Assembly (NCBI GenBank): GCA_963832925.1
Contig: CAWHVY010000013.1
Location: 29,797 to 93,796 of the forward strand
Reading direction: 5' to 3'
Source of the DNA: an uncultured Acidimicrobiaceae bacterium
GTDB taxonomy: Bacteria; Actinomycetota; Acidimicrobiia; Acidimicrobiales; RAAP-2
Length of the DNA stretch: 64,000 nt
Below are positions 1 through 64,000 of this stretch, one piece after another. Under the pieces are notes generated by a model. It made no database searches. It was not told where the DNA came from and worked only from the letters and a program-made list of their open reading frames with translations. Every line of letters begins with the position of its first letter. The first letter of the stretch is position 1. The position numbers and the translations under genes are program-made.

Positions 1-875
<875 letters not shown>

Positions 876-1172
876 CTACTTCTTGGAGATGGTCGCCAGC
901 ACGTCGCGGCCGGTCAGGATCAACAGGTCCTCACCGTCGATGGTGATCTCGGTGCCGCCGTACTTCGAGTAGACGACCGTGTCGCCGACCTTGACGCCCG
1001 AGGGGATGACTTCGCCGGTGGTGTCACTGCGACGACCGGGACCGGCAGCCAAGACTTCGCCCTGCTGCGGCTTTTCCTTCGCGGTGTCGGGAATGACCAG
1101 GCCTGAGGCCGTGGTGGCTTCGGCGACGTCCGGACGAACCACGATGCGGTCTTCCAATGGGTGCAACTTCAT
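876..1172 (-). CDS. groES: Co-chaperonin GroES
   Basis: [12 protein letters not shown]...[20 protein letters not shown]...[15 protein letters not shown]; AGGAGG SD upstream of the ATG at 1172. Confidence 0.98.
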
Positions 1173-1192
1173 ATTTCCTGCCTCCTGTGCTT

Positions 1193-1219
1193 TTGGCACT
1201 CGAATCTTCCGACTGCCAA
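1193..1219. promoter_or_regulatory. CIRCE element 1 (HrcA operator)
   Basis: TTGGCACTC-N9-GACTGCCAA versus consensus TTAGCACTC-N9-GAGTGCTAA, directly upstream of groES. Confidence 0.9.
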
Positions 1220-1220
1220 T

Positions 1221-1247
1221 TTAGCAGCCTACGGGTGTGACTGCCAA
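1221..1247. promoter_or_regulatory. CIRCE element 2 (HrcA operator)
   Basis: TTAGCAGCC-N9-GACTGCCAA, tandem to element 1. Confidence 0.8.
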
Positions 1248-1278
1248 CAGAGATCGTGGGCTTCGGTAGCCTGACCCG

Positions 1279-2507
1279 GTGACCTTCTCACCCGTGCAAA
1301 AACGAGACCTCACGTTGGTCGCAATTCTTCGCGGCCTGTCATTCCTCGGCGACGAGATCGCGTTGATCGCCCTCTATCTTCGTCTCTCGCACGGTCCCCA
1401 CGCCAGTTGGTCGATCGCGGCGATCTCGATCGCGGCGACGTTGCCGCTGGTGCTGCTCTCGCCGATCTCGGGCTTCATCATCGACCACACCCCGGTGAAG
1501 CGCCTGTTGGTGATTCTTTGTCTTTTCGAGGCGATCGTCTGCGTGGGGATCGGCTACTGGCACGGGCGCGTCGCCACCATTGGCGTTGATCGCGCTGCTG
1601 GGTTGTTTCGTCGCCTTTTCCCTCCCCGGGTACTCCGCGCTCGTGCCGAAGATCGCCGGCGAAGAACATCTGGCGAGCGCGAACTCCACGATGCAGTCGG
1701 TCCAGGGGATCGCCGTCGTGGTCGGCCCCGGCCTCGGGGGCGTGCTCGTGGGACTCCTCGGCCAGAGTTGGCCGCTGTACTTCGACGCCATGAGTTTCGC
1801 CCTCGCGGCCCTCGGCACCGTGTTGCTCGTCACCGACCGACGACCGGACCCCGGTGTCGAGCGTCCGAAGAAGGGCGAGCGCGACCTGGGGGCGGGGATG
1901 CGGATCCTCTTCGGGGACGGGGTACTGCGCCCTCTCGTGATCACGTTTGTTGTCTTTTTGTTGGCACTCGTCATGATCAACGTCGCGGAGGTCTTTTTCA
2001 TCACCAAGACCCTCCACTCCTCGGCCGCGATCTACGGACTGGTCGGGACCAGCTTCGGGGTGGGCAACATCATCGGCGCCGTCGGATCGCGCAAGGTCAA
2101 ACAGCACGACGTCTCACTGGCGAAGGCCTCACTCGTCAGCGCGCTGGTCATCAGCGTCCTCACCGGACTGATCGGACTGGTCGAGCACGTCGGCTACCTC
2201 TTCCCGATCCTCGCGGTCCTCGGCGTCGCGGTCGGACTGTTGAACGTGACCATCACGACGCTCATGACGACGCGAACGCCCGAGGCGCAGCGCGGGCGGA
2301 TGTTCGCCTCGAGCAGTGCGGTCTTCACGAGCGCGCAGATCATCGGGACCGTCTTCGGTGGACTCATCCTCACGCTCGTCGCGCCGCGCACCGTCTTTCA
2401 GATTGCCGGCATCGTGACGACGGTCTTCGCGGTTGGTCCTCGGTCCCTTCGCACTTCGCGCGACGCGCTCAGCGGTGAAGACAGAAATGGAAACTCAAGG
2501 CGCCTGA
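1279..2507 (+). CDS. MFS transporter (H+ antiporter / macrolide-efflux-like), two apparent frameshifts near 1582 and 2435
   Basis: ORF 1279 gives N-terminal TM helices (SFLGDEIALIALYL...GFIIDHTPVKRLL). ORF 1580 continues (LVPKIAGEEHLASANS...RTPEAQRGRMFA). Removing one G at each site gives one ~12-TM protein ending at TGA 2505-2507. Confidence 0.8.
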
Positions 2508-3105
2508 CGCTCGAGCGTCCAACCGTCCGTCGTCGCGTGGTAGACGATGCGGTCGTGCAGTCGGTCCTCGCGGTGTTGCCAGAACTCGAATCGATTCGGC
2601 GTGAGTCGGTAGCCACCCCAGTTGTCCGGTCGCGGCACGTCGCGTCCAGAGAACTCGCGCCTCGACCTCGCGCACTCGTTGCTTCGAGTTCCTCGCGACT
2701 CGCGATGACGCTGCTCTGCGCGCTCGCGTGCGCGCCGAGTTGACTGCCGCGCGCACGAGTGGCGAAGTACGCGTCGGACTCAGCCGCCGTCATCTTCTCG
2801 ACGGCGCCTTCCATGCGAACCTGTCGACCGCGAGGTTCGCAGTACCAGAGGATCGCGGCGTTGGGATTCGCTTCGAGCTCGCGACCTTTTCGCGAGTCGT
2901 AGTTCGTGTACCAACCGACCGAGTGATCGTCGATGTGTCGCATCAGCACCATGCGCGTGCTCGGCCGGCCGTCGGGCGTCGAGGTCGCGATCGAGATGGC
3001 GTCGCGCTCGAGCATCTCGCCCTTCGCTTCGTCGAACCATCGATGGAACTGCACGAAGGGATTCGGGTCGCAGTCGGACAACTCCAAGCGGGATCCACAT
3101 CTCAC
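2495..3105 (-). CDS. pdxH: Pyridoxamine 5'-phosphate oxidase, apparent indels near 2655-2685
   Basis: DPNPFVQFHRWF, GRPSTRMVL, YTNYDSRKG, YFATRARGSQLGA; the C-terminus RPDNWGGY...EFWQHREDRLHDR is recovered in another frame. Confidence 0.9.
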
Positions 3106-4118
3106 TCACGACACGTCCGCCAACTGCCAGTTCGGACTCGCCGAGAGATCCCACGCACTCGCGCCGTCGTGACGGAGTCGGTACGTGCCCGCGGCCGCGA
3201 TCATCGCCGCGTTGTCGGTGCACATCGCCATCGTCGGCAGGTGCGCTTCGATGCCGAACTCTTTGGCGAGGTCACGTCACGCCGGCGCGCAGTGCGGAGT
3301 TCGCGGCGACACCGCCGGCGAGCGCGAGTCCCTTCACCGGATTGTGCTCGAGCGCACTGCGGAGTTTGCGCAGTAGCTGCTCGGCGACCGCGGCCTGAAA
3401 CGAGGCCGCGACGTCGGCGACCGGAAGGTCGTGTTGCTTCTCGGTCGCGCGAACGACGGCGGTCTTGAGTCCCGAGAAGGAGAGGTCGTAGTCATCACCG
3501 GTCATCGACTGCGGGAGCTTGAGCGAACCGGCGACGCCCGACTGTGCCAAGTGGTCGATCTCGGGTCCGCCGGGATAACCGAGTCCGAGCCAGCGCGCCA
3601 CCTTGTCGTACGCCTCGCCCGCCGCGTCGTCGATGGTCTCGCCGAGCACGACGTGTTGTCCCGGTCCGGCCTGCAGGACGATCAAACTGTGGCCACCCGA
3701 GACGAGCAACGTCATGAGCGGCCACTCCAGATCGGCGTTCTCGAGGAGTGGCGCGAAGAGGTGGCCTTCCAAGTGATTGACCCCGACGAAGGGCACGCCC
3801 CAGGCGAGGGCATAGGCCTTGGCGGCGGAAAGTCCGACGAGCAGTGAGCCGATGAGTCCCGGGTCCGCTCGTGACGGCGATCCCCGCGATCGCCGGATCG
3901 TGGGGGTCGAGTCCGGCGTCGAGCAACGCTCGTCGGACGACCGGACCGATCGTGGCGACGTGGGCTCGACCGGCTAATTCCGGCACGACGCCCCCGAAGG
4001 CCCGATGTTGGTCGATCGAGGACTCGATCACCGACGAATGGACGTGAAACTCCTGGTCAACGATGGAGGCGGCCGTTTCGTCACAGCTCGTCTCGATGCC
4101 GAGGACCAGATCACTCAT
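3106..4118 (-). CDS. tsaD: tRNA t6A threonylcarbamoyltransferase TsaD, apparent frameshifts near 3865 and 3275
   Basis: VLGIETSCDETAA, GGVVPELAGRAH, VNHLEGHL, LLVSGGHS, GEAYDKVAR, GYPGGP, SFSGLKT, GGVAAN, CTDNAAMIA, spread over three frames. Confidence 0.93.
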
Positions 4119-4603
4119 GATTCCAGCGTAGGAGGTGGTTCTGAGGGGTCGCCCTTGAGGTCGGCCCAGAGGATGAGCGCGTCCTCGTGGCTCTTCTCGT
4201 AGTAGTTCTTCCGGATCCCCACCGGACGAAAACCATACCGATAGTACAGATCGATGGCCCGCTGGTTGGAGACCGCGACCTCTAAGGTGGCCCGTTTCAG
4301 GCCGCGTTCATGGGCGTCGGCCCAGGCGTCGTCCAGCAATGAGGTCGCGATGCCCCGACCTTCTTCTTGGGGCAGGGTGCCGATGGTATTGACGTGGAGT
4401 TCCTCGAGGACGAACATGACCCCTAAATACCCGACGATTCGGCGCTTTTCGACCGCGACGGTGTAGCGGCGGGTCTCGGTGTTCTCGATCTCATCGAGCA
4501 GGATCCGCTTGGTCCACGGTTCGGGGAACTGCGCCTCCTCGATCACCAGTAGTTCGTTGATATCTCGGCGCTCGGCGAGTCGGATCTTCCAGGAATTCTT
4601 CAT
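4115..4603 (-). CDS. rimI: Ribosomal-protein-alanine N-acetyltransferase RimI
   Basis: GNAT motifs (EGRGIATSLL, LEVAVSNQRAIDLYYRYGF, RKNYY...EDALIL) and position between tsaB and tsaD. Confidence 0.9.
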   Translation of the reverse strand: MKNSWKIRLAERRDINELLVIEEAQFPEPWTKRILLDEIENTETRRYTVAVEKRRIVGYLGVMFVLEELHVNTIGTLPQEEGRGIATSLLDDAWADAHERGLKRATLEVAVSNQRAIDLYYRYGFRPVGIRKNYYEKSHEDALILWADLKGDPSEPPPTLES

Positions 4604-5296
4604 TGGGGACGCTCGCGAGTCGTGAAATTCGCCACGGCGTCAGCGTCACGTCAGCTTCTCGAAGGTAGAGCGGCGTCACGAACTCTTCGGGAGATCGGCC
4701 GAGACCGAGCGCGATGCCCGCCCGGACCGAGGGCACCGACTGATCGAAGATCGTGAAGCAGCGGGTCGCCGGCGAACGCACTCGCGATAGCGCTCGACAC
4801 CGTCGCCCGTGAAGGTCGTCGCACCTCCCCTTCGCCCGCCAGGCAGAAGTCTCGTCATTCGCCGTCGTCACCCGGGCGTCGTCCAACGCCCGGACTCCGT
4901 CGTCAAGGAGGAATGCCCTGGGCGAAGATCTCGCCTCGTCGCCCATCGACGCAGGCGACGACCGTGCCGCGCACGCCCACCTCGAACGCGCCGCCGGCGA
5001 GCATCTCCAGCGAGGTGACGCCGACGAGGTCACAACCCAACGCCTGGGAGAACGCGATCGCCGTCGCGATCCCGACCCGAAGACCCGTGAAGAGTCCCGG
5101 GCCCCGGTCGACCACGACGCGATCGACGTCGCGGGGTTTGAGCTGAATCTCCTCGAGCAACTGGTCGCAGTGCTCCCGTCAGTGCTTCGGTATGGCGGCG
5201 TCCGTCGTCGACGACGCGCGTGAACTCGACACCGGCACTGGTGCGAACGCCGATGGCGCACGCGGGCGTGGCGGTCTCGATGGCGACGATATTCAC
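4600..5296 (-). CDS. tsaB: tRNA t6A modification protein TsaB, several apparent indels
   Basis: MNIVAIETAT..., RRHTEAL, VVVDRGPGLFTGLRVGIATA, VTSLEMLA, VDGRRGEIF, PLYLREAD in successive frames; lies between tsaE and rimI. Confidence 0.88.
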
Positions 5297-5769
5297 GACG
5301 CCCACCCATCCAGCCCTTCGGCACGGTCCTTCGTCAGGTCACCGGAAACGGTGAGGAGGCGCGCCTCGTCATCGAGCACGCTGAACTCGATAGTCATGAC
5401 GTCGCGACCGAAGACCGAGGCTGCGAGTTCGCCCCACTCGACCAGCGCGACCGCCGAGTCCTCCACCAGTTCGCCCAGCGCCAGGTCCAGGACTTCGTCG
5501 AGCGACTCGACCCGGTAGACGTCGCTGTGATGCAGCGTCGTGATTCCGCGATCGTTCAGGGCTGCGTGCTGGCGGACCATCGTGAAGGTCGGGCTCGTGA
5601 CGCGCTCGACAACCCCGAGACCCTTGGCGACTCCCTTGACGAACGTGGTCTTGCCGGCACCAAGTGTGCCGGAGAGCAAGACGATGTCGCCGCTCTCGAG
5701 GACCGCGGCGAACGCCTCGCCGGCCGCGACCGTGTCCTCAGCCGTCGCGCCGCGTCGTTGCCAACTCAC
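5293..5769 (-). CDS. tsaE: tRNA t6A ATPase TsaE
   Basis: LSGTLGAGKTTFVKG, VTSPTFTMV, HSDVYRV, LVEWGE; GTG start overlaps the udg stop (GTGA). Confidence 0.95.
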   Translation of the reverse strand: MSWQRRGATAEDTVAAGEAFAAVLESGDIVLLSGTLGAGKTTFVKGVAKGLGVVERVTSPTFTMVRQHAALNDRGITTLHHSDVYRVESLDEVLDLALGELVEDSAVALVEWGELAASVFGRDVMTIEFSVLDDEARLLTVSGDLTKDRAEGLDGWAS

Positions 5770-6314
5770 GCTGCCGCCACCAACGTCTTGAGAATTCGCA
5801 GGTCCGCGCGCATGACGTCGACCACGCTCGGCCCGCCACGCAGTGCGGCGGCTGGATGGTAGGTCGCCATGCCCTGTCCGCCGCCGAGTTTCACGACCCG
5901 GCCGTGCGTCAGGCCGATGCCCTGTTCGAAACCGAAGACCGACTTCGCCGCCGTGTTGCCGAGCGCCAAGACGAGTGGTGAACGAACGACGAGGAACTGT
6001 TCGCTGAGCCAGGGCCGGCACGTCGCGAGTTCGTCGCGCGTCGGCGTTCGATTCGCCGGCGGACGGCACTTCACGACGTTGGTGACGAAACACTGCGCGC
6101 GCGCCAGACCGACCTCTTCTTGGATGAGTTGGAAGAGAAGCCGACCGCTTCGCCCGATGAACGGCTCGCCGCCCTCGTCCTCGTCGCGACCGGGCGCCTC
6201 ACCGATCACCATCAATGCAGGCGCCAGAGGTCCAGAGCCGACGACGACTCGCTGGCGAGTTTGGGAGAGCGCGCAGCGCGTGCAGGTCGGAAGCTCGGCT
6301 AAGTCGCGACTCAT
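5766..6314 (-). CDS. Uracil-DNA glycosylase, family 4 (Fe-S)
   Basis: CTRCAL, IGEAPGRDED...PFIGRSG, TNVVKCRPPANRTP, TYHPAAALR. Confidence 0.92.
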   Translation of the reverse strand: MSRDLAELPTCTRCALSQTRQRVVVGSGPLAPALMVIGEAPGRDEDEGGEPFIGRSGRLLFQLIQEEVGLARAQCFVTNVVKCRPPANRTPTRDELATCRPWLSEQFLVVRSPLVLALGNTAAKSVFGFEQGIGLTHGRVVKLGGGQGMATYHPAAALRGGPSVVDVMRADLRILKTLVAAA

Positions 6315-6315
6315 C

Positions 6316-7467
6316 TCAGTCAACGAGAATACGAGGCACGCGTGCCCCAATACCGCAAAGTATCTCCCAGGAGATGGTGCCCGCCCGCTCGGCCCACTCG
6401 TCGGCCGTGATCTCCTCGTCGCCCTGACGACCTAAGAGGACGACCTCGTCACCGGGCTGGACCGCGTCATCGCCGCAGTCGATCACCAACATGTCCATGG
6501 TGACGACGCCGGCAAGCGGGTAGCGCTTCTCGTTGATGAGGACCTCGGCGCCTTCGTCGAAGAGCCGACGGGGATAACCGTCGGCGTAGCCGAAGGGGAC
6601 GGTCGCAACGGTGGCAGCACTGCTGAGCGCACGGCGACGCTTGTAACTCGGTCGCTCCCCCGCGTCGGCGCGGCGAACGGCTACGACCTTGGCGCGCAGC
6701 GTCATCGCCGGCATCAACCGCTCTGCGGACTCTTCGAGGGCCGAGGCGAGCCACGCCTCGGGCAGGTATCCGTACAGCGAGAGCCCGACACGTACCATGT
6801 GGTGTCGAGCTTCCGGATAGCCCAGGGCACCGGCGCTGTTTGCCGCGTGGACGATCCGGGGCTCGACGCCGCGTTGCGCCAGCGAGTCCACGAGGTCGTC
6901 GAACTGAGCGATCTGTTCTCGCGTGAAGGCTCGGTCCTCAGCACTCGAGCCGTCGGCCACGCTGAAGTGTGTGTAGATACCTTCGAGCTCGATGGCTCTA
7001 CTTGCGGTGAGAACGTCGACGACGCCATCCAGATCTTCCGGCGCGACACCCATGCGATGCATGCCGGTATCGACCTTCACGTGGACGCGGTGTCGACCAC
7101 CGAGTGACTCGGCGACGGCGACGGCGGCCTTCGCACCCTCGAGTGAGCCAATCGTCAGGGTGAGTGAACTCTCCAACGCCGCGGCGAGCGTTTCGGCCGG
7201 CACTTCGGCCAGCAGCAGGATCGGCGCCGTGATGCCGCTCTGTCGTAACTCGATTCCTTCGTCGATGATCGCGACCGCGAGCATGTCCGCGCCACCGATG
7301 AGGGCCGACTTCGCCGCGAGTTCGGCGCCGTGACCATAGCCATTGGCCTTGACGACGGCGCAGAACAGCGTGTCGCCAATGACCGACTTGATAGCGCGCA
7401 CGTTGTGCGCGATGGCCGACGCCGAGATCTCAGCGTGCGCCGGGCGATGAACTCCCTCAACTTGCAC
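6316..7467 (-). CDS. alr: Alanine racemase
   Basis: PLP lysine motif AVVKANGYGHG, HVKVDTGMHRMG, YTHFS, HAANSAG, GYADGY. Confidence 0.97.
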   Translation of the reverse strand: MQVEGVHRPAHAEISASAIAHNVRAIKSVIGDTLFCAVVKANGYGHGAELAAKSALIGGADMLAVAIIDEGIELRQSGITAPILLLAEVPAETLAAALESSLTLTIGSLEGAKAAVAVAESLGGRHRVHVKVDTGMHRMGVAPEDLDGVVDVLTASRAIELEGIYTHFSVADGSSAEDRAFTREQIAQFDDLVDSLAQRGVEPRIVHAANSAGALGYPEARHHMVRVGLSLYGYLPEAWLASALEESAERLMPAMTLRAKVVAVRRADAGERPSYKRRRALSSAATVATVPFGYADGYPRRLFDEGAEVLINEKRYPLAGVVTMDMLVIDCGDDAVQPGDEVVLLGRQGDEEITADEWAERAGTISWEILCGIGARVPRILVD

Positions 7468-7840
7468 GTGGCTCTTTCGAGCTCGCGACGACGAAGGCGG
7501 CCGCGGTCATCGCGGTGTGCGTCAGCGAGATATGGAACTCGTCGGCACCGCGCGACTTCGCCAGCTCGGCCGCGGCGCCGTGCAGCAGGACCGACGGCGC
7601 ACCACTCGGCGCGCGCTTGACTTCGATCGACTTCCACGGCACGGATCCGGCACCGACACTCAGTGACTTCATGACGGCTTCTTTCGCGGCGAAGCGCGCC
7701 GCGAGTCGCTCGGCCTTGCCGCGGGCGTCGCGTTGTTCGCCTTCGGTGAAGAGTCGATCGACGATTCGCGGTCGACGTCCTAGGACGATCTCGAAACGCG
7801 GGACGTCGACGACGTCAATGCCGACGCCGACCGTCGCCAC
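7457..7840 (-). CDS. acpS: Holo-[acyl-carrier-protein] synthase
   Basis: GVGIDVVDVPRF, LAARFAAKEAVMKSL, ISLTHT. Confidence 0.95.
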   Translation of the reverse strand: MATVGVGIDVVDVPRFEIVLGRRPRIVDRLFTEGEQRDARGKAERLAARFAAKEAVMKSLSVGAGSVPWKSIEVKRAPSGAPSVLLHGAAAELAKSRGADEFHISLTHTAMTAAAFVVASSKEPRAS

Positions 7841-9681
7841 TACTCAACCGTCACGGTCTTCGCCAAGTTGCGCGGTCGATCGACGTTGCGACCGAGTCCG
7901 CGCGCCACGGCGTAGGCGAACATCTGCAGCGAGATGACGTCGACCATCGGCGTGAACATCGGCTCGGTCGCCGGCACGCGCAAGACGAAGTCGGCGACCG
8001 ATTCGATCAACTCGTCGTCGTCGGTCGCCACGGCGACCACGCTGGCGCCGCGGGCCTTCACCTCAGAAAGATTCGACAGCATCTTCTCCTGCATGGCCGG
8101 ATCGGTCGCGATGGCGACCACCACGACGCCGGGCTCGATCAACGCCAGCGGCCCGTGCTTGAGTTCACCGCCGGGATAGCCCTCGGCGTGCAGGTACGTC
8201 AGTTCCTTGAGTTTCAAGGCGCCCTCGAGTGCCGTCGGGAACCCGACGTGGCGGCCGATGAAGAAGAAGTCGTGCGATCCCATGAGTTCCTTGGCGACGA
8301 CTTCGACGCTCTCGCGACGATCGAGCACGGTCTGCACCTGGGCGCTGACCGCGTTGAGGCCTTGGAAGAGTCCGTCGATCTCCGAGGCGGGCAACGTGCC
8401 ACGAATCTGCGCGAGTCGCAACGCCAGGAGCTCCAGCGCCGCGACCTGGGCGACGAAGGCCTTGGTCGACGCGACCGAGACTTCCAGTCCCGCGCGCGTG
8501 TAGATGACCGCGTCGGCCTCGCGCGCCATCGAGGAGTCGACGATGTTCGAGATGGCAACCACATGGGCGCCACGCTTTTGCGCCTCGCGCGTGGCCTGGA
8601 TGGTGTCGATCGTCTCGCCGCTCTGTGAGACGCCGATCACCAACGTGCCGATCTCGACGATGGGATCGCGGTAGCGGTACTCACTCGCGATGTCGACGTC
8701 GACGCCGAGGCGCGCCCACTTCTCGATCGCGTACTTGGCGATCAGCGCCGAGTGATACGACGTGCCCGCCGCGACCAAACAGACGCGCTTCACTTCTCGC
8801 AGTTCGTCGTCGCTGATGCGCATCTCGTCGAACGTGATCGTGCCGTCCTTGCGGCGACGACTCAGGAGCGTCGAGCGGATCGCGCCCGGTTGCTCGTTGA
8901 TCTCCTTGGACATGAAGTCGTCGTGGCCACCTTTTTGGGCGGTCTCAAGATCCCAGTCGATCGACAATTGGCGAAGTCGAACCGGCGCGCCTTCGAGGTC
9001 GATGGCACGGAAGCCCTCGGGACCGAGACGCACGATCTCGTCGTCGTTCACGGCGTAGAACGCCGACGCCTTGTCGAGGATCGCTGGCACGTCACTCGCG
9101 AGATACGTCTCGCCGGGTGCGGTGCCGACGACGAGCGGTGAGATACGGCGCGCGGCGACGATGACGTTCGGTTCGGTCGCGTCCATCGCGGCGAGCGCGA
9201 AGGCACCGCGCACGACCAGCAGTCCCTGGCGGACGGCCTCCATCAACTCCAGGCCCTGGGCGCGGAACTCTTCGATGAGGTGCGCGAGTACTTCAGAGTC
9301 GGTGACCGACGTGAACACGTGTCCGCGCGACTCGAGGTCCTCGCGCAGCTCCGTGTGATTCTCGATGATGCCGTTGTGGATGATCGCGATGTTGCCCGAG
9401 CAGTCGAGGTGCGGGTGCGCGTTGATCGCCTCGGGCGCGCCGTGCGTCGCCCAGCGGGTGTGACCGATGCCGGAGGTGAAGCCCTTCGGCGCCGAGAGGC
9501 ACTCTTCTTTGAGGGCGGCGACCGATTCAGTGCCCGAGGCCGTGCGGGCGCGCCAGGTTTCGCCGGCTCGCACGAGGGCGATGCCGGCTGAGTCGTAGCC
9601 GCGATACTCCAGACGCGTGAGTCCCTCGAGGAGTGTCGCCAGCGTGTCGTCGGATCCAACGACCCCGATAATGCCGCACAT
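7840..9681 (-). CDS. glmS: Glutamine-fructose-6-phosphate aminotransferase
   Basis: N-terminal MCGIIG, LEYRGYDSAG, GHTRWATHG, SQSGETIDT, PRNLAKTVTVE. Confidence 0.98.
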   Translation of the reverse strand: MCGIIGVVGSDDTLATLLEGLTRLEYRGYDSAGIALVRAGETWRARTASGTESVAALKEECLSAPKGFTSGIGHTRWATHGAPEAINAHPHLDCSGNIAIIHNGIIENHTELREDLESRGHVFTSVTDSEVLAHLIEEFRAQGLELMEAVRQGLLVVRGAFALAAMDATEPNVIVAARRISPLVVGTAPGETYLASDVPAILDKASAFYAVNDDEIVRLGPEGFRAIDLEGAPVRLRQLSIDWDLETAQKGGHDDFMSKEINEQPGAIRSTLLSRRRKDGTITFDEMRISDDELREVKRVCLVAAGTSYHSALIAKYAIEKWARLGVDVDIASEYRYRDPIVEIGTLVIGVSQSGETIDTIQATREAQKRGAHVVAISNIVDSSMAREADAVIYTRAGLEVSVASTKAFVAQVAALELLALRLAQIRGTLPASEIDGLFQGLNAVSAQVQTVLDRRESVEVVAKELMGSHDFFFIGRHVGFPTALEGALKLKELTYLHAEGYPGGELKHGPLALIEPGVVVVAIATDPAMQEKMLSNLSEVKARGASVVAVATDDDELIESVADFVLRVPATEPMFTPMVDVISLQMFAYAVARGLGRNVDRPRNLAKTVTVE

Positions 9682-9726
9682 GAGAGCCATCCTACTCGGG
9701 CCATTTTTGGCCTCTCCGAGTGTTGA

Positions 9727-11022
9727 TTAGGCGACGAAGAAGTTTTGAATCTGTTGGGAGAAGTCGTTCACAAACGCCTCGTCCAGCGCTTCGATCATCA
9801 CGCGAACGACCGGTTCGGTCCCGGACGGTCGGATGAGCAATCGCACAGCATCGACGTCGATGCCGTAGCTCGTGCGGATCTCTTCGAACATCGTGGCGAC
9901 CGCGGCGTCGTCATAGGCGTCACGCGCGACGTTGATGAGTCGTTGGGGCACGCGCTGCCACACCGCGTCGGCCTGTTCGGCGAGTGGTCCACGCCGCACG
10001 ACAAGGTCGGCCAGCATGAGACCGGTGAGCTGACCATCACCGGTCGGAGCCAGAGATCGGAAGATCAGGTGACCGGACTGCTCGCCACCGAAGGGCCAAT
10101 CGCGTTCTTCGAGTTCGATGAGGACGTTGCGGTCGCCGACATCGGTCTCGACCACCTCGATGCCGGCCTCTCCCATCGACCGGTGCAGGCCAAGGTTGCT
10201 CATCGACGTGACGACGAGTCCGCCGCCGAGCGCGTTGCGTTCGAGGAAGTCGCGCGCGAAGAGGATCATCAGGTCATCCCCGTCACGAACCGCTCCACCC
10301 GCGTCAACGGCGATGAGGCGGTCGGCGTCGCCGTCAAAGGCGAGCCCAAGGTCGGCGTGGAGTTCTAACACCGTGGCCACGAGCGCGTCGATATGCGTCG
10401 AGCCACTGTCAACGTTGATGTTGCGGCCGTTTGGATCGTCGTGGATCGTCGTGATGCGCGCACCGGTCGACTCGAAGATCTCGTGGGCGACATGGCTCGC
10501 CGCGCCGTTCGCGCAGTCGAGCACGATGTGCAGCGATGAGAGGTCGGCGGGCACCAGCGAACGGAGGTGATGCGCGTAGTCGTGCTCCGCCGACTCGTCG
10601 ATCTCGAACTCCTGGAAGTCGTTGCTCACGGCAGGCGCGGCAGCGTTCAACGCTTCGGCCACGGCGAGTTCCGTCGCGTAGTCGAGTTTGCCGCCCCCGA
10701 CGCCCAACACCTTGAGCCCGTTGTCGTAGTAGGGATTGTGCGAGGCCGACACCACGACGCCGGCGCCGCCGCGTTGTTGGGCGATGACCGCGACACCGGG
10801 TGTCGTGAAGTACCCGAGGTTGACGCCGCGCGCGCCACCGTCACGAAGCCCCGCGAGGACCGCACGAGCGAGGTGTGGCGAACTCTCTCGAGTGTCATAG
10901 CCCACGAAGACGTCGGTCGTGAAGACCAAGGCAACCGCGCGTCCCAGCCGGTAGGCCAGGTCGTTGGTGATCTCGTCGGAGGCTCGTCCACGAATGCCAT
11001 CCGTGCCGAATTGCACGGGCAT
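9727..11022 (-). CDS. glmM: Phosphoglucosamine mutase
   Basis: FGTDGIRG, SASHNP, DCANGA, DGDADR, GGEQSGH, RPSGTEPVVRVM. Confidence 0.97.
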   Translation of the reverse strand: MPVQFGTDGIRGRASDEITNDLAYRLGRAVALVFTTDVFVGYDTRESSPHLARAVLAGLRDGGARGVNLGYFTTPGVAVIAQQRGGAGVVVSASHNPYYDNGLKVLGVGGGKLDYATELAVAEALNAAAPAVSNDFQEFEIDESAEHDYAHHLRSLVPADLSSLHIVLDCANGAASHVAHEIFESTGARITTIHDDPNGRNINVDSGSTHIDALVATVLELHADLGLAFDGDADRLIAVDAGGAVRDGDDLMILFARDFLERNALGGGLVVTSMSNLGLHRSMGEAGIEVVETDVGDRNVLIELEERDWPFGGEQSGHLIFRSLAPTGDGQLTGLMLADLVVRRGPLAEQADAVWQRVPQRLINVARDAYDDAAVATMFEEIRTSYGIDVDAVRLLIRPSGTEPVVRVMIEALDEAFVNDFSQQIQNFFVA

Positions 11023-11027
11023 GGCAG

Positions 11028-11420
11028 CTATCGCTTCGAGTACTGAGGAGCCTTACGCGCCTTCTTGAGACCGTACTTCTTGGTCTCTTTCTTGCGCGAG
11101 TCACGGGTGAGGAGTCCGGCCTTCTTCAGCGCCGGTCGAACGGCCTCGTCGATCTCGAGCAGTGAGCGCGAGATGCCGAGACGAAGGGCGCCAGCCTGAC
11201 CGGCCATGCCGCCGCCTTCGATGGTGGCGTCGATGTCGTAGGTCTGCTGGGCGTCGATGAGACGAAGCGGCTCCATCACCATCTGTCGGTGCGTCGCCGA
11301 GGTGAAGTAGTTGTCGAAGGCGCGGCTGTTGATCGTGATGGTGCCGGTGCCCGGGCGAAGGCGTACGCGAGCGACGGCTTCCTTGCGGCGTCCGGTCGTC
11401 TGGGTGAGAGGTGATGACAC
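11028..11420 (-). CDS. rpsI: 30S ribosomal protein S9
   Basis: [11 protein letters not shown]...[17 protein letters not shown]; GTG start after an AAGGAG SD. Confidence 0.98.
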
Positions 11421-11430
11421 GTCGTTCTCC

Positions 11431-11877
11431 TTAACCGCGGCGGATGGCCGAGGTGTCGTACTGCGTAGGTGTTTGGGCCGCGTGCGGGTGCTCGGGTCCG
11501 GCGTAGACGAAGAGCTTGCCCATGATCTCGCGACCAAGGCGGTTCTTCGGGACCATGCCCTTGACGGCGTCGAAGACCAATTTGACCGGGTCTTCGTCGA
11601 GCAATGTCTGCCAGGACGTCGCGCGCAGACCGCCCGGGTAACCCGAGTGGTGGTAGGCGAACTTCTGCGCGGCCTTGTTGGCGGTGAGGACCACCTTGTC
11701 GGCGTTCACGATGATGACGTTGTCGCCGCAGTCGATGTGCGGGGCGAAGTAGACGCGGTGCTTGCCGCGAAGGAGCGAGGCAGCGACGGTCGCGAGGCGT
11801 CCCATGACGAGACCCTCGGCGTCGATGACGAGCCACTCCCGGGTGATCTCACTGGCTTTTGGCGAAAATGTGCGCAC
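11431..11877 (-). CDS. rplM: 50S ribosomal protein L13
   Basis: [39 protein letters not shown]. Confidence 0.98.
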
Positions 11878-11931
11878 AGAACTTCCCATAAACGTTTGTT
11901 GACGGCCCAAACCGGGTCCGAAGGACTCTTA

Positions 11932-11960
11932 AGTCTAGGAAAAATCAGGGGCAATGGCAA
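11932..11960 (-). promoter_or_regulatory. Housekeeping-sigma promoter of rplM-rpsI
   Basis: TTGCCA-N17-TAGACT on the minus strand. Confidence 0.7.
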
Positions 11961-12046
11961 ATCGCGACGGCTATTTTCCCTGATTCACTTGACTTCACGA
12001 GCGGATTGCTCATTCGATGGTACGTGGCCCAGTCACAAGTCATTCC

Positions 12047-12400
12047 TCAGCGGCGCCGTGGAGTGGCCGCCGTATTCGATTTGGCGTCGCGAACGCTCTT
12101 TTCGAGCGACTCGAGACGTCGGTCCCAGGCACTGGCGCGCACGCTCAACCACGTCGAGGCGTGCTGCGCCGCGCCAGTCGAGGCGCGGTAGCGAACCTCG
12201 CGTCCGTCGCGGCTCGCCTCCGCGAGGCCGGCGTTCGCCAGTACTTGCAAGTGTTTCACGATTGCCTGACGCGAGACGACGGCATTTTCGGCGAGTTCCG
12301 TCGCGGTGCGACCGTGTGGGAAGTCCAGGAGCTGTTCGAAGAGTCGTCGGCGCGTCGGGTCCGACAGCGCCGCGAAGACCACCGAGATGTCGTCGCTCAT
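12047..12400 (-). CDS. ArsR/SmtB-family transcriptional regulator
   Basis: VFAALSDPTRRRL, TATELA, VSRQAIVKHLQVLANAGL, GREVRY. Confidence 0.92.
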   Translation of the reverse strand: MSDDISVVFAALSDPTRRRLFEQLLDFPHGRTATELAENAVVSRQAIVKHLQVLANAGLAEASRDGREVRYRASTGAAQHASTWLSVRASAWDRRLESLEKSVRDAKSNTAATPRRR

Positions 12401-12726
12401 CGAGAGATGAGACTCGCTTGGGCCGTCACCTCGATCGGCGACTCAGAGATCGAGATGTGCGTTCCTTCGTCGATCGGTGTCAGTTCAATCTCCACGCGCG
12501 ACGGCTCCTCGGTGAAGGTCGCCCAGCGATACACCAGTCGATTCTCTTCATCGACTTCCTCGACGATCAGGTAGCGAACGTCCCCGCCGTCACTGATCCA
12601 CCCGTCGGCACCGGGTGTCGTCGGCAGCTCGCCATCGTCGCCCAGCCACGAGGGATCGATGACGCGCTCCCACGCCTCACTCGGTGAACAAGGAAGATCC
12701 ATCTCACGGTGCACGGTATCTGTCAT
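12397..12726 (-). CDS. SRPBCC/AHSA1-like ligand-binding protein
   Basis: REMDLPCSPSEAWERV...RLVYRWAT...SRVEIELTP..GTHISISE; coupled to arsR by an ATGA overlap. Confidence 0.75.
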   Translation of the reverse strand: MTDTVHREMDLPCSPSEAWERVIDPSWLGDDGELPTTPGADGWISDGGDVRYLIVEEVDEENRLVYRWATFTEEPSRVEIELTPIDEGTHISISESPIEVTAQASLISR

Positions 12727-12785
12727 GCAACCACTCTATTGCACGAGTCCTGTCGCCGCGCTATCATGCAACTAATCGATTGCAC
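12725..12785. promoter_or_regulatory. Two TGCAA-N8-TTGCA palindromes overlapping the divergent clpP and SRPBCC-arsR promoters
   Basis: ATGCAACCACTCTATTGCAC (12725-12744) and ATGCAACTAATCGATTGCAC (12766-12785). Plus-strand promoter TTGCAC(12739)-N17-TATCAT(12762). Minus-strand TAGAGT lies 6 nt before the SRPBCC ATG. Confidence 0.7.
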
Positions 12786-12821
12786 AAGAACCTGTACGCA
12801 CTGGCGTGCTGAGGAGGCTCT

Positions 12822-13487
12822 ATGACCGACGTTCTGCCACGAGAGATTCGCCACTCGCTCGTGCCGATGGTGCTCGAGGAGTCCAAGGGCGGCGAGCGCG
12901 CCTTCGATATCTATTCCATGCTCCTTCGCCAGCGCATCATCTTCCTCGGCCAAGAGGTCGACGACCAGATCGCGAACCTGATCATCTCCCAGATGCTCTA
13001 TCTCGAGGCGCAGGACCCGGACCGCGACATCAACCTCTACATCAACTCCCCCGGCGGACTCGCCTACGGCGGCATGGCGATCTACGACGTCATCCAACAC
13101 GTGCGCCCGGACGTGTCGACCATCTGCGTCGGCATGGGGATGTCTGCGGCGGCGATGGTGCTCTGCGGCGGCGCGCCCGGCAAGCGACTCGCCCTGCCGA
13201 GCGCGCGCATCATGATCCACCAGGGCAGCGCGGGCGCTCGCGGCGCACCCAGTGACATGGAGATCCAACTTCGCGAAGCACTGTCCCTGACACGACGCAT
13301 GGCCGAGATCATCGCGCACCACAGCAGGCGCCCGGTCGATGAGGTGATGCACGACATCGACCGCGACTACTTCATGACCGCTGACGAGGCCGTCGCCTAC
13401 GGCATCATCGACAGCGTGATCGCGCCGCGCAGTGGATTGGGTTTTGCATTGGACGCGGCGAACACGCCGAGCATCGAAGCTCAGTGA
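12822..13487 (+). CDS. clpP: ATP-dependent Clp protease proteolytic subunit (orphan copy)
   Basis: DIYSMLLRQRIIFLG, LYINSPGG, GMGMSAAA (catalytic Ser), IMIHQG (His), HDIDRDYFM; GAGGAGG SD. Confidence 0.95.
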   Translation: MTDVLPREIRHSLVPMVLEESKGGERAFDIYSMLLRQRIIFLGQEVDDQIANLIISQMLYLEAQDPDRDINLYINSPGGLAYGGMAIYDVIQHVRPDVSTICVGMGMSAAAMVLCGGAPGKRLALPSARIMIHQGSAGARGAPSDMEIQLREALSLTRRMAEIIAHHSRRPVDEVMHDIDRDYFMTADEAVAYGIIDSVIAPRSGLGFALDAANTPSIEAQ

Positions 13488-13488
13488 T

Positions 13489-15438
13489 TCACCAGATGGT
13501 GACGCGCGCCGCTGGCTCCAGCCACATCGCGTCACTCTCGCCGACACCGAACGCGCTGTAGAACTCATCGATGTTGCGCACGATCTGATTGCCGCGGAAC
13601 TCATTCGGCGAGTGCGGGTCGATCGCGAGGAGCCGCTCGACCTCGGCCTTCTGCTCCTTTTGGCGCCACGTCTGGGCCCACGCGAAGAAGAATCGTTCGG
13701 CGGCGCTCAGTCCGTCGATGACCGGCGGTTCGGCACCGTCGAGTGAGATCAGGTACGCCTTCCACGCAATCGAGAGTCCGCCGAGGTCACCGATGTTCTC
13801 CCCCACGGTCAGCGCGCCATTGACGTGCAGTTCAGGCGTCGCCTTCGGTGAGAGCGCGTCGTACTGGGCAATGAGTGACGTCGTTCGTTCTTCGAACGCG
13901 GCGCGGTCTGACGCCTCCCACCAGTCGGCGAGTCGTCCGGTGCCGTCGAACTTCGATCCCTGGTCGTCGAAGCCGTGGCCGATCTCGTGGCCGATGACCG
14001 CGCCGATGGCGCCGTAGTTACCGGCTTCATCGCGCTCGGCGTCAAAGAACGGCGGCTGAAGGATCGACGCGGGAAAGACGATCTCGTTGAAGCCGGGGTT
14101 GTAATACGCGTTCACCGTCTGGGGCGTCATGAACCACTCGTCACGGTCGACGGGTTGTCCGATCTTCGCGAGGTTCCGGGCGAACTCGAACTCGCTGGCG
14201 GCGCGTACGTTCGCGAGCAGGTCGTTCGCGTCGATACGCATCGTCGAGTAGTCGCGCCACTTCGCGGGGTAGCCGACCTTCGGCGTGAAGGCGTCCAGTT
14301 TGTCCAGCGCCCGCTTTCGCGTCGCCTCGCTCATCCACTCGAGTGACGTGATGCTCTGACGGTAGGCCTCGATGAGATTCGTCACCAGCGCGTCCATGCG
14401 AACCTTCACTTCTGGTGGGTACGTTCGCTCCACGTAGATCTTGCCGACCGCCTCGCCCATGGCGCCTTCGACGAGCGCGACGGCGCGCTTCCATCGGGGT
14501 CGAATCGCTTCCGCGCCTGTCAAGGTGCGGCCGTAGAAATCGAAGTTTTCATTCACGAACGGGTCCGAGAGGAACGGCGCGTCACCCGAGATGATCTGCC
14601 AGGACAACCAGTCCTTCCACGCGTCGAGGTTGGACTCGGTGAAGAGTGCGCCAACGGCGCTCGAGAAGCTCGGCTGACGAAGCACGACCTGGTCGAAGGC
14701 TCCGACGGGCACTTCCATGCCGTTGCGCCATACCTCGAGCAAGGAGCCACCGAAGACCTCGCAGGCCTCGTCCCACGAGTTCAGGTTGTAGGTCTTCTCG
14801 GAGTCGCGCGAGTCGACGTTGTTCCAATGGCCCGCGGCGATCTTCTTCTCGAGTTCGAAAATCCGCGACGCCCGCGTCGCGGCATCATCCAGCCCCGCCA
14901 ACGCCAACATCCGCTCCACGTGCACCACGAAGGCGTCGCGGATGGACGCGAAGTGTTCTTCGCGGTAGTAACTCTCATCGGGCAATGAGAGACCACCCTG
15001 TTCGAACAAAGTGACGTATCGCTCCGGGTCGCCCGGGTCGTTGTCCACGAAGACGGCGTAGAAGCCGCCGATGCCGCGTCGCTGCAGTCGACCCATGAGC
15101 GACATCAGCTCACTCACCGTGCTGACGGCGTTGACCAGGGCGAGCCGATCAAGGAGTGGGCCGACACCTAATGCGTTGATGCGTTCTTCGTCGAGGAAAC
15201 TTGCGAACAGGTCACCGACCTTGCGCGCCTCGCTGCCTTCGGGTGCGTCGCGCGATTCGTCGAGAATCTCGCGAATCGCCAGTTCAGCGCCGTCGGCGAG
15301 GATGTCGAACGTTCCGTAGCGCGACTTGTCCTCGGGCATGGCAGTCGTTTCGATCCACGCGCCATTCACGTATTGATAGAGGTCATCTTGCGGTCGGACA
15401 CTTGAATCGAACTGAGAGGCGTCGAATCCGGAGTTCAT
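13489..15438 (-). CDS. M13-family zinc metallopeptidase (PepO/Zmp1-like)
   Basis: RPQDDLYQYVNG, VNAYY, HEIGHGFDDQG (HExxH), GENIGDLGG, DPHSP. Confidence 0.95.
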   Translation of the reverse strand: MNSGFDASQFDSSVRPQDDLYQYVNGAWIETTAMPEDKSRYGTFDILADGAELAIREILDESRDAPEGSEARKVGDLFASFLDEERINALGVGPLLDRLALVNAVSTVSELMSLMGRLQRRGIGGFYAVFVDNDPGDPERYVTLFEQGGLSLPDESYYREEHFASIRDAFVVHVERMLALAGLDDAATRASRIFELEKKIAAGHWNNVDSRDSEKTYNLNSWDEACEVFGGSLLEVWRNGMEVPVGAFDQVVLRQPSFSSAVGALFTESNLDAWKDWLSWQIISGDAPFLSDPFVNENFDFYGRTLTGAEAIRPRWKRAVALVEGAMGEAVGKIYVERTYPPEVKVRMDALVTNLIEAYRQSITSLEWMSEATRKRALDKLDAFTPKVGYPAKWRDYSTMRIDANDLLANVRAASEFEFARNLAKIGQPVDRDEWFMTPQTVNAYYNPGFNEIVFPASILQPPFFDAERDEAGNYGAIGAVIGHEIGHGFDDQGSKFDGTGRLADWWEASDRAAFEERTTSLIAQYDALSPKATPELHVNGALTVGENIGDLGGLSIAWKAYLISLDGAEPPVIDGLSAAERFFFAWAQTWRQKEQKAEVERLLAIDPHSPNEFRGNQIVRNIDEFYSAFGVGESDAMWLEPAARVTIW

Positions 15439-15994
15439 TGGTTGCGTAGGCACGTCAGCGAGCATAACGAGCCAGTCAATGCGAGAAAAGGGCGTCGCGA
15501 ACGTTCGCGGCACGCCCGGTTGTCCTCCACGTCGTTCGTCTCAGGTTTTCTGGTCGAACGCGGACGCGAGAGTGACGTCGTCGCACGAAAGGTCGGCCGA
15601 CGCGACCTTGGTGCGAAACTCGTCGTTCGTCGTCCTCATGTCGATTCACACGATATTCACATGCAGTTGCTACAGAATTGTCATAACGCCCGGCTCTTTC
15701 AGATTCGGCGTCACTGCATACCTGATGAGCGTTCGATTCTGGACAACAACGATGGCGGCGTTTTCGAGGTGAATCGCTCGATCGCACGTCGGCGCTACTT
15801 CAACAATGTGTGTACATAGCCGACGCTTCGTCACCCTTTATCCTGATCACGTTCGTGAACGAACCGTGTGCCTAACTCACTCGACCACGGAGCGCGACAC
15901 TGCGTGGCGACGAATCAGTTCGGCGTGACACAGTTAACCTTTTTTTAGGCAACCTTCGATGAGATTGTCGTTCTCGAAAGTAAGGGGTACCCCC

Positions 15995-16801
15995 ATGATT
16001 GCTCGTGCCACACAGTCCATTGCCGCTCAAAAGCGGCGTTACATAGTTGTCGCCGTCGCATTCGCGCTGGTCGCGGGGCTCCTGGTGAGTTTCGTCGTGA
16101 CGCCGAACGCTCAGGCTGACTACGCCACCGCGTGCGGTTATGGCTACAGTTCGACGGGCACGTTCGGCTACGGATCCGGCAACACCTTCGGCTACGGCTA
16201 CGGCTACGGTGGCACCTTCCACTTTGGCTACGGCGATCAGGTTTGCCCACTCTTCGTCACCAGCTCATCGCTGCCCGCGGGCACCGTTGGCGTCGTCTAC
16301 CCGACCCAGCAGTTGACCGCCACCGGCGGCACGGACTCCTACACATGGACGCTCGCGTCAGGCGCTCTCCCAGCCGGGCTCACGCTGTCCAGTGCCGGCG
16401 CTATCACTGGTACGCCGACGGCATCAGGTGCCTTCTCCTTCGTGGTCTCGGCAACCGACGCGAACGGACAGTCCATCCCAGGCAATCTGTCGATCGCCGT
16501 GGCCTCGGCGACGACGACGACCGTGAAGTCGGCGCCCAAGACCCCCCACCCGACCAGGATCATCGGTGCTGTTCGCTCCCGCAAGACGAGCAACATCACG
16601 ATCGTCGGTTCGGGCTTCTACGGCCAGCCGAGGATCACCTCGAATGACGCGGGCACTCGCGTCGTGGTTCGCCACGACACCGGCACGCAACTCAAGGCCG
16701 TCGTTCAGGTACGAGGCATCGGTCACGTTGGCCGCGTCTTCACCTTCACGATCCGCGACGCAGATGGTCACGTGGGTCGCATCAGGTACGTGCTTCGCTA
16801 G
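15995..16801 (+). CDS. Secreted/surface protein 1: signal peptide, Cys-bracketed Gly/Tyr loop, putative Ig (He_PIG-like) domain, Thr linker, basic C-terminal beta domain
   Basis: Hydrophobic h-region ending NAQA; LPAGTVGVVY..QLTATGG...YTWTLASGALPAGLTLSSAGAITGTPTASGAFSFVVSATD is a typical putative-Ig repeat. Confidence 0.8.
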   Translation: MIARATQSIAAQKRRYIVVAVAFALVAGLLVSFVVTPNAQADYATACGYGYSSTGTFGYGSGNTFGYGYGYGGTFHFGYGDQVCPLFVTSSSLPAGTVGVVYPTQQLTATGGTDSYTWTLASGALPAGLTLSSAGAITGTPTASGAFSFVVSATDANGQSIPGNLSIAVASATTTTVKSAPKTPHPTRIIGAVRSRKTSNITIVGSGFYGQPRITSNDAGTRVVVRHDTGTQLKAVVQVRGIGHVGRVFTFTIRDADGHVGRIRYVLR

Positions 16802-16815
16802 TAACGGGATCGTCG

Positions 16816-16859
16816 ACACAACACGAACCCCCCTCATTTGAGGGGGGTTCGTGTTGTGT
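16816..16859. terminator. Intrinsic terminator hairpin after surface protein 1
   Basis: Perfect 21-bp inverted repeat ACACAACACGAACCCCCCTCA / TGAGGGGGGTTCGTGTTGTGT. Confidence 0.85.
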
Positions 16860-17344
16860 ACCGAGAAGCATTGCGTTGAGTATTCCAACGTACGTCGGTC
16901 GGATTCACCACGTGCACCACTTCGCCGAGAACGAATCGGTACCGAGTCAGCGTCGGTTCGAGACGCGCCCGAGCCAGATGTGCCCGGGACGTTGCACAAA
17001 GTTTCTAAGAATTGTGAATTCTCTTCGTTACGAGTCGCGACGGTGGCTCGCGTTCCTGATGGCGGGCACAATCGCATTACACGCGACACTTATTTTGTGA
17101 GCCACGGGCGAGTCGTCCACGTTACGAATCAGTCCAATTTACTAGTCACGATTCAACCATCACGCTGGTGTCAGCCCTGATGAAAACCGTTTAAGCGACG
17201 TAGATCCTCTTTGTAATCGTCGTAACAAAGACGCGACGAAAAATTCGTTGGCGTGATTGATTACGTTCAACACACCCGCTACGGTTCTTTGTGTAACCAC
17301 TTTGCCCTCCAGATCCCGGGGCCTTACCCCGGATCGAGGTCGCC

Positions 17345-18253
17345 ATGATTGCACGGGCCGCAAAGTCATTTACACACCACAAGAAGAGGTTCATTCCCGT
17401 AGCGGTCGCGGCAGCGCTGTTATCGGGACTCTTCGTGAGTCTCGCGGTGACGCCAAATGCCCTGGCTGACTACTCCGTGGGGTGTGGCTACGGGTACTCG
17501 TCTGGTGGCACCTTCGGTTATGGCACCGGGGCCGCGTTCGGTTATGGCTACGGCACCGGCGGCACCTTCCACTACGGCTACGGCGACCAGGTCTGTCCGA
17601 TCTTCGTCACCACCGCGACGCTCCCCACGGGAACTGTTGGCACGCCCTACTCGTCACAGCTCACGGCAACCGGCGGCACCAACTCCTACACCTGGACGAT
17701 CAGCTCTGGCGCCCTTCCGAACGGCCTGACGCTCTCGACCGGCGGCCTCATCAGCGGAACCCCCATCGTCAGTAACGTCTTCGGATTCAACGTGACCGCC
17801 ACCGATGGCAACGGACAGCCCGCGACGCGCACACTCTCGATCACGATCTCGCCGAGCGGCGGTGGCGGTGGCGGTCCAACCACCACCACGACGACGCTGG
17901 TTGGCACGACCACGACGACGCTGGTCGGCACCACCACGACCACGCTGGTCGGCACCACGACCACGACCATCGTCACGACGCCCCCACCGAAGAGACCGAG
18001 CGGCTGTGTTCTGCGCGGTGCCATTCTTTCGAGGAAGACGATTGACGTCTTCATCACTGGTCACGGCTTCTACGCCCAGCCCAGTATCCGGTCGAATGAT
18101 CGAGGTACGCGATCGGTCGTTCGCCATGACAATGGCTCAAGGTTGGATGCGGTCGTTCAAGTGAAGGGATTCGGAAACATCGGACGTCTCTTCACCTTCA
18201 CCATCACGAACGCCGATGGATTCTCTTGTCGCATTGACTACCGCTTGCACTAG
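17345..18253 (+). CDS. Secreted/surface protein 2, paralog of 15995-16801 with a longer Thr-rich linker
   Basis: Same architecture with Cys at the same codons (47 and 84); YTWTISSGALPNGLTLSTGGLISGTP Ig motif. Confidence 0.8.
   Translation: MIARAAKSFTHHKKRFIPVAVAAALLSGLFVSLAVTPNALADYSVGCGYGYSSGGTFGYGTGAAFGYGYGTGGTFHYGYGDQVCPIFVTTATLPTGTVGTPYSSQLTATGGTNSYTWTISSGALPNGLTLSTGGLISGTPIVSNVFGFNVTATDGNGQPATRTLSITISPSGGGGGGPTTTTTTLVGTTTTTLVGTTTTTLVGTTTTTIVTTPPPKRPSGCVLRGAILSRKTIDVFITGHGFYAQPSIRSNDRGTRSVVRHDNGSRLDAVVQVKGFGNIGRLFTFTITNADGFSCRIDYRLH
17882..17974 (+). repeat. 24-bp coding tandem repeat, (TTTTTLVG)x3 plus TTTTTIV
   Basis: Directly visible ACC/ACG-rich units ending CTGGT(T/C)GGC. Confidence 0.9.
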
Positions 18254-18279
18254 GCGAACACGAAGCACACTGAGTTGAA

Positions 18280-18310
18280 ATCAATCCCCCCTCAAAAAGG
18301 GGGGATTGAT
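18280..18310. terminator. Intrinsic terminator hairpin after surface protein 2
   Basis: ATCAATCCCCCCT / AGGGGGGATTGAT inverted repeat. Confidence 0.8.
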
Positions 18311-18414
18311 CATTACGAGACGAGATCTCATTGGTCCATGATCGAGCGCCCCTTGCAGCGAGACGCTGCAAGGGGCGCTCGCGGATTCGTGCTACACAAG
18401 ACCAGGAGGTCTTG

Positions 18415-19242
18415 ATGCTCGCGCGACTACGCGTTCTGATTCAAATGGAGAATGCGCTATGGCGCACTCCGGATGTGCCTTTTATGGTTCGATTCCTCTA
18501 TGCGCTCTCAAGGATCACTACGCTCCCCCTGACCGGCTTCGTGTGGTGGTTCGGTGGTCGACTATATAGCGACAGTCGGCTCGGGCTTCTCTTGATGCCT
18601 GGCTACCTCCAAGAGTGTCGATCAGTTCTCGGAGCCGTCTCGCCGTTGGTCGCTGCGCCAGATAGTCCACTCTTCGTTCTCGACATAGGCGCGAACGTGG
18701 GACAATTCGCAAGGACCCTGCTCGCCCTCGACGCATCGGCACAGGTTCTGTCGGTGGAGCCGAACCCCGTCGTACTTCCAATTCTGCGGAAGAACCTAAC
18801 TGCATTCGCCGGTCGATCATTCATCCTTACGCGGGCCGTCGGACCAGAGATGAAGCAGTCGGACTTCTTCTTCGTCGTGGGAAAGTCCGCTCAAGGGTCG
18901 ATGTACGCGGAGAACGCGGTCAAAGACCTCGTGGGCGATCCCACCCCACGGCGTGTACCCATCGAGGAAGGGCCGATCACGTCTGAACAATTCGCTCAGA
19001 TTGGTTGGAGCCCGTCACAGATCGTCGACCTCGTGAAACTGGACGTTGAGGGCTACGAAATGACCGCGCTCGCTGGATTGTCAACGATTGAGTTCCGATT
19101 CCTCTGGGTCGAGGTAATCCCCGATCGGCTCGGCGGGGTAAGAGTTGATGAGTTCATCAACACACTTCAGTCATCGACGTCACGTACGGCCGCGGTCGTT
19201 GCGAGTCACGGGGACAACGTCTTGCTCGAACTGCGTCGGTAA
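18415..19242 (+). CDS. FkbM-family SAM-dependent methyltransferase
   Basis: VLDIGANVGQF, VLSVEPNP, DLVKLDVEGYEMTAL; AGGAGGT SD before ATG 18415. Confidence 0.9.
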   Translation: MLARLRVLIQMENALWRTPDVPFMVRFLYALSRITTLPLTGFVWWFGGRLYSDSRLGLLLMPGYLQECRSVLGAVSPLVAAPDSPLFVLDIGANVGQFARTLLALDASAQVLSVEPNPVVLPILRKNLTAFAGRSFILTRAVGPEMKQSDFFFVVGKSAQGSMYAENAVKDLVGDPTPRRVPIEEGPITSEQFAQIGWSPSQIVDLVKLDVEGYEMTALAGLSTIEFRFLWVEVIPDRLGGVRVDEFINTLQSSTSRTAAVVASHGDNVLLELRR

Positions 19243-19271
19243 GTGCTACCCGCATCGCAGGAGTGACGCGA

Positions 19272-22265
19272 CTAGTTGTCCGCCCTATAGAGATAGCCAT
19301 TCGTCAGCCCATTCACGAGGACGTGTCGCGTACCTTTGAGAGCGCTTGTTCCGGCCACGTACGTGGTGTGCAGCACGACCAGCTTTCGCTTCACCATCGG
19401 CCCGGACGGCGTGCCAACCAGATCGAGGTTGGGCGCACCGGCGATCGATGCGACCTCAACGTTGGCGTACTCCACCGACGCCGGTCCGTTGTTGGTCACC
19501 GCGTTGGCGTAGAGGAATACCGTGAGGCTCGTCGTTCCACTCACTGGGTCGAACGAGGTTCCGTAGTGGAGCCAGCCACTTGAAGTAGTGAGCGACGGCA
19601 TCGGCGCGCACGTATCGCTCGGCTGTTCCCATACGCAGATGCTGGGAGCCGCCCCATTGACGCTCCTCGTCCAGAGCGAGAGCAATACCGGCCCGGAATG
19701 CCACTTGAGGACGGTGGTCTCGCACGCGCTGTCAGCCAATGCCGTGAGTTTCAACGCAGGCAGGCCCGTGGGTGCGACGCCATTGACAATCGTTGCGCTC
19801 AGCTCACTCGAATGCCGCAACGGTTTCGCGTCTTGACAGTTCTCTACAGGACTCCACTTGCCATGCTCGAACGTCCCGTTGCCGATTAGCGATGCCGACG
19901 CCGACATCTTGACGGTGGCCGTCACGTTGTTCCTTCCTTGGGGACGGACCGACAACGCAATGCCCTGGAGTGACGTCCCGCTACTCGTGGCGAGTCGATA
20001 CTGCCGCCTGCCCGGCAATATCAAACGCGTCGACAGTTCATTGCCAGCGAGCGCCCAATTTCCAACCGGCGCCAGTTGCGTCACTGAGACGACGCCGGCG
20101 AGCGGTTTGCTCGTGATGAGCGCCGTGCGCGCGGGGAGAATCCCCAAGTCCCCGAGATTTGGCGCCGAGCTCGCCACGGTGGCGACGTTGCTCCACGGCT
20201 TGTGATAGCGCGGCTTGATCTTGAAGATGGAGAGCGGGCCGAAGTTCTTCACTGAGGCCATCTCGGGGTCGTGGCGGAGCGCGGACGCAAGGGCTATTGG
20301 AGAGACGATGTCGCGGCCCGGGAACTGACTTTCGACGTCGCCGCGAACCAGCACGAGCGGCGTGTCGAGCGCGTTCAGTATCGCGCCCGCGGTCGCCCAC
20401 TGATGTCCGAGCAACGCGCTCGACTCCTCCTGCAACGCAGTGAGGAGACCGACTGAGGTCTGCACGTAGCCCTGCGCTGTAGGCACGATCACGTGACGAT
20501 TGAGCATGTCGACGATGAAACTGTCATTGCCATAGAACCAGGTGTAGGGCATCTGATAAAAATCGTCGGCCGGCATGACCAGGAGTGACCCGTTCGGAGA
20601 ATTCGAGCCGTTGAGGTAACTACCCATCGATGTCCAGTACGCCGGAATGGTGACGTGTGTCGAGGGGAGTTCTTGTCGTTTGCCCGAGATCATGATGCCG
20701 GTCCAAATCGGGAAACTGCCGGCGATGATAGCGACCACCAGTGCGGCCGTGATCCAGCGAATGGTAACGACCTGTTCTCGAGGACGCGGACGTCGCTGAT
20801 TGAAACGGATCACCGTGGCAGCGCCAAACTTCGAGGTGTGGTCGATGAGTACGCCCACCAACAAGGCGTAGCCGAGACCCGCAGCCATCAAGAACCGACC
20901 GGGTTCGCGAAGGAGCCAACCGTGCGGGAGGTTGTAGAGGGGATCAAAGAGCCAGCGGCCGGGTTCTTCGGTCCCAGTGCTCAGGAGCACCAACACCAAC
21001 GAACTGAGCGCAATCAGCGCGATGAATCGGTCCTCGCCGCCCTTTCGACTTGGTCGTCGACGGGCCATGACACCAAAGGCCATTAACGGCACCACGACCG
21101 GTATCAAGTCAAGCGGGAAGAGAGCGAAGGCACGGGCGTAGGGGTAGTACTCCGGATTGGTCCACCCCCAGGTGTTGTTCAGCCAGAGCCCGTTCGTGAG
21201 CGTCGCGCGCGACTCGGTGAACGCCCACGCCGAGAGCGATGAGAGGCTGCCCGTGGCGACCACGCTAAAGGCCCCGACCGCCGGTATCAACCAGTACAAC
21301 GACGCGAGGACGAGCACGCCGCCGCCCACCAACGTCGCCCGAAGTGCACGAAGGGCGTGCTGTCGGTCATACTTCGCCCACGAGATCAGCACCGCGAAGG
21401 ACGTGGTCGCGATGACCATGCCGACAAGTGGAGGATTGGCGTAGGCGTAACCGACGAAGGGAGCGCTGAGCGCGAAGACAAGACCCACCTGCCACAGCCG
21501 GAGGCGCGCATTGCCATACGAGATCACCGCCGCGGCGAGGAGTGGAATCAGCACCATCGCGCTCAAGAAGACATCGTTGACCTGGCCGACCGAGCTGAAT
21601 GTCATGGGACTGAAGAAGTAGGCGATGCTCACGATGGCACCCGTGAATGGTGCAAAGCCGAGCGATCGGGCGAGTGCGCCGGCACTCACCAGTACCAAGG
21701 CGACCAAGAGCGAGAGCCAAAGACGTTGGGCGAGTCCTCCAGAGCCGCCAAGGTGCACTGTCGTCCACTCCACGACCGCCCATGGGAGGCGGAGTTGGTT
21801 ATTGACCGGGCCCCCAAGGTTGTCACCGCTCCAGCCATAACTGGCGAAGATGCGACCAATCCACGCCGTACCCACGGGCGGCGATATGTCACCTCCCGCA
21901 ATGACTGTTCCGGAGCGAAACCACGTTTGAGTGATCAGTAGACCTAGAACGCCGAGTCCTGCAATCGTCCAACGCCATGACACTCGCCAGTCGATGTTCG
22001 CGTCGGTGCCGTCCACCGTCCGCTGCCTGGCCCCTTGGACGAAGAGGGCGATTGCTCCGAGAACGAGTCCTGCAAACCCAAGGTCGGCCAGAGTACTTTG
22101 CAGACCGCCGCGCGGAAAGAGTTCGGCAAACCCTACGAGTGCGAGCGCGATCAGTACCAGGAGTGAGCGTGATGCTCGGTACCTGGACGAGCCCATGGCG
22201 CCATCTGGCACCGCATTCTCAGTGCTCTCCCCCGCAAGGTCTCCATCCGCCGGCGCGTCGTTCAA
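19272..22265 (-). CDS. Large GT-C-like integral membrane glycosyltransferase, AftD/DUF3367-like, with a C-terminal carbohydrate-binding-like domain
   Basis: About 12-14 TM helices. Segments GGDISPP, WSGDNLGGPVNNQ, LAQRLWLSLL, AYFFSP, LREPGRF and AYWTSMGSYL..SLLVMP parallel recalled AftD segments. C-terminal LIGNGTFE beta domain. Confidence 0.7.
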   Translation of the reverse strand: MNDAPADGDLAGESTENAVPDGAMGSSRYRASRSLLVLIALALVGFAELFPRGGLQSTLADLGFAGLVLGAIALFVQGARQRTVDGTDANIDWRVSWRWTIAGLGVLGLLITQTWFRSGTVIAGGDISPPVGTAWIGRIFASYGWSGDNLGGPVNNQLRLPWAVVEWTTVHLGGSGGLAQRLWLSLLVALVLVSAGALARSLGFAPFTGAIVSIAYFFSPMTFSSVGQVNDVFLSAMVLIPLLAAAVISYGNARLRLWQVGLVFALSAPFVGYAYANPPLVGMVIATTSFAVLISWAKYDRQHALRALRATLVGGGVLVLASLYWLIPAVGAFSVVATGSLSSLSAWAFTESRATLTNGLWLNNTWGWTNPEYYPYARAFALFPLDLIPVVVPLMAFGVMARRRPSRKGGEDRFIALIALSSLVLVLLSTGTEEPGRWLFDPLYNLPHGWLLREPGRFLMAAGLGYALLVGVLIDHTSKFGAATVIRFNQRRPRPREQVVTIRWITAALVVAIIAGSFPIWTGIMISGKRQELPSTHVTIPAYWTSMGSYLNGSNSPNGSLLVMPADDFYQMPYTWFYGNDSFIVDMLNRHVIVPTAQGYVQTSVGLLTALQEESSALLGHQWATAGAILNALDTPLVLVRGDVESQFPGRDIVSPIALASALRHDPEMASVKNFGPLSIFKIKPRYHKPWSNVATVASSAPNLGDLGILPARTALITSKPLAGVVSVTQLAPVGNWALAGNELSTRLILPGRRQYRLATSSGTSLQGIALSVRPQGRNNVTATVKMSASASLIGNGTFEHGKWSPVENCQDAKPLRHSSELSATIVNGVAPTGLPALKLTALADSACETTVLKWHSGPVLLSLWTRSVNGAAPSICVWEQPSDTCAPMPSLTTSSGWLHYGTSFDPVSGTTSLTVFLYANAVTNNGPASVEYANVEVASIAGAPNLDLVGTPSGPMVKRKLVVLHTTYVAGTSALKGTRHVLVNGLTNGYLYRADN

Positions 22266-23152
22266 TTGCCAACTCGCCGATGCGAATCCGTGGTGTCTGG
22301 ACGTCGCGGAAGCTTCGCCCTATGACCAAACGAGTCGGCGGCAAGTCCACCGACCATGGCCAACGCCTGGCCCGCCTTGAGGACCACCAGACCGACACCA
22401 AGCGAGTTGGCGAGGGCCCGAGGCTGGCGGAGCCACCGTCGGCCAGTCATCTCGCGCATGGTGCCGATGCCGTGTTTCTTTACGAATAGTGCGACCCCGG
22501 GCGCGTAGTACGCCTTCTTCATACAGATATTGAAGAATCGCACTCGTCCCTCTTCGTGCACGATCTCAGCGTTCGTTCGAGACCTGGTGCCGAGTGACGC
22601 CGTTCGTTGTCCGAGGTCCCAGTCCTCGGCTCCGGTCATCGCCTCATCGAATCCTCCGACTCGATGAAAGACCTCGGCGTTGAAGAACCTCGGCGCCTCG
22701 ACGAATTGATCACCCTCATAGAACGACCGTTCGAAGGCACTCACTTTGGCCCAGTAGCCCTCACCGACGGTCCGTTCAGGGATTACGACGCTCACCGCAC
22801 CCTCGGCGATGCCACTGACCACTTCAGCGACGACGTTCGTCGAGAGGATCATGTCAGAGTCGATGAACCCGACGATTGGCGCCGACGTGTGCGCGGCGCC
22901 GGCGTTTCGCTGTGCGGATCGTTCCGGTCCACACGTCAATACGTGATCCGCCAGAATCTCCGCGATCGCGACCGTCTCATCCGAAGAACCGTTGTCGACC
23001 ACGATGATCTCGCAGGGATGCGTCTGAGCACGAAGTGATTCAAGGCAGGCTCGGAGTGTTGTCGCGGAATTGCGCGTGGGAACCACCACCGCGACATCCG
23101 AAGGTCGATCCATAGCTCGCCGTTTCCCCAGCTTTGTAAGCCCGCTCATCAC
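22262..23152 (-). CDS. GT2-family glycosyltransferase (start may be ATG 23113)
   Basis: VVVPTRNS, IIVVDNGSSDET, GPERSAQRN, FIDSDM (DxD), GGFDE...EDWDL. Confidence 0.93.
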   Translation of the reverse strand: MMSGLTKLGKRRAMDRPSDVAVVVPTRNSATTLRACLESLRAQTHPCEIIVVDNGSSDETVAIAEILADHVLTCGPERSAQRNAGAAHTSAPIVGFIDSDMILSTNVVAEVVSGIAEGAVSVVIPERTVGEGYWAKVSAFERSFYEGDQFVEAPRFFNAEVFHRVGGFDEAMTGAEDWDLGQRTASLGTRSRTNAEIVHEEGRVRFFNICMKKAYYAPGVALFVKKHGIGTMREMTGRRWLRQPRALANSLGVGLVVLKAGQALAMVGGLAADSFGHRAKLPRRPDTTDSHRRVGN

Positions 23153-23363
23153 AACCTAGCGAGTATTCGTGCTGATGAAACCTGGCGCAACCAGGAGTTG
23201 CGTCCCGAGACGGGACGCTGTCACCATCCGATCGATGGCCCAACTGCGACCTCACCGCGACGTTCGACGTCGACGTTGTGGCTGCAATGACGCCGCCGCC
23301 GAATATCCCTGACGATTCTTCTCGCTGCGTCCGAAATTCTGAATGAAGAACTAAGTTTTTTAG

Positions 23364-24065
23364 GTGGACTATATGGATTTCTATGGAAACCATAAGACGT
23401 TCATCACCAAAACCGACGCGCGTCTGTCAAAGATCATCCAGTTGGCTGAAGAGTTGAAGCCGAAGGAACTCCTCGATGTCGGGTGCGGCGACGGGTACCT
23501 GCTGACGCAACTCGCCTCTCGGATCGACGCACATCTCTACGGACTCGATGTCTATCCCATTGAGACCGATCACTGGACGTACAAGCAGGCTGACCTCACC
23601 CAGGGCCTGCCGTTCGATGACGAGATGTTCGATGTGGTCATCCTGGGAGAAGTGATTGAACACGTGCCCGATCCCGACTTCCTCCTCGAAGAGATCTGGC
23701 GCGTGCTCGCCCCCGGCGGCAAGGCGATCATCACGACTCCCAATCTTGCGTCGTGGGCCAACCGCGTGTTGTTGCCGTTGGGGATCCAGCCCCTCTTCAC
23801 CGAGACCAGCAGCCGAAAGAAGTTGGGACGTCGATTCAAGTTCCTCGGCCAAGGATCGAATGTCGAAGGTCATTTGAAGATCTTCACGTTGCCTGCTCTC
23901 AAGGAACTGATCGTTGCCTGTGGGTTCACGATCGATGGCGTGTGGGGCGTACCCTTCTTCTTCCCATTCCCTCTCTCGAAGTTTGACGAGTTGCTGACGG
24001 CCGTCCCGTCCCTCTCCTCCGGGCTCTTCGTACTCGCTCAAAAGGTTGACACTCGCTCAACGTGA
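23364..24065 (+). CDS. Class I SAM-dependent methyltransferase (Methyltransf_11-like)
   Basis: LLDVGCGDG, LPFDDEMFDVV, EVIEHVPDP, RVLAPGGKAIITTPN. Confidence 0.92.
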   Translation: MDYMDFYGNHKTFITKTDARLSKIIQLAEELKPKELLDVGCGDGYLLTQLASRIDAHLYGLDVYPIETDHWTYKQADLTQGLPFDDEMFDVVILGEVIEHVPDPDFLLEEIWRVLAPGGKAIITTPNLASWANRVLLPLGIQPLFTETSSRKKLGRRFKFLGQGSNVEGHLKIFTLPALKELIVACGFTIDGVWGVPFFFPFPLSKFDELLTAVPSLSSGLFVLAQKVDTRST

Positions 24066-24113
24066 GTGATCCGCACCGGTAGTCATGAAGAACCCACGCC
24101 GTAGGGTTTAAAC

Positions 24114-26339
24114 GTGCAGAGCCACTTCGAGCCGCGTCGATTTCTCAGTCGTGCGGATTGGGTGATGTTGGGTCTGGGACTCTTGATCGGCATCGCGGTC
24201 TGTATCCCGTTCTTCGGCGGAGGCCGCCTGTTCCTACTGGACTGGTCGATCGGTCCCACCACGCCGATCATCTCAATCAATACACTCGGCCTCTTTGGCG
24301 GTCTCACGTCGGGCGTCCTCGGCTCGCTCCTGACGGGGCTGTTGAACTGGGCGCTCGGCTCGGTCTCGACGTGGTTGCTGTTCTTGTTGTTCTTCCCCAC
24401 GGCGTTTCTCGGCATCTCTCGTCTCGCCGGTGGTTCCCTCACGAGCCGGATCTCCGCGGGGGTCTTGTACACGATCAACCCGTTCGTATTCAATCGACTC
24501 TTCGTCGGGCACATCGACCTTCTCATCGGCTACGCGCTGTTGCCATTCGCCGTGGTCTCGGCGCTTCGCATACAAGGACCGCTCTGGCGCTACGCCTTGC
24601 GGGTCTCGCTCTGGTGGGCCGCACTCACTGCGATCACCCCGCACTTCTCATGGATCTACGGCGTCGTGGTACTCGTCGTCGCCATCGTCGCGGCCTCGCA
24701 CGGCGCGCTGCGCGATTCGGTGCTGCGTCTCGTCGCCACCGCCGCGTCGTTCTTCATCATGTCGATGTACCTCTTGCTGCCGCATTTCGTCACCACCCTC
24801 GCGACATCGAATGGTCCATCGAGTCTCGCGCTCTATCAAACGTCCGGCGACCCGAGGTTCGGACTCTTCGGCAACGTCGCTGGTCTTTACGGTTTCTGGC
24901 GTCTCGGTCCGGGCCCCACGTTGCCAAAGAACCTCATAAGCGGCTGGCCGTTCATTTTCCTGGCGATATTTCTCGTCGCCACCACCGGAGCGTGGGTTGC
25001 GCTTCGTACGACCAGGTCGAGCGGCGGGAACGACGCGGAATCGATCGAGGGGAACGCGGCGCGAACTCCGATTAGTGATCTCCTCCAATCGGAACCACCA
25101 TCGTCGGACCCAGCCGTTCCCGCGTCTCGGGCGTTCGTCGCTATCTCATTGCTGGCCGTGGGCGTCATCGGCTACCTCCTCGCGTTGGGGAGCCAGGGCC
25201 CGACGGGAGCGCTCTTTCGATGGTGCTATGTCCACGTGCCGTTCTTCGCCATCATGCGAGAACCTCAGAAGTTCGTGATGTTGCTCGCACTCACCTACGC
25301 CGTGTTCTTCGGATGGGGTATCGCGCACGTCTCGAGAGTGCTGACGTCAACCAAAGCGACCCGCGCCGCGGTGGCCGCACTCGTCCTCGGAATCGCGCTG
25401 CCGCTGGGTTACACGCCCACGATCTTCAATGGGCTCAGCGCACAGATCGCTCCCAGTCACGTGCCGAGCTCGTACCAAAAAGCCAATGTCCTCATGGGCG
25501 ACGGCGCGGGGAGCGTGCTGGCGTTGCCTTGGCACCTCTACCTCTCATATCCCTTCACGAATGATCGCGTCGTGGCCAACCTCACACCCAGCTTGTTTGA
25601 TCGCGACGTGATCTCGGGCGACAACGTCGAAGCCGGCGGGGTCGAGACGCAATCGACGTCCCTCGAATCGAAATACCTCGCGGCGCTCTACGCGCGCGGA
25701 TCGACACTCACACACTTCGGGGCGCTCATCGCACCGCTCGGCGTCAAGTACGTCGTGCTCTCGAAGACCGTCGACTGGCCCGCGTACCTCTGGCTCACGC
25801 GCCAGTCCGATCTCAAGAGAGTCTTCAATTCCTCGTCACTCGAAGTGTGGAAGAACCTCGCCTACGACAACATCGGCCAGTCGCACGTCACCTTGAGCGC
25901 GGTCGCGTCGCTGAACGACGCAGTGAAAGAAGTGCACAACGCATCATCGTCCTTCGGGTTGGTCTCGCCACGCGTGGCTCGCGAGGCGCGCTCACGGTCG
26001 TCCTCGACGTCCTCGACCGACGCCACGTCGGGCGACAGCGTAACGATGGTGTCGCCGGTCGCCTTTCACATCGACCCCGGTTCGCCGGGTTGGGTCGAAA
26101 TCGACGAGCCCTACCAAGTCGGCTGGTCCCTCAACGGCGTCGCGGCGCTCCCCTCGGCAGAAGGCTCCATGCTGGTCCACGTGGGCTCGCACGGAGGGGA
26201 CGTGGTCTTCACGCCGTGGCGATCGGCTCGCCTCGGCTACCTCGTCTCCGGTGGGGCATTTCTCATGATCGTCCTCGCCTTGAACGTCGAGAGAGTTCGT
26301 CGTCGCCTACGTCCTCGAGTCAGAGCGCCGGCTCCCTAG
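24114..26339 (+). CDS. GT-C-like polytopic membrane protein resembling mycobacterial Rv0226c
   Basis: GRLFLLD and YTINPFVFNRLFVGHIDLLIGYALLPF match the recalled Rv0226c pattern (GYLLLRD; WNPYVAERLLQGHWSLLVGYGCLPW); also MREPQKF and a C-terminal TM helix. Confidence 0.68.
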   Translation: MQSHFEPRRFLSRADWVMLGLGLLIGIAVCIPFFGGGRLFLLDWSIGPTTPIISINTLGLFGGLTSGVLGSLLTGLLNWALGSVSTWLLFLLFFPTAFLGISRLAGGSLTSRISAGVLYTINPFVFNRLFVGHIDLLIGYALLPFAVVSALRIQGPLWRYALRVSLWWAALTAITPHFSWIYGVVVLVVAIVAASHGALRDSVLRLVATAASFFIMSMYLLLPHFVTTLATSNGPSSLALYQTSGDPRFGLFGNVAGLYGFWRLGPGPTLPKNLISGWPFIFLAIFLVATTGAWVALRTTRSSGGNDAESIEGNAARTPISDLLQSEPPSSDPAVPASRAFVAISLLAVGVIGYLLALGSQGPTGALFRWCYVHVPFFAIMREPQKFVMLLALTYAVFFGWGIAHVSRVLTSTKATRAAVAALVLGIALPLGYTPTIFNGLSAQIAPSHVPSSYQKANVLMGDGAGSVLALPWHLYLSYPFTNDRVVANLTPSLFDRDVISGDNVEAGGVETQSTSLESKYLAALYARGSTLTHFGALIAPLGVKYVVLSKTVDWPAYLWLTRQSDLKRVFNSSSLEVWKNLAYDNIGQSHVTLSAVASLNDAVKEVHNASSSFGLVSPRVAREARSRSSSTSSTDATSGDSVTMVSPVAFHIDPGSPGWVEIDEPYQVGWSLNGVAALPSAEGSMLVHVGSHGGDVVFTPWRSARLGYLVSGGAFLMIVLALNVERVRRRLRPRVRAPAP

Positions 26340-29300
26340 GGCCAATCGCCACGCCGAGGATCAAGTCGGCGACCTCGCCCCACTCGAGGATCCCTCCGGC
26401 ACTCACTTTGGGAACACCGGCTTCGGGAATCGTCTTGAAGTACTCACAGAGTGCTCGTCCGAGTGCGTCGGGAGTGGGCGCCGTCAGAATGCCGCCCGAC
26501 GCGCTCACCGAATCGCGAAGTCCCGCAACGTCATAGGCGATCGCGGGCGTGCCCAAGGCTGCCGCCTCCGACACCACGAGCCCCCAGCCCTCTCGCACCG
26601 AGGTCGCTACCAACACGTGTGCGCGTTGCAGACGTTCGAACTTCTCAGCGTGGGAGATACCGCCGAGGAACTGCACGCCCGGCGGTGATGACTTTCGAAG
26701 CTGCGCTTCCATGGGACCAGAGCCGATGATCCACATCACCGCGCGCGGATCTTGTTCGTGCAGCATCGAGAAGGCGCGAATCGCGTCGTGGGGCCGTTTG
26801 TGCGACTCGAGGCGTCCGATGAAGACGACGGTCGGTCGGGTCTCACGGGGCAACGGCTCAGTCGGCACTTCGATTGTGACGCCGACGGGCACGACGTGGA
26901 CGTCCGTCATCCCGTACGCCACGAGACTCTCTCGACTGGACTCCGATATGGTCACGACTTTCGTGGAGTGATACGACTTCAGCCACTTCGGTTCGAGGAT
27001 GTGATGACCGACCCACGACAGTGGGAACGGCATCTGCAGGTACCAGAGCTCTCGGCACACTTGGTAGGCGAGTCCGACGACGGGAACGTCGTCGACCCAC
27101 TTGGGTGACAGGAATGGCCTCGTGTTGATCTCGTCGACCACGAGGTCGTAGAGACCACTCCCTTCGTTCCGGTAGTAGTTGCGCGCTTCGCGGTAGACGC
27201 TGTATCGCGAACCGCGACGGATGATGTGCAGTCCGTCCACGACCTCAGAGTGAGGTCGACCCGCGATCTCGGCACAGAAGAGCGTGACGTGATGTCCTTC
27301 GCTGATCCAGTGACGCGCCACTGAGTCCGTGTAGAGCTCGGCACCGCCGGCGTTGGGGTGCGAGACGTCGCGCCAGTTGAGGATCAAGATACGAAGGTCG
27401 CGGCGGGGCGCCGGCACCATTGCTGCACCGCCCGTGACGGCGAGCGACGCGGTGACCTCGACCTCGTCGCGCGCCGACCGTGCCGCGGACGCCGGACCCG
27501 TCGCGCGGTCGTAGTAACGAAGGATCCGCAGACGGTAGAAGATCGCCAACGTGTCCCAGAGCAGGCCGCGAATGCTCTTCACCGACACCGTCGAGGGGAA
27601 CTTCGCGTCGATCTCAACGGGTATCTCCACGAAGTCCGAGTACCCCATCTCGCGCGCCACCACGAACAACTCGAGGTCGAAGCCGAAGTTCTTCTCCACC
27701 ATGCTCGGCAACACCGCGATCAGCACGTCGCGCCGTATCACTTTGATGCCGGTCTGCGTATCGCGAAGAGGGGCTCGGAAGAGAAGTCGGGTCAGTTGCT
27801 CGTAGGAGAAGGAGAAGAATCGACGAAGCGGCGGATACGCCACTTTGGACTCGGGGTGACGTTTACTGCCGAAGGCAATGTCCGGGCCTTCTTCATGAAC
27901 GACCTTCGCGAACTCAATGAGCAAGTTCGGCGACAAGGCGAAGTCGCTATCCAGAAATCCGAGATATCGACCTCGGCCTTGCAACAGCCCTTCACGCAGT
28001 GCGGCGCCCTTGCCTTGACTCTCCTCCATGTGCAGCACACGCAACGTCTCGCTGCTCAGGTGTGGGAATGAGTCCTCACTGTGATCGGTGCTGCCGTCAG
28101 AGACCGCGAGTATCTCGAATGTCAATCCAGTCGCGCCCAATACGTCCACGCAGTCAGCCACCCGTTGGGCGAATCCCGGCCCGGGATTGCGAAACGGCAC
28201 GACGAGGGTTAGATCGACCGTCACGGTGGGAAGGATGAGCTCGCTGAGTCGATCGACGTCACGGCGCGCGGCCGCGGTGGTGAGCGCTTTCCACGCCGGC
28301 CAGGCCCCGGCGATCAGGACGACGCCGACGGCCACCAACATGATCAGCGCGAGTTCGACCATCGAGTGGTGGCGGAATGTCGTCACGACCGCGACTAATG
28401 CGACCGAGAGCCACGAGATCATCGACACGTACGAGCGACGAGCGAGGTGCAGGTAGATGAGGAGGTTCAAGACGCCGAGTCCGGCCGACTCGAGCGCGAG
28501 GGGCCGAATCACCGTTACCGCCGGACCGTACTTGGCGCCGAAGAGGACGCTGACGAGCAACGAGGAGAAGAGGATCATCCCCAAGGCGAAGATCATGCCG
28601 AGCAGCGTCACAATCTTGAGGCTCTGCATGAACGCGCGACGGCTTGCGTCGCTGATGCCGTTGCCGTCGGCCAACAGTGGGAAGGCGACCGTGACGATTG
28701 CGGTAGGGACGAGGAGCGCGATGTGGGCCGCGATCGCGCCGGCGGCGTACTGCCCCGCGAGATTCGCACTGAAATAATGGCGGCTTAGGAACGTGTCGAT
28801 GTTCGTCAAGACGGTGAATCCGGCCAGTGCACACACCGAGAACACGATGTCGCGAAGCGCGGTATTGACCGCCTTGCCGCGCTTGGCGGTGAACGCGTGG
28901 TGGCGCGATGAGTACGCCAGCGACGCCGTCGTGAAGATCTGCGCGATCAACGTCGCGGCAATGGCGCCGGTCACACCGAAGCTCATGTAGCCGAGTACCG
29001 CGCCGAGCACGAGTCGGATCGGTCCCCCGCCGACGAAGAGCGCGAAGGCCGCGGGTCGAAATCGGTACTCCCCAATGAGCGAACCCTGCAGGGCCGCACC
29101 GACGGCGGCGAACGGAATCCACGCCGCAACCAACACGACCGACATCGGCGAGGTCAGGTGCAAGAAGGAGTCCAGCGGCACCGCACAGGCCAACATCAAT
29201 ACCGAGCCGATGACGCCGAAGACCGCGACGCGCTGGACCATCTTGCTGACGTTGTGCGAAGTCTCGCTGGCGCCGCGACCGACAACGGCTTGTGTCGCTG

Positions 29301-29544
29301 CGATCTGAATGGCGATGATCGGCACGGACAGGAGGTTGATAACCCCGAGTATCGCGCCGAGTGCGCCATATTGATCGGGGCCGATCACTCGACTCACGAC
29401 CACGTGGAACGCAAAATTGGAGACACTGACGCCGGCGGTCGCCAGTAAGAAGGAAAGTGCCCCTCGACCGAATATGCCCGAAGTGAGCTCCGACCACATC
29501 GTCTTCGCAGCAGACTGCGACGCTTGGTTTAGTTGATTGGACAT
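26320..29544 (-). CDS. Triple fusion: Wzx/MATE-like flippase + polyprenol-phosphate sugar synthase-like GT2 + GT4 glycosyltransferase
   Basis: One 1074-aa ORF. About 12 TM helices (VVSRVIGPDQYGALG); then LVVPF..VSDGSTD..QGKGAALREG..FLDSD..GSKRHP..DTQTGIK..FDLEL; then LNWRDVSHPNAGGAE..FIGRLESHK..EGWGLVVSEA. Confidence 0.88.
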   Translation of the reverse strand: MSNQLNQASQSAAKTMWSELTSGIFGRGALSFLLATAGVSVSNFAFHVVVSRVIGPDQYGALGAILGVINLLSVPIIAIQIAATQAVVGRGASETSHNVSKMVQRVAVFGVIGSVLMLACAVPLDSFLHLTSPMSVVLVAAWIPFAAVGAALQGSLIGEYRFRPAAFALFVGGGPIRLVLGAVLGYMSFGVTGAIAATLIAQIFTTASLAYSSRHHAFTAKRGKAVNTALRDIVFSVCALAGFTVLTNIDTFLSRHYFSANLAGQYAAGAIAAHIALLVPTAIVTVAFPLLADGNGISDASRRAFMQSLKIVTLLGMIFALGMILFSSLLVSVLFGAKYGPAVTVIRPLALESAGLGVLNLLIYLHLARRSYVSMISWLSVALVAVVTTFRHHSMVELALIMLVAVGVVLIAGAWPAWKALTTAAARRDVDRLSELILPTVTVDLTLVVPFRNPGPGFAQRVADCVDVLGATGLTFEILAVSDGSTDHSEDSFPHLSSETLRVLHMEESQGKGAALREGLLQGRGRYLGFLDSDFALSPNLLIEFAKVVHEEGPDIAFGSKRHPESKVAYPPLRRFFSFSYEQLTRLLFRAPLRDTQTGIKVIRRDVLIAVLPSMVEKNFGFDLELFVVAREMGYSDFVEIPVEIDAKFPSTVSVKSIRGLLWDTLAIFYRLRILRYYDRATGPASAARSARDEVEVTASLAVTGGAAMVPAPRRDLRILILNWRDVSHPNAGGAELYTDSVARHWISEGHHVTLFCAEIAGRPHSEVVDGLHIIRRGSRYSVYREARNYYRNEGSGLYDLVVDEINTRPFLSPKWVDDVPVVGLAYQVCRELWYLQMPFPLSWVGHHILEPKWLKSYHSTKVVTISESSRESLVAYGMTDVHVVPVGVTIEVPTEPLPRETRPTVVFIGRLESHKRPHDAIRAFSMLHEQDPRAVMWIIGSGPMEAQLRKSSPPGVQFLGGISHAEKFERLQRAHVLVATSVREGWGLVVSEAAALGTPAIAYDVAGLRDSVSASGGILTAPTPDALGRALCEYFKTIPEAGVPKVSAGGILEWGEVADLILGVAIGPREPAL

Positions 29545-29749
29545 GCGCTCGGCCGTTCCCTATGCACGTGCGTCGACTGATCGACACTCAGTGGGCGCAC
29601 GCGGTGCAGGCCCTCACGGATCAGTCCACTCAACGTCACGTCTGTTTGCACCCTGCCACCCTTCTCACGAAGTGGCTGACGTCACTCCCGAGAGGCAATT
29701 CAGTTGCGAGTTAACCCGTGGTCTGGAGGCTCTCGTGATTGTTTCAACG

Positions 29750-30640
29750 TTAGCGGGAGGTCCCTGACGGTCCACCGTCAGCGTCGTCGTAGCCGACGCC
29801 GACCAACGTCAAAGCCGTTGCGGGTGCTGGAGATGGGAGGTGGTCGCGGCTGAGATTCTCAAGCCTTTCTAAAACTGTCGACTCCGGCCACCGCCCCTGG
29901 CCGATCTCGACCATCAAAGAGGTGAGACAGCGCACCATGTTGTGACAGAACGATTGAGCTCGAATTGTGAATTTGAGCGCGGTCGAGTGCGCCGGTGTGA
30001 GCGCCCACTCGTCGTCGAGCCGCTCCCACCTCGCGTCGATCACCCGTCGCAGTAGAGGTTCATCGGCGGTCGAGTTCGTCGGTCGTCGACAGAAGGCACG
30101 AAAGTCGTGCGTGCCGACGATCACTCGACTCACCCGGTTCATGGCGTCGATGTCGAGCGGCCCCTGCACGGTCCACGACCAGGCGTTGGTGAGATCGAGG
30201 CCCGGCGGCGTCGCTTCGAGCACGAGGTACCGGTACTCACGCCACCGGGCGGAGAACCGCGCGCTGAACTCGTCGTCGAGGACCTGCGCGTTGAGGACTT
30301 GGATGCGTCCACGTAACTGTTTGTTGAGCGAACGCATGAGGTGCGCTGCATCAGGTCCCCTCGTCGTGGAGAAGAGCACGGTGGGCAGGTCGACGTGGAC
30401 GACTTGGGCGAAGGCGTGCACCCCGCTATCGGTGCGACCGGCGCCGACGATGAGCGGCTCGTCCATCCGGAGCGTGCTGGCGAGGGTCTCGCGAAGGACG
30501 CCGACCACCGTCGTGCACTCAGGTTGGTAGGCGAAGCCAGAGAACGCCTGGCCGTCGTAGGCGATATCGAGACGCCACCGTTGGGTGGCGGCTACGGGTT
30601 GATCAGACGAACTCAATGCGCGCCATCGGGGCGTTGTCAC
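29750..30640 (-). CDS. truA: tRNA pseudouridine(38-40) synthase
   Basis: DIAYDGQAFSG, GAGRTDSGVHA, FSARFSA, GTHDFRAFC, FCHNMVR. Confidence 0.96.
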   Translation of the reverse strand: MTTPRWRALSSSDQPVAATQRWRLDIAYDGQAFSGFAYQPECTTVVGVLRETLASTLRMDEPLIVGAGRTDSGVHAFAQVVHVDLPTVLFSTTRGPDAAHLMRSLNKQLRGRIQVLNAQVLDDEFSARFSARWREYRYLVLEATPPGLDLTNAWSWTVQGPLDIDAMNRVSRVIVGTHDFRAFCRRPTNSTADEPLLRRVIDARWERLDDEWALTPAHSTALKFTIRAQSFCHNMVRCLTSLMVEIGQGRWPESTVLERLENLSRDHLPSPAPATALTLVGVGYDDADGGPSGTSR

Positions 30641-30965
30641 CTTGGCGCGGCCCGAGCTTCAGGATTCGCGTGTAGCCACCGGGGCGATCGGAGTAGCGCG
30701 GAGCGATCTCGGTGAACAGCTTGTGGGTCATGTCCTTGTCGCGGATGAACGCCACGACGCGGCGATTGGCGTGGACCGATCCCTCGGGTGAGTTCTTCGC
30801 GGCGGTGACGACCTTCTCGACGATCGGACGCAGCGCCTTGGCCTTGGCCTCGGTGGTCACGATCGACTCGGCCGCGATCATCGAGGCGACGAGGTTGCCC
30901 ATCATCGCCTTCTGGTGTGCGGAGTCGCCACCGAATCGCTTGCCCTTCGTAGGAGTGCCGCGCAT
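30603..30965 (-). CDS. rplQ: 50S ribosomal protein L17
   Basis: IVTTEAKAK, RPGGYTRILKLGPRQGDNAPMARIEFV. Confidence 0.97.
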   Translation of the reverse strand: MRGTPTKGKRFGGDSAHQKAMMGNLVASMIAAESIVTTEAKAKALRPIVEKVVTAAKNSPEGSVHANRRVVAFIRDKDMTHKLFTEIAPRYSDRPGGYTRILKLGPRQGDNAPMARIEFV

Positions 30966-30967
30966 GA

Positions 30968-31909
30968 TTAGTCCTCGACTCGCAGTGAGAGACCGCGCTC
31001 TTCGAGACGGTCATTGACGTCCTTCAGCGACGTGGCGCCGAAGTTGGTGATCGACGTGAGGTCACGCTCGGTGGCATTCACCAACTGCGCGATGGTGTTG
31101 ATGCCGGCGCGCTTGAGGCAGTTACGCGAACGCTCGGTGAGACCCAGCTCTTCGATGCGGATGTCGAGCTCGCTCGCGGCGGCCTGGGCCGTGCCGACGT
31201 CGCCCAACTCCAGGGCCGGTGCCTCGTCGTCGAAGTTACCGATGAGCTCGACCAACGAGCCGAGCGTCTTGCCGGCCGAGGCCAACGCCTCACGCGGGCT
31301 GATCGAACCGTCGGTCTCGATCTCGATGACGAGACGGTCGAAGTCCTTGGACTGCTCGACGCGCACGGGCTCGATCTCGAAGCTGACGCGCCGGACCGGG
31401 GTGAAGATGGCGTCGAGCGGGATCACACCGATGGTGGACGATCCCTTGTTGCCTTCAGCGCCGACGTAGCCCTTGCCGCGCTCGACGGTGAGCTCGAAGG
31501 TCAGGGCGCTTTTGGCGTTCGTGAGGTACGCGAGGTGCAGGTCGCCGTTCAAGATCTCGACGTCAGCCGTGGTCGAGAGGTCGGCCGCAGTGACGGGACC
31601 CTCGCCGCGCTTGTCGAGGCGCAGCATGACCGGCTCGTCGCTGTGCACCTGGAGGAGCAGGTCCTTCAGGTTCAGGCAGATGTCCTGGACGTCCTCTTTG
31701 ACGCCCTCGATGACACCGAACTCGTGCAACACGGCGTCGAACTTGACGCGCGTCGCGGCGGCGCCCGGAATCGATGAGAGCAGCGTGCGGCGAAGCGAGT
31801 TGCCGAGCGTGTGCCCGAAGCCGGGGTCGAGTGGTCCGATACCGAAGGACTGACGATTGTTTACCTCGTCGCCGAGGGCTTCAATGATGGGGCGCTGGAT
31901 GATCAACAT
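30968..31909 (-). CDS. rpoA: RNA polymerase alpha subunit
   Basis: PLDPGFGHTLGNSLRRTLLSSIPGAA, GVKEDV, PLDAIFTPVRRV, IEELGLTERSRNCLKRAGI. Confidence 0.98.
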   Translation of the reverse strand: MLIIQRPIIEALGDEVNNRQSFGIGPLDPGFGHTLGNSLRRTLLSSIPGAAATRVKFDAVLHEFGVIEGVKEDVQDICLNLKDLLLQVHSDEPVMLRLDKRGEGPVTAADLSTTADVEILNGDLHLAYLTNAKSALTFELTVERGKGYVGAEGNKGSSTIGVIPLDAIFTPVRRVSFEIEPVRVEQSKDFDRLVIEIETDGSISPREALASAGKTLGSLVELIGNFDDEAPALELGDVGTAQAAASELDIRIEELGLTERSRNCLKRAGINTIAQLVNATERDLTSITNFGATSLKDVNDRLEERGLSLRVED

Positions 31910-31940
31910 GGGGACTCCTCTAAGTCTGTGAAAGGTTGGA

Positions 31941-32585
31941 TTACTTGGAGTACAGCTCGACGATGAGCTGCTCCTTGATCGACTCGTCGATCTGTTCGCG
32001 TTGTGGGACGATGCGCACGGTGACACTGAATCCGGCGTCGCCGGTCTCGAGCCAGCCGGGCACGCTGCGGTCCAGCACGTCAAGGTTGCGCTTCACGTTG
32101 AAGTTCTCGCGCGTGACGTTCTTCAGGGCGATCACTTCGCCGGGGCGAACGCGGTAGGACGGGATGTTGACGCGCTTGCCGTCGACGGTCACGTGACCGT
32201 GGCGAACGAACTGGCGGGCCTGGGCACGCGACGCACCCCAACCGGCGCGGTAGGCGATGTTGTCCAGACGCAGCTCCAGGAACTGCAGCAGGTTCGTACC
32301 GGTCATGCCGGGACGGCGACTGGCCTCTTCGTAGAGGTTGCGGAACTGCTTCTCCAAGAGACCGTAGATGCGACGGGCCTTCTGCTTCTCGCGCAGCTGC
32401 GTGAGGTACTCCGACCCCTGGCGCTGACGGTCGCGACCGTGCATGCCCGGCGGGAACGCGCGCATCTGGCGGTCCGAGTTCTCAGCGACGGGGCACTTCA
32501 TGGTGAAGCAGCGCTCGCCCTTCAGGTACAACTTGGTGCGCTCACGTCGACAGAGTCGACAGACGGGTCCGGTGTAACGAGCCAT
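31941..32585 (-). CDS. rpsD: 30S ribosomal protein S4 (four-Cys Zn form)
   Basis: MARYTGPVCRLCRRE..GERC..KC, QLREKQK, LELRLDN, IVELYSK. Confidence 0.98.
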   Translation of the reverse strand: MARYTGPVCRLCRRERTKLYLKGERCFTMKCPVAENSDRQMRAFPPGMHGRDRQRQGSEYLTQLREKQKARRIYGLLEKQFRNLYEEASRRPGMTGTNLLQFLELRLDNIAYRAGWGASRAQARQFVRHGHVTVDGKRVNIPSYRVRPGEVIALKNVTRENFNVKRNLDVLDRSVPGWLETGDAGFSVTVRIVPQREQIDESIKEQLIVELYSK

Positions 32586-32587
32586 GA

Positions 32588-32983
32588 CTAACCCCTACGA
32601 CGCTTCTTGGGGCGACACCCGTTGTGCGGCAGTGGCGTGACGTCCTTGATGGCGACGACCTCGATGCCCGCCGCGGCGATCGAACGAATCGCGGTCTCGC
32701 GACCCGATCCCGGTCCGCGCACCAGCACGTCGACCTTCTTGACGCCGTGTTCCATCGCGGCGCGCGCACACTTCTCGGCGGCGAGCTGTGCGGCATACGG
32801 CGTGGACTTACGCGATCCCTTGAAACCGACCTGACCCGAGCTGGCCCAGGACAACACGTTGCCCTCGGGGTCCGAGATCGAGACGATCGTGTTGTTGAAC
32901 GAGCTCTTGATGTGCGCGACGCCGAAGGCGACGTTCTTGCGCTCCTTCTTGCGACCCTTGCGAACCGTATTCGGCTTAGCCAT
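32588..32983 (-). CDS. rpsK: 30S ribosomal protein S11
   Basis: [33 protein letters not shown]. Confidence 0.98.
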
Positions 32984-33360
32984 TACTTCGTTACCTTCTT
33001 CTTACCGGCGACGGTGCGCTTCGGTCCCTTGCGGGTGCGAGCGTTGGTGCGGGTGCGCTGACCGCGAACGGGCAGGCCCTTGCGGTGACGGATGCCCTGG
33101 AGGCAGTTGATCTCCATCTTGCGCTTGATGTCTTGAGCGACGTCACGTCGAAGGTCACCTTCGACGGTGACGTTCTGGTCGATGTAGGCACGAAGCTTGT
33201 TGACGTCGGCTTCGCTTAAGTCCTTCACGCGCGTCGACTCATCGACGCCGGTCGCGGCACAGACCTGTTGGGCGATGGTCGGACCGACGCCGAAGATATA
33301 GGTGAGCGCGATCACGGTGCGCTTGTCGCGCGGGATGTCGACGCCAGCAATACGGGCCAT
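32983..33360 (-). CDS. rpsM: 30S ribosomal protein S13
   Basis: [31 protein letters not shown]. Confidence 0.98.
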
Positions 33361-33369
33361 GTTCTTCTC

Positions 33370-33483
33370 CTAGCCCTGGCGCTGCTTGTGGCGAGGCTGC
33401 TCGCAGATCACACGGACGACGCCGGACCTGCGAATCACCTTGCACTTCTCACACATGGGCTTGACGCTTGCGCGAACCTTCAT
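33370..33483 (-). CDS. rpmJ: 50S ribosomal protein L36 (37 aa, Zn-ribbon form)
   Basis: Manual translation [37 protein letters not shown]. Confidence 0.97.
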
Positions 33484-33514
33484 GATTCTCTTTCTCGATC
33501 TTCTAGAACTGGAG

Positions 33515-33739
33515 CTATTTGTAGCGGTAGGTGATGCGACCGCGGGTCATGTCATACGGAGTGATCTCTACCTGGACCTTGTCGCCGGGGAGGATACGGA
33601 TGCGGTGCATGCGCATCTTTCCCGAGCTGTGCGCGAGGACGGTATACCCGTTCTCTAATTCGACGCGAAACATGGCGTTTGGTAGAGGCTCGACGACGGT
33701 CCCCTCAACGGTAAACGCGTCTTCCTTTGGCTTGCTCAG
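33515..33739 (-). CDS. infA: Translation initiation factor IF-1 (apparent CTG start)
   Basis: [30 protein letters not shown]...[17 protein letters not shown]...GRITYRYK; AAGGAG SD 7 nt before CTG. Confidence 0.95.
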
Positions 33740-33827
33740 GTTCTTTCTCCTTGTAACGGCGGGACGTGGAAGAGCAAAAAGCTCCTTCACGGATGGACCT
33801 CGAGGCATGCCAAGAGGTCGGCTGACA

Positions 33828-33855
33828 ATTCTACCAAAATTTCGGCAAAACGCAA
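33828..33855 (-). promoter_or_regulatory. Promoter of infA-rpmJ-rpsM-rpsK-rpsD-rpoA-rplQ
   Basis: TTGCGT-N16-TAGAAT with an extended -10 (TGg-TAGAAT). Confidence 0.6.
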
Positions 33856-33917
33856 AAGTTGGTTCCCAAAACGTCCCGTCGTGACGATCCGGTACATCCA
33901 TTGTAATGGTCGAGAAC

Positions 33918-33961
33918 GTGACCCGAGACCCTAGTGACCATACGGAAAATGGCCCCATACT
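33918..33961 (+). promoter_or_regulatory. Candidate DosR-type box plus leaderless -10
   Basis: GTGAC-CCGA-GACCC (8/10 match to GGGAC-N4-GTCCC) centred ~43 nt upstream of ATG 33968; CATACT lies 6 nt before that ATG. Confidence 0.4.
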
Positions 33962-33967
33962 GGGACC

Positions 33968-34363
33968 ATGACGTTCACGGGTCACTCACTCTCGGGCGTT
34001 CCGTTCACTCGCGACGAGTGTCTGCGCCGACTCGACAAGGCCGACGTGGCGCGCGTACTGCTCTCGGTGAAGGGACTACCCGCCGCGTTGCCGGCGCGCA
34101 TCGAGCTCGCCGAACGTGACCGTTTGGTCATCTCGAGTCGAGAAAACGCAGTATTGCTGGCCGCGCGCCGCGGCGACGTCATCTCCCTGCAAATCGACGG
34201 TCTCGGTGACGACAATCGGACCTGGTCAGTCACCGTGACGGGAATCGCCGCCCCCGCGTCCCCCGACAGCGAGGAAGTCGAGCGTTTCAAGCGCCGACTC
34301 GATTCCGGGGCGACCCTGGTCATCTTGCCCATATCGCTGGTGGCGGGCCATCGCGAACTCTGA
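33968..34363 (+). CDS. Pyridoxamine 5'-phosphate oxidase-like (FMN split-barrel) protein
   Basis: [34 protein letters not shown]; this family is typical of DosR-type regulons. Confidence 0.7.
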
Positions 34364-34403
34364 GCTGCCGGCCGATTTTTCCAACTGTGGGAGAATCTAC
34401 CCA

Positions 34404-35540
34404 GTGGCGTTCCATAAGATCAACGACCCCGAGCGACTCCATGCTCTGATCGATGCGATCCTCCTCATTGAGACCGACGCGGACTTAGACGGGCTGCTCT
34501 CACGGATCATCGAGACCGCCTCGCGACTGGTCGGTGCTCGTTACGGCGCCCTCGGGGTCATCGCCCGCGACGGCACCACGCTCTCTCGCTTCATCACCTA
34601 CGGACTGACCCCCGAGCAGCGCGCCGCCATCGGCTCCGAGCCCCACGGCCACGGACTCTTGGGTGAGATCATCCGGGGTCGCACGACGCTGCGCATCGAC
34701 GAGCTGGCCACGCATCCTCAGTCCTCGGGCTTCCCGCCGAACCACCCGCCGATGCACCGATTCCTCGGCGTGCCGGTCGTGACCGGCGACGGACATATCT
34801 TTGGCAATCTCTACCTCACCGATCCCCTGGACGGCGAGCCGTTCAGTGAAGAGGACGAGCAACTCACCGAGGCCTTCGGCCGCGCCGCCGGTCTCGTCAT
34901 CGATCAAGAGATGCTCCGTTCCAACGTGCGCTCGTTGACACTGGCTGAAGAGCGTGAACGTCTCGCGCGTGACCTCCACGACACGGTCATCCAGCGACTC
35001 TTCGGCGTCGGCCTGGCGCTGCAGAACTCACTGCCCGTGATCGCCGAGGACGAAGTGCGCGTTCGCATCAACAACGTTCTCGACGAACTCGACACCACGA
35101 TCCAGGAGATCCGCACGACGATCTTCGAGATCGACCAAGATCACCAGAGCGGACTGAGCTTCGAAGAGCGCGTCATCGCGCTGTCGCGAGAGATCGAGAC
35201 GCGTCTCGGCGTACGCGCCGAGGTGAAGGTCGCCTCTGACATCGAGGCCGACATCGGGCCGCAGTGCGCGCACAACTGCGTGCAGGCGCTGCGCGAGATC
35301 CTCTCGAACGTCGTGCGACACTCGCAGGCCACGGCGGTCGACATCCAACTCGACACGAAGGACGATCTCATCGAGGTCGTCGTGCGCGACAATGGTGTCG
35401 GTTTCGTCCCGAACGTCGGTTCCGGTCGCGGTGTACGAAACCTCACCTCTCGGGCACGCGAACTCGGCGGCGACTGCACGATCAGCTCCACTGTCGGCGG
35501 TGGCACCACGGTGCGATGGACCGCGAGTCGGTCGTTCTGA
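34404..35540 (+). CDS. GAF-domain sensor histidine kinase, DosS/DevS-like
   Basis: GARYGALGVI, THPQSSGFPPNHPPMHRFLGVPV, GNLYLTD, H-box RLARDLHDTVIQRLF, REILSNVVRH, DNGVGF. Confidence 0.9.
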   Translation: MAFHKINDPERLHALIDAILLIETDADLDGLLSRIIETASRLVGARYGALGVIARDGTTLSRFITYGLTPEQRAAIGSEPHGHGLLGEIIRGRTTLRIDELATHPQSSGFPPNHPPMHRFLGVPVVTGDGHIFGNLYLTDPLDGEPFSEEDEQLTEAFGRAAGLVIDQEMLRSNVRSLTLAEERERLARDLHDTVIQRLFGVGLALQNSLPVIAEDEVRVRINNVLDELDTTIQEIRTTIFEIDQDHQSGLSFEERVIALSREIETRLGVRAEVKVASDIEADIGPQCAHNCVQALREILSNVVRHSQATAVDIQLDTKDDLIEVVVRDNGVGFVPNVGSGRGVRNLTSRARELGGDCTISSTVGGGTTVRWTASRSF

Positions 35541-35541
35541 C

Positions 35542-36186
35542 ATGATCAATCTCTTCCTCGTCGACGACCACGAGATCGTTCGCCGCGGTCTTCACGAACT
35601 CTTCGACGCCGAAGAGGACCTCACCGTCGTGGCCCAGGCTGGATCACTCGATGAGGCGCTGCTCGTGGACATCACCGAGATCGACGTCGCGATCCTCGAC
35701 GTCCGAATGCCCGACGGCAGCGGTGTGGACCTCTGTCGTCAATTACGCGAAGTGCGACCTGAACTCGGTTGCCTGATGCTCACCGCGTTCGCCGACAACG
35801 ACGCACTGAACGCGTCGTACCTCGCGGGCGCGCGCGGTTACGTCTTGAAGAACGTGCGGGGCGATGAGTTGATCACGTCGATCCGCCGCGTGGCCAACGG
35901 CGAGATGTTGCTCACGCCCGAGCAGATCGAGCGCGCACGCGAACGACTGCGTCGACAGATCACCGAGGACATCCGCCTCGAGAGTCTCAGCCCGCAAGAA
36001 CACCGAATACTCGATCTCCTCAGCGAGGGTCTGAGCAACCGCGAGATCGCCGACGTCATGTTCCTCGCCGAGAAGACGGTCAAGAACTACGTGTCCAACC
36101 TGCTCGCGAAGTTGGGCTTTCAGCGAAGGACCGAAGCGGCGCTCTTCGCGCAACGCCAACAGGACCGCGCCAAGCCTCGCGACTAG
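35542..36186 (+). CDS. NarL/LuxR-family response regulator, DosR/DevR-like
   Basis: FLVDDHEIVRRGL, ILDVRMPDGSGVDLCR, LAGARGYVLK, FLAEKTVKNYVSNLLAKLG..RRTEAA. Confidence 0.92.
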   Translation: MINLFLVDDHEIVRRGLHELFDAEEDLTVVAQAGSLDEALLVDITEIDVAILDVRMPDGSGVDLCRQLREVRPELGCLMLTAFADNDALNASYLAGARGYVLKNVRGDELITSIRRVANGEMLLTPEQIERARERLRRQITEDIRLESLSPQEHRILDLLSEGLSNREIADVMFLAEKTVKNYVSNLLAKLGFQRRTEAALFAQRQQDRAKPRD

Positions 36187-36923
36187 AGGACGGTCAGGAC
36201 TTCCGGACCGTTGTCGGTGATCGCGATGGTGTGTTCGAAGTGCGCCGAAAGCGAGCCGTCCTGGGTCATGACGCTCCATCCGTCATCGAGCATGTAGGTC
36301 TCGAAGCCGCCGACGTTCACCATCGGCTCGATCGCGAAGACCATGCCTTCTTTGAGCGTCGGTCCCGGTGAGCCCGGCCAGTAGTTCGGCACCTGCGGTT
36401 CCTCGTGCATCGCGGTGCCGATGGCGTGTCCGACGTACTCGCGCACGACGGAGTATCCCGCCGCCTCGGCGACCTTCTGCACGGCGCGACCGACTTCGTT
36501 CAGTCGGTTGCCCTTCTTCAGTTGCTCGATGCCGGCCCACAGCGATCGCTCGGTCACCTCGATGAGACGGGTCGCCTCGTCGCTGATCTGGCCGACGCCG
36601 GTCGTGTAGGCGGCGTCGCCGTGGTAGCCCTCGATGATCGCGCCGCAGTCGACCGAGATGATGTCGCCCTCATGCAGGGTGACGTTGCCGGGGATGCCGT
36701 GGACGATCATGTCGTTGGGACTCGTGCAGATCACGGCCGGGAAGCCGTGGTAATTGAGAAAGTTCGAGCGCGCGCCGCGCTTGGCGAGCACCTCGGCGGC
36801 CACCTCATTGAGCTGCATCGTCGTGACGCCCGGGCGGATCGCCGCGCGCGTCGCTTCGTGCATCTCGGCCACGACCTTGCCGGCCTTGCGCATCTTGTTC
36901 AGCTCATCGGCCGAACGCCTCAC
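36183..36923 (-). CDS. map: Methionine aminopeptidase type I
   Basis: GDIISVDCG, YHGDAA, GHAIG..MHEEP, FAIEPM, SAHFEHT. Confidence 0.97.
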   Translation of the reverse strand: MRRSADELNKMRKAGKVVAEMHEATRAAIRPGVTTMQLNEVAAEVLAKRGARSNFLNYHGFPAVICTSPNDMIVHGIPGNVTLHEGDIISVDCGAIIEGYHGDAAYTTGVGQISDEATRLIEVTERSLWAGIEQLKKGNRLNEVGRAVQKVAEAAGYSVVREYVGHAIGTAMHEEPQVPNYWPGSPGPTLKEGMVFAIEPMVNVGGFETYMLDDGWSVMTQDGSLSAHFEHTIAITDNGPEVLTVL

Positions 36924-37579
36924 GCGAGGCCCCGTTCGTGGACCAACCTCATGATCTCTTCGGTCACCTCGTGGGGGCTCTGGTCCCCGTCGACGGTGAC
37001 GAGCAGACCGCGCTGCGCATAGAAACTCAGCAGCGGTTCGGTGTCCTTTTCGTAGTTCATCAAACGCGTGCGTATTGCCTCAGGGTAATCGTCGGTGCGC
37101 TGGATGACGTCGCCGCCGCAGTTCGAGCACGTGCCGGAGATGGCCTCGATGTCGGTGTCCTTATAGGTCGTGCCGCACTCCTGGCAGACGCGCCGCGACG
37201 AGAGCCGCTGGGTCACCAGTTCGATTGGCACGTCGAGGTTGATGCAGAGCTTGATGCCGTCGGCGCCGAGCATCGCTTCGAGCGCCTCGGCCTGGCCGAT
37301 GGTGCGCGGGAAGCCGTCGAGCAAGACGCCGCGCTGGGCGTCGGGCTCTTTGAATCGCTCTTCGACGAGTTGGTTCACGATGTCATCGGAGACCAGGTCG
37401 CCGGCTTCGAGGATCGAGGCGACCTGCTTGCCGAGATCGCTGCCGGCCTTGACGGCGTTGCGCAAGATGTCACCGGTCGAGACGTGCGGGATGCCGTACT
37501 TCTCGGACAGGGCAGTGGACTGTGTTCCCTTGCCGGCGCCCTGTTTTCCCAGGACGATCAGATTTAGACGTGCCGTCAT
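36920..37579 (-). CDS. adk: Adenylate kinase
   Basis: GKQGAGKGTQ, STGDILR, LDGFPRT, Zn lid CQEC..CSNC. Confidence 0.97.
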   Translation of the reverse strand: MTARLNLIVLGKQGAGKGTQSTALSEKYGIPHVSTGDILRNAVKAGSDLGKQVASILEAGDLVSDDIVNQLVEERFKEPDAQRGVLLDGFPRTIGQAEALEAMLGADGIKLCINLDVPIELVTQRLSSRRVCQECGTTYKDTDIEAISGTCSNCGGDVIQRTDDYPEAIRTRLMNYEKDTEPLLSFYAQRGLLVTVDGDQSPHEVTEEIMRLVHERGLA

Positions 37580-37581
37580 GG

Positions 37582-38871
37582 CTACCGCTTCAGGAAGCCT
37601 TCGTAGTTACGCATCATCAACTGGCTGTCGATCTGGCGCATGGTCTCCAAGGCGACACCCACCGCGATCAACAGCGTCGTCCCGTAGTAGGGGAACTTGT
37701 TGATGTTCCAGAGCGCCATCAGGATGCTCGGCACGACCGCGACCGAGGCCAGGAAGAACGCGCCGACGACCGTGATGCGAGAGAGCATCTTGGCGAAGTA
37801 ACGCTCGGTCGGCATGCCCGGGCGGATACCGGGCACGAAGCCACCCTGTTGGCGCAGCATCTCAGCCTGTTGGTGCGGCTCGAAGGCGATGTAGACGTAG
37901 AAGAACGTGAAGGCCACGATCAAGACGAAGTCCGAGATGATGTAGAAGAAGCTCGTCGGGTGCAGCGAGGAGTTCACGAAGTTCGTGAAGCTCGCCCACG
38001 GCACGATGTTGCTCAAGAGGATCGGGATGTAGAGCACCGAGGACGCGAAGATGATCGGGATAACCCCGGACTGGTTGACCTTCAAGGGGATATACGTCGA
38101 GTTCCCGCCCATCTCCTTTCGACCGACGACTCGTCGGGCGAAGGTCACCGGGATGCGGCGCTGACCGTTGTCCATGAAGACGATCAAGACCAGCAGCGCG
38201 ATCGAGACGATCAGCAGGACCACGAACTTGACCGGGCCGCCCTCGTCCAAGACGGCGTGGCCACCCGAGGGGATGCCCGCCACGACGTTGGCGAAGATGA
38301 GCAGTGACATGCCCTGGCCGATGCCGCGCTGGGTGATGAGTTCGGCCAGCCACATGACGAAGGCCGTGCCGGCGGTCATGATCGCGACCATGAACAGACC
38401 CAGCTCGAGGTTGAACTTCGGGATGAGGTCGATGTTGAAACCGAGCAACGCCTGGTCGTGACCGTGGAAGGCGTAGATGAGTCCGGTCGACTGCAGCAGT
38501 GCCAAGCCAATCGTCAAGTACCGCGTCGTCTGGGTGATCTTCTTCTGTCCGACGGCGCCCTGGTCACGCCACTGCGTGAGCTTGGGGATGACGGTCGTCA
38601 AGAGCTGGATGACGATGGAGCTCGTGATGTAGGGCATGACACCCAGTCCGAAGACCGCGAGTCGGGTGAGCGCGCCACCGGAGAAGAGGTTCAAGAAGCC
38701 GAGGACGCCACTGGCGCCGGCCTTCTCCTGGAGCAGGCGGACCTGGCTCCAACTGACCCCGGGGATCGGGATGTTGGCACCGGCCTGGTAGAGGCAGATG
38801 ATGCCAATCGTGAACAGGACCTTGTTGCGAAGGTCCGGTACGCGAAAGATGTTCCCGAGGCGGCGAAGCAC
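37582..38871 (-). CDS. secY: Preprotein translocase SecY
   Basis: DLRNKVLFT, LGVMPYITSSI, IGQGMSLLIF, GVIPIIFASS, PGIRPG, NYEGFL. Confidence 0.98.
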   Translation of the reverse strand: MLRRLGNIFRVPDLRNKVLFTIGIICLYQAGANIPIPGVSWSQVRLLQEKAGASGVLGFLNLFSGGALTRLAVFGLGVMPYITSSIVIQLLTTVIPKLTQWRDQGAVGQKKITQTTRYLTIGLALLQSTGLIYAFHGHDQALLGFNIDLIPKFNLELGLFMVAIMTAGTAFVMWLAELITQRGIGQGMSLLIFANVVAGIPSGGHAVLDEGGPVKFVVLLIVSIALLVLIVFMDNGQRRIPVTFARRVVGRKEMGGNSTYIPLKVNQSGVIPIIFASSVLYIPILLSNIVPWASFTNFVNSSLHPTSFFYIISDFVLIVAFTFFYVYIAFEPHQQAEMLRQQGGFVPGIRPGMPTERYFAKMLSRITVVGAFFLASVAVVPSILMALWNINKFPYYGTTLLIAVGVALETMRQIDSQLMMRNYEGFLKR

Positions 38872-38880
38872 TGTTGGACC

Positions 38881-39366
38881 TTAGCGGTTCTGGTGTTGGT
38901 TGCCCGAGGCGGGAGGACGAACGGCGAAGGGCAGGGCCACCTCGGTCGCGGTCCCACCGGCGCCCTCGATCGCGGCCTTGGCCGACGCCGAGAAACGGTG
39001 GGCCGAGACGTTGAGCGCGCTCGTGAGTTCGCCACGTCCCAGGACCTTCACGAAGTCCTTCTTTCGCGCCAGGCCGCGCTCGACGAGCACGTCGAGCGTG
39101 ATGTCACTGACCCCGAGGGCGCTCAGCGCGTCGAGGTTGACCGGGGTGTACTCGACACGGAACGGGTTGGTGAAGCCCTTCAGCTTCGGGATGCGCTGGA
39201 GGAGCGGCAACTGGCCGCCCTCGAAGCCGGCCGGGATCTGGCGTCGGGCCTTCTGGCCCTTGGTGCCACGTCCGGCCGTCTTGCCGCCGCGACCACCGAT
39301 ACCACGACCGACGATCTTCTTGCGCTTGATCGAGCCTTCGGGTGACTTGAGATCGTGCAACTTCAT
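38881..39366 (-). CDS. rplO: 50S ribosomal protein L15
   Basis: GRGIGGRGGKTAGRGTKGQKAR, FEGGQLPL. Confidence 0.97.
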   Translation of the reverse strand: MKLHDLKSPEGSIKRKKIVGRGIGGRGGKTAGRGTKGQKARRQIPAGFEGGQLPLLQRIPKLKGFTNPFRVEYTPVNLDALSALGVSDITLDVLVERGLARKKDFVKVLGRGELTSALNVSAHRFSASAKAAIEGAGGTATEVALPFAVRPPASGNQHQNR

Positions 39367-39545
39367 TCGTTGACCTCTTCTACTTTCACGAGGTGCGGCA
39401 CTCGAGCGATCATCCCGTGGATCTCGGGACGATCAGGCAGCACGTTGGATTGGCCGATGCCGCGAAGTCCCAACGCGCGGAGGGTCCCGCGGTGCTTGGG
39501 CTTGGTGGCGATGCCGGAACGAATCTGGGTGACTTTGAGTTGCAT
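39363..39545 (-). CDS. rpmD: 50S ribosomal protein L30
   Basis: LKVTQIRSGI, TLRALGLR, GMIARVPHLV. Confidence 0.96.
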   Translation of the reverse strand: MQLKVTQIRSGIATKPKHRGTLRALGLRGIGQSNVLPDRPEIHGMIARVPHLVKVEEVNE

Positions 39546-39546
39546 C

Positions 39547-40101
39547 TCAGCCCTCCGTTACTTTGAACAGGTCGCCCTCGCGCTGACGTTCGCGGTAGGC
39601 CCGCAACGTGCCCGACGGGATGACGTGGTCGGCCGGCTTGTCGCGCGAGGAAGCGATCTCCTCGGGGCGACGCAGCTGCTTCAGACCTTCGATGGTGGCG
39701 TGGGCCACGTTGATGCCGTTCGAGGATCCCAGTGACTTGGCGATGATGTCCTTCACGCCGGCCATCTCGAGGATCGCGCGCGCCGCACCACCGGCGATGA
39801 CACCGGTACCGGGCGCCGCCGGCTTCATCAACACGCGGCCGGCGCCCGAGGCGCCGAGGACCGGGTAGACGATGGTCGTGCCGGCGAGGGGCACGTCAAA
39901 GAGGTTCTTGCGCGCCTCTTCGATGCCCTTTTGCACGGCGAGGCCGGCTTCTTTGGCCTTGCCGTAACCGAGGCCGACGCGGCCCTTGCCGTCACCGATC
40001 ACCATGAGGGCGGTGAAGGAGAACCTGCGACCACCCTTGACGACCTTCGAGACGCGGTTCACCTTGATGGTGCGCTCTTCGAACTGTTCCAGGTCAGCCA
40101 T
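39547..40101 (-). CDS. rpsE: 30S ribosomal protein S5
   Basis: [26 protein letters not shown]. Confidence 0.98.
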
Positions 40102-40457
40102 TAAAACTCCAGTCCGGCGGCGCGTAGGGCGTCAGCGAATGCCGCGACCCGGCCGTGATAATCGAATCCACCTCGGTCGAAGACGACCGCGGTGATGTTG
40201 GCCTCTTTGGCACGCTGCGCGAGTGTCTCGGCGACGGCCTTGGCCCCGGCGATGTTGCCGCCGGTGGTCTTCTTGTGACCGGCCTCGACCGAGGACGCGG
40301 CCGCGAGCGTGCGGCCCGTCGTGTCGTCGATGATCTGGGCCGAGATGTGCTTGTTGGTCCGCGAGACGGCGACGCGCGGGCGCTCGGCCGTGCCCGAGAG
40401 ACGACGGCGGATGCGCTTTTGACGACGCTTGCGTAGTTCGAGTGTGGTTCGTGGCAT
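40101..40457 (-). CDS. rplR: 50S ribosomal protein L18
   Basis: [27 protein letters not shown]. Confidence 0.97.
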
Positions 40458-40996
40458 TACTTCGCAGCCTTTCCAGCCTTGCGCACTACTCGTTCGCCGA
40501 GGTAGCGCACGCCCTTGCCCTTGTAGGGCTCGGGCTTGCGGATCTTGCGGATGGACGCGGCGACCTGGCCGACGACCTCCTTGTCGGGACCCTTCACGAT
40601 CACGCGCGTCGGCAGCGGCACCTCGAAGGTGACGCCCTCGGGCGCGGTGAACTTGACGGGGTGTGAGAAGCCGAGGGCGAGGTCCAAGACGCCCGGTCCC
40701 CCGTTGGCGGCGCGGTAGCCGACGCCGATGATCTCGAGTTCCTTCGACCAGCCGTCGGTCACACCGACGACCATGTTGGCGATCAGCGTGCGCGTCAGTC
40801 CGTGCAGCGAGCGGTACTGCGTCTCGTCGTTGATACGTGAGACGGTGAGTACGTCGGCGTTTTGTTCGAGCGTGATGCCGTCGGGGATGACGCGGCTCAT
40901 GGTGCCGTTGGGACCCTTCACGGTCGCCACGCCGTCAGCGACGGTGATGGTGACCGAGGCGGGCACGGTGATGGGGTTGTTTCCGATGCGCGACAT
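40457..40996 (-). CDS. rplF: 50S ribosomal protein L6
   Basis: MSRIGNNPI, PEPYKGKGVRY. Confidence 0.98.
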   Translation of the reverse strand: MSRIGNNPITVPASVTITVADGVATVKGPNGTMSRVIPDGITLEQNADVLTVSRINDETQYRSLHGLTRTLIANMVVGVTDGWSKELEIIGVGYRAANGGPGVLDLALGFSHPVKFTAPEGVTFEVPLPTRVIVKGPDKEVVGQVAASIRKIRKPEPYKGKGVRYLGERVVRKAGKAAK

Positions 40997-41014
40997 CAGC
41001 GGACCTTCCTTGGA

Positions 41015-41419
41015 CTACCAGACATAACAGAGCACCTCGCCACCGAGCTTGGCCTTGCGGGCTTCGCGGTCGGTCATCAGGCCGTGGCTCGTCGAGACGA
41101 CGGCGACGCCGACGCCTCCCAGAACCTTGGGCATCTGGTCGGACTTCTTGTAGATACGAAGACCGGGCTTGGAGACGCGCTTGATACCGATGATCGTCTT
41201 CTTGCGGTCCTCTGAGTACTTGAGGGCGATCTCGAGCTGGTTGCCGGGCTTGCCGTCGACCTTCGAGACGGTGAAGCCCGCGATGAAGCCCTCGCGCTCG
41301 AGGACCTTCGCGAGGTTCTCCTTCAACTTCGACGAGGGCATCTTGACGGTGTCGAACATCGCGGAGTTCGCGTTGCGGATCCGCGTGAGCATGTCGGCGA
41401 TGGGGTCGGTCATTGTCAT
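41015..41419 (-). CDS. rpsH: 30S ribosomal protein S8
   Basis: [28 protein letters not shown]. Confidence 0.98.
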
Positions 41420-41426
41420 GATCTAC

Positions 41427-41612
41427 CTACCAACTTGCCTTCGTCACGCCGGGAATCTCGCCGGCGTGCACCATCTGACGCAAGCAAATACGGCACAGGC
41501 CGAACTTGCGGTACACCGAGCGCGGCCGACCACATCGTTCACAGCGCGTGTAGGCACGCGTCGAGAACTTCGGGGTCTTCTGCTGCTTGATGCGAAGAGC
41601 TTTCTTTGCCAT
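41427..41612 (-). CDS. rpsN: 30S ribosomal protein S14 (type Z, Zn-binding)
   Basis: [23 protein letters not shown], 61 aa. Confidence 0.97.
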
Positions 41613-41614
41613 AT

Positions 41615-42178
41615 CTACTTGTTCTCCTGCTTGAAGGGGAAGCCATACGCGCGCAAGAATGCGCGGCCCTGCTCGTCGGTCGCGGCCGTGGTGACGATCG
41701 TGATGTCGAAACCACGCGGCGCGTCGATCTTGTCGTAGTCGACCTCGGGGAAGATCAACTGGTCATTGATGCCGAACGTGTAGTTGCCGTGTCCGTCGAA
41801 GGACTTCGGCGACAGACCACGGAAGTCGCGGATTCGCGGGATCGCGAGGCTGAGCAGTCGGTCGAAGAACTCCCAGGCGCGGTCCCCGCGCAGGGTCACC
41901 TTCACGCCGATGGGCTGTTCTTCGCGGAGCTTGAAGCTCGCGATCGACTTCTTCGCGCGCGTCACGACCGGCTTCTGGCCGGTGATGAGTTCGAGGTCAC
42001 GCTGGGCGCCCTCTAAGAGCGACGCCTGTTGCGTGGCGCGACCGACACCACTGTTCAGCACGATCTTCGTAAGGCGCGGGACCTGCATGATGTTGTCGAG
42101 GCCGAGTTCTTCTTTGAGCGACTCACGAATCTCTTCGTCGAAGCGCACCTTGAGGCGGGGGCGAGTTGCGGTGGTCAT
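41615..42178 (-). CDS. rplE: 50S ribosomal protein L5
   Basis: [44 protein letters not shown]. Confidence 0.98.
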
Positions 42179-42489
42179 TTCTCGAGAACCTCTCCACACT
42201 TGCGACAGACGCGGTGCTTCACGCCCTCGTCGTCGGTGTTGTAGCCGACCTTGGCCGGTCCCTTGTGGTTGTCGCACCACAGCGCCACGTTGCTCGCATC
42301 GAGCGGCATCAACTTGTCGATGATGCCGGCCTGCATGGTCGAGCCGGCCTGCTTGGTGTGACGCTTGGCGATGTTGAGGCCGTCGAGGATCACCTTGTTG
42401 GCACTCGGCAACGCCTCTTCGACGTTGGCACGCTCGCCGCGGAACTTGCCGGCCAAGACGAACACTTCGTCACCTTTTCTGATCTTCAT
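42175..42489 (-). CDS. rplX: 50S ribosomal protein L24
   Basis: [22 protein letters not shown]. Confidence 0.96.
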
Positions 42490-42857
42490 TACAGCACCTC
42501 CGGTGCCAGCGAAATAATGCGCATGAACTTCTTGTCGCGCAGTTCGCGACCGACTGGTCCGAAGATGCGCGTGCCGCGCGGCTGCAGCTGGTCGTTGATC
42601 AGCACCGCGGCGTTCTCGTCGAACTTGATGTAGGAGCCGTCGGGACGACGCTTCTCCTTGGACGTGCGAACGACGACGCAGCGAACCACGTCTCCCTTCT
42701 TCACGGCGGCCCCGGGGATCGCTTCCTTGACGGTGGCGATGAAGACGTCACCGATCGAGGCGTAGCGACGACGCGACCCGCCGAGCACGCGGATGCAAAG
42801 GACTTCCTTCGCCCCGCTGTTGTCAGCGACCTTGAGTCGACTCTCTTGCTGGATCAT
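42489..42857 (-). CDS. rplN: 50S ribosomal protein L14
   Basis: [29 protein letters not shown]. Confidence 0.98.
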
Positions 42858-43141
42858 CGAGCACGCTCCACGACTTCGGTGAGGCGCCAGCGCTTGAGCT
42901 TGGACAGCGGACGGGTCTCTTGGACGCGGACCTTGTCGCCGATCTTGGCCTCGTTGTTCTCGTCGTGCACGTAGAGCTTCTTCGTGCGCTGCACGGTCTT
43001 GCCGTACCGCGGGTGCGAGACACGCTCGTTCACCGCGACGACCAGCGTCGAGTTCATCTTGTCCGACACGACGATGCCCTCGCGGATCTTGCGGGGATTC
43101 ACACGGGTCGTGTCGTTGGTTGTTTCGTTCGAGTCAGTCAT
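42854..43141 (-). CDS. rpsQ: 30S ribosomal protein S17
   Basis: [25 protein letters not shown]. Confidence 0.97.
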
Positions 43142-43143
43142 GA

Positions 43144-43377
43144 CTACTCACCTTCTCCAAGAGCCTCGGCGGCCGCGATCTCGCGCTCGCGCGCAAAGGT
43201 CGACAGACGCGCGATGTCGCGGCGCACTTCATTGAGGCGTGCCGAGTTGTCGAGCTGGCCGGTCGCCAGTTGGAAGCGCATGTTGAACAGCTCGCGACGC
43301 GACTCGGCCAGTCGCTCGAGCAGTTCGCGGTCGCCCAACAGGCGCATCTCGGCAATACGTTCACGGGTCTTTGCCAT
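43144..43377 (-). CDS. rpmC: 50S ribosomal protein L29
   Basis: [21 protein letters not shown]. Confidence 0.96.
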
Positions 43378-43814
43378 TAGATGCTCACTTCCGGGGTCCC
43401 GTGCGTGCCGGGACGAATAACGAACTTGGCCTTGATCGGCAGCTTCTGGATGGCGCGCTCCATGGCGGCGCGCGCCAGGGCCTCGTCGACACCACCGAGC
43501 TCGAACATGATGCGACCGGGCTTCACGACGGCGACCCAGAACTCGGGGTTGCCCTTACCGGAACCCATGCGGGTCTCGGCCGGCTTCTGCGTGACGGGCT
43601 TGTCGGGGAAGACGCGGATCCAGACCTTGCCACCACGCTTCACGTGACGGGTCATCGCGATACGAGCCGCTTCGATCTGGCGCGCGGTGATCCACCCTCG
43701 TTCGAGGGCCTGGATTCCGAAGTCGCCGAAGTTCAGCTCGACGCCGCCCTTGGCGTTGCCGCCACGACGTCCGCGCTGCTGCTTGCGGTGCTTTACCTTG
43801 CGGGGCATCAACAT
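43377..43814 (-). CDS. rplP: 50S ribosomal protein L16
   Basis: [24 protein letters not shown]. Confidence 0.98.
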
Positions 43815-43816
43815 GG

Positions 43817-44766
<950 letters not shown>

Positions 44767-44767
<1 letters not shown>

Positions 44768-45525
44768 TACTTCGTCTCCTCAGTGGTGTCGTCGTCTGTG
44801 GCGTCATCGGCCGGTGCTTCGTCGGCCGGTGCTTCAGCCACGGGTGCTTCTTCAGGCGTCTCCTCGGTCGCTTCGACGTCGTCGGCGACCTCGGTGTCAG
44901 CACCCGCCATGACGTCGGTGTCAAGGTCCTCGACCGGCGTGTCGACGGTGTCGAACTCGCTCGTGTCGGTCTCCAAGGCCTCGTCGGCGAGCAATGCGGC
45001 CTGGGCTTCCAACGCCTCGTTCTCGGCGGCTTCGGCGGCGGCGGTCTCGCGCTTGTTCAAACTCGCCGTCTGGTCGGCGCGCTTGCGCGACGAGGCAACG
45101 CGACGGGTGCGGCTCGCGGCGGCCTGGGCGCTGCGCGCGTTGCGCAACGTCGCTAGACGCTCGTCGGGCAGACGCGACACGATCACCGTGATGTGACAGG
45201 CGCGCTTGCGGATCTGGCCGGCACGACCACGCGCACGCGGCGTGAAACGCTTCATCGTGATGCCCTCATCGGCGTAGGCGGCCGAGACGAACAGCTCGTC
45301 GGCCTGCATGGCGTCGTTGGTGACGGCGTTGGCGACGGCCGAGGCGAGGACCTTGCCGATCACGTCGGCGGCCTCGCGTGTGGTGCCGGCGAGGATCTCG
45401 CGCGCGGTCGTGACGTCCTCACCGCGGATGAGGTTCAACACGACGCGAGCCTTGCTCGCGGACATGTGGTAGCCGCGCAGCGTGGCGCGGGTGCCGGGAC
45501 GTTCGTTCAGCTTGGGACCGGTCAT
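44767..45525 (-). CDS. rplV: 50S ribosomal protein L22 with a long C-terminal extension
   Basis: [28 protein letters not shown], followed by ~130 low-complexity residues. Confidence 0.95.
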
Positions 45526-45803
45526 TATCGCTTACCCGTCTTTTCCTGGCCGGCGTGGAAGCGGAAGGTTCGCGTCGGCGCGAACTCCCCCAGCTTGTGG
45601 CCGACCATCGACTCGTTGACGAAGACCGGGACGTGGCGACGACCATCGTGGACGGCGAAGGTGTGCCCGACCATGTCGGGGATCACCGTCGAGCGACGGC
45701 TCCAGGTCTTGATGACCTTCTTCTCGTTCGCCGCGTTCATCGCGTCCACCTTCTTCAGAAGATGCGCATCGATGAACGGACCCTTTTTGAGACTTCGTGA
45801 CAT
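45525..45803 (-). CDS. rpsS: 30S ribosomal protein S19
   Basis: [23 protein letters not shown]. Confidence 0.98.
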
Positions 45804-45810
45804 TCTCTAC

Positions 45811-46644
45811 CTACCTTCGCGCGCCGCGTCCACGGCGACGACGAATAATCAACTTGTCCGATGCCTTCGGCAAGCGTGTACGACCTTCAGGCTGACCCCA
45901 CGGCGAGACCGGGTGACGTCCACCGGACGTCTTGCCTTCGCCACCACCGAGTGGGTGGTCGACCGGGTTCATGGCGACACCACGCGTCTGGGGGCGGATG
46001 CCCTTCCAGCGGTTGCGTCCGGCCTTGCCGATCGACGTGAGTTCGTGCTCAGAGTTCCCGACGGTGCCGAGCGTGGCGCGACAGTCGATCGGCACGCGGC
46101 GCATTTCCGTTGACGGCAGTCGAAGCGTGGCGTAGGCGCCCTCTTTCGCGACGATCTGCACGCCCATACCGGCGCTGCGCGCCATCTTGCCGCCGCCACC
46201 GGGGCGCAGCTCGACGTTGTGCACGGTGGAACCGGTCGGGATGAAGCGCATCGGCAGCGAGTTGCCGGTGCGGATGTCGGCCTTGGGACCGCTCTCGACC
46301 ATGTCGTCGACCTTGAGGCCGTTGGGCGCGAGGATGTAGCGCTTCTCGCCGTCCAGGTAGTGCAGCAGCGCGATGCGACAGGTGCGATTCGGGTCGTATT
46401 CGATCGCCGCGACGCGCGCGGGGATCGCGTCCTTGTTGCGCTTGAAGTCGATGATGCGGTACTGCTGCTTGTGACCACCACCGCGGTGACGCGAGGTCTT
46501 GCGGCCGAGGTTGTTGCGGCCACCGGTCTTGGGCTTGGAGTCGAGCAGCGACTTCTCGGGCAGGGTCTTGGTGATGTCGGCGAAGTCCGACACCGTCTGG
46601 AAGCGGCGCCCGGGGCTCGTGGGTTTGCGTTGACGGAGGGCCAT
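45811..46644 (-). CDS. rplB: 50S ribosomal protein L2
   Basis: [33 protein letters not shown]. Confidence 0.98.
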
Positions 46645-46652
46645 GGCAGTCC

Positions 46653-46943
46653 TTAGTTGTCGAAGAGGTTGATCGTGTCACCGGCTCGCAGGGTGACGAT
46701 GGCCCGCTTCGAGCCGGGGCGCATGCCCACGACACCGGTGCGACGGTTGCGCGTCGACTTACCCTTGCGGTTGAGAGTGTTGACGTTGGTGACCTTGACG
46801 TTGAAGGTCCGCTCGACGGCGTTGCGCACGTCGATCTTGGTGGAGTTCGGGGCCACGATGAAGACGTAGGTGCCCTTATCCATCAAGGCGTAGGTCTTTT
46901 CCGAGACGACCGGTCGAATCAGGACGCTCATGGCATCGCGCAT
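46653..46943 (-). CDS. rplW: 50S ribosomal protein L23
   Basis: [27 protein letters not shown]. Confidence 0.97.
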
Positions 46944-47623
46944 CAGCTGTTCTCCTTCAGGGTCGGCAACGTCGCGTCGGTGAAGACGATCCAGTCACAG
47001 TCGAGGACGTCGTAGGCATTGATCTCGCCGGCGTCGATGGACTTCACGTTCCTCAGGTTCCGGAACGAGCGAAGCGCCGTGGCGTCATCGCGGCTCAAGA
47101 CGACCAAGATCTTGCCGTCGACACCGAGCGCCCCGAGCGCGGCGATCGCGTCCTTGGTCTTGGGCGTCTCCCACTTGGCGTAGCTGTCGATGACGACGAC
47201 GCGCTCCATGGCGGCGCGGTCCGACAGCGCGGAGTAGAGCGCCAGGCGGATCATCTTCTTGGGCGTCTTCTGGTCGTACTTGCGCGGCTTGGGGCCGAGC
47301 GCGATGCCACCACCCGGGTAGTGCGGGGCGCGAATGGTGCCTTGGCGCGCACCGCCGGTGCCCTTCTGGTTGAACGGCTTCTTGCCACCACCGCGGACTT
47401 CCTTACGCGTCTTGGTCGACTGCGTACCGGAGCGCTTGGCGGCGAGTTGCGCCTTGATGACCTGGTGCAGCACGGCCATGTTGGGCTCGATGCCGAAGAA
47501 CGTCGGCTCGAGGTCGACGGAGCCGAGGTCGGTTCCGTCGAGGGACTTGCGGGTCACCGAGCGCTTGGCGGGCTCGGGTCGGTCCTTTTTGATCGGACCG
47601 CGAAGGGTGAAGACGTCGGTCAT
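46943..47623 (-). CDS. rplD: 50S ribosomal protein L4
   Basis: TKTRKEVRGGGKKP, QKGTGGARQG, GPKPR. Confidence 0.97.
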   Translation of the reverse strand: MTDVFTLRGPIKKDRPEPAKRSVTRKSLDGTDLGSVDLEPTFFGIEPNMAVLHQVIKAQLAAKRSGTQSTKTRKEVRGGGKKPFNQKGTGGARQGTIRAPHYPGGGIALGPKPRKYDQKTPKKMIRLALYSALSDRAAMERVVVIDSYAKWETPKTKDAIAALGALGVDGKILVVLSRDDATALRSFRNLRNVKSIDAGEINAYDVLDCDWIVFTDATLPTLKENS

Positions 47624-48279
47624 CGGGCACCTCCGGCCTTCATCGGGTTCTTCACGGACGTGCGCAGCACGACGGTGCCGCCGCGAGGGCCGGGCACCGC
47701 GCCCTTGACGAGCACCAGGTGGCGCTCGACGTCAACGGAGATCACTTCGAGATTGGTGGTCGTCACTTGACCGCCGCCCATGCGACCGGCCATCTTCGTG
47801 CCCTTGAAGACACGGCCCGGTGTGGCACAGGCGCCAATGGAACCGGGCGCGCGGTGGTGCTTGTGGTTACCGTGCGCGCCGCCCTGACCGGAGAAGTTGT
47901 GGCGCTTCATGCCACCGGCGAAGCCCTTGCCCTTGGCCACGGCCGTCGCGTCGATCATCTCGCCCGCCGAAAAGGCGTCGGCGAGGATCTCCTGGCCGAC
48001 GCTGTAACCCGAGACGTCATCGAGACGAAGCTCGACGAGCTTCTTGCCGGGGGTCACGCCGGCCTTTTCGAAGTGGCCGAGCTCGGGCTTGGAGAGGGTC
48101 GAGGTGCGACGGGTCCCCCACGTCACCTGGACGGCTGAGTAGCCCTCCTTTTCAGGTGTCTTCACCTGAACGACGCGAGCGGGGCTGACGCGTACCACCG
48201 TCACGGGGATGGCCCGGTTCTGGTCGTCCCAGACCTGGGTCATGCCCACCTTCTCGCCGACGATCGCTTTGGTCGCCAC
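47620..48279 (-). CDS. rplC: 50S ribosomal protein L3
   Basis: GTG start, ATKAIVGEKVGMTQ, KGKGFAGGMKRH, HRAPGSIG, KGAVPG. Confidence 0.98.
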   Translation of the reverse strand: MATKAIVGEKVGMTQVWDDQNRAIPVTVVRVSPARVVQVKTPEKEGYSAVQVTWGTRRTSTLSKPELGHFEKAGVTPGKKLVELRLDDVSGYSVGQEILADAFSAGEMIDATAVAKGKGFAGGMKRHNFSGQGGAHGNHKHHRAPGSIGACATPGRVFKGTKMAGRMGGGQVTTTNLEVISVDVERHLVLVKGAVPGPRGGTVVLRTSVKNPMKAGGAR

Positions 48280-48299
48280 GTGTGCCTCTTCTCTTCCTC

Positions 48300-48400
48300 T
48301 GCGCGTCGGATGTCCGACACACAGACGCTCCGCCGGGTCAGTAAACCCGAACGGAGCGCTCGACTGGTTCGGTTCAGCGTTCCCCGAAGGGCGACTGAAC
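48300..48400 (-). promoter_or_regulatory. Structured 5' leader of rplC with three consecutive hairpins
   Basis: Hairpins at 48372-48400 (cUUCGg loop), ~48326-48358 and 48300-48322. Confidence 0.5.
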
Positions 48401-48441
48401 ACTTCTTTTGTTCGCCCCAAACTGCTTTATGGGGGCTATTA

Positions 48442-48471
48442 ACAGTACATCACAGGGACTCTTCAATGCAA
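48442..48471 (-). promoter_or_regulatory. Candidate promoter for rplC
   Basis: TTGCAT-N18-TACTGT on the minus strand. Confidence 0.4.
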
Positions 48472-48530
48472 AGCCCGGATACCGTGTTGACTCGGCCACG
48501 ATTCTAACCGCGCAAGAGGAGTTCATCTAC

Positions 48531-49352
48531 ATGTCCCTTAGCGAAACAATGTTGTTCACGGCGGTCGAAATACGAGATTCGCTGGCTCACGCAATCGGCA
48601 CCGGGTTCCTCATGACCGTGAGAGGTGAGACGAATCCTGTAAACATCTGGCCCTACGTGGTCACAGCAGATCACGTTGTTCGAGACGTCGCAACGGTTTA
48701 CGTCGCAGCCCCTAACCCCAACGCCAATGGTGAGCTCTTTGAACCTGTGCTCGTTAAGGATTGGCATCAGCCCGACGAAAAGTTGGATCTGATTGCGGCG
48801 CCGTGGCCATACAAGCCCAACACTCCGTACGCGAGCATTCCGATGGAAAATGAGCTATATCCAATGGCCGACGAACAGGTCTCGTTACTTGGTTCTCCGG
48901 TTCACTACGTTGGGCTCTTCGCTCCAGCAGGTCGAATGATGGCAAGGGCCGGAACATTTGGAGTCATTGACGCCAAGGGCATCACCCATGACCCAGATTT
49001 CGGTTACGAATATGACTGCCATCTCATTGACTGCAGGTCGTACTGCGGATTTAGCGGTTCTCCCTGCTTCGTAGAACTCTTATTCATTCGGAAGATGAAC
49101 GAGAACGGCGAGGAGATATTCCTTCCCCACTACCGGGCTCTCATGGTTGGAATGTTCACGGAACACTACGATGACTCCGAAGATCCGGAGCTGAATCCTG
49201 AGACCGCAGTCTCCCGATTAGGCGTCGGCATAATGGTTCGAGGTGAAGATATCAAAAGGGCTTTGCTAAGTCCACATTTCGTTCAAGACCGAGCATCTCG
49301 TGAGGCTCAGAATGCACGCGCTCAACCGGGAAGTGGGCCTCCAACGAATTAG
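48531..49352 (+). CDS. Trypsin-like (chymotrypsin-fold) serine protease, no signal peptide
   Basis: IGTGFL, VVTADHVV (His), KLDLIA (Asp), GFSGSPCF (Ser); AGAGGAG SD before ATG 48531. Confidence 0.8.
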   Translation: MSLSETMLFTAVEIRDSLAHAIGTGFLMTVRGETNPVNIWPYVVTADHVVRDVATVYVAAPNPNANGELFEPVLVKDWHQPDEKLDLIAAPWPYKPNTPYASIPMENELYPMADEQVSLLGSPVHYVGLFAPAGRMMARAGTFGVIDAKGITHDPDFGYEYDCHLIDCRSYCGFSGSPCFVELLFIRKMNENGEEIFLPHYRALMVGMFTEHYDDSEDPELNPETAVSRLGVGIMVRGEDIKRALLSPHFVQDRASREAQNARAQPGSGPPTN

Positions 49353-49393
49353 TCATGTCAGGTCAAGACCGATGAGAAATCCCGATCTCGCAA

Positions 49394-49552
49394 CTATCGC
49401 TTCTTGGCCTTCTGCTTTCGCGCGTAGGGATCTTTCATTTGGCCCGTAGATGTTGCCCCGACTCTTGGGTCGGAAACCGGTGGCTTAACAAGCACTTTCG
49501 TTACATGTACGGTCGATGAAACTCTGTCGTTGGTGTCATTGGTCGTGGTCAT
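49394..49552 (-). CDS. Small hypothetical protein (52 aa) overlapping the end of the Ntn-hydrolase gene
   Basis: GAGGAG 5 nt before ATG 49552; MTTTNDTNDRVSSTVHVTKVLVKPPVSDPRVGATSTGQMKDPYARKQKAKKR. Below the ORF-track cutoff. Confidence 0.45.
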   Translation of the reverse strand: MTTTNDTNDRVSSTVHVTKVLVKPPVSDPRVGATSTGQMKDPYARKQKAKKR

Positions 49553-50414
49553 GTGGTCTCCTCGGATTTAACTCTGTGGGGTAATAGTGCTTTCGCTCTA
49601 TCCATTTGAATCCTTCGTGACGGGATATTCCTGCCACCTCGACTGGTCCGCCGACGGTGTTTGAACCCGGCACATACTGCGTGTACCCAATTGTCGTATT
49701 CACGAAAAATCGGGCCAGGTTTATTGCATCTGCAAAGGGCATGGAAGGGATGACTGCACTACGACCTTCACGATTGAAGGCATCCATCACGGCGGTGCGG
49801 CTTGCTGGTGGGACGGCCGCCAAGACCGCAGCCAACAATGAAGGCGCATACCCGTTGAATAACCGTGCCACTGCATCAGCCTGACCAGTGGCTCTCCACC
49901 CCATGCCATTTTCATCCCAAATTTGAACGGGGGTTGGTCGAGTTGAAACATCTTCGAGCTGAAATTCCCAGAGTTCTGCGTGGCGCGCACCCGCTGAAAA
50001 GCCTGCGACCATGAAGCCTGTCAACACTGCCTCACTCGCCGTCAAATGTGAGAACAATTCGCCGTACATAAAATCAATTACTTTTTCAACTACTTCGCTG
50101 ATCTTGTAGCTTGCCGGGTCGAGTTCCCAACTTGGGTGGGCGTCATCACGTCCCATAAAGCGCCGTCTGAGATCCTTGGCAAGAGTTGCGATACTCGCAG
50201 CTTCAATCTGACCTCCACCCCATGTTGCAAGTCCTATCGGAAAATTACGGTGAAGGTGAACAATCTTGTCCGCGTTGTTATACACCTGATAGTCGATTGC
50301 CGGTTGAGCCGACACCGCCGCTCCTACGCTGGGCGCCGTCAATTTGAGGGTCGTAGCGGAATCGGCAGCCATTACGATCCCGTCAAAGACCTTCACGGCC
50401 ACAACGACGGTCAT
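49536..50414 (-). CDS. Proteasome beta-subunit/HslV-like Ntn-hydrolase-fold protein
   Basis: After Met removal: T1-VVVAVKVFDGIVMAA-D17-S, then NADKI, ATG(Q) and C-terminal VGGPVEVAGI, echoing the proteasome-beta pattern. Confidence 0.7.
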   Translation of the reverse strand: MTVVVAVKVFDGIVMAADSATTLKLTAPSVGAAVSAQPAIDYQVYNNADKIVHLHRNFPIGLATWGGGQIEAASIATLAKDLRRRFMGRDDAHPSWELDPASYKISEVVEKVIDFMYGELFSHLTASEAVLTGFMVAGFSAGARHAELWEFQLEDVSTRPTPVQIWDENGMGWRATGQADAVARLFNGYAPSLLAAVLAAVPPASRTAVMDAFNREGRSAVIPSMPFADAINLARFFVNTTIGYTQYVPGSNTVGGPVEVAGISRHEGFKWIERKHYYPTELNPRRPHDHDQ

Positions 50415-50502
50415 AGCGGCATCGTATCGTCGGCACTTACGCACATGTGGGACCACTCAAAGACCGTCAACAGCATGAGCGAGCCTGTGAACGCTTCATT
50501 CG

Positions 50503-50530
50503 TCCCGCGCGCCCTTAAGTGCACGCGGGA
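50503..50530. terminator. Hairpin immediately after rpsJ
   Basis: TCCCGCGCGCCC-TTAA-GTGCACGCGGGA imperfect inverted repeat. Confidence 0.5.
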
Positions 50531-50538
50531 TTTCATGA

Positions 50539-50862
50539 TCAGACTTGGCGAATCTTGATCTCGATGTCGACACCGGCCGGGAGGTCGAGTCGCTGGAGCG
50601 AGTCGACGGTCTTGGCGGTGTGATCAACGATGTCCAAGAGGCGCTTGTGCACGCGCATCTCGAAGTGCTCGCGCGAGTCCTTGTGCTTGTGGGGTCCACG
50701 AACGACCGTGTAACGGTGCTTCTCGGTGGGCAGCGGCACGGGGCCCTGCACACGAGCGTTCGTCCGCTCGACCGTCTGGACGATCTTCGCGGTGGACTGG
50801 TCCAGGACGCCGTGGTCGAAGGCCTTCAGCCGGATACGAATCATTTGTCGGTTGTCGGCCAT
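50539..50862 (-). CDS. rpsJ: 30S ribosomal protein S10
   Basis: [33 protein letters not shown]. Confidence 0.98.
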
Positions 50863-50868
50863 GACCTA

Positions 50869-52056
<1,188 letters not shown>

Positions 52057-52164
52057 TGTCGGGGGCTAACTTTCTCTATAACGACGGCTTCACTCGAAGT
52101 CGTCTTGTTTGTTTCGGCCCGCCCCGACTACGGTTTGGACCTGGTTTTCGCTGGTCACCCAGCT

Positions 52165-54251
<2,087 letters not shown>

Positions 54252-54269
54252 TTCGAGAGCTTTCTTTGA

Positions 54270-54740
54270 TTACCAGCGGTAGTGCGCGAAGGCCTTGTTG
54301 GACTCGGCCATCTTGGCCACGTCCTCACGACGCTTCACTGCAGCACCGACACCGTTACTCGCATCAATGATCTCATTGGCGAGCCGCTCGGCCATGGTCT
54401 TTTCGCGGCGCTTCTTCGCGAAATCCGTCAACCAGCGGATAGCCAGTGTAGTGGCGCGACGCGGTCGAACCTCCATTGGCACCTGGTAGGTCGTACCGCC
54501 GACGCGACGACTCTTGACTTCCAACTCGGGTCGGACGTTCTCCAGAGCGCGCTTCAGGGTCGCGACCGGGTCGGTGCCGGTCTTCTGCTCGACCTGCTCA
54601 AGTGCGGTGTAGACGATGCGCTCGGCGATGGTGCGCTTGCCGCGCTCGAGGATCTTGTTGGTCAGCTGGGTCACCAGGACCGACTTGTAGATCGGGTCGA
54701 CCGGGACTTCACGACGAAGGGCGGGGCCTTTACGAGGCAT
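54270..54740 (-). CDS. rpsG: 30S ribosomal protein S7
   Basis: [28 protein letters not shown]. Confidence 0.98.
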
Positions 54741-54743
54741 TGC

Positions 54744-55115
54744 TTACTTCTCCCTCTTGGCGCCGTAGCGACTACGGGCCTGCTTGCGGTCGCGGACACC
54801 GGAGGTGTCGAGCGCACCGCGGATGATCTTGTAACGCACACCCGGCAGGTCCTTCACACGGCCGCCACGCACGAGGACGATCGAGTGCTCCTGGAGGTTG
54901 TGGCCGACGCCCGGGATGTAGGCCGTGACCTCAACGCCGGAGGTGAGACGCACACGCGCGACCTTGCGAAGGGCCGAGTTCGGCTTCTTCGGGGTGACGG
55001 TGTGGACGCGGGTGCACACACCACGACGCTGTGGGGCCCCCTTCAGGGCCGGCGTCTTGGTCTTGGAAACCTTGTCCTGTCGACCCTTTCGGACCAACTG
55101 TGCGATTGTGGGCAC
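54744..55115 (-). CDS. rpsL: 30S ribosomal protein S12
   Basis: GTG start, [32 protein letters not shown]. Confidence 0.98.
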
Positions 55116-55180
55116 GCAGAAAACCTCTTCTAATTGAACTTCGTTGCTGGAGCGCGCCAGACTCGGCACGCGGACTATCT

Positions 55181-55210
55181 ATCTTACGGCAAAACACCCT
55201 CGGACGGCAA
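55181..55210 (-). promoter_or_regulatory. Candidate str-operon promoter
   Basis: TTGCCG-N18-TAAGAT on the minus strand. Confidence 0.5.
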
Positions 55211-55337
55211 GCCGGGTAACGGTTCCAGGGAAAAGTGATGGCGCCGGGGCGATGCCGTCTCGCGACAGGAGTTCACATCGTGACCCTCGTGGAGATCACC
55301 ACGTTACTCCAGCGACTATCTGCTTGACTGGCGCACG

Positions 55338-55817
55338 ATGAATGACACTCGTCTGCTCCTCACGTGCGGACTGCCGGGGGCCGGAAAGACGACCCTTGCA
55401 CGTCAGTTGGCCGAGAGCCGAAGCGCCGTGCGCCTCACCTCTGATGATTGGATCATCGCGATGGGCTCTAGCCCCTGGGAGGAGCAAGCCCGGATCGCGT
55501 CTGAGCACGAACTCTGGCGTCTGGCCCAGGACATTCTGCGACTCGGCGTGAGCGTCGTCCTCGATTACGGGCTCTGGGGTCGAGACGAACGGGACGCCTT
55601 CAGGTTGGCGGCCCGCGACCTCGGCGTCGGGGTCGAACTGCACTTCCTTGATGTACCTACCGACGAGCTCTGGCGGCGCATCGACGAACGGAACTCAGAA
55701 CCTCCTTGGGACAAGTACCCAATCAGCCGCGGGCACCTTGACGAGTGGGCAGCATCTTTTCAGGCACCTGATACTGCCGAGAACGCGCTATTCGATGCCC
55801 CACCGACATCAGACTGA
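55338..55817 (+). CDS. Small P-loop NTPase/kinase (AAA_33-like)
   Basis: CGLPGAGKTTLARQL, LTSDDW, VVLDYGLW..DER, LDVPTDELWRRI..RN. Confidence 0.85.
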   Translation: MNDTRLLLTCGLPGAGKTTLARQLAESRSAVRLTSDDWIIAMGSSPWEEQARIASEHELWRLAQDILRLGVSVVLDYGLWGRDERDAFRLAARDLGVGVELHFLDVPTDELWRRIDERNSEPPWDKYPISRGHLDEWAASFQAPDTAENALFDAPPTSD

Positions 55818-55864
55818 CGAATACTGCAGTCCCTCTCAAGGACAACGTCGTCGCGAACTGCCCG

Positions 55865-56479
55865 CTACCAGTGCCAACTATGACCAACCTGATGAGCAAC
55901 AGCCACGTCGGCTGACAATGTGCCCGAGGAGATCGTGACGATGAAAATCTTTCCTTTGTGCCACACGTAGTCTTGGACTCCTTTTACCGGGACCGATGTC
56001 GATGCCAAGTGGAGCGTGTAGGTCGCCTGCAGTACCTCGCCTTGAGACCAATGCACTTTTGAGGTCTCAATCTTCTTGAATCCGGAACCTGCGAGACCAA
56101 GTTTCACTTCCGCTCCGAGTTCGTCGAAGTAGCCGGACGTAGACGGACCTTCGGCCTGCGGCTCGACAATTACGCTCAGATTTGAAGCGAACTCGTCGGA
56201 TATGGGACCGAGTACGAAGATTTTTACGCCCGCCTTCGTCTCTCGCTTGACTTCGGCCGTCAGCGAACTCTTCAAACTTGGATCGGCCTTGGTGGCTAGG
56301 TCCAGAAGTCCGGAAACGTCTCCACCAGTGAGGGGAATCTCACGCCAATCACCTGGCAGCGTGAATGACAGGTTGTATTTGGCGTCCTTGATCGTGACCG
56401 AGCTGGCGCCGCTCGTACCGGTGCCGAGAAGGGTGAGAGTCGCTATAAGAGATAAGGGCACGAGAGTACGCAGAAGCAT
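55865..56479 (-). CDS. Hypothetical secreted protein (possibly PsbP/Mog1p-like fold)
   Basis: Signal-like MLLRTLVPLSLIATLTLLGTGTSGA, then SFTLPGDW..SNLSVIVE..IFIVTIS; fold assignment is a guess. Confidence 0.55.
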   Translation of the reverse strand: MLLRTLVPLSLIATLTLLGTGTSGASSVTIKDAKYNLSFTLPGDWREIPLTGGDVSGLLDLATKADPSLKSSLTAEVKRETKAGVKIFVLGPISDEFASNLSVIVEPQAEGPSTSGYFDELGAEVKLGLAGSGFKKIETSKVHWSQGEVLQATYTLHLASTSVPVKGVQDYVWHKGKIFIVTISSGTLSADVAVAHQVGHSWHW

Positions 56480-56687
56480 CCTCAGCCGTTGAACAATTGC
56501 CGACGGCATCGCTGATGTTCTCGGAGTCATGCACTGGACGATAACTCATCGCGTGAGATCTGCAACGACCCACGACCTGGAGTTCGTCCTTGACTTCCTG
56601 GCTCGCCAATACGAATCGACAGGAATTGACCGATTTGCCGTTCTGCCGTGGGGACGTAGATTCTGAGTCGAACACTAAGGAGAAAGT

Positions 56688-57344
56688 GTGAAGCTTCTAC
56701 TCACGTCTGCGGGCGTCAAGAACCAGAGCATCCGCGACACGATCGTCGAGCTCGCCGGCAAACCGATCGAAGAGTGCGACACGCTCTACATCCCGACCGG
56801 CGGGTACCCCATGGGCGGACCGAACGGGGTCTGGCGAAGCACCACTGGGGTCGGACGAGCACCCATGGTCGAGGCCGGTTGGAAGTCCGTCGGGGTGTTG
56901 GAGTTGAGCATCCTCAGAAGCCTCGGCGAGAAGTATTGGCGGCCGCAGTTCGACAGTATCGACGTCTTGCTCGTGGGCGGGGGCGACGCGGTCTTCATGA
57001 GCTACTGGATGAAGCAGTCAGGCGTGGCCGAGCTCCTGCCCACGATGAACGCCCTCTACGTTGGCCTCAGTGGCGGGAGCATGGTGTTGACCCCGCGCAT
57101 CGGTGATGAGTTCATGGAGTGGACCCCGCCTACCGGTCATGACGAAACGCTGGGAATCGTCCCCTTCTCGATCTTCCCGCACGTCGATCACCCCGAGATG
57201 CCGGAGAACTCGATGGCCGAAGCCGAGAAGTGGGCTGCGACGTTGGGCAATCCGTCGTACGCGCTGGATGATCAGAGCGCCATCAAGGTCGTCGACGGCA
57301 ACGTCGAGGTCATCACCGAAGGCCACTGGCAGTACTTCGCCTGA
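56688..57344 (+). CDS. Peptidase S51 (dipeptidase E)-family protein
   Basis: MKLLLTSAG, LYIPTG, LLVGGGD, YVGLSGGSM, FPHV. Confidence 0.85.
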   Translation: MKLLLTSAGVKNQSIRDTIVELAGKPIEECDTLYIPTGGYPMGGPNGVWRSTTGVGRAPMVEAGWKSVGVLELSILRSLGEKYWRPQFDSIDVLLVGGGDAVFMSYWMKQSGVAELLPTMNALYVGLSGGSMVLTPRIGDEFMEWTPPTGHDETLGIVPFSIFPHVDHPEMPENSMAEAEKWAATLGNPSYALDDQSAIKVVDGNVEVITEGHWQYFA

Positions 57345-57353
57345 AAATGTCAA

Positions 57354-57385
57354 AGCCCGCCGCCGCCTGAAGGCGACGGCGGGCT
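57354..57385. terminator. Hairpin between the convergent S51 peptidase gene and rpoC
   Basis: AGCCCGCCGCCGCC / GGCGACGGCGGGCT inverted repeat. Confidence 0.75.
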
Positions 57386-57391
57386 CAGCAC

Positions 57392-60300
57392 TTAAATGGC
57401 TCGTCCGCCCAATTCGTCTTCGGGGTTGGACAGGTCGTTCTCAGGCAACGCCGACTCGTCGTAGGTGGCGGTCCCGATGTTCTGGAAGGCCGACAGGTCG
57501 GCACTGAACGTCGAGTCGTCACCGGAGAGTTCGCCGAGCAGGCTCGCGAGGTCGAGGTCATCGTCGCTGACCTGCGCCCAGGCGGGCAACAGTTCGGCGT
57601 CGGGCATGTCCAGACGCAGTTCGCGCTGGTTGTAGTACTCGAGTCCCGAACCGGCCGGGATGAGCTTGCCGATGATGATGTTCTCTTTCAGCCCGACCAG
57701 GTGGTCGCGCTTGCCCTCGATGGCCGCTTCGGTCAAGACTCGCGTCGTCTCCTGGAAGGAGGCGGCCGAGAGCCACGAGTCAGTAGCGAGTGAGGCCTTG
57801 GTGATACCCATCAACTGGGCACGACCGTCGGCCGCTTCCTTGCCGTTGGCTTCGATGTCGTCGTTGGTGTCGTTGAAGAGCTTCACGTCGACCATCGCAC
57901 CGGGCAGCCACGGGGACTCCCCCGCGTCGACGATCTGGACGCGTCGCGTCATCTGACGAACGATCAGTTCGATGTGCTTGTCGTGGATCGACACACCCTG
58001 GTCGCGGTAGACGTTCTGGACCTCTTCGACCAAGTACTGCTGGGTCTCCCTGGTGCCTCGGAACTTCATCATCAACTTCGGGTCCAGCGGTCCGTCGTGC
58101 AGCGGCGTGCCGACCTCGACCTCTTGGCCGTCCTCGACGAGCAGGTGGCGCGCGATCGAGATCGACTCCTCCTGGACTTCGCCGTCGTTGCCGACGACCG
58201 TGACCTTGCGCTCACGACCGATCAGTTCGACGCGCACGACACCTGAGAACTCCGCAACCTTCGCGGCGCCCTTCGGCGTACGGGCCTCGAAGAGTTCCAC
58301 GACGCGCGGCAGACCGTGCGTGATGTCGCTCTCGGTCACACCACCGGAGTGGAAGGTACGCATGGTGAGCTGCGTGCCGGGCTCGCCGATGGACTGTGCG
58401 GCGATGACGCCGACGGCCTCACCGAGTTCGACCAGTTGGTGTGTTGCCAAGGACAGTCCGTAGCAGTAGGCGCAGACGCCCTGGACGGCGTCACAGGTCA
58501 GCGTCGTGCGAACACGCACACGCTCGACCGCTGTGTCCTCTCGCAAGAGCTCGACGTCATCGACCATCAACATCGTGCCGGACTGGATCGTCGTGCCGTT
58601 GGAGAGCGTGACGTCCTCAGCCAGGACTCGTCCCCAGAGCTTGGTCTCGAGGTGCGCGCGCTGGCCACGGGTGTCGGGCGTGACGTGCTCGATCCACATG
58701 CCGCGTTGCGTGCCGCAGTCGAACTCCTTGACGATCAACTCCTGGGCCACGTCGACGAGTCGACGGGTCAGGTAGCCGGAGTCCGCGGTACGAAGCGCCG
58801 TGTCACCCAGGCCCTTGCGGGTGCCGTGGGTCGAGATGAAGTACTCGAGGACCGAGAGACCTTCACGGAAGGACGACTTGATCGGACGAGGGATCATCTC
58901 ACCGCGCGGGTTGGACACGAGGCCCTTCATGGCGGCGATCTGACGGATCTGCTGTGAGTTACCACGAGCACCGGAGTCGACCATCATGCGGATCGGGTTG
59001 TCGAAGGTCGCGTTCATGGCGCGGTCGGTGGCGTCACCGACCTCCTTGTTCGCGTTCGTCCAGATCTCGATCTCCTGCTGACGGCGCTCGTCGTCGACGA
59101 TGACGCCGCGGCGGTAGTTGGTCTCGACCTTGGCGGCCTGCTCCTCGTACTTGTTCAAGATCGCGGCCTTCTCCGACGTCGTGACGACGTCGTCGATGGA
59201 GATGGTCAGACCCGAACGCGTCGCGTAGCGAAAGCCCAACGACTTGATCGCGTCGAGTGACTCAGCGACCTCTTGGCGGCTGAAGCTACCGGAGATCTCC
59301 TCGACGATGGTCCCGATCGGCGTCGCGTTCTTGCCGATGAGCTCATTCACGTAGCGGAAGCTGAACGGCAGGGCCTCGTTGAAGAAGACCCGACCGGCCG
59401 TCGTGATCAGTGAACGGCTCGCGCCCTTCACCTCGATCCCGGCGGCTTCCAAGACGCGTGTCGAGTGACGATCCCTCACTGGGTCGGATCTGGATCTGCG
59501 TGCGAACGCCGATCGTCTTGTCGGCCAGCGCGTTCTCGATCTCGTACACGTGACGAAAGACCGGCGGGTTCGTGAGATCCTCTTCGGCCGGCAACGTCAA
59601 GTAGTACGCACCGAACACCATGTCCTGGGCCGGCTCCGTGATCGGTCGACCGGTCGCGGGCGTGAAGATGTTGTTCGTCGAGAGCATCAAGATGCGCGCC
59701 TCGGCCTGGGCCTCGGCCGACAGCGGCACGTGCACGGCCATCTGGTCACCGTCGAAGTCGGCGTTGAACGCCTTGCAGACCAACGGGTGGATCTGGATGG
59801 CCTTGCCGTCGACCAGTACGGGCTCGAAGGCCTGGATACCGAGTCGGTGCAAGGTCGGTGCGCGGTTGAGCAAGACCGGGTGCTCGCGGATGACCTCTTC
59901 GAGGACGTCCCACACCACGGCCTTGCGGCGCTCGACCATGCGCTTGGCGCTCTTGATGTTCTGGGCCATCTGCGTCTCGATGAGTCGCTTCATGACGAAG
60001 GGCTTGAAGAGTTCCAGCGCCATCATCTTGGGCAGGCCGCACTGGTGCAACTTCAGCTGCGGACCGACGACGATGACCGAACGTCCGGAGTAGTCGACGC
60101 GCTTGCCGAGCAGGTTCTGACGGAACCGGCCCTGCTTGCCCTTCAACATGTCCGAGAGACTCTTGAGCGGTCGACCGGACTGACCGGCGACCGGACGTCC
60201 ACGACGGCCGTTGTCGAACAAGGCGTCGACGGCCTCTTGGAGCATGCGCTTCTCGTTGTTGACGATGATGTCCGGTGCACCGAGGTCCAGCAGTCGCTTG

Positions 60301-61424
60301 AGTCGGTTGTTGCGGTTGATCACGCGACGGTAGAGGTCGTTGAGGTCCGACGTGGCGAAACGTCCACCGTCGAGCTGCACCATCGGGCGCAGGTCCGGCG
60401 GGATGACGGGCACGGCCTCCAAGATCATGGCGCGCGGGTCGTTCAGTCGGCGACCCTGGTCGTCACGACGGTTGAAGGACTGCACGATGGCGAGACGCTT
60501 CAAGAACTTGGCGTGACGCTGCGCGCTGAGGGGCTTTCGCCCGTCCTTCGCGTCGATCATCTCGCGCATGGTCTTTTCCTCTTGGTCGAGGTCCATGCGA
60601 TCGATCAGTTGCAGGATCGCGTCAGCGCCCATGCCGCCCTCGAAGTACTCGCCGTAGCGGAAGTCCATCTCGCGGTACAGCACTTCGTCCTCGATGATCT
60701 GGCGCGAGTGCAGTCCCTCGAAGGTGTCGAAGGCCTGCTTGGCCAACTCACGCTCTTCGGCGAAGCGCGAACGCACGCCGTCGAGTTCCTTCTCGGTGCC
60801 GCGCTGCAGGGCGCGAAGCTCGGACTCCTTGGCGCCGTCGGATTCGAGCTTGACGGCGCGGGCCTCGATCTCCTTGAGCTTGGCGTCGAGCGCCTTTACT
60901 TCGCGCTCGGCGATCTCGAGGATCTCTTCGGCGAGGGCGCCGCGGAGTTCCGCGAGGTCGTCGTGACGCTTGTCGACGTCGACGAAGGTGACCATGTGGG
61001 CGGCGAAGTAGATGACCTTCTCCAACTGCTTGGCCTTCAGTTCTTCCTTCGGGGCGGTGCCCATGAGGAGGTAGGCGAGCCACGAACGGGTGCCGCGCAG
61101 GTACCAGATGTGCACGACCGGCGCCGACAGGGCGATGTGGCCCATGCGGTCGCGACGGACCTTGTCACTGGTGACCTCGACGCCACAGCGCTCACAGACG
61201 ATGCCCTTGAAACGAACTCGCTTGTACTTGCCGCACGCGCACTCCCAGGCCTTTTGGGGCCCGAAGATCTTCTCGCAGAACAGGCCGTCCTTTTCGGGAC
61301 GCAGGGTTCGGTAGTTGATGGTCTCGGGCTTCTTCACTTCTCCCGAGGACCAACTGCGAATGTTCTGGGCCGTGGCGAGTCCAATGCTCAGTTCGTCGAA
61401 CTGGTTGACGTCTAACGGGCTCAT
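57392..61424 (-). CDS. rpoC: RNA polymerase beta' subunit, one apparent frameshift near 59455
   Basis: KPETINYRT, Zn ribbon, [50 protein letters not shown]; actinobacterial coiled-coil insertion present. Confidence 0.98.
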
Positions 61425-64000
61425 GACAACTTCCTTTCGGCGGCGCGTCGAGCGTCCTCTTCGTCCGAACCGCGCTCCGGTCGACTGATGTCGATACCGA
61501 GTTCACGGGTGACGGAGAAGAAGTCCTCTTCGGTGTCGGCCAGGTCCACGTGGGCCCCGACCTTGTCGCGCACTTCTACGTTCAAACAGAGTGACTGCAT
61601 TTCCTTGATGAGAACCTTGAAGGACTCGGGGATACCGGGCTCGGGCAGGTTCTGACCCTTCACGATCGCCTCGTAGGCACGCTCGCGGCCCTTCATGTCG
61701 TCGGACTTGACGGTGAGGAGTTCTTGCAGCGCGTACGCGGCACCGTAGGCCTCGAGAGCCCACACTTCCATCTCACCGAAGCGCTGACCACCGAACTGCG
61801 CCTTGCCACCGAGTGGCTGGGCGGTGATCATCGAGTACGGGCCGGTCGAGCGGGCGTGGATCTTGTCATCGACCATGTGGGCGAGCTTCAAGATGTAGGC
61901 GTAGCCGACCGAGATCGGGCTGTCGTAGACCTCACCGGTGCGACCGTTGTAGAGCGTGACCTTGCCGTCGTTGTCCCCGGCCAGCAGGCGCTTGCCGTTT
62001 TGACCGTCGACGTTCAGTGTCGCGAAGGTCTGTTGGATCGTCGGCTTGTCCTTGGCCCGTTCGGTCTCGTCCCAGTGCGCGCCGTCGAAGGACGGTGTCG
62101 CGACGTAGACGGCCGGCTCGGTGCGCGGACGGGTCTTGCGATAGGGACGCGTCGCCGGGTCGGCCTGGTCGGCGTGACCGGAGGTACCGACCGTCGAGTT
62201 GACCTCGATGCCTTCCCATCCGTGACGCGCGGCGTAGCCCAGGTGACTCTCGAGGACCTGGCCGACGTTCATTCGACTCGGTACACCCAAGGGGCTGAGG
62301 ATGATGTCGACCGGCGTGCCGTCGGACATGAAGGGCATGTCCTCTTCGGGCAGGATCTTCGAGATGACGCCCTTGTTGCCGTGGCGTCCGGCGAGCTTGT
62401 CGCCCTCGGAGATCTTGCGCTTCTGGGCGACGTAGACCTTGACGAGTTGGTTGACACCGGGCTGCATCTCGTGGTCCTCGTCGCGGCTGTAGACCTTGAC
62501 GTCGATGACCTTGCCGGACTCGCCGTGGGGAACCTTCAGCGAGGTGTCGCGCACTTCGCGCGCCTTCTCACCGAAGATCGCTCGCAGGAGTCGCTCTTCG
62601 GGCGACTGCTCGGTCTCACCCTTCGGCGTGACCTTGCCGACGAGGATGTCGCCGGGCTCGACTTCGGCGCCGATGCGCACGATGCCGAGGTCGTCCAGGT
62701 CCGCCAGGATGTCGTCGGGCAGGTTCGGGATGTCACGAGTGATCTCTTCGGCACCGAGCTTGGTGTCGCGAGCGTCGATCTCGTACTCCTTCACGTGGAT
62801 CGAGGTGAGGACGTCGTCACGAACGAGACGCTCGTTCAAGATGATGGCGTCTTCGTAGTTGTAGCCCTCCCACGGCATGTAGGCGACGAGCAGGTTCTTG
62901 CCGAGCGCGAGCTCGCCGTTGAACGTGCTGGTGCCGTCGGCGAGCAGGTCGCCTTCCTTGACCGTCTCGCCACCGAAGACCAAGGGCTTCTGGTTGATCG
63001 AGGTGTCCTGGTTGGAGCGGCGGAACTTGTTGAGGTTGTACTGCTTCTTGCCGAGAGCCTTGCCGTAGCGGTCCGCGACGTCCTTGTCGTACTCGACGAC
63101 GATGCGATCCCCCGAGACCATCTTCACGACGCCGTCGCCTTCGGCGATGAGAACGTCACCGGAGTCGAGCGCGGCGCGCGCCTCCATGCCGGTGCCGACG
63201 AACGGCGCCTCGGGCATGATGAGCGGCACGGCCTGCTTCTGCATGTTCGCACCCATGAGTGCGCGCTGGGCGTCGTCGTGCTCGACGAACGGGATCAACG
63301 AGGTCGCGACCGAGATGATCTGCTTGGTCGAGACGTCCATCAACTCGACCTCGTCGGGCTTGACGAAGTCGATCTCGGACGTCGTCGAGGACGACTTGTT
63401 GGAGGATCCGACGCGAAGACCGGTGCCGACGGGGCCACGACGCACGAGCACGCGCTCGGCGCGGATGACGCCCTTCTCATCGACCTCGGTGTTGGCCTGG
63501 GCGATGACGAAACGCTCTTCTTCGTCGGCGGTGAAGTACTTGATCTCACCGGTGACCTTGCCCGAGGTGACCACGCGGTACGGCGTCTCGATGAAGCCGT
63601 ACTCGTTGATGCGCGCGTAGTTGGCGAGGTAGCCAATGAGTCCGACGTTCGGGCCTTCGGGCGTCTCGATCGGACACATGCGTCCGTAGTGCGAGGAGTG
63701 GACGTCGCGGACTTCGAGGCCGGCACGCTCGCGGCTCAGACCGCCTGGTCCCAGTGCCGAGAGACGACGCTTGTGCGTCAGTCCCGACAGCGGGTTGTTC
63801 TGGTCCATGAACTGACTGAGCTGAGAGGTCGCGAAGAACTCCTTGATCGCCGACATCACGGGACGAATGTTGATCAGCGTCTGGGGCGCGATCGCCTCGA
63901 CGTCCTGGGTGTTCATGCGCTCGCGCACGACGCGCTCCATACGAGAGAGGCCGGTGCGCAACGCGTTCTGGATCAGTTCGCCCACGCTGCGGATGCGGCG
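61421..64000 (-). CDS. rpoB: RNA polymerase beta subunit (5' part outside the window)
   Basis: [66 protein letters not shown]. Confidence 0.99.

Follow-up and report, generated by a model that had tools for sequence, protein, structure and literature searches.

Two neighbouring and paralogous secreted-protein genes of an uncultured Acidimicrobiales bacterium, here called P1 and P2, encode a Cys-bracketed, Gly/aromatic-rich loop directly behind the signal peptide. Judged by its sequence, this loop (the GY module) represents a new, narrow, small and hitherto unnamed domain family. The reading that we favour, tentatively and at somewhat under an even chance, is that the module is a disulfide-stapled, four-strand Gly/aromatic beta-meander that would act as a distal contact head on short stalk proteins attached to the wall. 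That the module exists, is conserved and under selection, is rare, is used in several protein architectures and has a periodic sequence was established directly and is described below, followed by the alternative readings and the closest known systems.

Genes and layout

Both genes lie in the window, the 64,000-nucleotide stretch of DNA analysed here, and both proteins have the same order of parts: signal peptide, C47-[36 aa]-C84 module, He_PIG Ig domain, Thr-rich linker, and basic C-terminal beta-sandwich (Table 1). P1 and P2 were 54% identical by BLASTP and 62% identical over the aligned residues of a MAFFT codon alignment. The first ATG of the P1 open reading frame is at 15959, but this is probably not the start of the gene, because the alignment of all relatives begins at the Met at 15995 (the family start), which has an AAGGGG Shine-Dalgarno sequence 7 nt upstream. 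The Cys codons are at 16133-16135 (C47) and 16244-16246 (C84) in P1, and at 17483-17485 and 17594-17596 in P2. The coordinates and both loop sequences given in the initial annotation were exact on re-check, and its count of 13 Gly and 11 Tyr/Phe among the 36 residues of the P1 loop was reproduced. Four tandem TTTTT(L/I)V(G/T) units make up much of the P2 linker (17879-17977), whereas P1 has a short linker of about 12 aa.

Each gene is monocistronic and has its own terminator-like hairpin. The P2 hairpin was listed on the minus strand by the terminator scan, as its T-rich tail is there, and its palindromic stem is possible on either strand. A sigma-70 promoter scan gave zero sites, and an Rfam search of the long upstream regions gave no match except one miRNA model on the terminator hairpin (E 0.095). 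The P1/P2 pair is kept in synteny among relatives, and the neighbours in the window and in close relatives encode methyltransferases, GT2, large polytopic membrane proteins and a flippase-GT fusion. No partner gene conserved across the whole family was found, and a dedicated maturation or partner gene was ruled out by the more distant family members, which sit in unrelated gene contexts.

Table 1. Features of the P1 and P2 genes, with positions numbered within the window
Feature	Position	Strand	Remarks
Gene P1	15995..16801	+	268 aa
P1 signal peptide	15995..16117	+	41 aa, ends TPNAQA; predicted signal peptidase I cut before D42
P1 GY module	16118..16249	+	D42-Y-x3-C47-[36 aa]-C84-P85
P1 He_PIG Ig-like domain	16265..16501	+	PF05345, E 2.4e-12; AF2 pLDDT about 90
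P1 basic C-terminal beta-sandwich	16538..16798	+	last 84 residues pI 11.9
Intrinsic terminator-like hairpin 3' of P1	16820..16856	+	AACACGAACCCCCCTCATTTGAGGGGGGTTCGTGTT
Gene P2	17345..18253	+	302 aa, paralog of P1
P2 signal peptide	17345..17467	+	41 aa, ends TPNALA
P2 GY module	17468..17599	+	D42-Y-x3-C47-[36 aa]-C84-P85
P2 He_PIG Ig-like domain	17600..17848	+	PF05345, E 1.9e-13
P2 Gly/Thr-rich linker	17855..17998	+	
P2 basic C-terminal beta-sandwich	17999..18250	+	pI 10.4; extra Cys pair C221 + C295
Terminator-like hairpin 3' of P2	18286..18303	+	CCCCCCTCAAAAAGGGGGG

Database searches and taxonomic range

The view that the loop is not a named domain was upheld: no Pfam or NCBIfam domain covered residues 42-85 above its curated cut-off. 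The NCBIfam search of the module gave nothing relevant, and the Pfam matches were sub-threshold, with KRTAP (PF11759) at 12.6-17.3 bits compared to a gathering cut-off of 21.1, and Keratin_2_head at E >= 0.2. KRTAP was the sole recurrent profile similarity of GY modules. A likeness to Gly/Tyr-rich structural proteins of animals had been suggested, and it can be kept as far as sub-threshold KRTAP matches occur in 20 of the 26 modules (best E 0.0026), but the similarity is compositional and does not amount to membership. Searching PDB sequences with the module profile gave nothing above threshold; only UVR8/RCC1 repeats appeared, at E > 4, and these were dismissed as a chance likeness of YGY.KNG.FGYG to the RCC1 hairpin motif. 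Foldseek comparison of the full model with the PDB returned generic tandem Ig/cadherin stalks only and left the loop unmatched, and no bacterial module of this type was described in the literature searched.

A scan of 1.84 billion representatives placed the GY module in 32 clusters. All of the named genomes that carry it are Acidimicrobiales MAGs, from a few lineages of that order, and at least 6 of the 13 module-bearing genomes encode two or three differently stalked GY-headed paralogs. One further candidate that the module profile picked up, a SpoIID-like ORF without the Cys-GY loop (L030, genome G330), was a false positive and was rejected as a family member.

Sequence pattern and conservation of the loop

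Both cysteines were kept in 93 of the 93 distinct family loops. With this and the lack of a named domain, neither of the outcomes that the initial annotation had put forward as refuting it came about. The initial annotation had described loop length and Cys spacing as fixed, which is correct for the two paralogs and their close relatives; family-wide, the spacer varies from 34 to 43 residues. Among the first 63 family proteins it was 36 residues long in 36 and 37 residues long in 18 (mode 36/37). The D-Y-x3-C offset was invariant across the family. Within the loop, G4, G22, G32 and G34 were 100% conserved, and positions Y3, Y5, Y21, Y23, Y/F31, F11, F19, F29 and Y33 were at least 95% aromatic. 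Phe swaps freely with Tyr at several of these (F11, F19, F29, Y/F31), and there are seven to ten Tyr per 36 loop residues, at conserved positions.

The glycines and aromatics alternate. Counted from Cys1 of P1, 11 of the 12 aromatics are at odd positions and 11 of the 13 Gly at even positions, and the P1 counts of G-aromatic-G and aromatic-G-aromatic triplets were reached in only 4 and 1, respectively, of 20,000 composition-matched shuffles. The loop has indels only behind position 10, at 17-18, behind position 25 and immediately ahead of Cys2; the four G-aromatic runs are gap-free, mostly with at least 95% occupancy, and all indels fall in three connectors. Short relatives with loops of 16-19 residues, of the form C-GYGY-SPTx-GYGYG-x-C-PP, read as one hairpin, and the simplest relatives are pure C-(GY)7-8-x-C. 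The sequence pattern of the module agrees better with four short beta-strands, connected by turns that tolerate indels, than with a low-complexity loop lacking structure.

The loop is also more constrained than the flanking domains, as had been proposed: amino-acid identity between P1 and P2 was 84% in the loop, compared to 58-61% elsewhere. Four-fold-site identity was 0.41 in the loop and 0.43-0.50 elsewhere. Because the loop has diverged at synonymous sites just as much as the rest of the genes, its amino-acid identity is the result of purifying selection, and the four-fold-site divergence rules out gene conversion as the source of its conservation.

Signal peptide, putative disulfide and predicted fold

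At the predicted cut site, residues -3 and -1 are small (A/G/S) in all family members, while -2 is free (Q/L/T/V/H/S/R/P). Small -3 and -1 residues with a variable -2 are the signature of a used cleavage site, and from this we infer that the signal peptide is cleaved. The hydrophobic segment before it is unusually conserved, with L25, G28 and S32 invariant or nearly so, and it includes a G28-x3-S32 motif. There is no bacterial lipobox, taken as [LVI][ASTVI][GAS]C ending the signal peptide with the Cys as residue +1; in P1, TPNAQA is followed across the cut by DYATAC, and Cys1 is at +6 and preceded by T-A or V-G. A VKOR homolog is encoded in the genome, and an extracytoplasmic disulfide is therefore plausible. 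Such a bond would presumably join Cys47 and Cys84 in the mature protein. The number of Cys residues is even in 67 of 80 family members.

AF2 was run on the full protein (46 sequences) and on the module alone (26 sequences). The pLDDT of the loop was 43-67 within the full protein and averaged 51 for the module alone, never rising above 70, so that the fold proposed below is tentative. In the models of the module alone, strands were placed, with low confidence, at residues 8-10, 16-18, 24-28 and 34-38, which correspond to the four G-aromatic runs. The fold of the loop may depend on oligomerisation or on a partner, or the loop may be partly disordered.

Modular use and the C-terminal domain

In all complete proteins of the 32 representative clusters, the GY module comes directly after the signal peptide, at residues about 38-90 and with a fixed 5-residue offset, and a Pro/Thr/Gly tether often follows immediately. 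Behind the module there are at least five downstream arrangements across the family: He_PIG and the basic sandwich, a linker and the basic sandwich, a linker and an OmpA-like domain, and two further C-terminal domain types. The bodies of P1 and P2 belong to He_PIG (PF05345), scoring 47.6 and 51.1 bits compared to a cut-off of 24, and the AF2 model shows a beta-sandwich with pLDDT about 90. In Foldseek comparison with the PDB, the Ig body fold matched the stalks of adhesins, cadherins and surface-glycan-binding proteins (SraP, cadherin, SGBP-B).

The C-terminal ends of GY-headed proteins are almost always basic, or OmpA-like. This gives the proteins a charge polarity: the C-terminal 85 residues have a median pI of 11.6 across architectures, while the module has no Lys or Arg and a pI of about 4.2. 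In the genome, three other large proteins with Ig repeats also have the basic sandwich at their extreme C-terminus, so that five secreted proteins have it in common, and in relatives an OmpA-like domain takes its place. Because of its charge, its position and this replacement, the basic (or OmpA-like) domain probably keeps the protein attached to the anionic cell envelope, and its occurrence on five secreted proteins hints at a lineage-specific, undescribed surface-attachment system. An LPXTG sortase anchor was searched for in P1 and P2, and the C-termini (...RIRYVLR in P1, ...RIDYRLH in P2) had neither the motif nor a hydrophobic tail; one sortase homolog is encoded in the genome.

Proposed contact head and alternative readings

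The distal-head reading is preferred because the module lies at the opposite end of the protein from the domain that would hold it on the envelope. After cleavage between AQA and DY, the GY module would be the extreme N-terminus of the mature protein. It would fold as an antiparallel beta-meander, C-GYGY / turn / (T)FGYG / turn / (T)FGYGY / turn / (T)FxFGYG-(D/N)Q-V-C, in which the even number of strands would bring the ends of the module together and the Cys47-Cys84 disulfide would staple them. The Gly/aromatic alternation would place about 10 Tyr/Phe side chains on one face, with a flat glycine face opposite. With the He_PIG domain and the Thr-rich linker as a stalk, the module would stand at the end furthest from the C-terminal domain, as an uncharged aromatic pad that would bind by stacking on a ligand, on a surface or on another such head. 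Besides the cleavage and the disulfide discussed above, we infer how strands and turns are arranged, which way the protein points on the cell, and that the module binds. Several observations speak against a contact head: AF2 confidence in the loop is low, P1 and P2 are short and have one Ig domain, unlike classical fibrillar adhesins, they have no recognised wall anchor such as LPXTG, though the genome has a sortase, and no partner gene is conserved across the family. The fixed post-signal position and the conserved hydrophobic segment would agree just as well with a role of the N-terminus in anchoring or processing.

Such a role could be that of an envelope anchor or tether: directly after export, aromatic/glycine hairpins would embed in the membrane interface or in a layer of the wall and keep the protein fixed by its N-terminus, comparable to the lipid-modified Cys and following Pro/Thr linker of lipoproteins. 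It could also be that the hydrophobic segment is an uncleaved signal anchor, with the loop next to the membrane. As a whole we consider this improbable. It would account for the 5-residue offset behind the hydrophobic segment in all complete proteins of the 32 clusters, for the tether that often comes next, and for the conservation of the segment including G28-x3-S32. In the OmpA_C-type relatives (P0130, L023) the module takes the place of the membrane anchor that OmpA, Pal and MotB have at that position, and Tyr is favoured at membrane interfaces. However, the residues at -3, -2 and -1 argue for a cleaved signal peptide, there is no lipobox and Cys1 is 6 residues past the AXA site, the basic domain shared with large secreted proteins and its OmpA-like replacement point to C-terminal attachment, and a 5' cassette inherited within a narrow family would also explain the fixed position. 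If the module is instead a self-assembling cross-beta element of amyloid- or silk-like type, the main idea of the initial annotation but in our view unlikely, glycine faces from different molecules would pack as steric zippers, and the heads would polymerise or zip cells or proteins into a surface lattice or fibre, with the disulfide limiting the register as in chaplins. The strict G-X alternation is like that of silk and amyloid steric zippers, and the pure C-(GY)7-8-x-C relatives point the same way. The lack of a confident AF2 monomer fold would be expected if structure arises only on assembly. Differently stalked paralogs in at least 6 of 13 genomes and the synteny of the P1/P2 pair are consistent with it, and monocistronic genes with their own terminator-like hairpins would suit abundant structural proteins. 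On the other hand, a defined small fold accounts at least equally well for conservation that is position-specific and for turns that tolerate indels. Long in-register stacks are restricted by the closure of the loop, its length of only 36 residues and its fusion to a folded Ig domain, and no genes were found for a nucleator, chaperone or secretion partner of the curli or Fap kind. A more far-reaching proposal, which we rate as doubtful, is a new bacterial self-recognition or functional cross-beta element whose stapled (Gly-aromatic)n hairpins would zip via glycine and tyrosine faces. In that case the differently stalked versions, namely P1 on its short linker, P2 on its long linker and the OmpA-tethered forms of relatives, would assemble together into a lattice on the surface or make the cells of peat and soil Acidimicrobiales cohere. 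If true, such a head would be an independently evolved bacterial counterpart of animal glycine-loop and high-Gly/Tyr matrix proteins.

Tyr-directed covalent chemistry, either dityrosine cross-linking into a resistant matrix or Tyr O-glycosylation by the neighbouring glycan-assembly cassette, appears very unlikely. The density of Tyr at conserved positions would provide the substrate, the methyltransferases, GT2, polytopic membrane proteins and flippase-GT fusion adjoin the genes in the window and in close relatives, and there is a precedent in the Tyr O-glycosylation of S-layer glycoproteins in some Gram-positives (Paenibacillus, Thermoanaerobacter). More distant members are nevertheless found in contexts without glycosylation genes, glycans would more obviously be accepted by the Thr-rich linkers, and free Phe-for-Tyr substitution fits packing or stacking better than hydroxyl chemistry. 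A tyrosinase search gave no match in the genome, but none in control genomes either, which makes its result uninformative. That the loop is a low-complexity spacer without a specific role, conserved merely by recent common descent, is scarcely credible. Its biased composition (35% Gly, 27% Tyr+Phe), its purely compositional Pfam similarities and its narrow taxonomic range would agree with this, but synonymous sites are saturated while the loop is 84% identical, and proteins of differing architecture that share only 40-50% overall identity all keep the Cys pair and many single residues of the loop.

If the distal-head reading holds, uncultured Acidimicrobiales of peat, bog and soil, with small genomes, put a minimal module of ~40 residues and one disulfide, built almost only of Gly and Tyr/Phe, at the tip of several kinds of envelope protein. 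This would be a first handle on how these abundant, uncultured actinobacteria contact their surroundings. The GY family would be a new catalogue entry, as neither Pfam nor NCBIfam has one, and a compact aromatic pad could interest designers of adhesive or self-assembling peptides. The function proposed here is deduced from sequence alone, for a tiny family with uncultured carriers.

Comparison with known systems

Fibrillar or stalked bacterial adhesins have an N-terminal adhesive domain, an Ig-like stalk and a C-terminal anchor (Monzon and Bateman, PMC9210967), and their adhesive domains are usually in the unannotated N-terminal region distal to the anchor (PMC9210967). P1 and P2 are similar in that they are secreted and have an Ig-like (He_PIG) stalk body, a Thr-rich linker and an unannotated N-terminal region opposite a shared C-terminal domain. 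By the definition used for fibrillar adhesins (PMC9210967), the stalk is represented by one He_PIG domain, while the proteins fall short in length and repeats (268 and 302 aa). They differ further in being very short when mature (227-261 aa), with a single Ig domain and no repeated stalk, in having no LPXTG or other recognised anchor, a part that the basic C-terminal sandwich may play, and in having a head of only about 44 residues without a known adhesive fold.

Streptomyces chaplins (PF03777) are likewise actinobacterial, Sec-secreted and about 40 residues long, with two conserved Cys and a proposed surface role. They are small secreted amyloid-forming domains whose Cys pair probably forms one disulfide. 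Chaplins, however, are aliphatic-hydrophobic and either free or sortase-anchored, whereas the GY module is Gly/aromatic and fused to folded domains. The fungal CBM1 (PF00734) and hevein/CBM18 (PF00187) domains resemble the module in being 30-43 residues long, Gly-rich and Cys-closed, with a Thr/Pro-rich linker, and in these domains a few exposed aromatic side chains provide a flat binding face. They have their own motifs and two to four disulfides (four or eight Cys), in contrast to the one Cys pair of the GY module. The profiles PF03777, PF00734 and PF00187 gave no match at E <= 1 with full proteins or at E <= 10 with isolated modules.

The mammalian high-Gly/Tyr KRTAPs (PF11759) and the 'glycine loop' regions of keratin heads and loricrin are also Gly/Tyr/Phe-rich with Cys, but the organisms are unrelated, and KRTAPs do not have a position-specific Cys bracket. 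A last analogy, purely structural and with low AF2 confidence for the module, is with designed or natural aromatic-zipper beta-hairpins (trpzip-type) and silk-like (G-X)n sheets. In the GY module, as in these structures, alternation would put the aromatics on one face, and aromatic contacts between strands and a staple at the ends would steady the short strands.

Genes and domains of the two proteins

Both reading frames exist as the initial annotation described them, and their Cys-to-Cys stretches lie exactly where it had put them (see table). The first protein, P1, is best read from Met 15995 rather than from the upstream ATG at 15959, because the alignment with every relative begins there and an AAGGGG Shine-Dalgarno sequence lies 7 nt upstream of it; the second, P2, starts at 17345. 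The proteins are 54% identical (BLASTP), and each begins with a 41-residue signal peptide, ending in TPNAQA in P1 and TPNALA in P2. Next in both comes the Gly/Tyr-rich (GY) module, D42-Y-x3-C47-[36 residues]-C84-P85. Each gene has its own GC-rich hairpin on its 3' side and 480-540 bp of non-coding DNA on its 5' side, and the two are therefore separate transcription units. These upstream stretches, unusually long for a 2.8-Mb genome, may be leaders of strongly expressed genes; an Rfam search of both found no family, and no sigma-70-like promoter was detected in either. In two relatives a 38-aa open reading frame is called ahead of the P1 ortholog.

Pfam recognized one He_PIG Ig domain per protein (E 2.4e-12 in P1, 1.9e-13 in P2), with no significant match over the loop, the segment between the two Cys, or over the last ~85 residues, and NCBIfam had no match to either protein. 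An AlphaFold2 model of the full protein, built from a family alignment of 46 sequences, contained a long N-terminal helix for the signal segment; the He_PIG domain and the C-terminal domain were each modeled confidently as a beta-sandwich (pLDDT ~90), and the loop reached a pLDDT of only 43-67. Foldseek matched the full model to tandem Ig or cadherin-like adhesion stalks in the PDB (SraP, protocadherins, Bacteroides SGBP-B), with no match for the loop. The module and He_PIG domain are almost uncharged, and the C-terminal domain has a pI of 11.9 in P1 and 10.4 in P2. The linker is 12 residues in P1; in P2 it is Gly/Thr-rich, ~48 residues long and probably an O-glycosylated stalk. Its Thr blocks differ in number and sequence among orthologs, and it adjoins a glycosyltransferase and methyltransferase cassette. 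A second Cys pair in the C-terminal sandwich is present in P2 and all P2-type orthologs, while P1-type proteins have neither Cys, a co-variation that suggests a second disulfide in the P2 type.

Coordinates of the features described (unprefixed positions, window; G000, own genome with contigs C1, C2, C12 and C14; L, loci in genomes of relatives)
Feature	Position	Strand	Remark
P1 leader	15514-15994		~480 bp
P1 gene	15995-16801	+	
P1 Cys-to-Cys stretch	16133-16246	+	
P1 basic sandwich	16538-16798		
P2 leader	16802-17344		~540 bp
P2 gene	17345-18253	+	
P2 Cys-to-Cys stretch	17483-17596	+	
P2 linker units	17879-17977		four tandem 8-9-residue units, TTTTT(L/I)V(G/T)
P2 basic sandwich	17999-18250		
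P2 second Cys pair	18005-18007, 18227-18229		74 residues apart, at sandwich start and end
Glycosyltransferase and methyltransferase cassette	18331-29544		
Basic sandwich, other Ig-repeat protein	G000:C14:59507-59749	-	
Basic sandwich, other Ig-repeat protein	G000:C12:49888-50133	-	
Basic sandwich, other Ig-repeat protein	G000:C14:542511-542735	+	
Sortase homolog	G000:C1:146293-146706	+	69.6 bits
VKOR homolog	G000:C2:271940-272308	+	93.5 bits
ORF upstream of P1 ortholog	L006:9740-9856		38 aa
ORF upstream of P1 ortholog	L007:1746-1862		38 aa
Short-headed proteins	L029:838-1758, 1812-2819	-	
Short-headed protein	L031:1-879	-	

Conservation of the loop

Of the 36 residues in the P1 loop, 13 are Gly and 11 are Tyr or Phe, as first counted. 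Numbered from the first Cys of P1, odd positions take 11 of the 12 aromatics and even ones 11 of the 13 Gly, and the alternation of Gly and aromatics exceeded that of composition-matched shuffles: the observed count was reached in 4 and 1 of 20,000 for P1 and in 118 and 14 of 20,000 for P2. The paralogs are 84% identical over the loop and 58-61% over the other domains, bearing out the claim that the flanking domains have diverged, while four-fold degenerate sites diverged equally throughout (identity 0.41 in the loop and 0.43-0.50 in the rest). The loop has therefore been kept by purifying selection; recent gene conversion is ruled out, and the same analysis all but excludes a low-complexity spacer without function.

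Both Cys were kept in all 93 distinct loops collected, with D-Y exactly three residues before the first Cys, invariant Gly at G4, G22, G32 and G34, and nine positions at least 95% aromatic. The fixed length and Cys spacing claimed initially hold for P1 and P2 (36 residues each) but not for the family, in which loops measure 34-43 residues (modes 36 and 37). This variation is restricted to three connector segments and the residues just before the second Cys, and none occurs in the four Gly-aromatic runs. By shuffling, paralog selection, conservation and placement of length variation, the loop is more than biased composition.

Predicted fold of the module

Judged from sequence, the conservation pattern is that of four predicted conserved strands connected by three turns that tolerate variation: C-GYGY / SSxG(x) / (T)FGYG / (S/T)Gxx in the first half and FGYGY / xxGG(T) / FxFGYG / (D/N)(Q/E)V-C in the second. 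AlphaFold2 modeled the module alone with low confidence (mean pLDDT 51) and placed four strands exactly on the four Gly-aromatic runs. Since the strand number is even, the two ends would meet at the predicted disulfide; in its favor, the genome encodes a homolog of VKOR that passes the Pfam cut-off, and the Cys count is even in 67 of 80 family members. Relatives from another Acidimicrobiales family carry short versions with 16-19-residue loops (such as C-GYGYSPTIGYGYGN-C-PPPP and C-(GY)7-8-GT-C-PPPP), each of which is read as one putative hairpin that the same two Cys would close.

In these short-headed proteins (see table; also P0159 and P0160) the head is C-(GY)7-8-GT-C or C-GYGYSPTxGYGYG-x-C, followed by a poly-Pro linker and six repeats of GYW.VA.DGG.FSF..A.F.GSMGG+.LN.P.VGM; this region has no Pfam match and may be propeller-like.

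Architectures and C-terminal domain

The signal peptide and module always come first, and the downstream part varies. The window proteins and most relatives have the module, He_PIG and a basic sandwich; others lack He_PIG and have a Gly/Thr linker and the basic sandwich (P0127-P0129, L014, L020-L022, L024, L026) or join the module through a Thr linker to an OmpA-family domain (P0130, E 3.6e-9; L023). Two other unnamed C-terminal domains follow He_PIG or a linker in P0122, P0133 and P0134 and in P0126, P0140 and P0152, and P0054, P0142 and P0144 have an extra inserted domain. The last 85 residues are basic in every architecture (median pI 11.6), and the module contains no Lys or Arg.

At least five secreted proteins of the genome have the basic sandwich (~85 aa, pI 10.4-11.9) as their extreme C-terminal domain: P1, P2 and three large Ig-repeat proteins, whose reading frames measure 491, 619 and at least 1549 aa. 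In each, it stops 2-4 residues short of the stop codon. It matched nothing in Pfam or NCBIfam and looks like an unnamed, lineage-specific attachment or sorting domain. A common C-terminal domain exchangeable for a peptidoglycan-binding OmpA-like domain is as expected of an envelope-attachment end, which would place the module at the distal end. In Gram-positive stalked adhesins, adhesive domains are typically located in an N-terminal region that has no annotation and lies away from the anchor (PMC9210967). The genome encodes one sortase homolog; P1 and P2 have no LPXTG motif and no lipobox.

Distribution and genomic context

A word-indexed search returned ~60 full-length relatives from Acidimicrobiales MAGs, the best label being 'Ig domain-containing protein', and a search limited to the module region added further architectures. 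As the initial annotation had proposed, a profile was searched: that of the mature module, scored against 1.84 billion representative proteins, matched only 32 clusters at E ≤ 0.001, with the module at residues ~38-90 in all complete matches. Scanning 185,579 species genomes gave 19 loci in ~13 MAGs, which are labeled Acidimicrobiales or Acidimicrobiaceae and for the most part come from palsa, bog, peat and soil. The exception is one 'Candidatus Sulfotelmatobacter' contig (L020, JBEKWZ010000003.1), whose 222-aa GY-headed protein is identical to that of an Acidimicrobiales MAG (L021, JBEKCK010000006.1) from the same SPRUCE peat project; its Acidobacteriota assignment is therefore probably a binning error. 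Among 401 genomes sampled from the class, the only ones with the family proper were the genome studied here and 1 of the 13 other species in its genus; a third genome had a short variant, and a fourth match was spurious. The genome (2.79 Mb, 92% complete) has two copies only, and at least 6 of the 13 MAGs from the species-genome scan have two or three GY-headed paralogs.

In the window and close relatives the gene order is M13 peptidase, P1, P2, methyltransferases, a ~990-aa membrane protein and GT2. One more distant family member adjoins ribonucleotide reductase and formyltransferase genes, another transposase fragments and sugar-nucleotide genes. Across these loci no partner gene was conserved with the module, and nothing thus points to a maturation, secretion or nucleation system of its own.

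Possible roles of the module

Our preferred reading, put forward tentatively, is that cleavage of the signal peptide would leave the module at the mature N-terminus, that the Cys pair would staple a four-strand Gly/aromatic beta-meander, and that the C-terminal domain would hold a short stalked protein on the envelope, with the module as a distal, uncharged aromatic contact head. Self-assembly of modules into cross-beta or silk-like contacts, to which the G-X alternation, the lack of an AlphaFold2 monomer fold for the module and the several paralogs per genome point, seems unlikely. We give somewhat less weight again to an N-terminal anchor or tether, as might be read from the module's unvarying place behind the signal peptide, the Pro/Thr tethers often found downstream, the unusual conservation of the hydrophobic segment, and the OmpA_C architecture. 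Tyrosine chemistry, whether dityrosine or Tyr O-glycosylation, is improbable, as Tyr and Phe exchange freely at several positions.

Comparison with known systems

The module belongs to no named family, as the initial annotation had supposed. It had no chaplin, CBM1 or hevein match in Pfam, and KRTAP and Keratin_2_head gave sub-threshold, compositional matches only, so the likeness to animal high-Gly/Tyr 'glycine loop' proteins noted earlier holds for composition but not for membership. Chaplins resemble it in being actinobacterial and secreted, with a ~40-residue domain and one Cys pair; CBM1 and hevein are likewise tiny Cys-closed aromatic modules on Thr/Pro linkers, with a binding role such as the module may have. 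The whole proteins resemble stalked adhesins in miniature, and the module is classed, from sequence, as a putative new head domain within the known plan of stalked surface proteins.

Follow-up and report, generated by a model that had tools for sequence, protein, structure and literature searches.

A predicted stand-alone threonine hydrolase of the proteasome fold and its coupled micro-protein in an actinobacterial ribosomal-protein operon

Introduction

What does a lone proteasome-like threonine hydrolase, followed by a gene for a 52-residue protein, do amid the genes of a ribosomal-protein operon? The question is raised by a locus in a 64,000-nucleotide stretch of DNA from an uncultured Acidimicrobiaceae bacterium (hereafter, the window), for which a first-pass annotation made from the sequence alone had proposed a stand-alone proteasome homolog distinct from the PrcAB system. 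A catalogue published in 2021 distinguished twenty-two families of prokaryotic proteasome homologs, and its authors stated that the genes around them gave no clue to function (PMC8665760). In the same work, the name PMI, for 'Proteasome homolog with Multiple Insertions', is given to groups PMI-1 to PMI-6, whose defining trait is a helical insertion at the H3/H4 position (Fuchs, Alva & Lupas 2021, PMC8665760). Insertions at this place were argued to hinder the stacking of double rings (PMC8665760). In what follows, we describe the hydrolase gene (gene A), its small partner (gene B), the DNA segment that carries them and their relatives in other genomes, and then weigh the roles that the pair may fulfil.

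Gene A encodes a proteasome-beta-like protein without propeptide

The gene and its candidate catalytic residues are located as follows.

Gene A: 49536-50414, minus strand; predicted 292-residue stand-alone threonine hydrolase of the proteasome-beta (Ntn) fold, without propeptide, as judged from the open reading frame and its translation, the AF2 model and Foldseek.
Ends of gene A: start codon ATG at 50414, stop codon TGA at 49536-49538, minus strand.
Threonine codon: 50409-50411, minus strand; second codon of the gene (Met-Thr start), hence Thr1 once Met is removed.
Asp18 (Asp17 of the mature chain): 50361-50363, minus strand; invariant, in the same column as Asp17 of both yeast beta1 and the PrcB encoded by this genome.
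Lys50 (the Lys of NADKI): 50265-50267, minus strand; invariant, candidate counterpart of the proteasomal Lys33.

A methionine that precedes threonine is removed. With regard to gene A, the first column of the family profile is the start codon in all 84 related loci (ATG in 44, GTG in 30, TTG in eight, ATT and ATC in one each), and the residue that follows is Thr in 80 of them and Ser in four. The threonine directly behind the initiator Met and the absence of a propeptide, both pointed out in the first-pass annotation, are thus traits of all these loci, with Ser replacing Thr in a few of them. The two other residues that it had singled out fare equally well, Asp18 and Lys50 being unchanged in all 35 diverse homologs aligned. 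Thr1 and Asp17 stand in exact register with yeast beta1 and with the PrcB of the same genome, while the Lys sits in the expected strand and occupies mature position 37 in relatives devoid of the loop insertion, when counted on the alignment. The sequence VGGPVEV near the C-terminus is present as described. Conversely, the ATG-Q stretch, once proposed as the counterpart of a proteasome motif, is not a conserved equivalent of the proteasomal Ser129 region, and neither Ser129 nor Ser169 is conserved in the family. As far as can be read from the sequence, the gene A product is predicted to be active-site competent, with Thr1 exposed by Met removal and both Asp17 and Lys present. Of note, at the column aligned to the proteasomal Asp166, the window's protein carries Asn and about 90% of its relatives Asp, an observation that sits uneasily with the role favoured below.

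For gene A, the AF2 model (pLDDT 89.8, pTM 0.86) predicts an Ntn fold of four layers (alpha-beta-beta-alpha), which can be superposed on the beta subunits of 20S proteasomes. A Foldseek search of the PDB, a check that had been suggested beforehand, returned 374 matches at E <= 0.001, the best with an E-value of 1.5e-7 and a probability of 1.0, and target-normalised TM scores were 0.6-0.68; the best 50 of these 374 are 20S proteasome subunits, nearly all of the beta type. In BFVD, the best match is annotated 'Proteasome beta type-2' (1.5e-10). The model contains helices H1 (75-86), H2 (105-123), H3 (179-187) and H4 (227-246), as well as two extra helices (191-200 and 203-216) between H3 and H4, and its S3/S4 loop (27-38) is short, clade-specific and modelled with low confidence. 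Sequence libraries were far less informative. Gene A had no match at E <= 1 in Pfam, including the Proteasome family PF00227, or in NCBIfam; the family profile gave non-significant hits to PDB sequences (best E about 0.7), and in an hhalign comparison with the PrcB of this genome, the alignment was confined to the N-terminus (E 0.19). The relation to the proteasome is therefore visible through fold and motifs only, and none of the 783 homologs of gene A carries a product name.

Gene B, a coupled micro-protein

The second gene overlaps the end of gene A and has the following features.

Gene B: 49394-49552, minus strand; 52-residue micro-protein, probably intrinsically disordered, predicted to be translationally coupled to gene A, with a 17-nt overlap.
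Ends of gene B: start codon ATG at 49550-49552, stop codon TAG at 49394-49396, minus strand; C-terminus KQKAKKR.
Shine-Dalgarno sequence of gene B: GAGGAG at 49558-49563, minus strand, inside the Arg-Arg codons of gene A and 5 nt before the ATG of gene B.
Asp41-Pro42-Tyr43: 49424-49432, minus strand; invariant core of the window-type B proteins.
Asp28-Pro-Arg: 49463-49471, minus strand; second conserved motif, with the invariant Pro25 just ahead.

This reading frame, noticed earlier at the 3' end of gene A behind its GAGGAG, is present as reported, and its conservation extends across phyla. In 85 of 96 related loci, an ORF of 45 residues or more starts on the same strand no more than 20 nt from the gene A stop codon, compared with 194 of 462 control genes (42%) from the same loci. 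The dominant start offsets are -4, -17, -8, -11 and -1. An SD-like motif accompanies 60 of the 85 coupled ORFs, against 63 of the 194 control ORFs, and within the window's clade the junction keeps GAGGAG or AGGAGG followed by ATG.

The control figure raises the question of whether B might be a by-product, namely, an open frame maintained by composition or by constraints on the 3' end of gene A, with no functional protein. High-GC DNA does yield many spurious ORFs, as illustrated by the 42% of control genes with a downstream ORF of this length, but the DNA that carries B is low in GC, the SD and ATG are conserved, and the invariant residues of B are written with synonymous codons from one locus to another (GAT or GAC for Asp, CCN for Pro, TAC or TAT for Tyr). 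Codon variability amounts to 0.69 at third positions, compared with 0.52-0.55 at first and second positions, and the sense-frame cluster reaches 12 distant loci, whereas the antisense one reaches 7. Furthermore, a B profile searched against 1.84 billion representative proteins retrieved 44 matches, all full-length small proteins and nearly all of 41-67 residues, and the gene predictions of other assemblies already include B. A mere by-product is hardly credible in the light of these data, and B is, by its sequence record, a real, translationally coupled protein family in the window's clade.

Pro25, Asp41, Pro42 and Tyr43 of B are invariant in 39 cluster representatives. The clade motif can be written Pro..Asp-Pro-Arg......Met-x-Asp-Pro-Tyr, with K-D-P-Y in the window's own protein. 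The motif type depends on the clade (DPY, SVFRSGGQT, NVYRSG, or SYTV in acidobacteria); cross-clade comparison revealed no Asp-Pro in the clades other than that of the window, and MAFFT alignments across clades yielded no convincing common motif. Such variation of the B motif, when the conserved residues of A hardly change, is an observation that runs against the role favoured below. When A residues were compared between B types (Asp-Pro versus Arg-Pro), no charge swaps or compensating changes were seen, only conservative substitutions. Neither Pfam nor NCBIfam contained a match to B, and domain searches with B and nine partner proteins of other clades gave nothing significant, the best being a PCI domain (E 0.0036, 17.9 bits for a cut-off of 22), and B is probably a short disordered protein, as predictions indicate.

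In one homolog of 364 residues (P0085), A and B are fused in frame, and its DNA has one base missing in comparison with relatives ending in HHVY. Since this single missing base explains the fusion, we rejected it as independent 'Rosetta stone' evidence. In the AF2 model of this natural fusion, the B tail is unstructured (pLDDT 34-52); the alignment gave the B part no information, so that the model is uninformative on B docking.

A low-GC insert in the S10 operon

Genes A and B lie, together with a third gene, in a segment that interrupts the ribosomal-protein (S10) operon.

Insert: 48421-50540; about 2.1 kb within the rpsJ-rplC spacer, containing genes A, B and C, with a GC content of about 52% versus about 65%, and marked by breaks in homology to congeners.
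Gene C: 48531-49352, plus strand; trypsin-like serine peptidase gene, convergent with A-B (Pfam Trypsin_2, 1.7e-6; PADLOC PDC-S45, 1.5e-10).

Homology to seven congeners ends at 50541-50546; on the far side of the insert, it starts again at 48405-48452 in six cases and at 48262 in the other. All seven lack the insert, and their own rpsJ-rplC spacer is about 90-100 nt long where measured. Neither target-site duplications nor att-like repeats emerged when the insert ends were searched, apart from short matches at chance level, and an Rfam search of the locus returned no matches. The neighbours of the insert genes are rpsJ, tuf, fusA and rplC, in agreement with the initial remark that no alpha subunit, ATPase or pup gene is located near gene A. 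Another contig (C14) of this genome carries the canonical prcB, whose product has a propeptide, as well as prcA and a gene of the Pup-ligase family. Together with the fold and the Thr1/Asp17 register, this separate PrcBA bears out the proposal of a stand-alone homolog distinct from PrcAB.

Gene C probably starts at the ATG at 48531, with GAGGAG ahead, and its match to the PDC-S45 model is partial only. It was considered as a third component of the A-B system and rejected, no gene C homolog being present in any other A locus.

Distribution and genomic company of the pair

Among 25 genomes of the genus, a close match to gene A (100% identity) exists only in the genome under study, and two congeners have only distant matches (27-28% identity) elsewhere in the genome. 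Across 185,579 species, 337 matches were obtained (about 0.2%), from many bacterial phyla and archaea, and in a metagenome scan all relatives were at 41% identity or less. Cultured isolates are among the carriers, for instance Antrihabitans stalagmiti and Rhodococcus sp. AG1013.

The neighbourhood of A-B is one of defence and mobile-element genes. In one locus (L115), Gabija stands directly upstream of the pair (GajA 1.8e-199, GajB 1.5e-117); others contain a type II methyltransferase and an OLD/AriA-like ATPase (L114), a type IV Mrr (L119) or AbiD (L123), and further relatives have type III restriction-modification, Cas1, NERD, integrases or prophage ends as neighbours. This association is a qualitative tally over about a dozen annotated loci, some of which have housekeeping neighbours. 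Besides B, clustering of 134 flanking genes disclosed no conserved neighbour, except for a gene of ~225 residues in one acidobacterial clade. A-B is a self-contained, horizontally mobile pair. Neither A nor B matched any model of PADLOC-DB 2.0, which covers known and candidate anti-phage systems; this lack of a match and the lack, in B, of a DNA-binding domain like those of classical type II antitoxins are observations that run against the role favoured below.

The pair may alternatively serve the element itself, as a means of offence or in its own life cycle, and not protect the host; A would be a phage or element protease that degrades defence or regulatory proteins of the host, and B an adaptor or timer. 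Relatives adjoin integrases at prophage ends, and a Porphyromonas phage genome contains a 414-residue relative with larger insertions, followed by a 55-residue ORF. The kinship of the latter protein with the A family is supported by hhalign (probability 99.2%, E 2.5e-19), and A matches PHROG 5990 at 4e-17. However, in the window and in several relatives the pair has no phage genes nearby, and isolated phage genomes and plasmids contain almost no full-length members, the only matches recovered there being partial and C-terminal (2 of 50,697 phage and 3 of 72,556 plasmid records). We regard this alternative as unlikely.

Comparison with known proteasome homologs and two-gene modules

PMI proteins share with gene A the proteasome-beta fold, the Thr1/Asp17/Lys set, the absence of a propeptide and of an AAA+ partner, and inserted helices between H3 and H4, located at 191-216 in A. 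Both are broadly but sparsely distributed over bacteria, euryarchaea and phages, and A is homologous to the phage protein with larger insertions. The A family probably corresponds to one of the PMI groups; its insertions and the taxa in which it occurs seem to bring it closest to PMI-2, while its phage relatives resemble PMI-4. A cluster look-up of ten NCBI-sourced A relatives gave accessions other than those of the PMI representatives. Whereas the 2021 paper had no informative gene context, the A family has a near-constant coupled micro-protein and neighbours linked to defence and mobile elements. What is new for this branch of proteasome homologs is thus the partner, whose Asp-Pro-Tyr is invariant in one large clade, and the genomic lifestyle of the pair in defence islands, prophage ends, integrative elements and, here, the S10 ribosomal operon. 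An orphan enzyme family becomes a two-component system open to direct assay.

The 20S beta subunit and PrcB are the best structural match of A, with the same Thr1 and Asp17 register and a GG-containing strand near the C-terminus. In contrast to them, A has no propeptide, alpha subunit or nearby Mpa, Pup or PafA, escapes PF00227, does not conserve Ser129 and Ser169 and possesses extra helices; PrcBA is encoded separately in the same genome. Like A, HslV, Anbu and BPH are single-gene Thr1 peptidases of the proteasome fold without alpha subunit, but A is associated with neither HslU, as HslV is, nor the operon partners of Anbu (ATP-grasp, transglutaminase). A is also larger (292 residues), has the H3/H4 insertion and travels as cargo of mobile islands, and not as a conserved chromosomal gene.

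Another reading is a housekeeping, self-compartmentalising protease, in which A would form rings in the manner of HslV or BPH and B would be a trans-acting assembly factor, a propeptide substitute or a gate, the link to mobile elements being incidental. A does have the helices H1-H4, which are used for ring contacts, and B, predicted to be disordered, has roughly the length of a propeptide. In Rhodococcus, proteasome beta propeptides can act in trans during assembly. This reading must nevertheless contend with a patchy, strain-specific distribution (a close copy in 1 of 25 genomes of the genus, about 0.2% of species), with the low GC of the insert, with a hypervariable B, unlike a structural assembly factor, and with the H3/H4 insertion, at a position where double-ring stacking is argued to be hindered (PMC8665760). 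We consider it decidedly unlikely.

Connectase, the archaeal MtrA ligase, offers another comparison. It is a monomeric proteasome homolog, whose Thr1/Ser1-dependent action takes place exactly at the Asp-Pro of KDPGA, bound as an induced beta-strand (PMC7980362). Both systems are stand-alone and would have one dedicated recognition sequence, which contains Asp-Pro in Connectase (PMC7980362) as in the Asp-Pro-Tyr core of B, so that the analogy, proposed earlier in general terms, takes a concrete form. However, H1/H2 are missing from Connectase, where two helices inserted at S3/S4 lie above the active site; A is the opposite on both counts and hence outside the Connectase family. In addition, the substrate of Connectase is a metabolic enzyme, whereas the candidate substrate of A comes from the next gene downstream, which overlaps its own. 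A Connectase-like transpeptidase could nonetheless be envisaged, in which Thr1 of A would attack the Asp41-Pro42 bond of B to form a covalent B(1-41)-A adduct, the B fragment being then either ligated to another Pro-initiated partner or kept as a reversible, propeptide-like cap; B would be the reaction partner and not an inhibitor. The Asp-Pro-Tyr stretch is the only invariant one in window-type B proteins, and K-D-P-Y of the window's B recalls the site used by Connectase (PMC7980362). Against this stand the retained H1/H2 and the missing S3/S4 insertion, the absence of Asp-Pro from other B clades and the failure to identify a second, Pro-initiated partner, and we find such chemistry improbable. 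If it were Connectase-like, the varied B motifs could give new tools for specific protein ligation.

Beyond proteasome homologs, A-B resembles toxin-antitoxin systems of type II and abortive-infection modules of two genes: its genes are small and overlap, its small partner diverges fast, its distribution is patchy, and it resides in prophages, defence islands and integrative elements. It differs from them in that the enzyme gene comes first and that no DNA-binding or antitoxin domain can be recognised in B.

Proposed role of the A-B pair

We can propose that A-B is a mobile conflict module of two genes, with B as the dedicated substrate or pseudo-substrate regulator of A, a reading to which we assign a probability of roughly 0.45. 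The analysis shows the fold of A with its catalytic residues, a coding and coupled B, a mobile pair and its defence and mobile-element neighbours; the function of the pair, the binding of B to A and the mode of this binding are what we infer here. A would be a stand-alone threonine hydrolase of the little-studied 'PMI-like' branch, released in active form by Met removal, and translational coupling would ensure that B is made in step with A. The conserved linear motif of B would most likely dock in the substrate cleft of A, where B may be a dedicated substrate or a pseudo-substrate that holds A latent. The module would most likely serve in genetic conflict, possibly in abortive infection or phage exclusion, A being unleashed or redirected when B is lost, displaced or cleaved, or else in a toxin-antitoxin-like addiction to the carrier element. 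If its biology is defence, threonine-protease chemistry would join the known bacterial immune effectors.

A more specific version, a novel conflict module relying on proteasome chemistry, which we hold to be doubtful, is that B caps A, covalently or not, through an X-Pro bond, within Asp-Pro-Tyr in the window's clade, and Connectase-like acyl transfer, and that infection or loss of the element would uncap A and free a protease or ligase. Were this capping to operate, the clade-specific B motifs would constitute orthogonal, sequence-specific tag pairs for peptide ligases or proteases.

With regard to expression of the module, one sequence feature lies just upstream of gene A.

TACGAT: 50421-50426, minus strand; possible -10 box, 6 nt 5' of the gene A ATG, a tentative reading of the sequence.

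Its position suggests a leaderless transcript. A generic promoter scan of the locus returned no consensus promoter; in several actinobacterial relatives, a TAnnnT box is present at an equal distance upstream of the gene.

Gene A, a predicted N-terminal threonine hydrolase

The first-pass annotation described a stand-alone proteasome homolog overlapping a 52-aa peptide, and this observation is confirmed as a whole. The hydrolase, gene A, begins with M-T-V-V-V-A-V-K-V-F-D-G-I-V-M-A-A-D-S and is delimited as follows.

50414 (ATG) to 49536-49538 (TGA), minus strand: gene A, ORF of 292 aa

A longer product from GTG 50456 would be possible in the window alone, but is excluded by comparison with relatives. 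Column 1 of the family profile is a start codon in all 84 loci compared, which come from many phyla (ATG in 44, GTG in 30, TTG in 8, ATT and ATC in one each), and the residue directly after it is Thr (80 loci) or Ser (4). The proposed exposure of Thr1 upon Met removal is consistent with this pattern, and the comparison constitutes the strongest argument for a putative N-terminal nucleophile in A. A TAnnnT hexamer is present 6-8 nt upstream of the start in the window (50421-50426, minus strand) and at loci L007, L010, L011, L016, L020 and L021; the actinobacterial relatives that carry it lack a Shine-Dalgarno (SD) sequence. These boxes suggest leaderless transcripts of A and support the assigned start codon. 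The close relatives P0015, P0016 and P0021 lack the stop at its usual place and carry an acidic C-terminal extension of ~25-30 residues.

With regard to the other catalytic residues, alignment of 35 diverse members revealed that D18, K50, the motifs T-W-G, M-P-x-x-D-A and V-G-G, and likewise the block H-E-G-F-x-W-x-x-R-x-H-Y are invariant in the family, while no conservation of the counterparts of Ser129 and Ser169 was seen in this alignment. The Asp aligning with proteasomal Asp166 is replaced by Asn in the window and by Pro in one clade, and a position that varies in this way is therefore not counted as catalytic in A. Profile-to-sequence alignments, themselves weak, match Thr2 of the family to Thr1, and its Asp18 to Asp17, of both yeast beta1 and the genome's own PrcB, in agreement with the 20S beta register proposed at first sight.

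By sequence, A has no match in Pfam, NCBIfam, PADLOC or the PDB; its sole sequence-library match is that of its C-terminal part to PHROG 5990 (function unknown, 4e-17), and all 783 proteins of the family (E <= 0.001) are annotated as 'hypothetical'. The AF2 model, based on an alignment of 35 diverse members, has a pLDDT of 89.8 and a pTM of 0.86. A Foldseek search, suggested as a check for an Ntn/proteasome fold, yielded 374 PDB matches at E <= 0.001 (best E 1.5e-7, probability 1.0), the best 50 of which are 20S proteasome subunits, beta in nearly every case. The top viral structure match is annotated 'Proteasome beta type-2' (1.5e-10). Together, alignment and model show A to be an intact Thr1/Asp17/Lys hydrolase with a proteasome fold and a predicted active site. 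The genome's canonical prcB (propeptide present), prcA and a Pup-ligase-family (PafA/Dop) gene lie on another contig (C14, 82623-85294; L112, L113); gene A therefore comes in addition to these as a separate homolog, distinct from PrcAB as initially claimed.

Relationship to catalogued proteasome homologs

The 2021 catalogue of Fuchs, Alva and Lupas lists 22 new proteasome homologs, among them the PMI groups ('Proteasome homolog with Multiple Insertions'), which are defined through insertions, one of these between H3 and H4; PMI-2 and PMI-4 have a wide yet sparse taxonomic range, extending to phages for PMI-4 (PMC8665760). According to these authors, neither genomic context nor co-occurrence hinted at a function (PMC8665760), and we found no later functional studies of PMI-type families in the literature searched.

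The model of A differs from a canonical beta subunit in having two additional helices (191-216) between H3 and H4, a predicted insertion that it shares with the PMI groups, and a broad, sparse taxonomic range is common to A and PMI-2/PMI-4. The 414-aa Porphyromonas phage protein P0130, which starts with M-T-A-I-V-G-V...A-A-D-S-A and ends with ...V-G-G-P-V-D-V-A-V-I-S-K-G-D-G-F-V-W-I-N-R-K-H-Y-F, is a clear homolog of A (hhalign 99.2%, E 2.5e-19), with insertions far larger than A's. On account of the H3/H4 insertion, the taxonomic range and this homology, we consider A a compact protein of the PMI branch. Judged by insertion pattern and taxonomic range, PMI-2 would most likely be its group, and the enzyme family has probably already been catalogued, without a function. 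The gene for this 414-aa protein in Porphyromonas phage BK068103.1 (L137:1466-2902), of the PHROG 5990 type, is likewise followed by a small ORF, of 55 aa.

Gene B, a translationally coupled micro-protein

49552 down to 49394, minus strand: gene B, ORF of 52 codons, start 17 nt ahead of the A stop
49558-49563, minus strand: GAGGAG ahead of B, 5-nt spacer to the B start

The SD sequence and small ORF reported at the 3' end of A are thus present, and the arrangement recurs widely. In the window clade, the C-terminal codons of A (N-P-R-R-P-H-D-H-D-Q-stop) hold GAGGAG or AGGAGG ahead of the B start codon ATG, and the junction in other clades consists of ATGA or TGATG overlaps. In 85 of 96 non-redundant loci, an ORF of 45 aa or more begins on the same strand no further than 20 nt from the A stop, versus 194 of 462 other genes from the same loci used as controls; for ORFs of 45-140 aa, the counts are 82 of 96 and 109 of 462. 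Start offsets are mostly -4 (27 loci), -17 (12), -8, -11 and -1, and SD-like motifs accompany 60/85 coupled ORFs of A versus 63/194 of controls. Fisher p-values for coupling (7e-18 and 2.5e-30) overstate its significance, the loci being mutually related; the effect is nonetheless large and extends across phyla. Gene callers have independently placed a 51-58-aa gene at this position in other assemblies.

The pattern P-x-x-D-P-R-x-S-x-x-S-x-x-x-M-x-D-P-Y is common to fourteen B proteins encoded next to A proteins of only ~50-60% identity. Their profile gave 44 matches among 1.84 billion representative proteins, nearly all of them 41-67 aa long and matched over their full length, with P25, D41, P42 and Y43 invariant in 39 and D28 at least 90% conserved; the proposed search for a conserved small ORF downstream of homologs was therefore positive. 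Synonymous codons of the invariant residues vary (CCG/CCC/CCA/CCT, GAT/GAC, TAC/TAT), variability being 0.69 at third positions versus 0.52-0.55 at first and second, and the sense-frame similarity cluster extends to 12 distant loci, its antisense counterpart to 7. Judged by these patterns, B is a real, translationally coupled gene, and a non-functional ORF would be most improbable. Comparison of loci further shows B to be an obligatory and, as predicted from the junctions, co-translated partner of A, and the short linear motif is the only strongly constrained part of B. We found no previous description of a conserved coupled partner of A with an Asp-Pro-Tyr core.

Other clades carry different forms. 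B contains S-V-F-R-S-G-G-Q-T...R-P in Nocardia, Mycobacterium and Mycolicibacterium loci (and Antrihabitans), and N-V-Y-R-S-G-x-Q-G-A-A-V in another actinobacterial group. Acidobacterial B proteins (85-115 aa) have S-Y-T-V inside and usually end with A-I-L-R-D-x-x-x-[DE]-[LIF]; archaeal and other forms have 65-130 aa. No significant Pfam domain was found in the B forms of other clades, one partner giving a sub-threshold PCI-domain match (E 0.0036). The acidobacterial clade may represent a three-gene version of the module, with a further gene of ~225 aa (range about 210-240) that has no Pfam match.

L026:7189-7890 (also L033, L036, L038, L040, L042, L052, L054): acidobacterial third gene, conserved 3' of the pair

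In a natural A-B fusion, the portion corresponding to B is modelled by AF2 with a pLDDT of 34-52, and B is of low-complexity composition, so that B is probably intrinsically disordered. This in-frame fusion, the 364-aa P0085 (L136:578-1582), occurs on one MAG contig and is accounted for by one missing base relative to relatives ending HHVY-stop; it may be real or an assembly error. No docking of the B segment onto A was seen in its AF2 model, and no A residues co-varying with B type were found.

We propose that the B motif would dock into the substrate cleft of A, B being its dedicated substrate, or a pseudo-substrate keeping A latent, and that the module would be conflict cargo, for defence/abortive infection or as an addiction system; to this family of readings as a whole we assign a probability of roughly 45%. 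Among proteasome homologs, only Connectase has a known dedicated target; the Asp-Pro bond at which it acts is presented in an induced beta-strand (PMC7980362). Since Asp-Pro is invariant in window-type B, Connectase-like acyl transfer by A at this site is a concrete alternative, but an unlikely one, given that B of other clades lacks Asp-Pro and that the modelled structure of A is not that of a Connectase. Slightly less probable still is that A would be a ring protease, with B as a trans-acting assembly or gating factor.

Distribution and genomic neighbourhood

Among 25 genomes of the genus (41 relatives searched), only this one holds a close, full-length copy of A; distant matches (27-34% identity) occur elsewhere in the genome in two congeners and in one genome of another family in the order. 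Relatives were found in 337 of 185,579 species (one genome per species), including Actinomycetota, Acidobacteriota, Pseudomonadota, Bacillota, Planctomycetota, Chloroflexota and several archaeal lineages. The full-length family is nearly missing from sequenced phage isolates and plasmids.

Neighbourhoods were annotated for eleven relatives, just one of which is devoid of a recognisable defence or mobile-element gene nearby. In one, a complete Gabija system (GajA 1.8e-199, GajB 1.5e-117) lies immediately upstream, and a type IIG restriction enzyme and NERD protein are also present. Also near A relatives are an OLD/AriA-like ATPase with a type II methyltransferase, type III restriction-modification genes, type IV Mrr, NERD and PIN proteins, Cas1, AbiD (<2 kb away), tyrosine or serine integrases at prophage ends, transposases and a relaxase. 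The 134 nearest flanking genes (77 species-level loci) include no recurring partner; they comprise scattered restriction-modification, BREX PglX, HEC-01, PD-T4-6 and mad genes, integrases and ordinary metabolic genes. These comparisons show the A-B pair to be, from its genomic placement, a horizontally mobile resident among defence and mobile-element genes. A protease serving the element itself or counter-defence would also suit such surroundings, and we hold this as improbable as acyl transfer.

The insert in the S10 operon

48421-50540: low-GC insert of ~2.1 kb between rpsJ and rplC, interrupting the S10 ribosomal-protein operon
48531-49352, plus strand: gene C, trypsin-like serine peptidase with T-A-D-H and G-F-S-G motifs, convergent with A-B

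Genes A, B and C lie in a stretch of ~52% G+C (genome ~65%), placed exactly between rpsJ (50539-50862) and rplC. Seven congeners align to the window as far as 50541-50546 and resume at 48405-48452 (six) or 48262 (the seventh), their own rpsJ-rplC spacer being ~90-100 nt (measured at two loci). As they align across both flanks with a short spacer instead of the block, the latter is an insertion; neither target-site repeats at its ends nor an RNA family in its region were found. Neither this insertion nor the defence-island lifestyle of A-B was found described before.

Gene C partially matches the PADLOC defence candidate PDC-S45 (1.5e-10) and was never found beside A in any other A locus. The insert thus looks like two independent cargo units, and gene C may be a second defence-type cargo gene, independent of A-B. 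It opposes the direction of the operon, so rplC and downstream genes probably depend on their own promoter or on read-through transcription. Further along, fusA (EF-G; 52165-54251, minus strand) is broken near 52,860-52,960, so that its two parts, of 465 aa and about 265-307 aa, lie in overlapping frames; the break in this essential gene is due to a frameshift or to an indel in the assembly.
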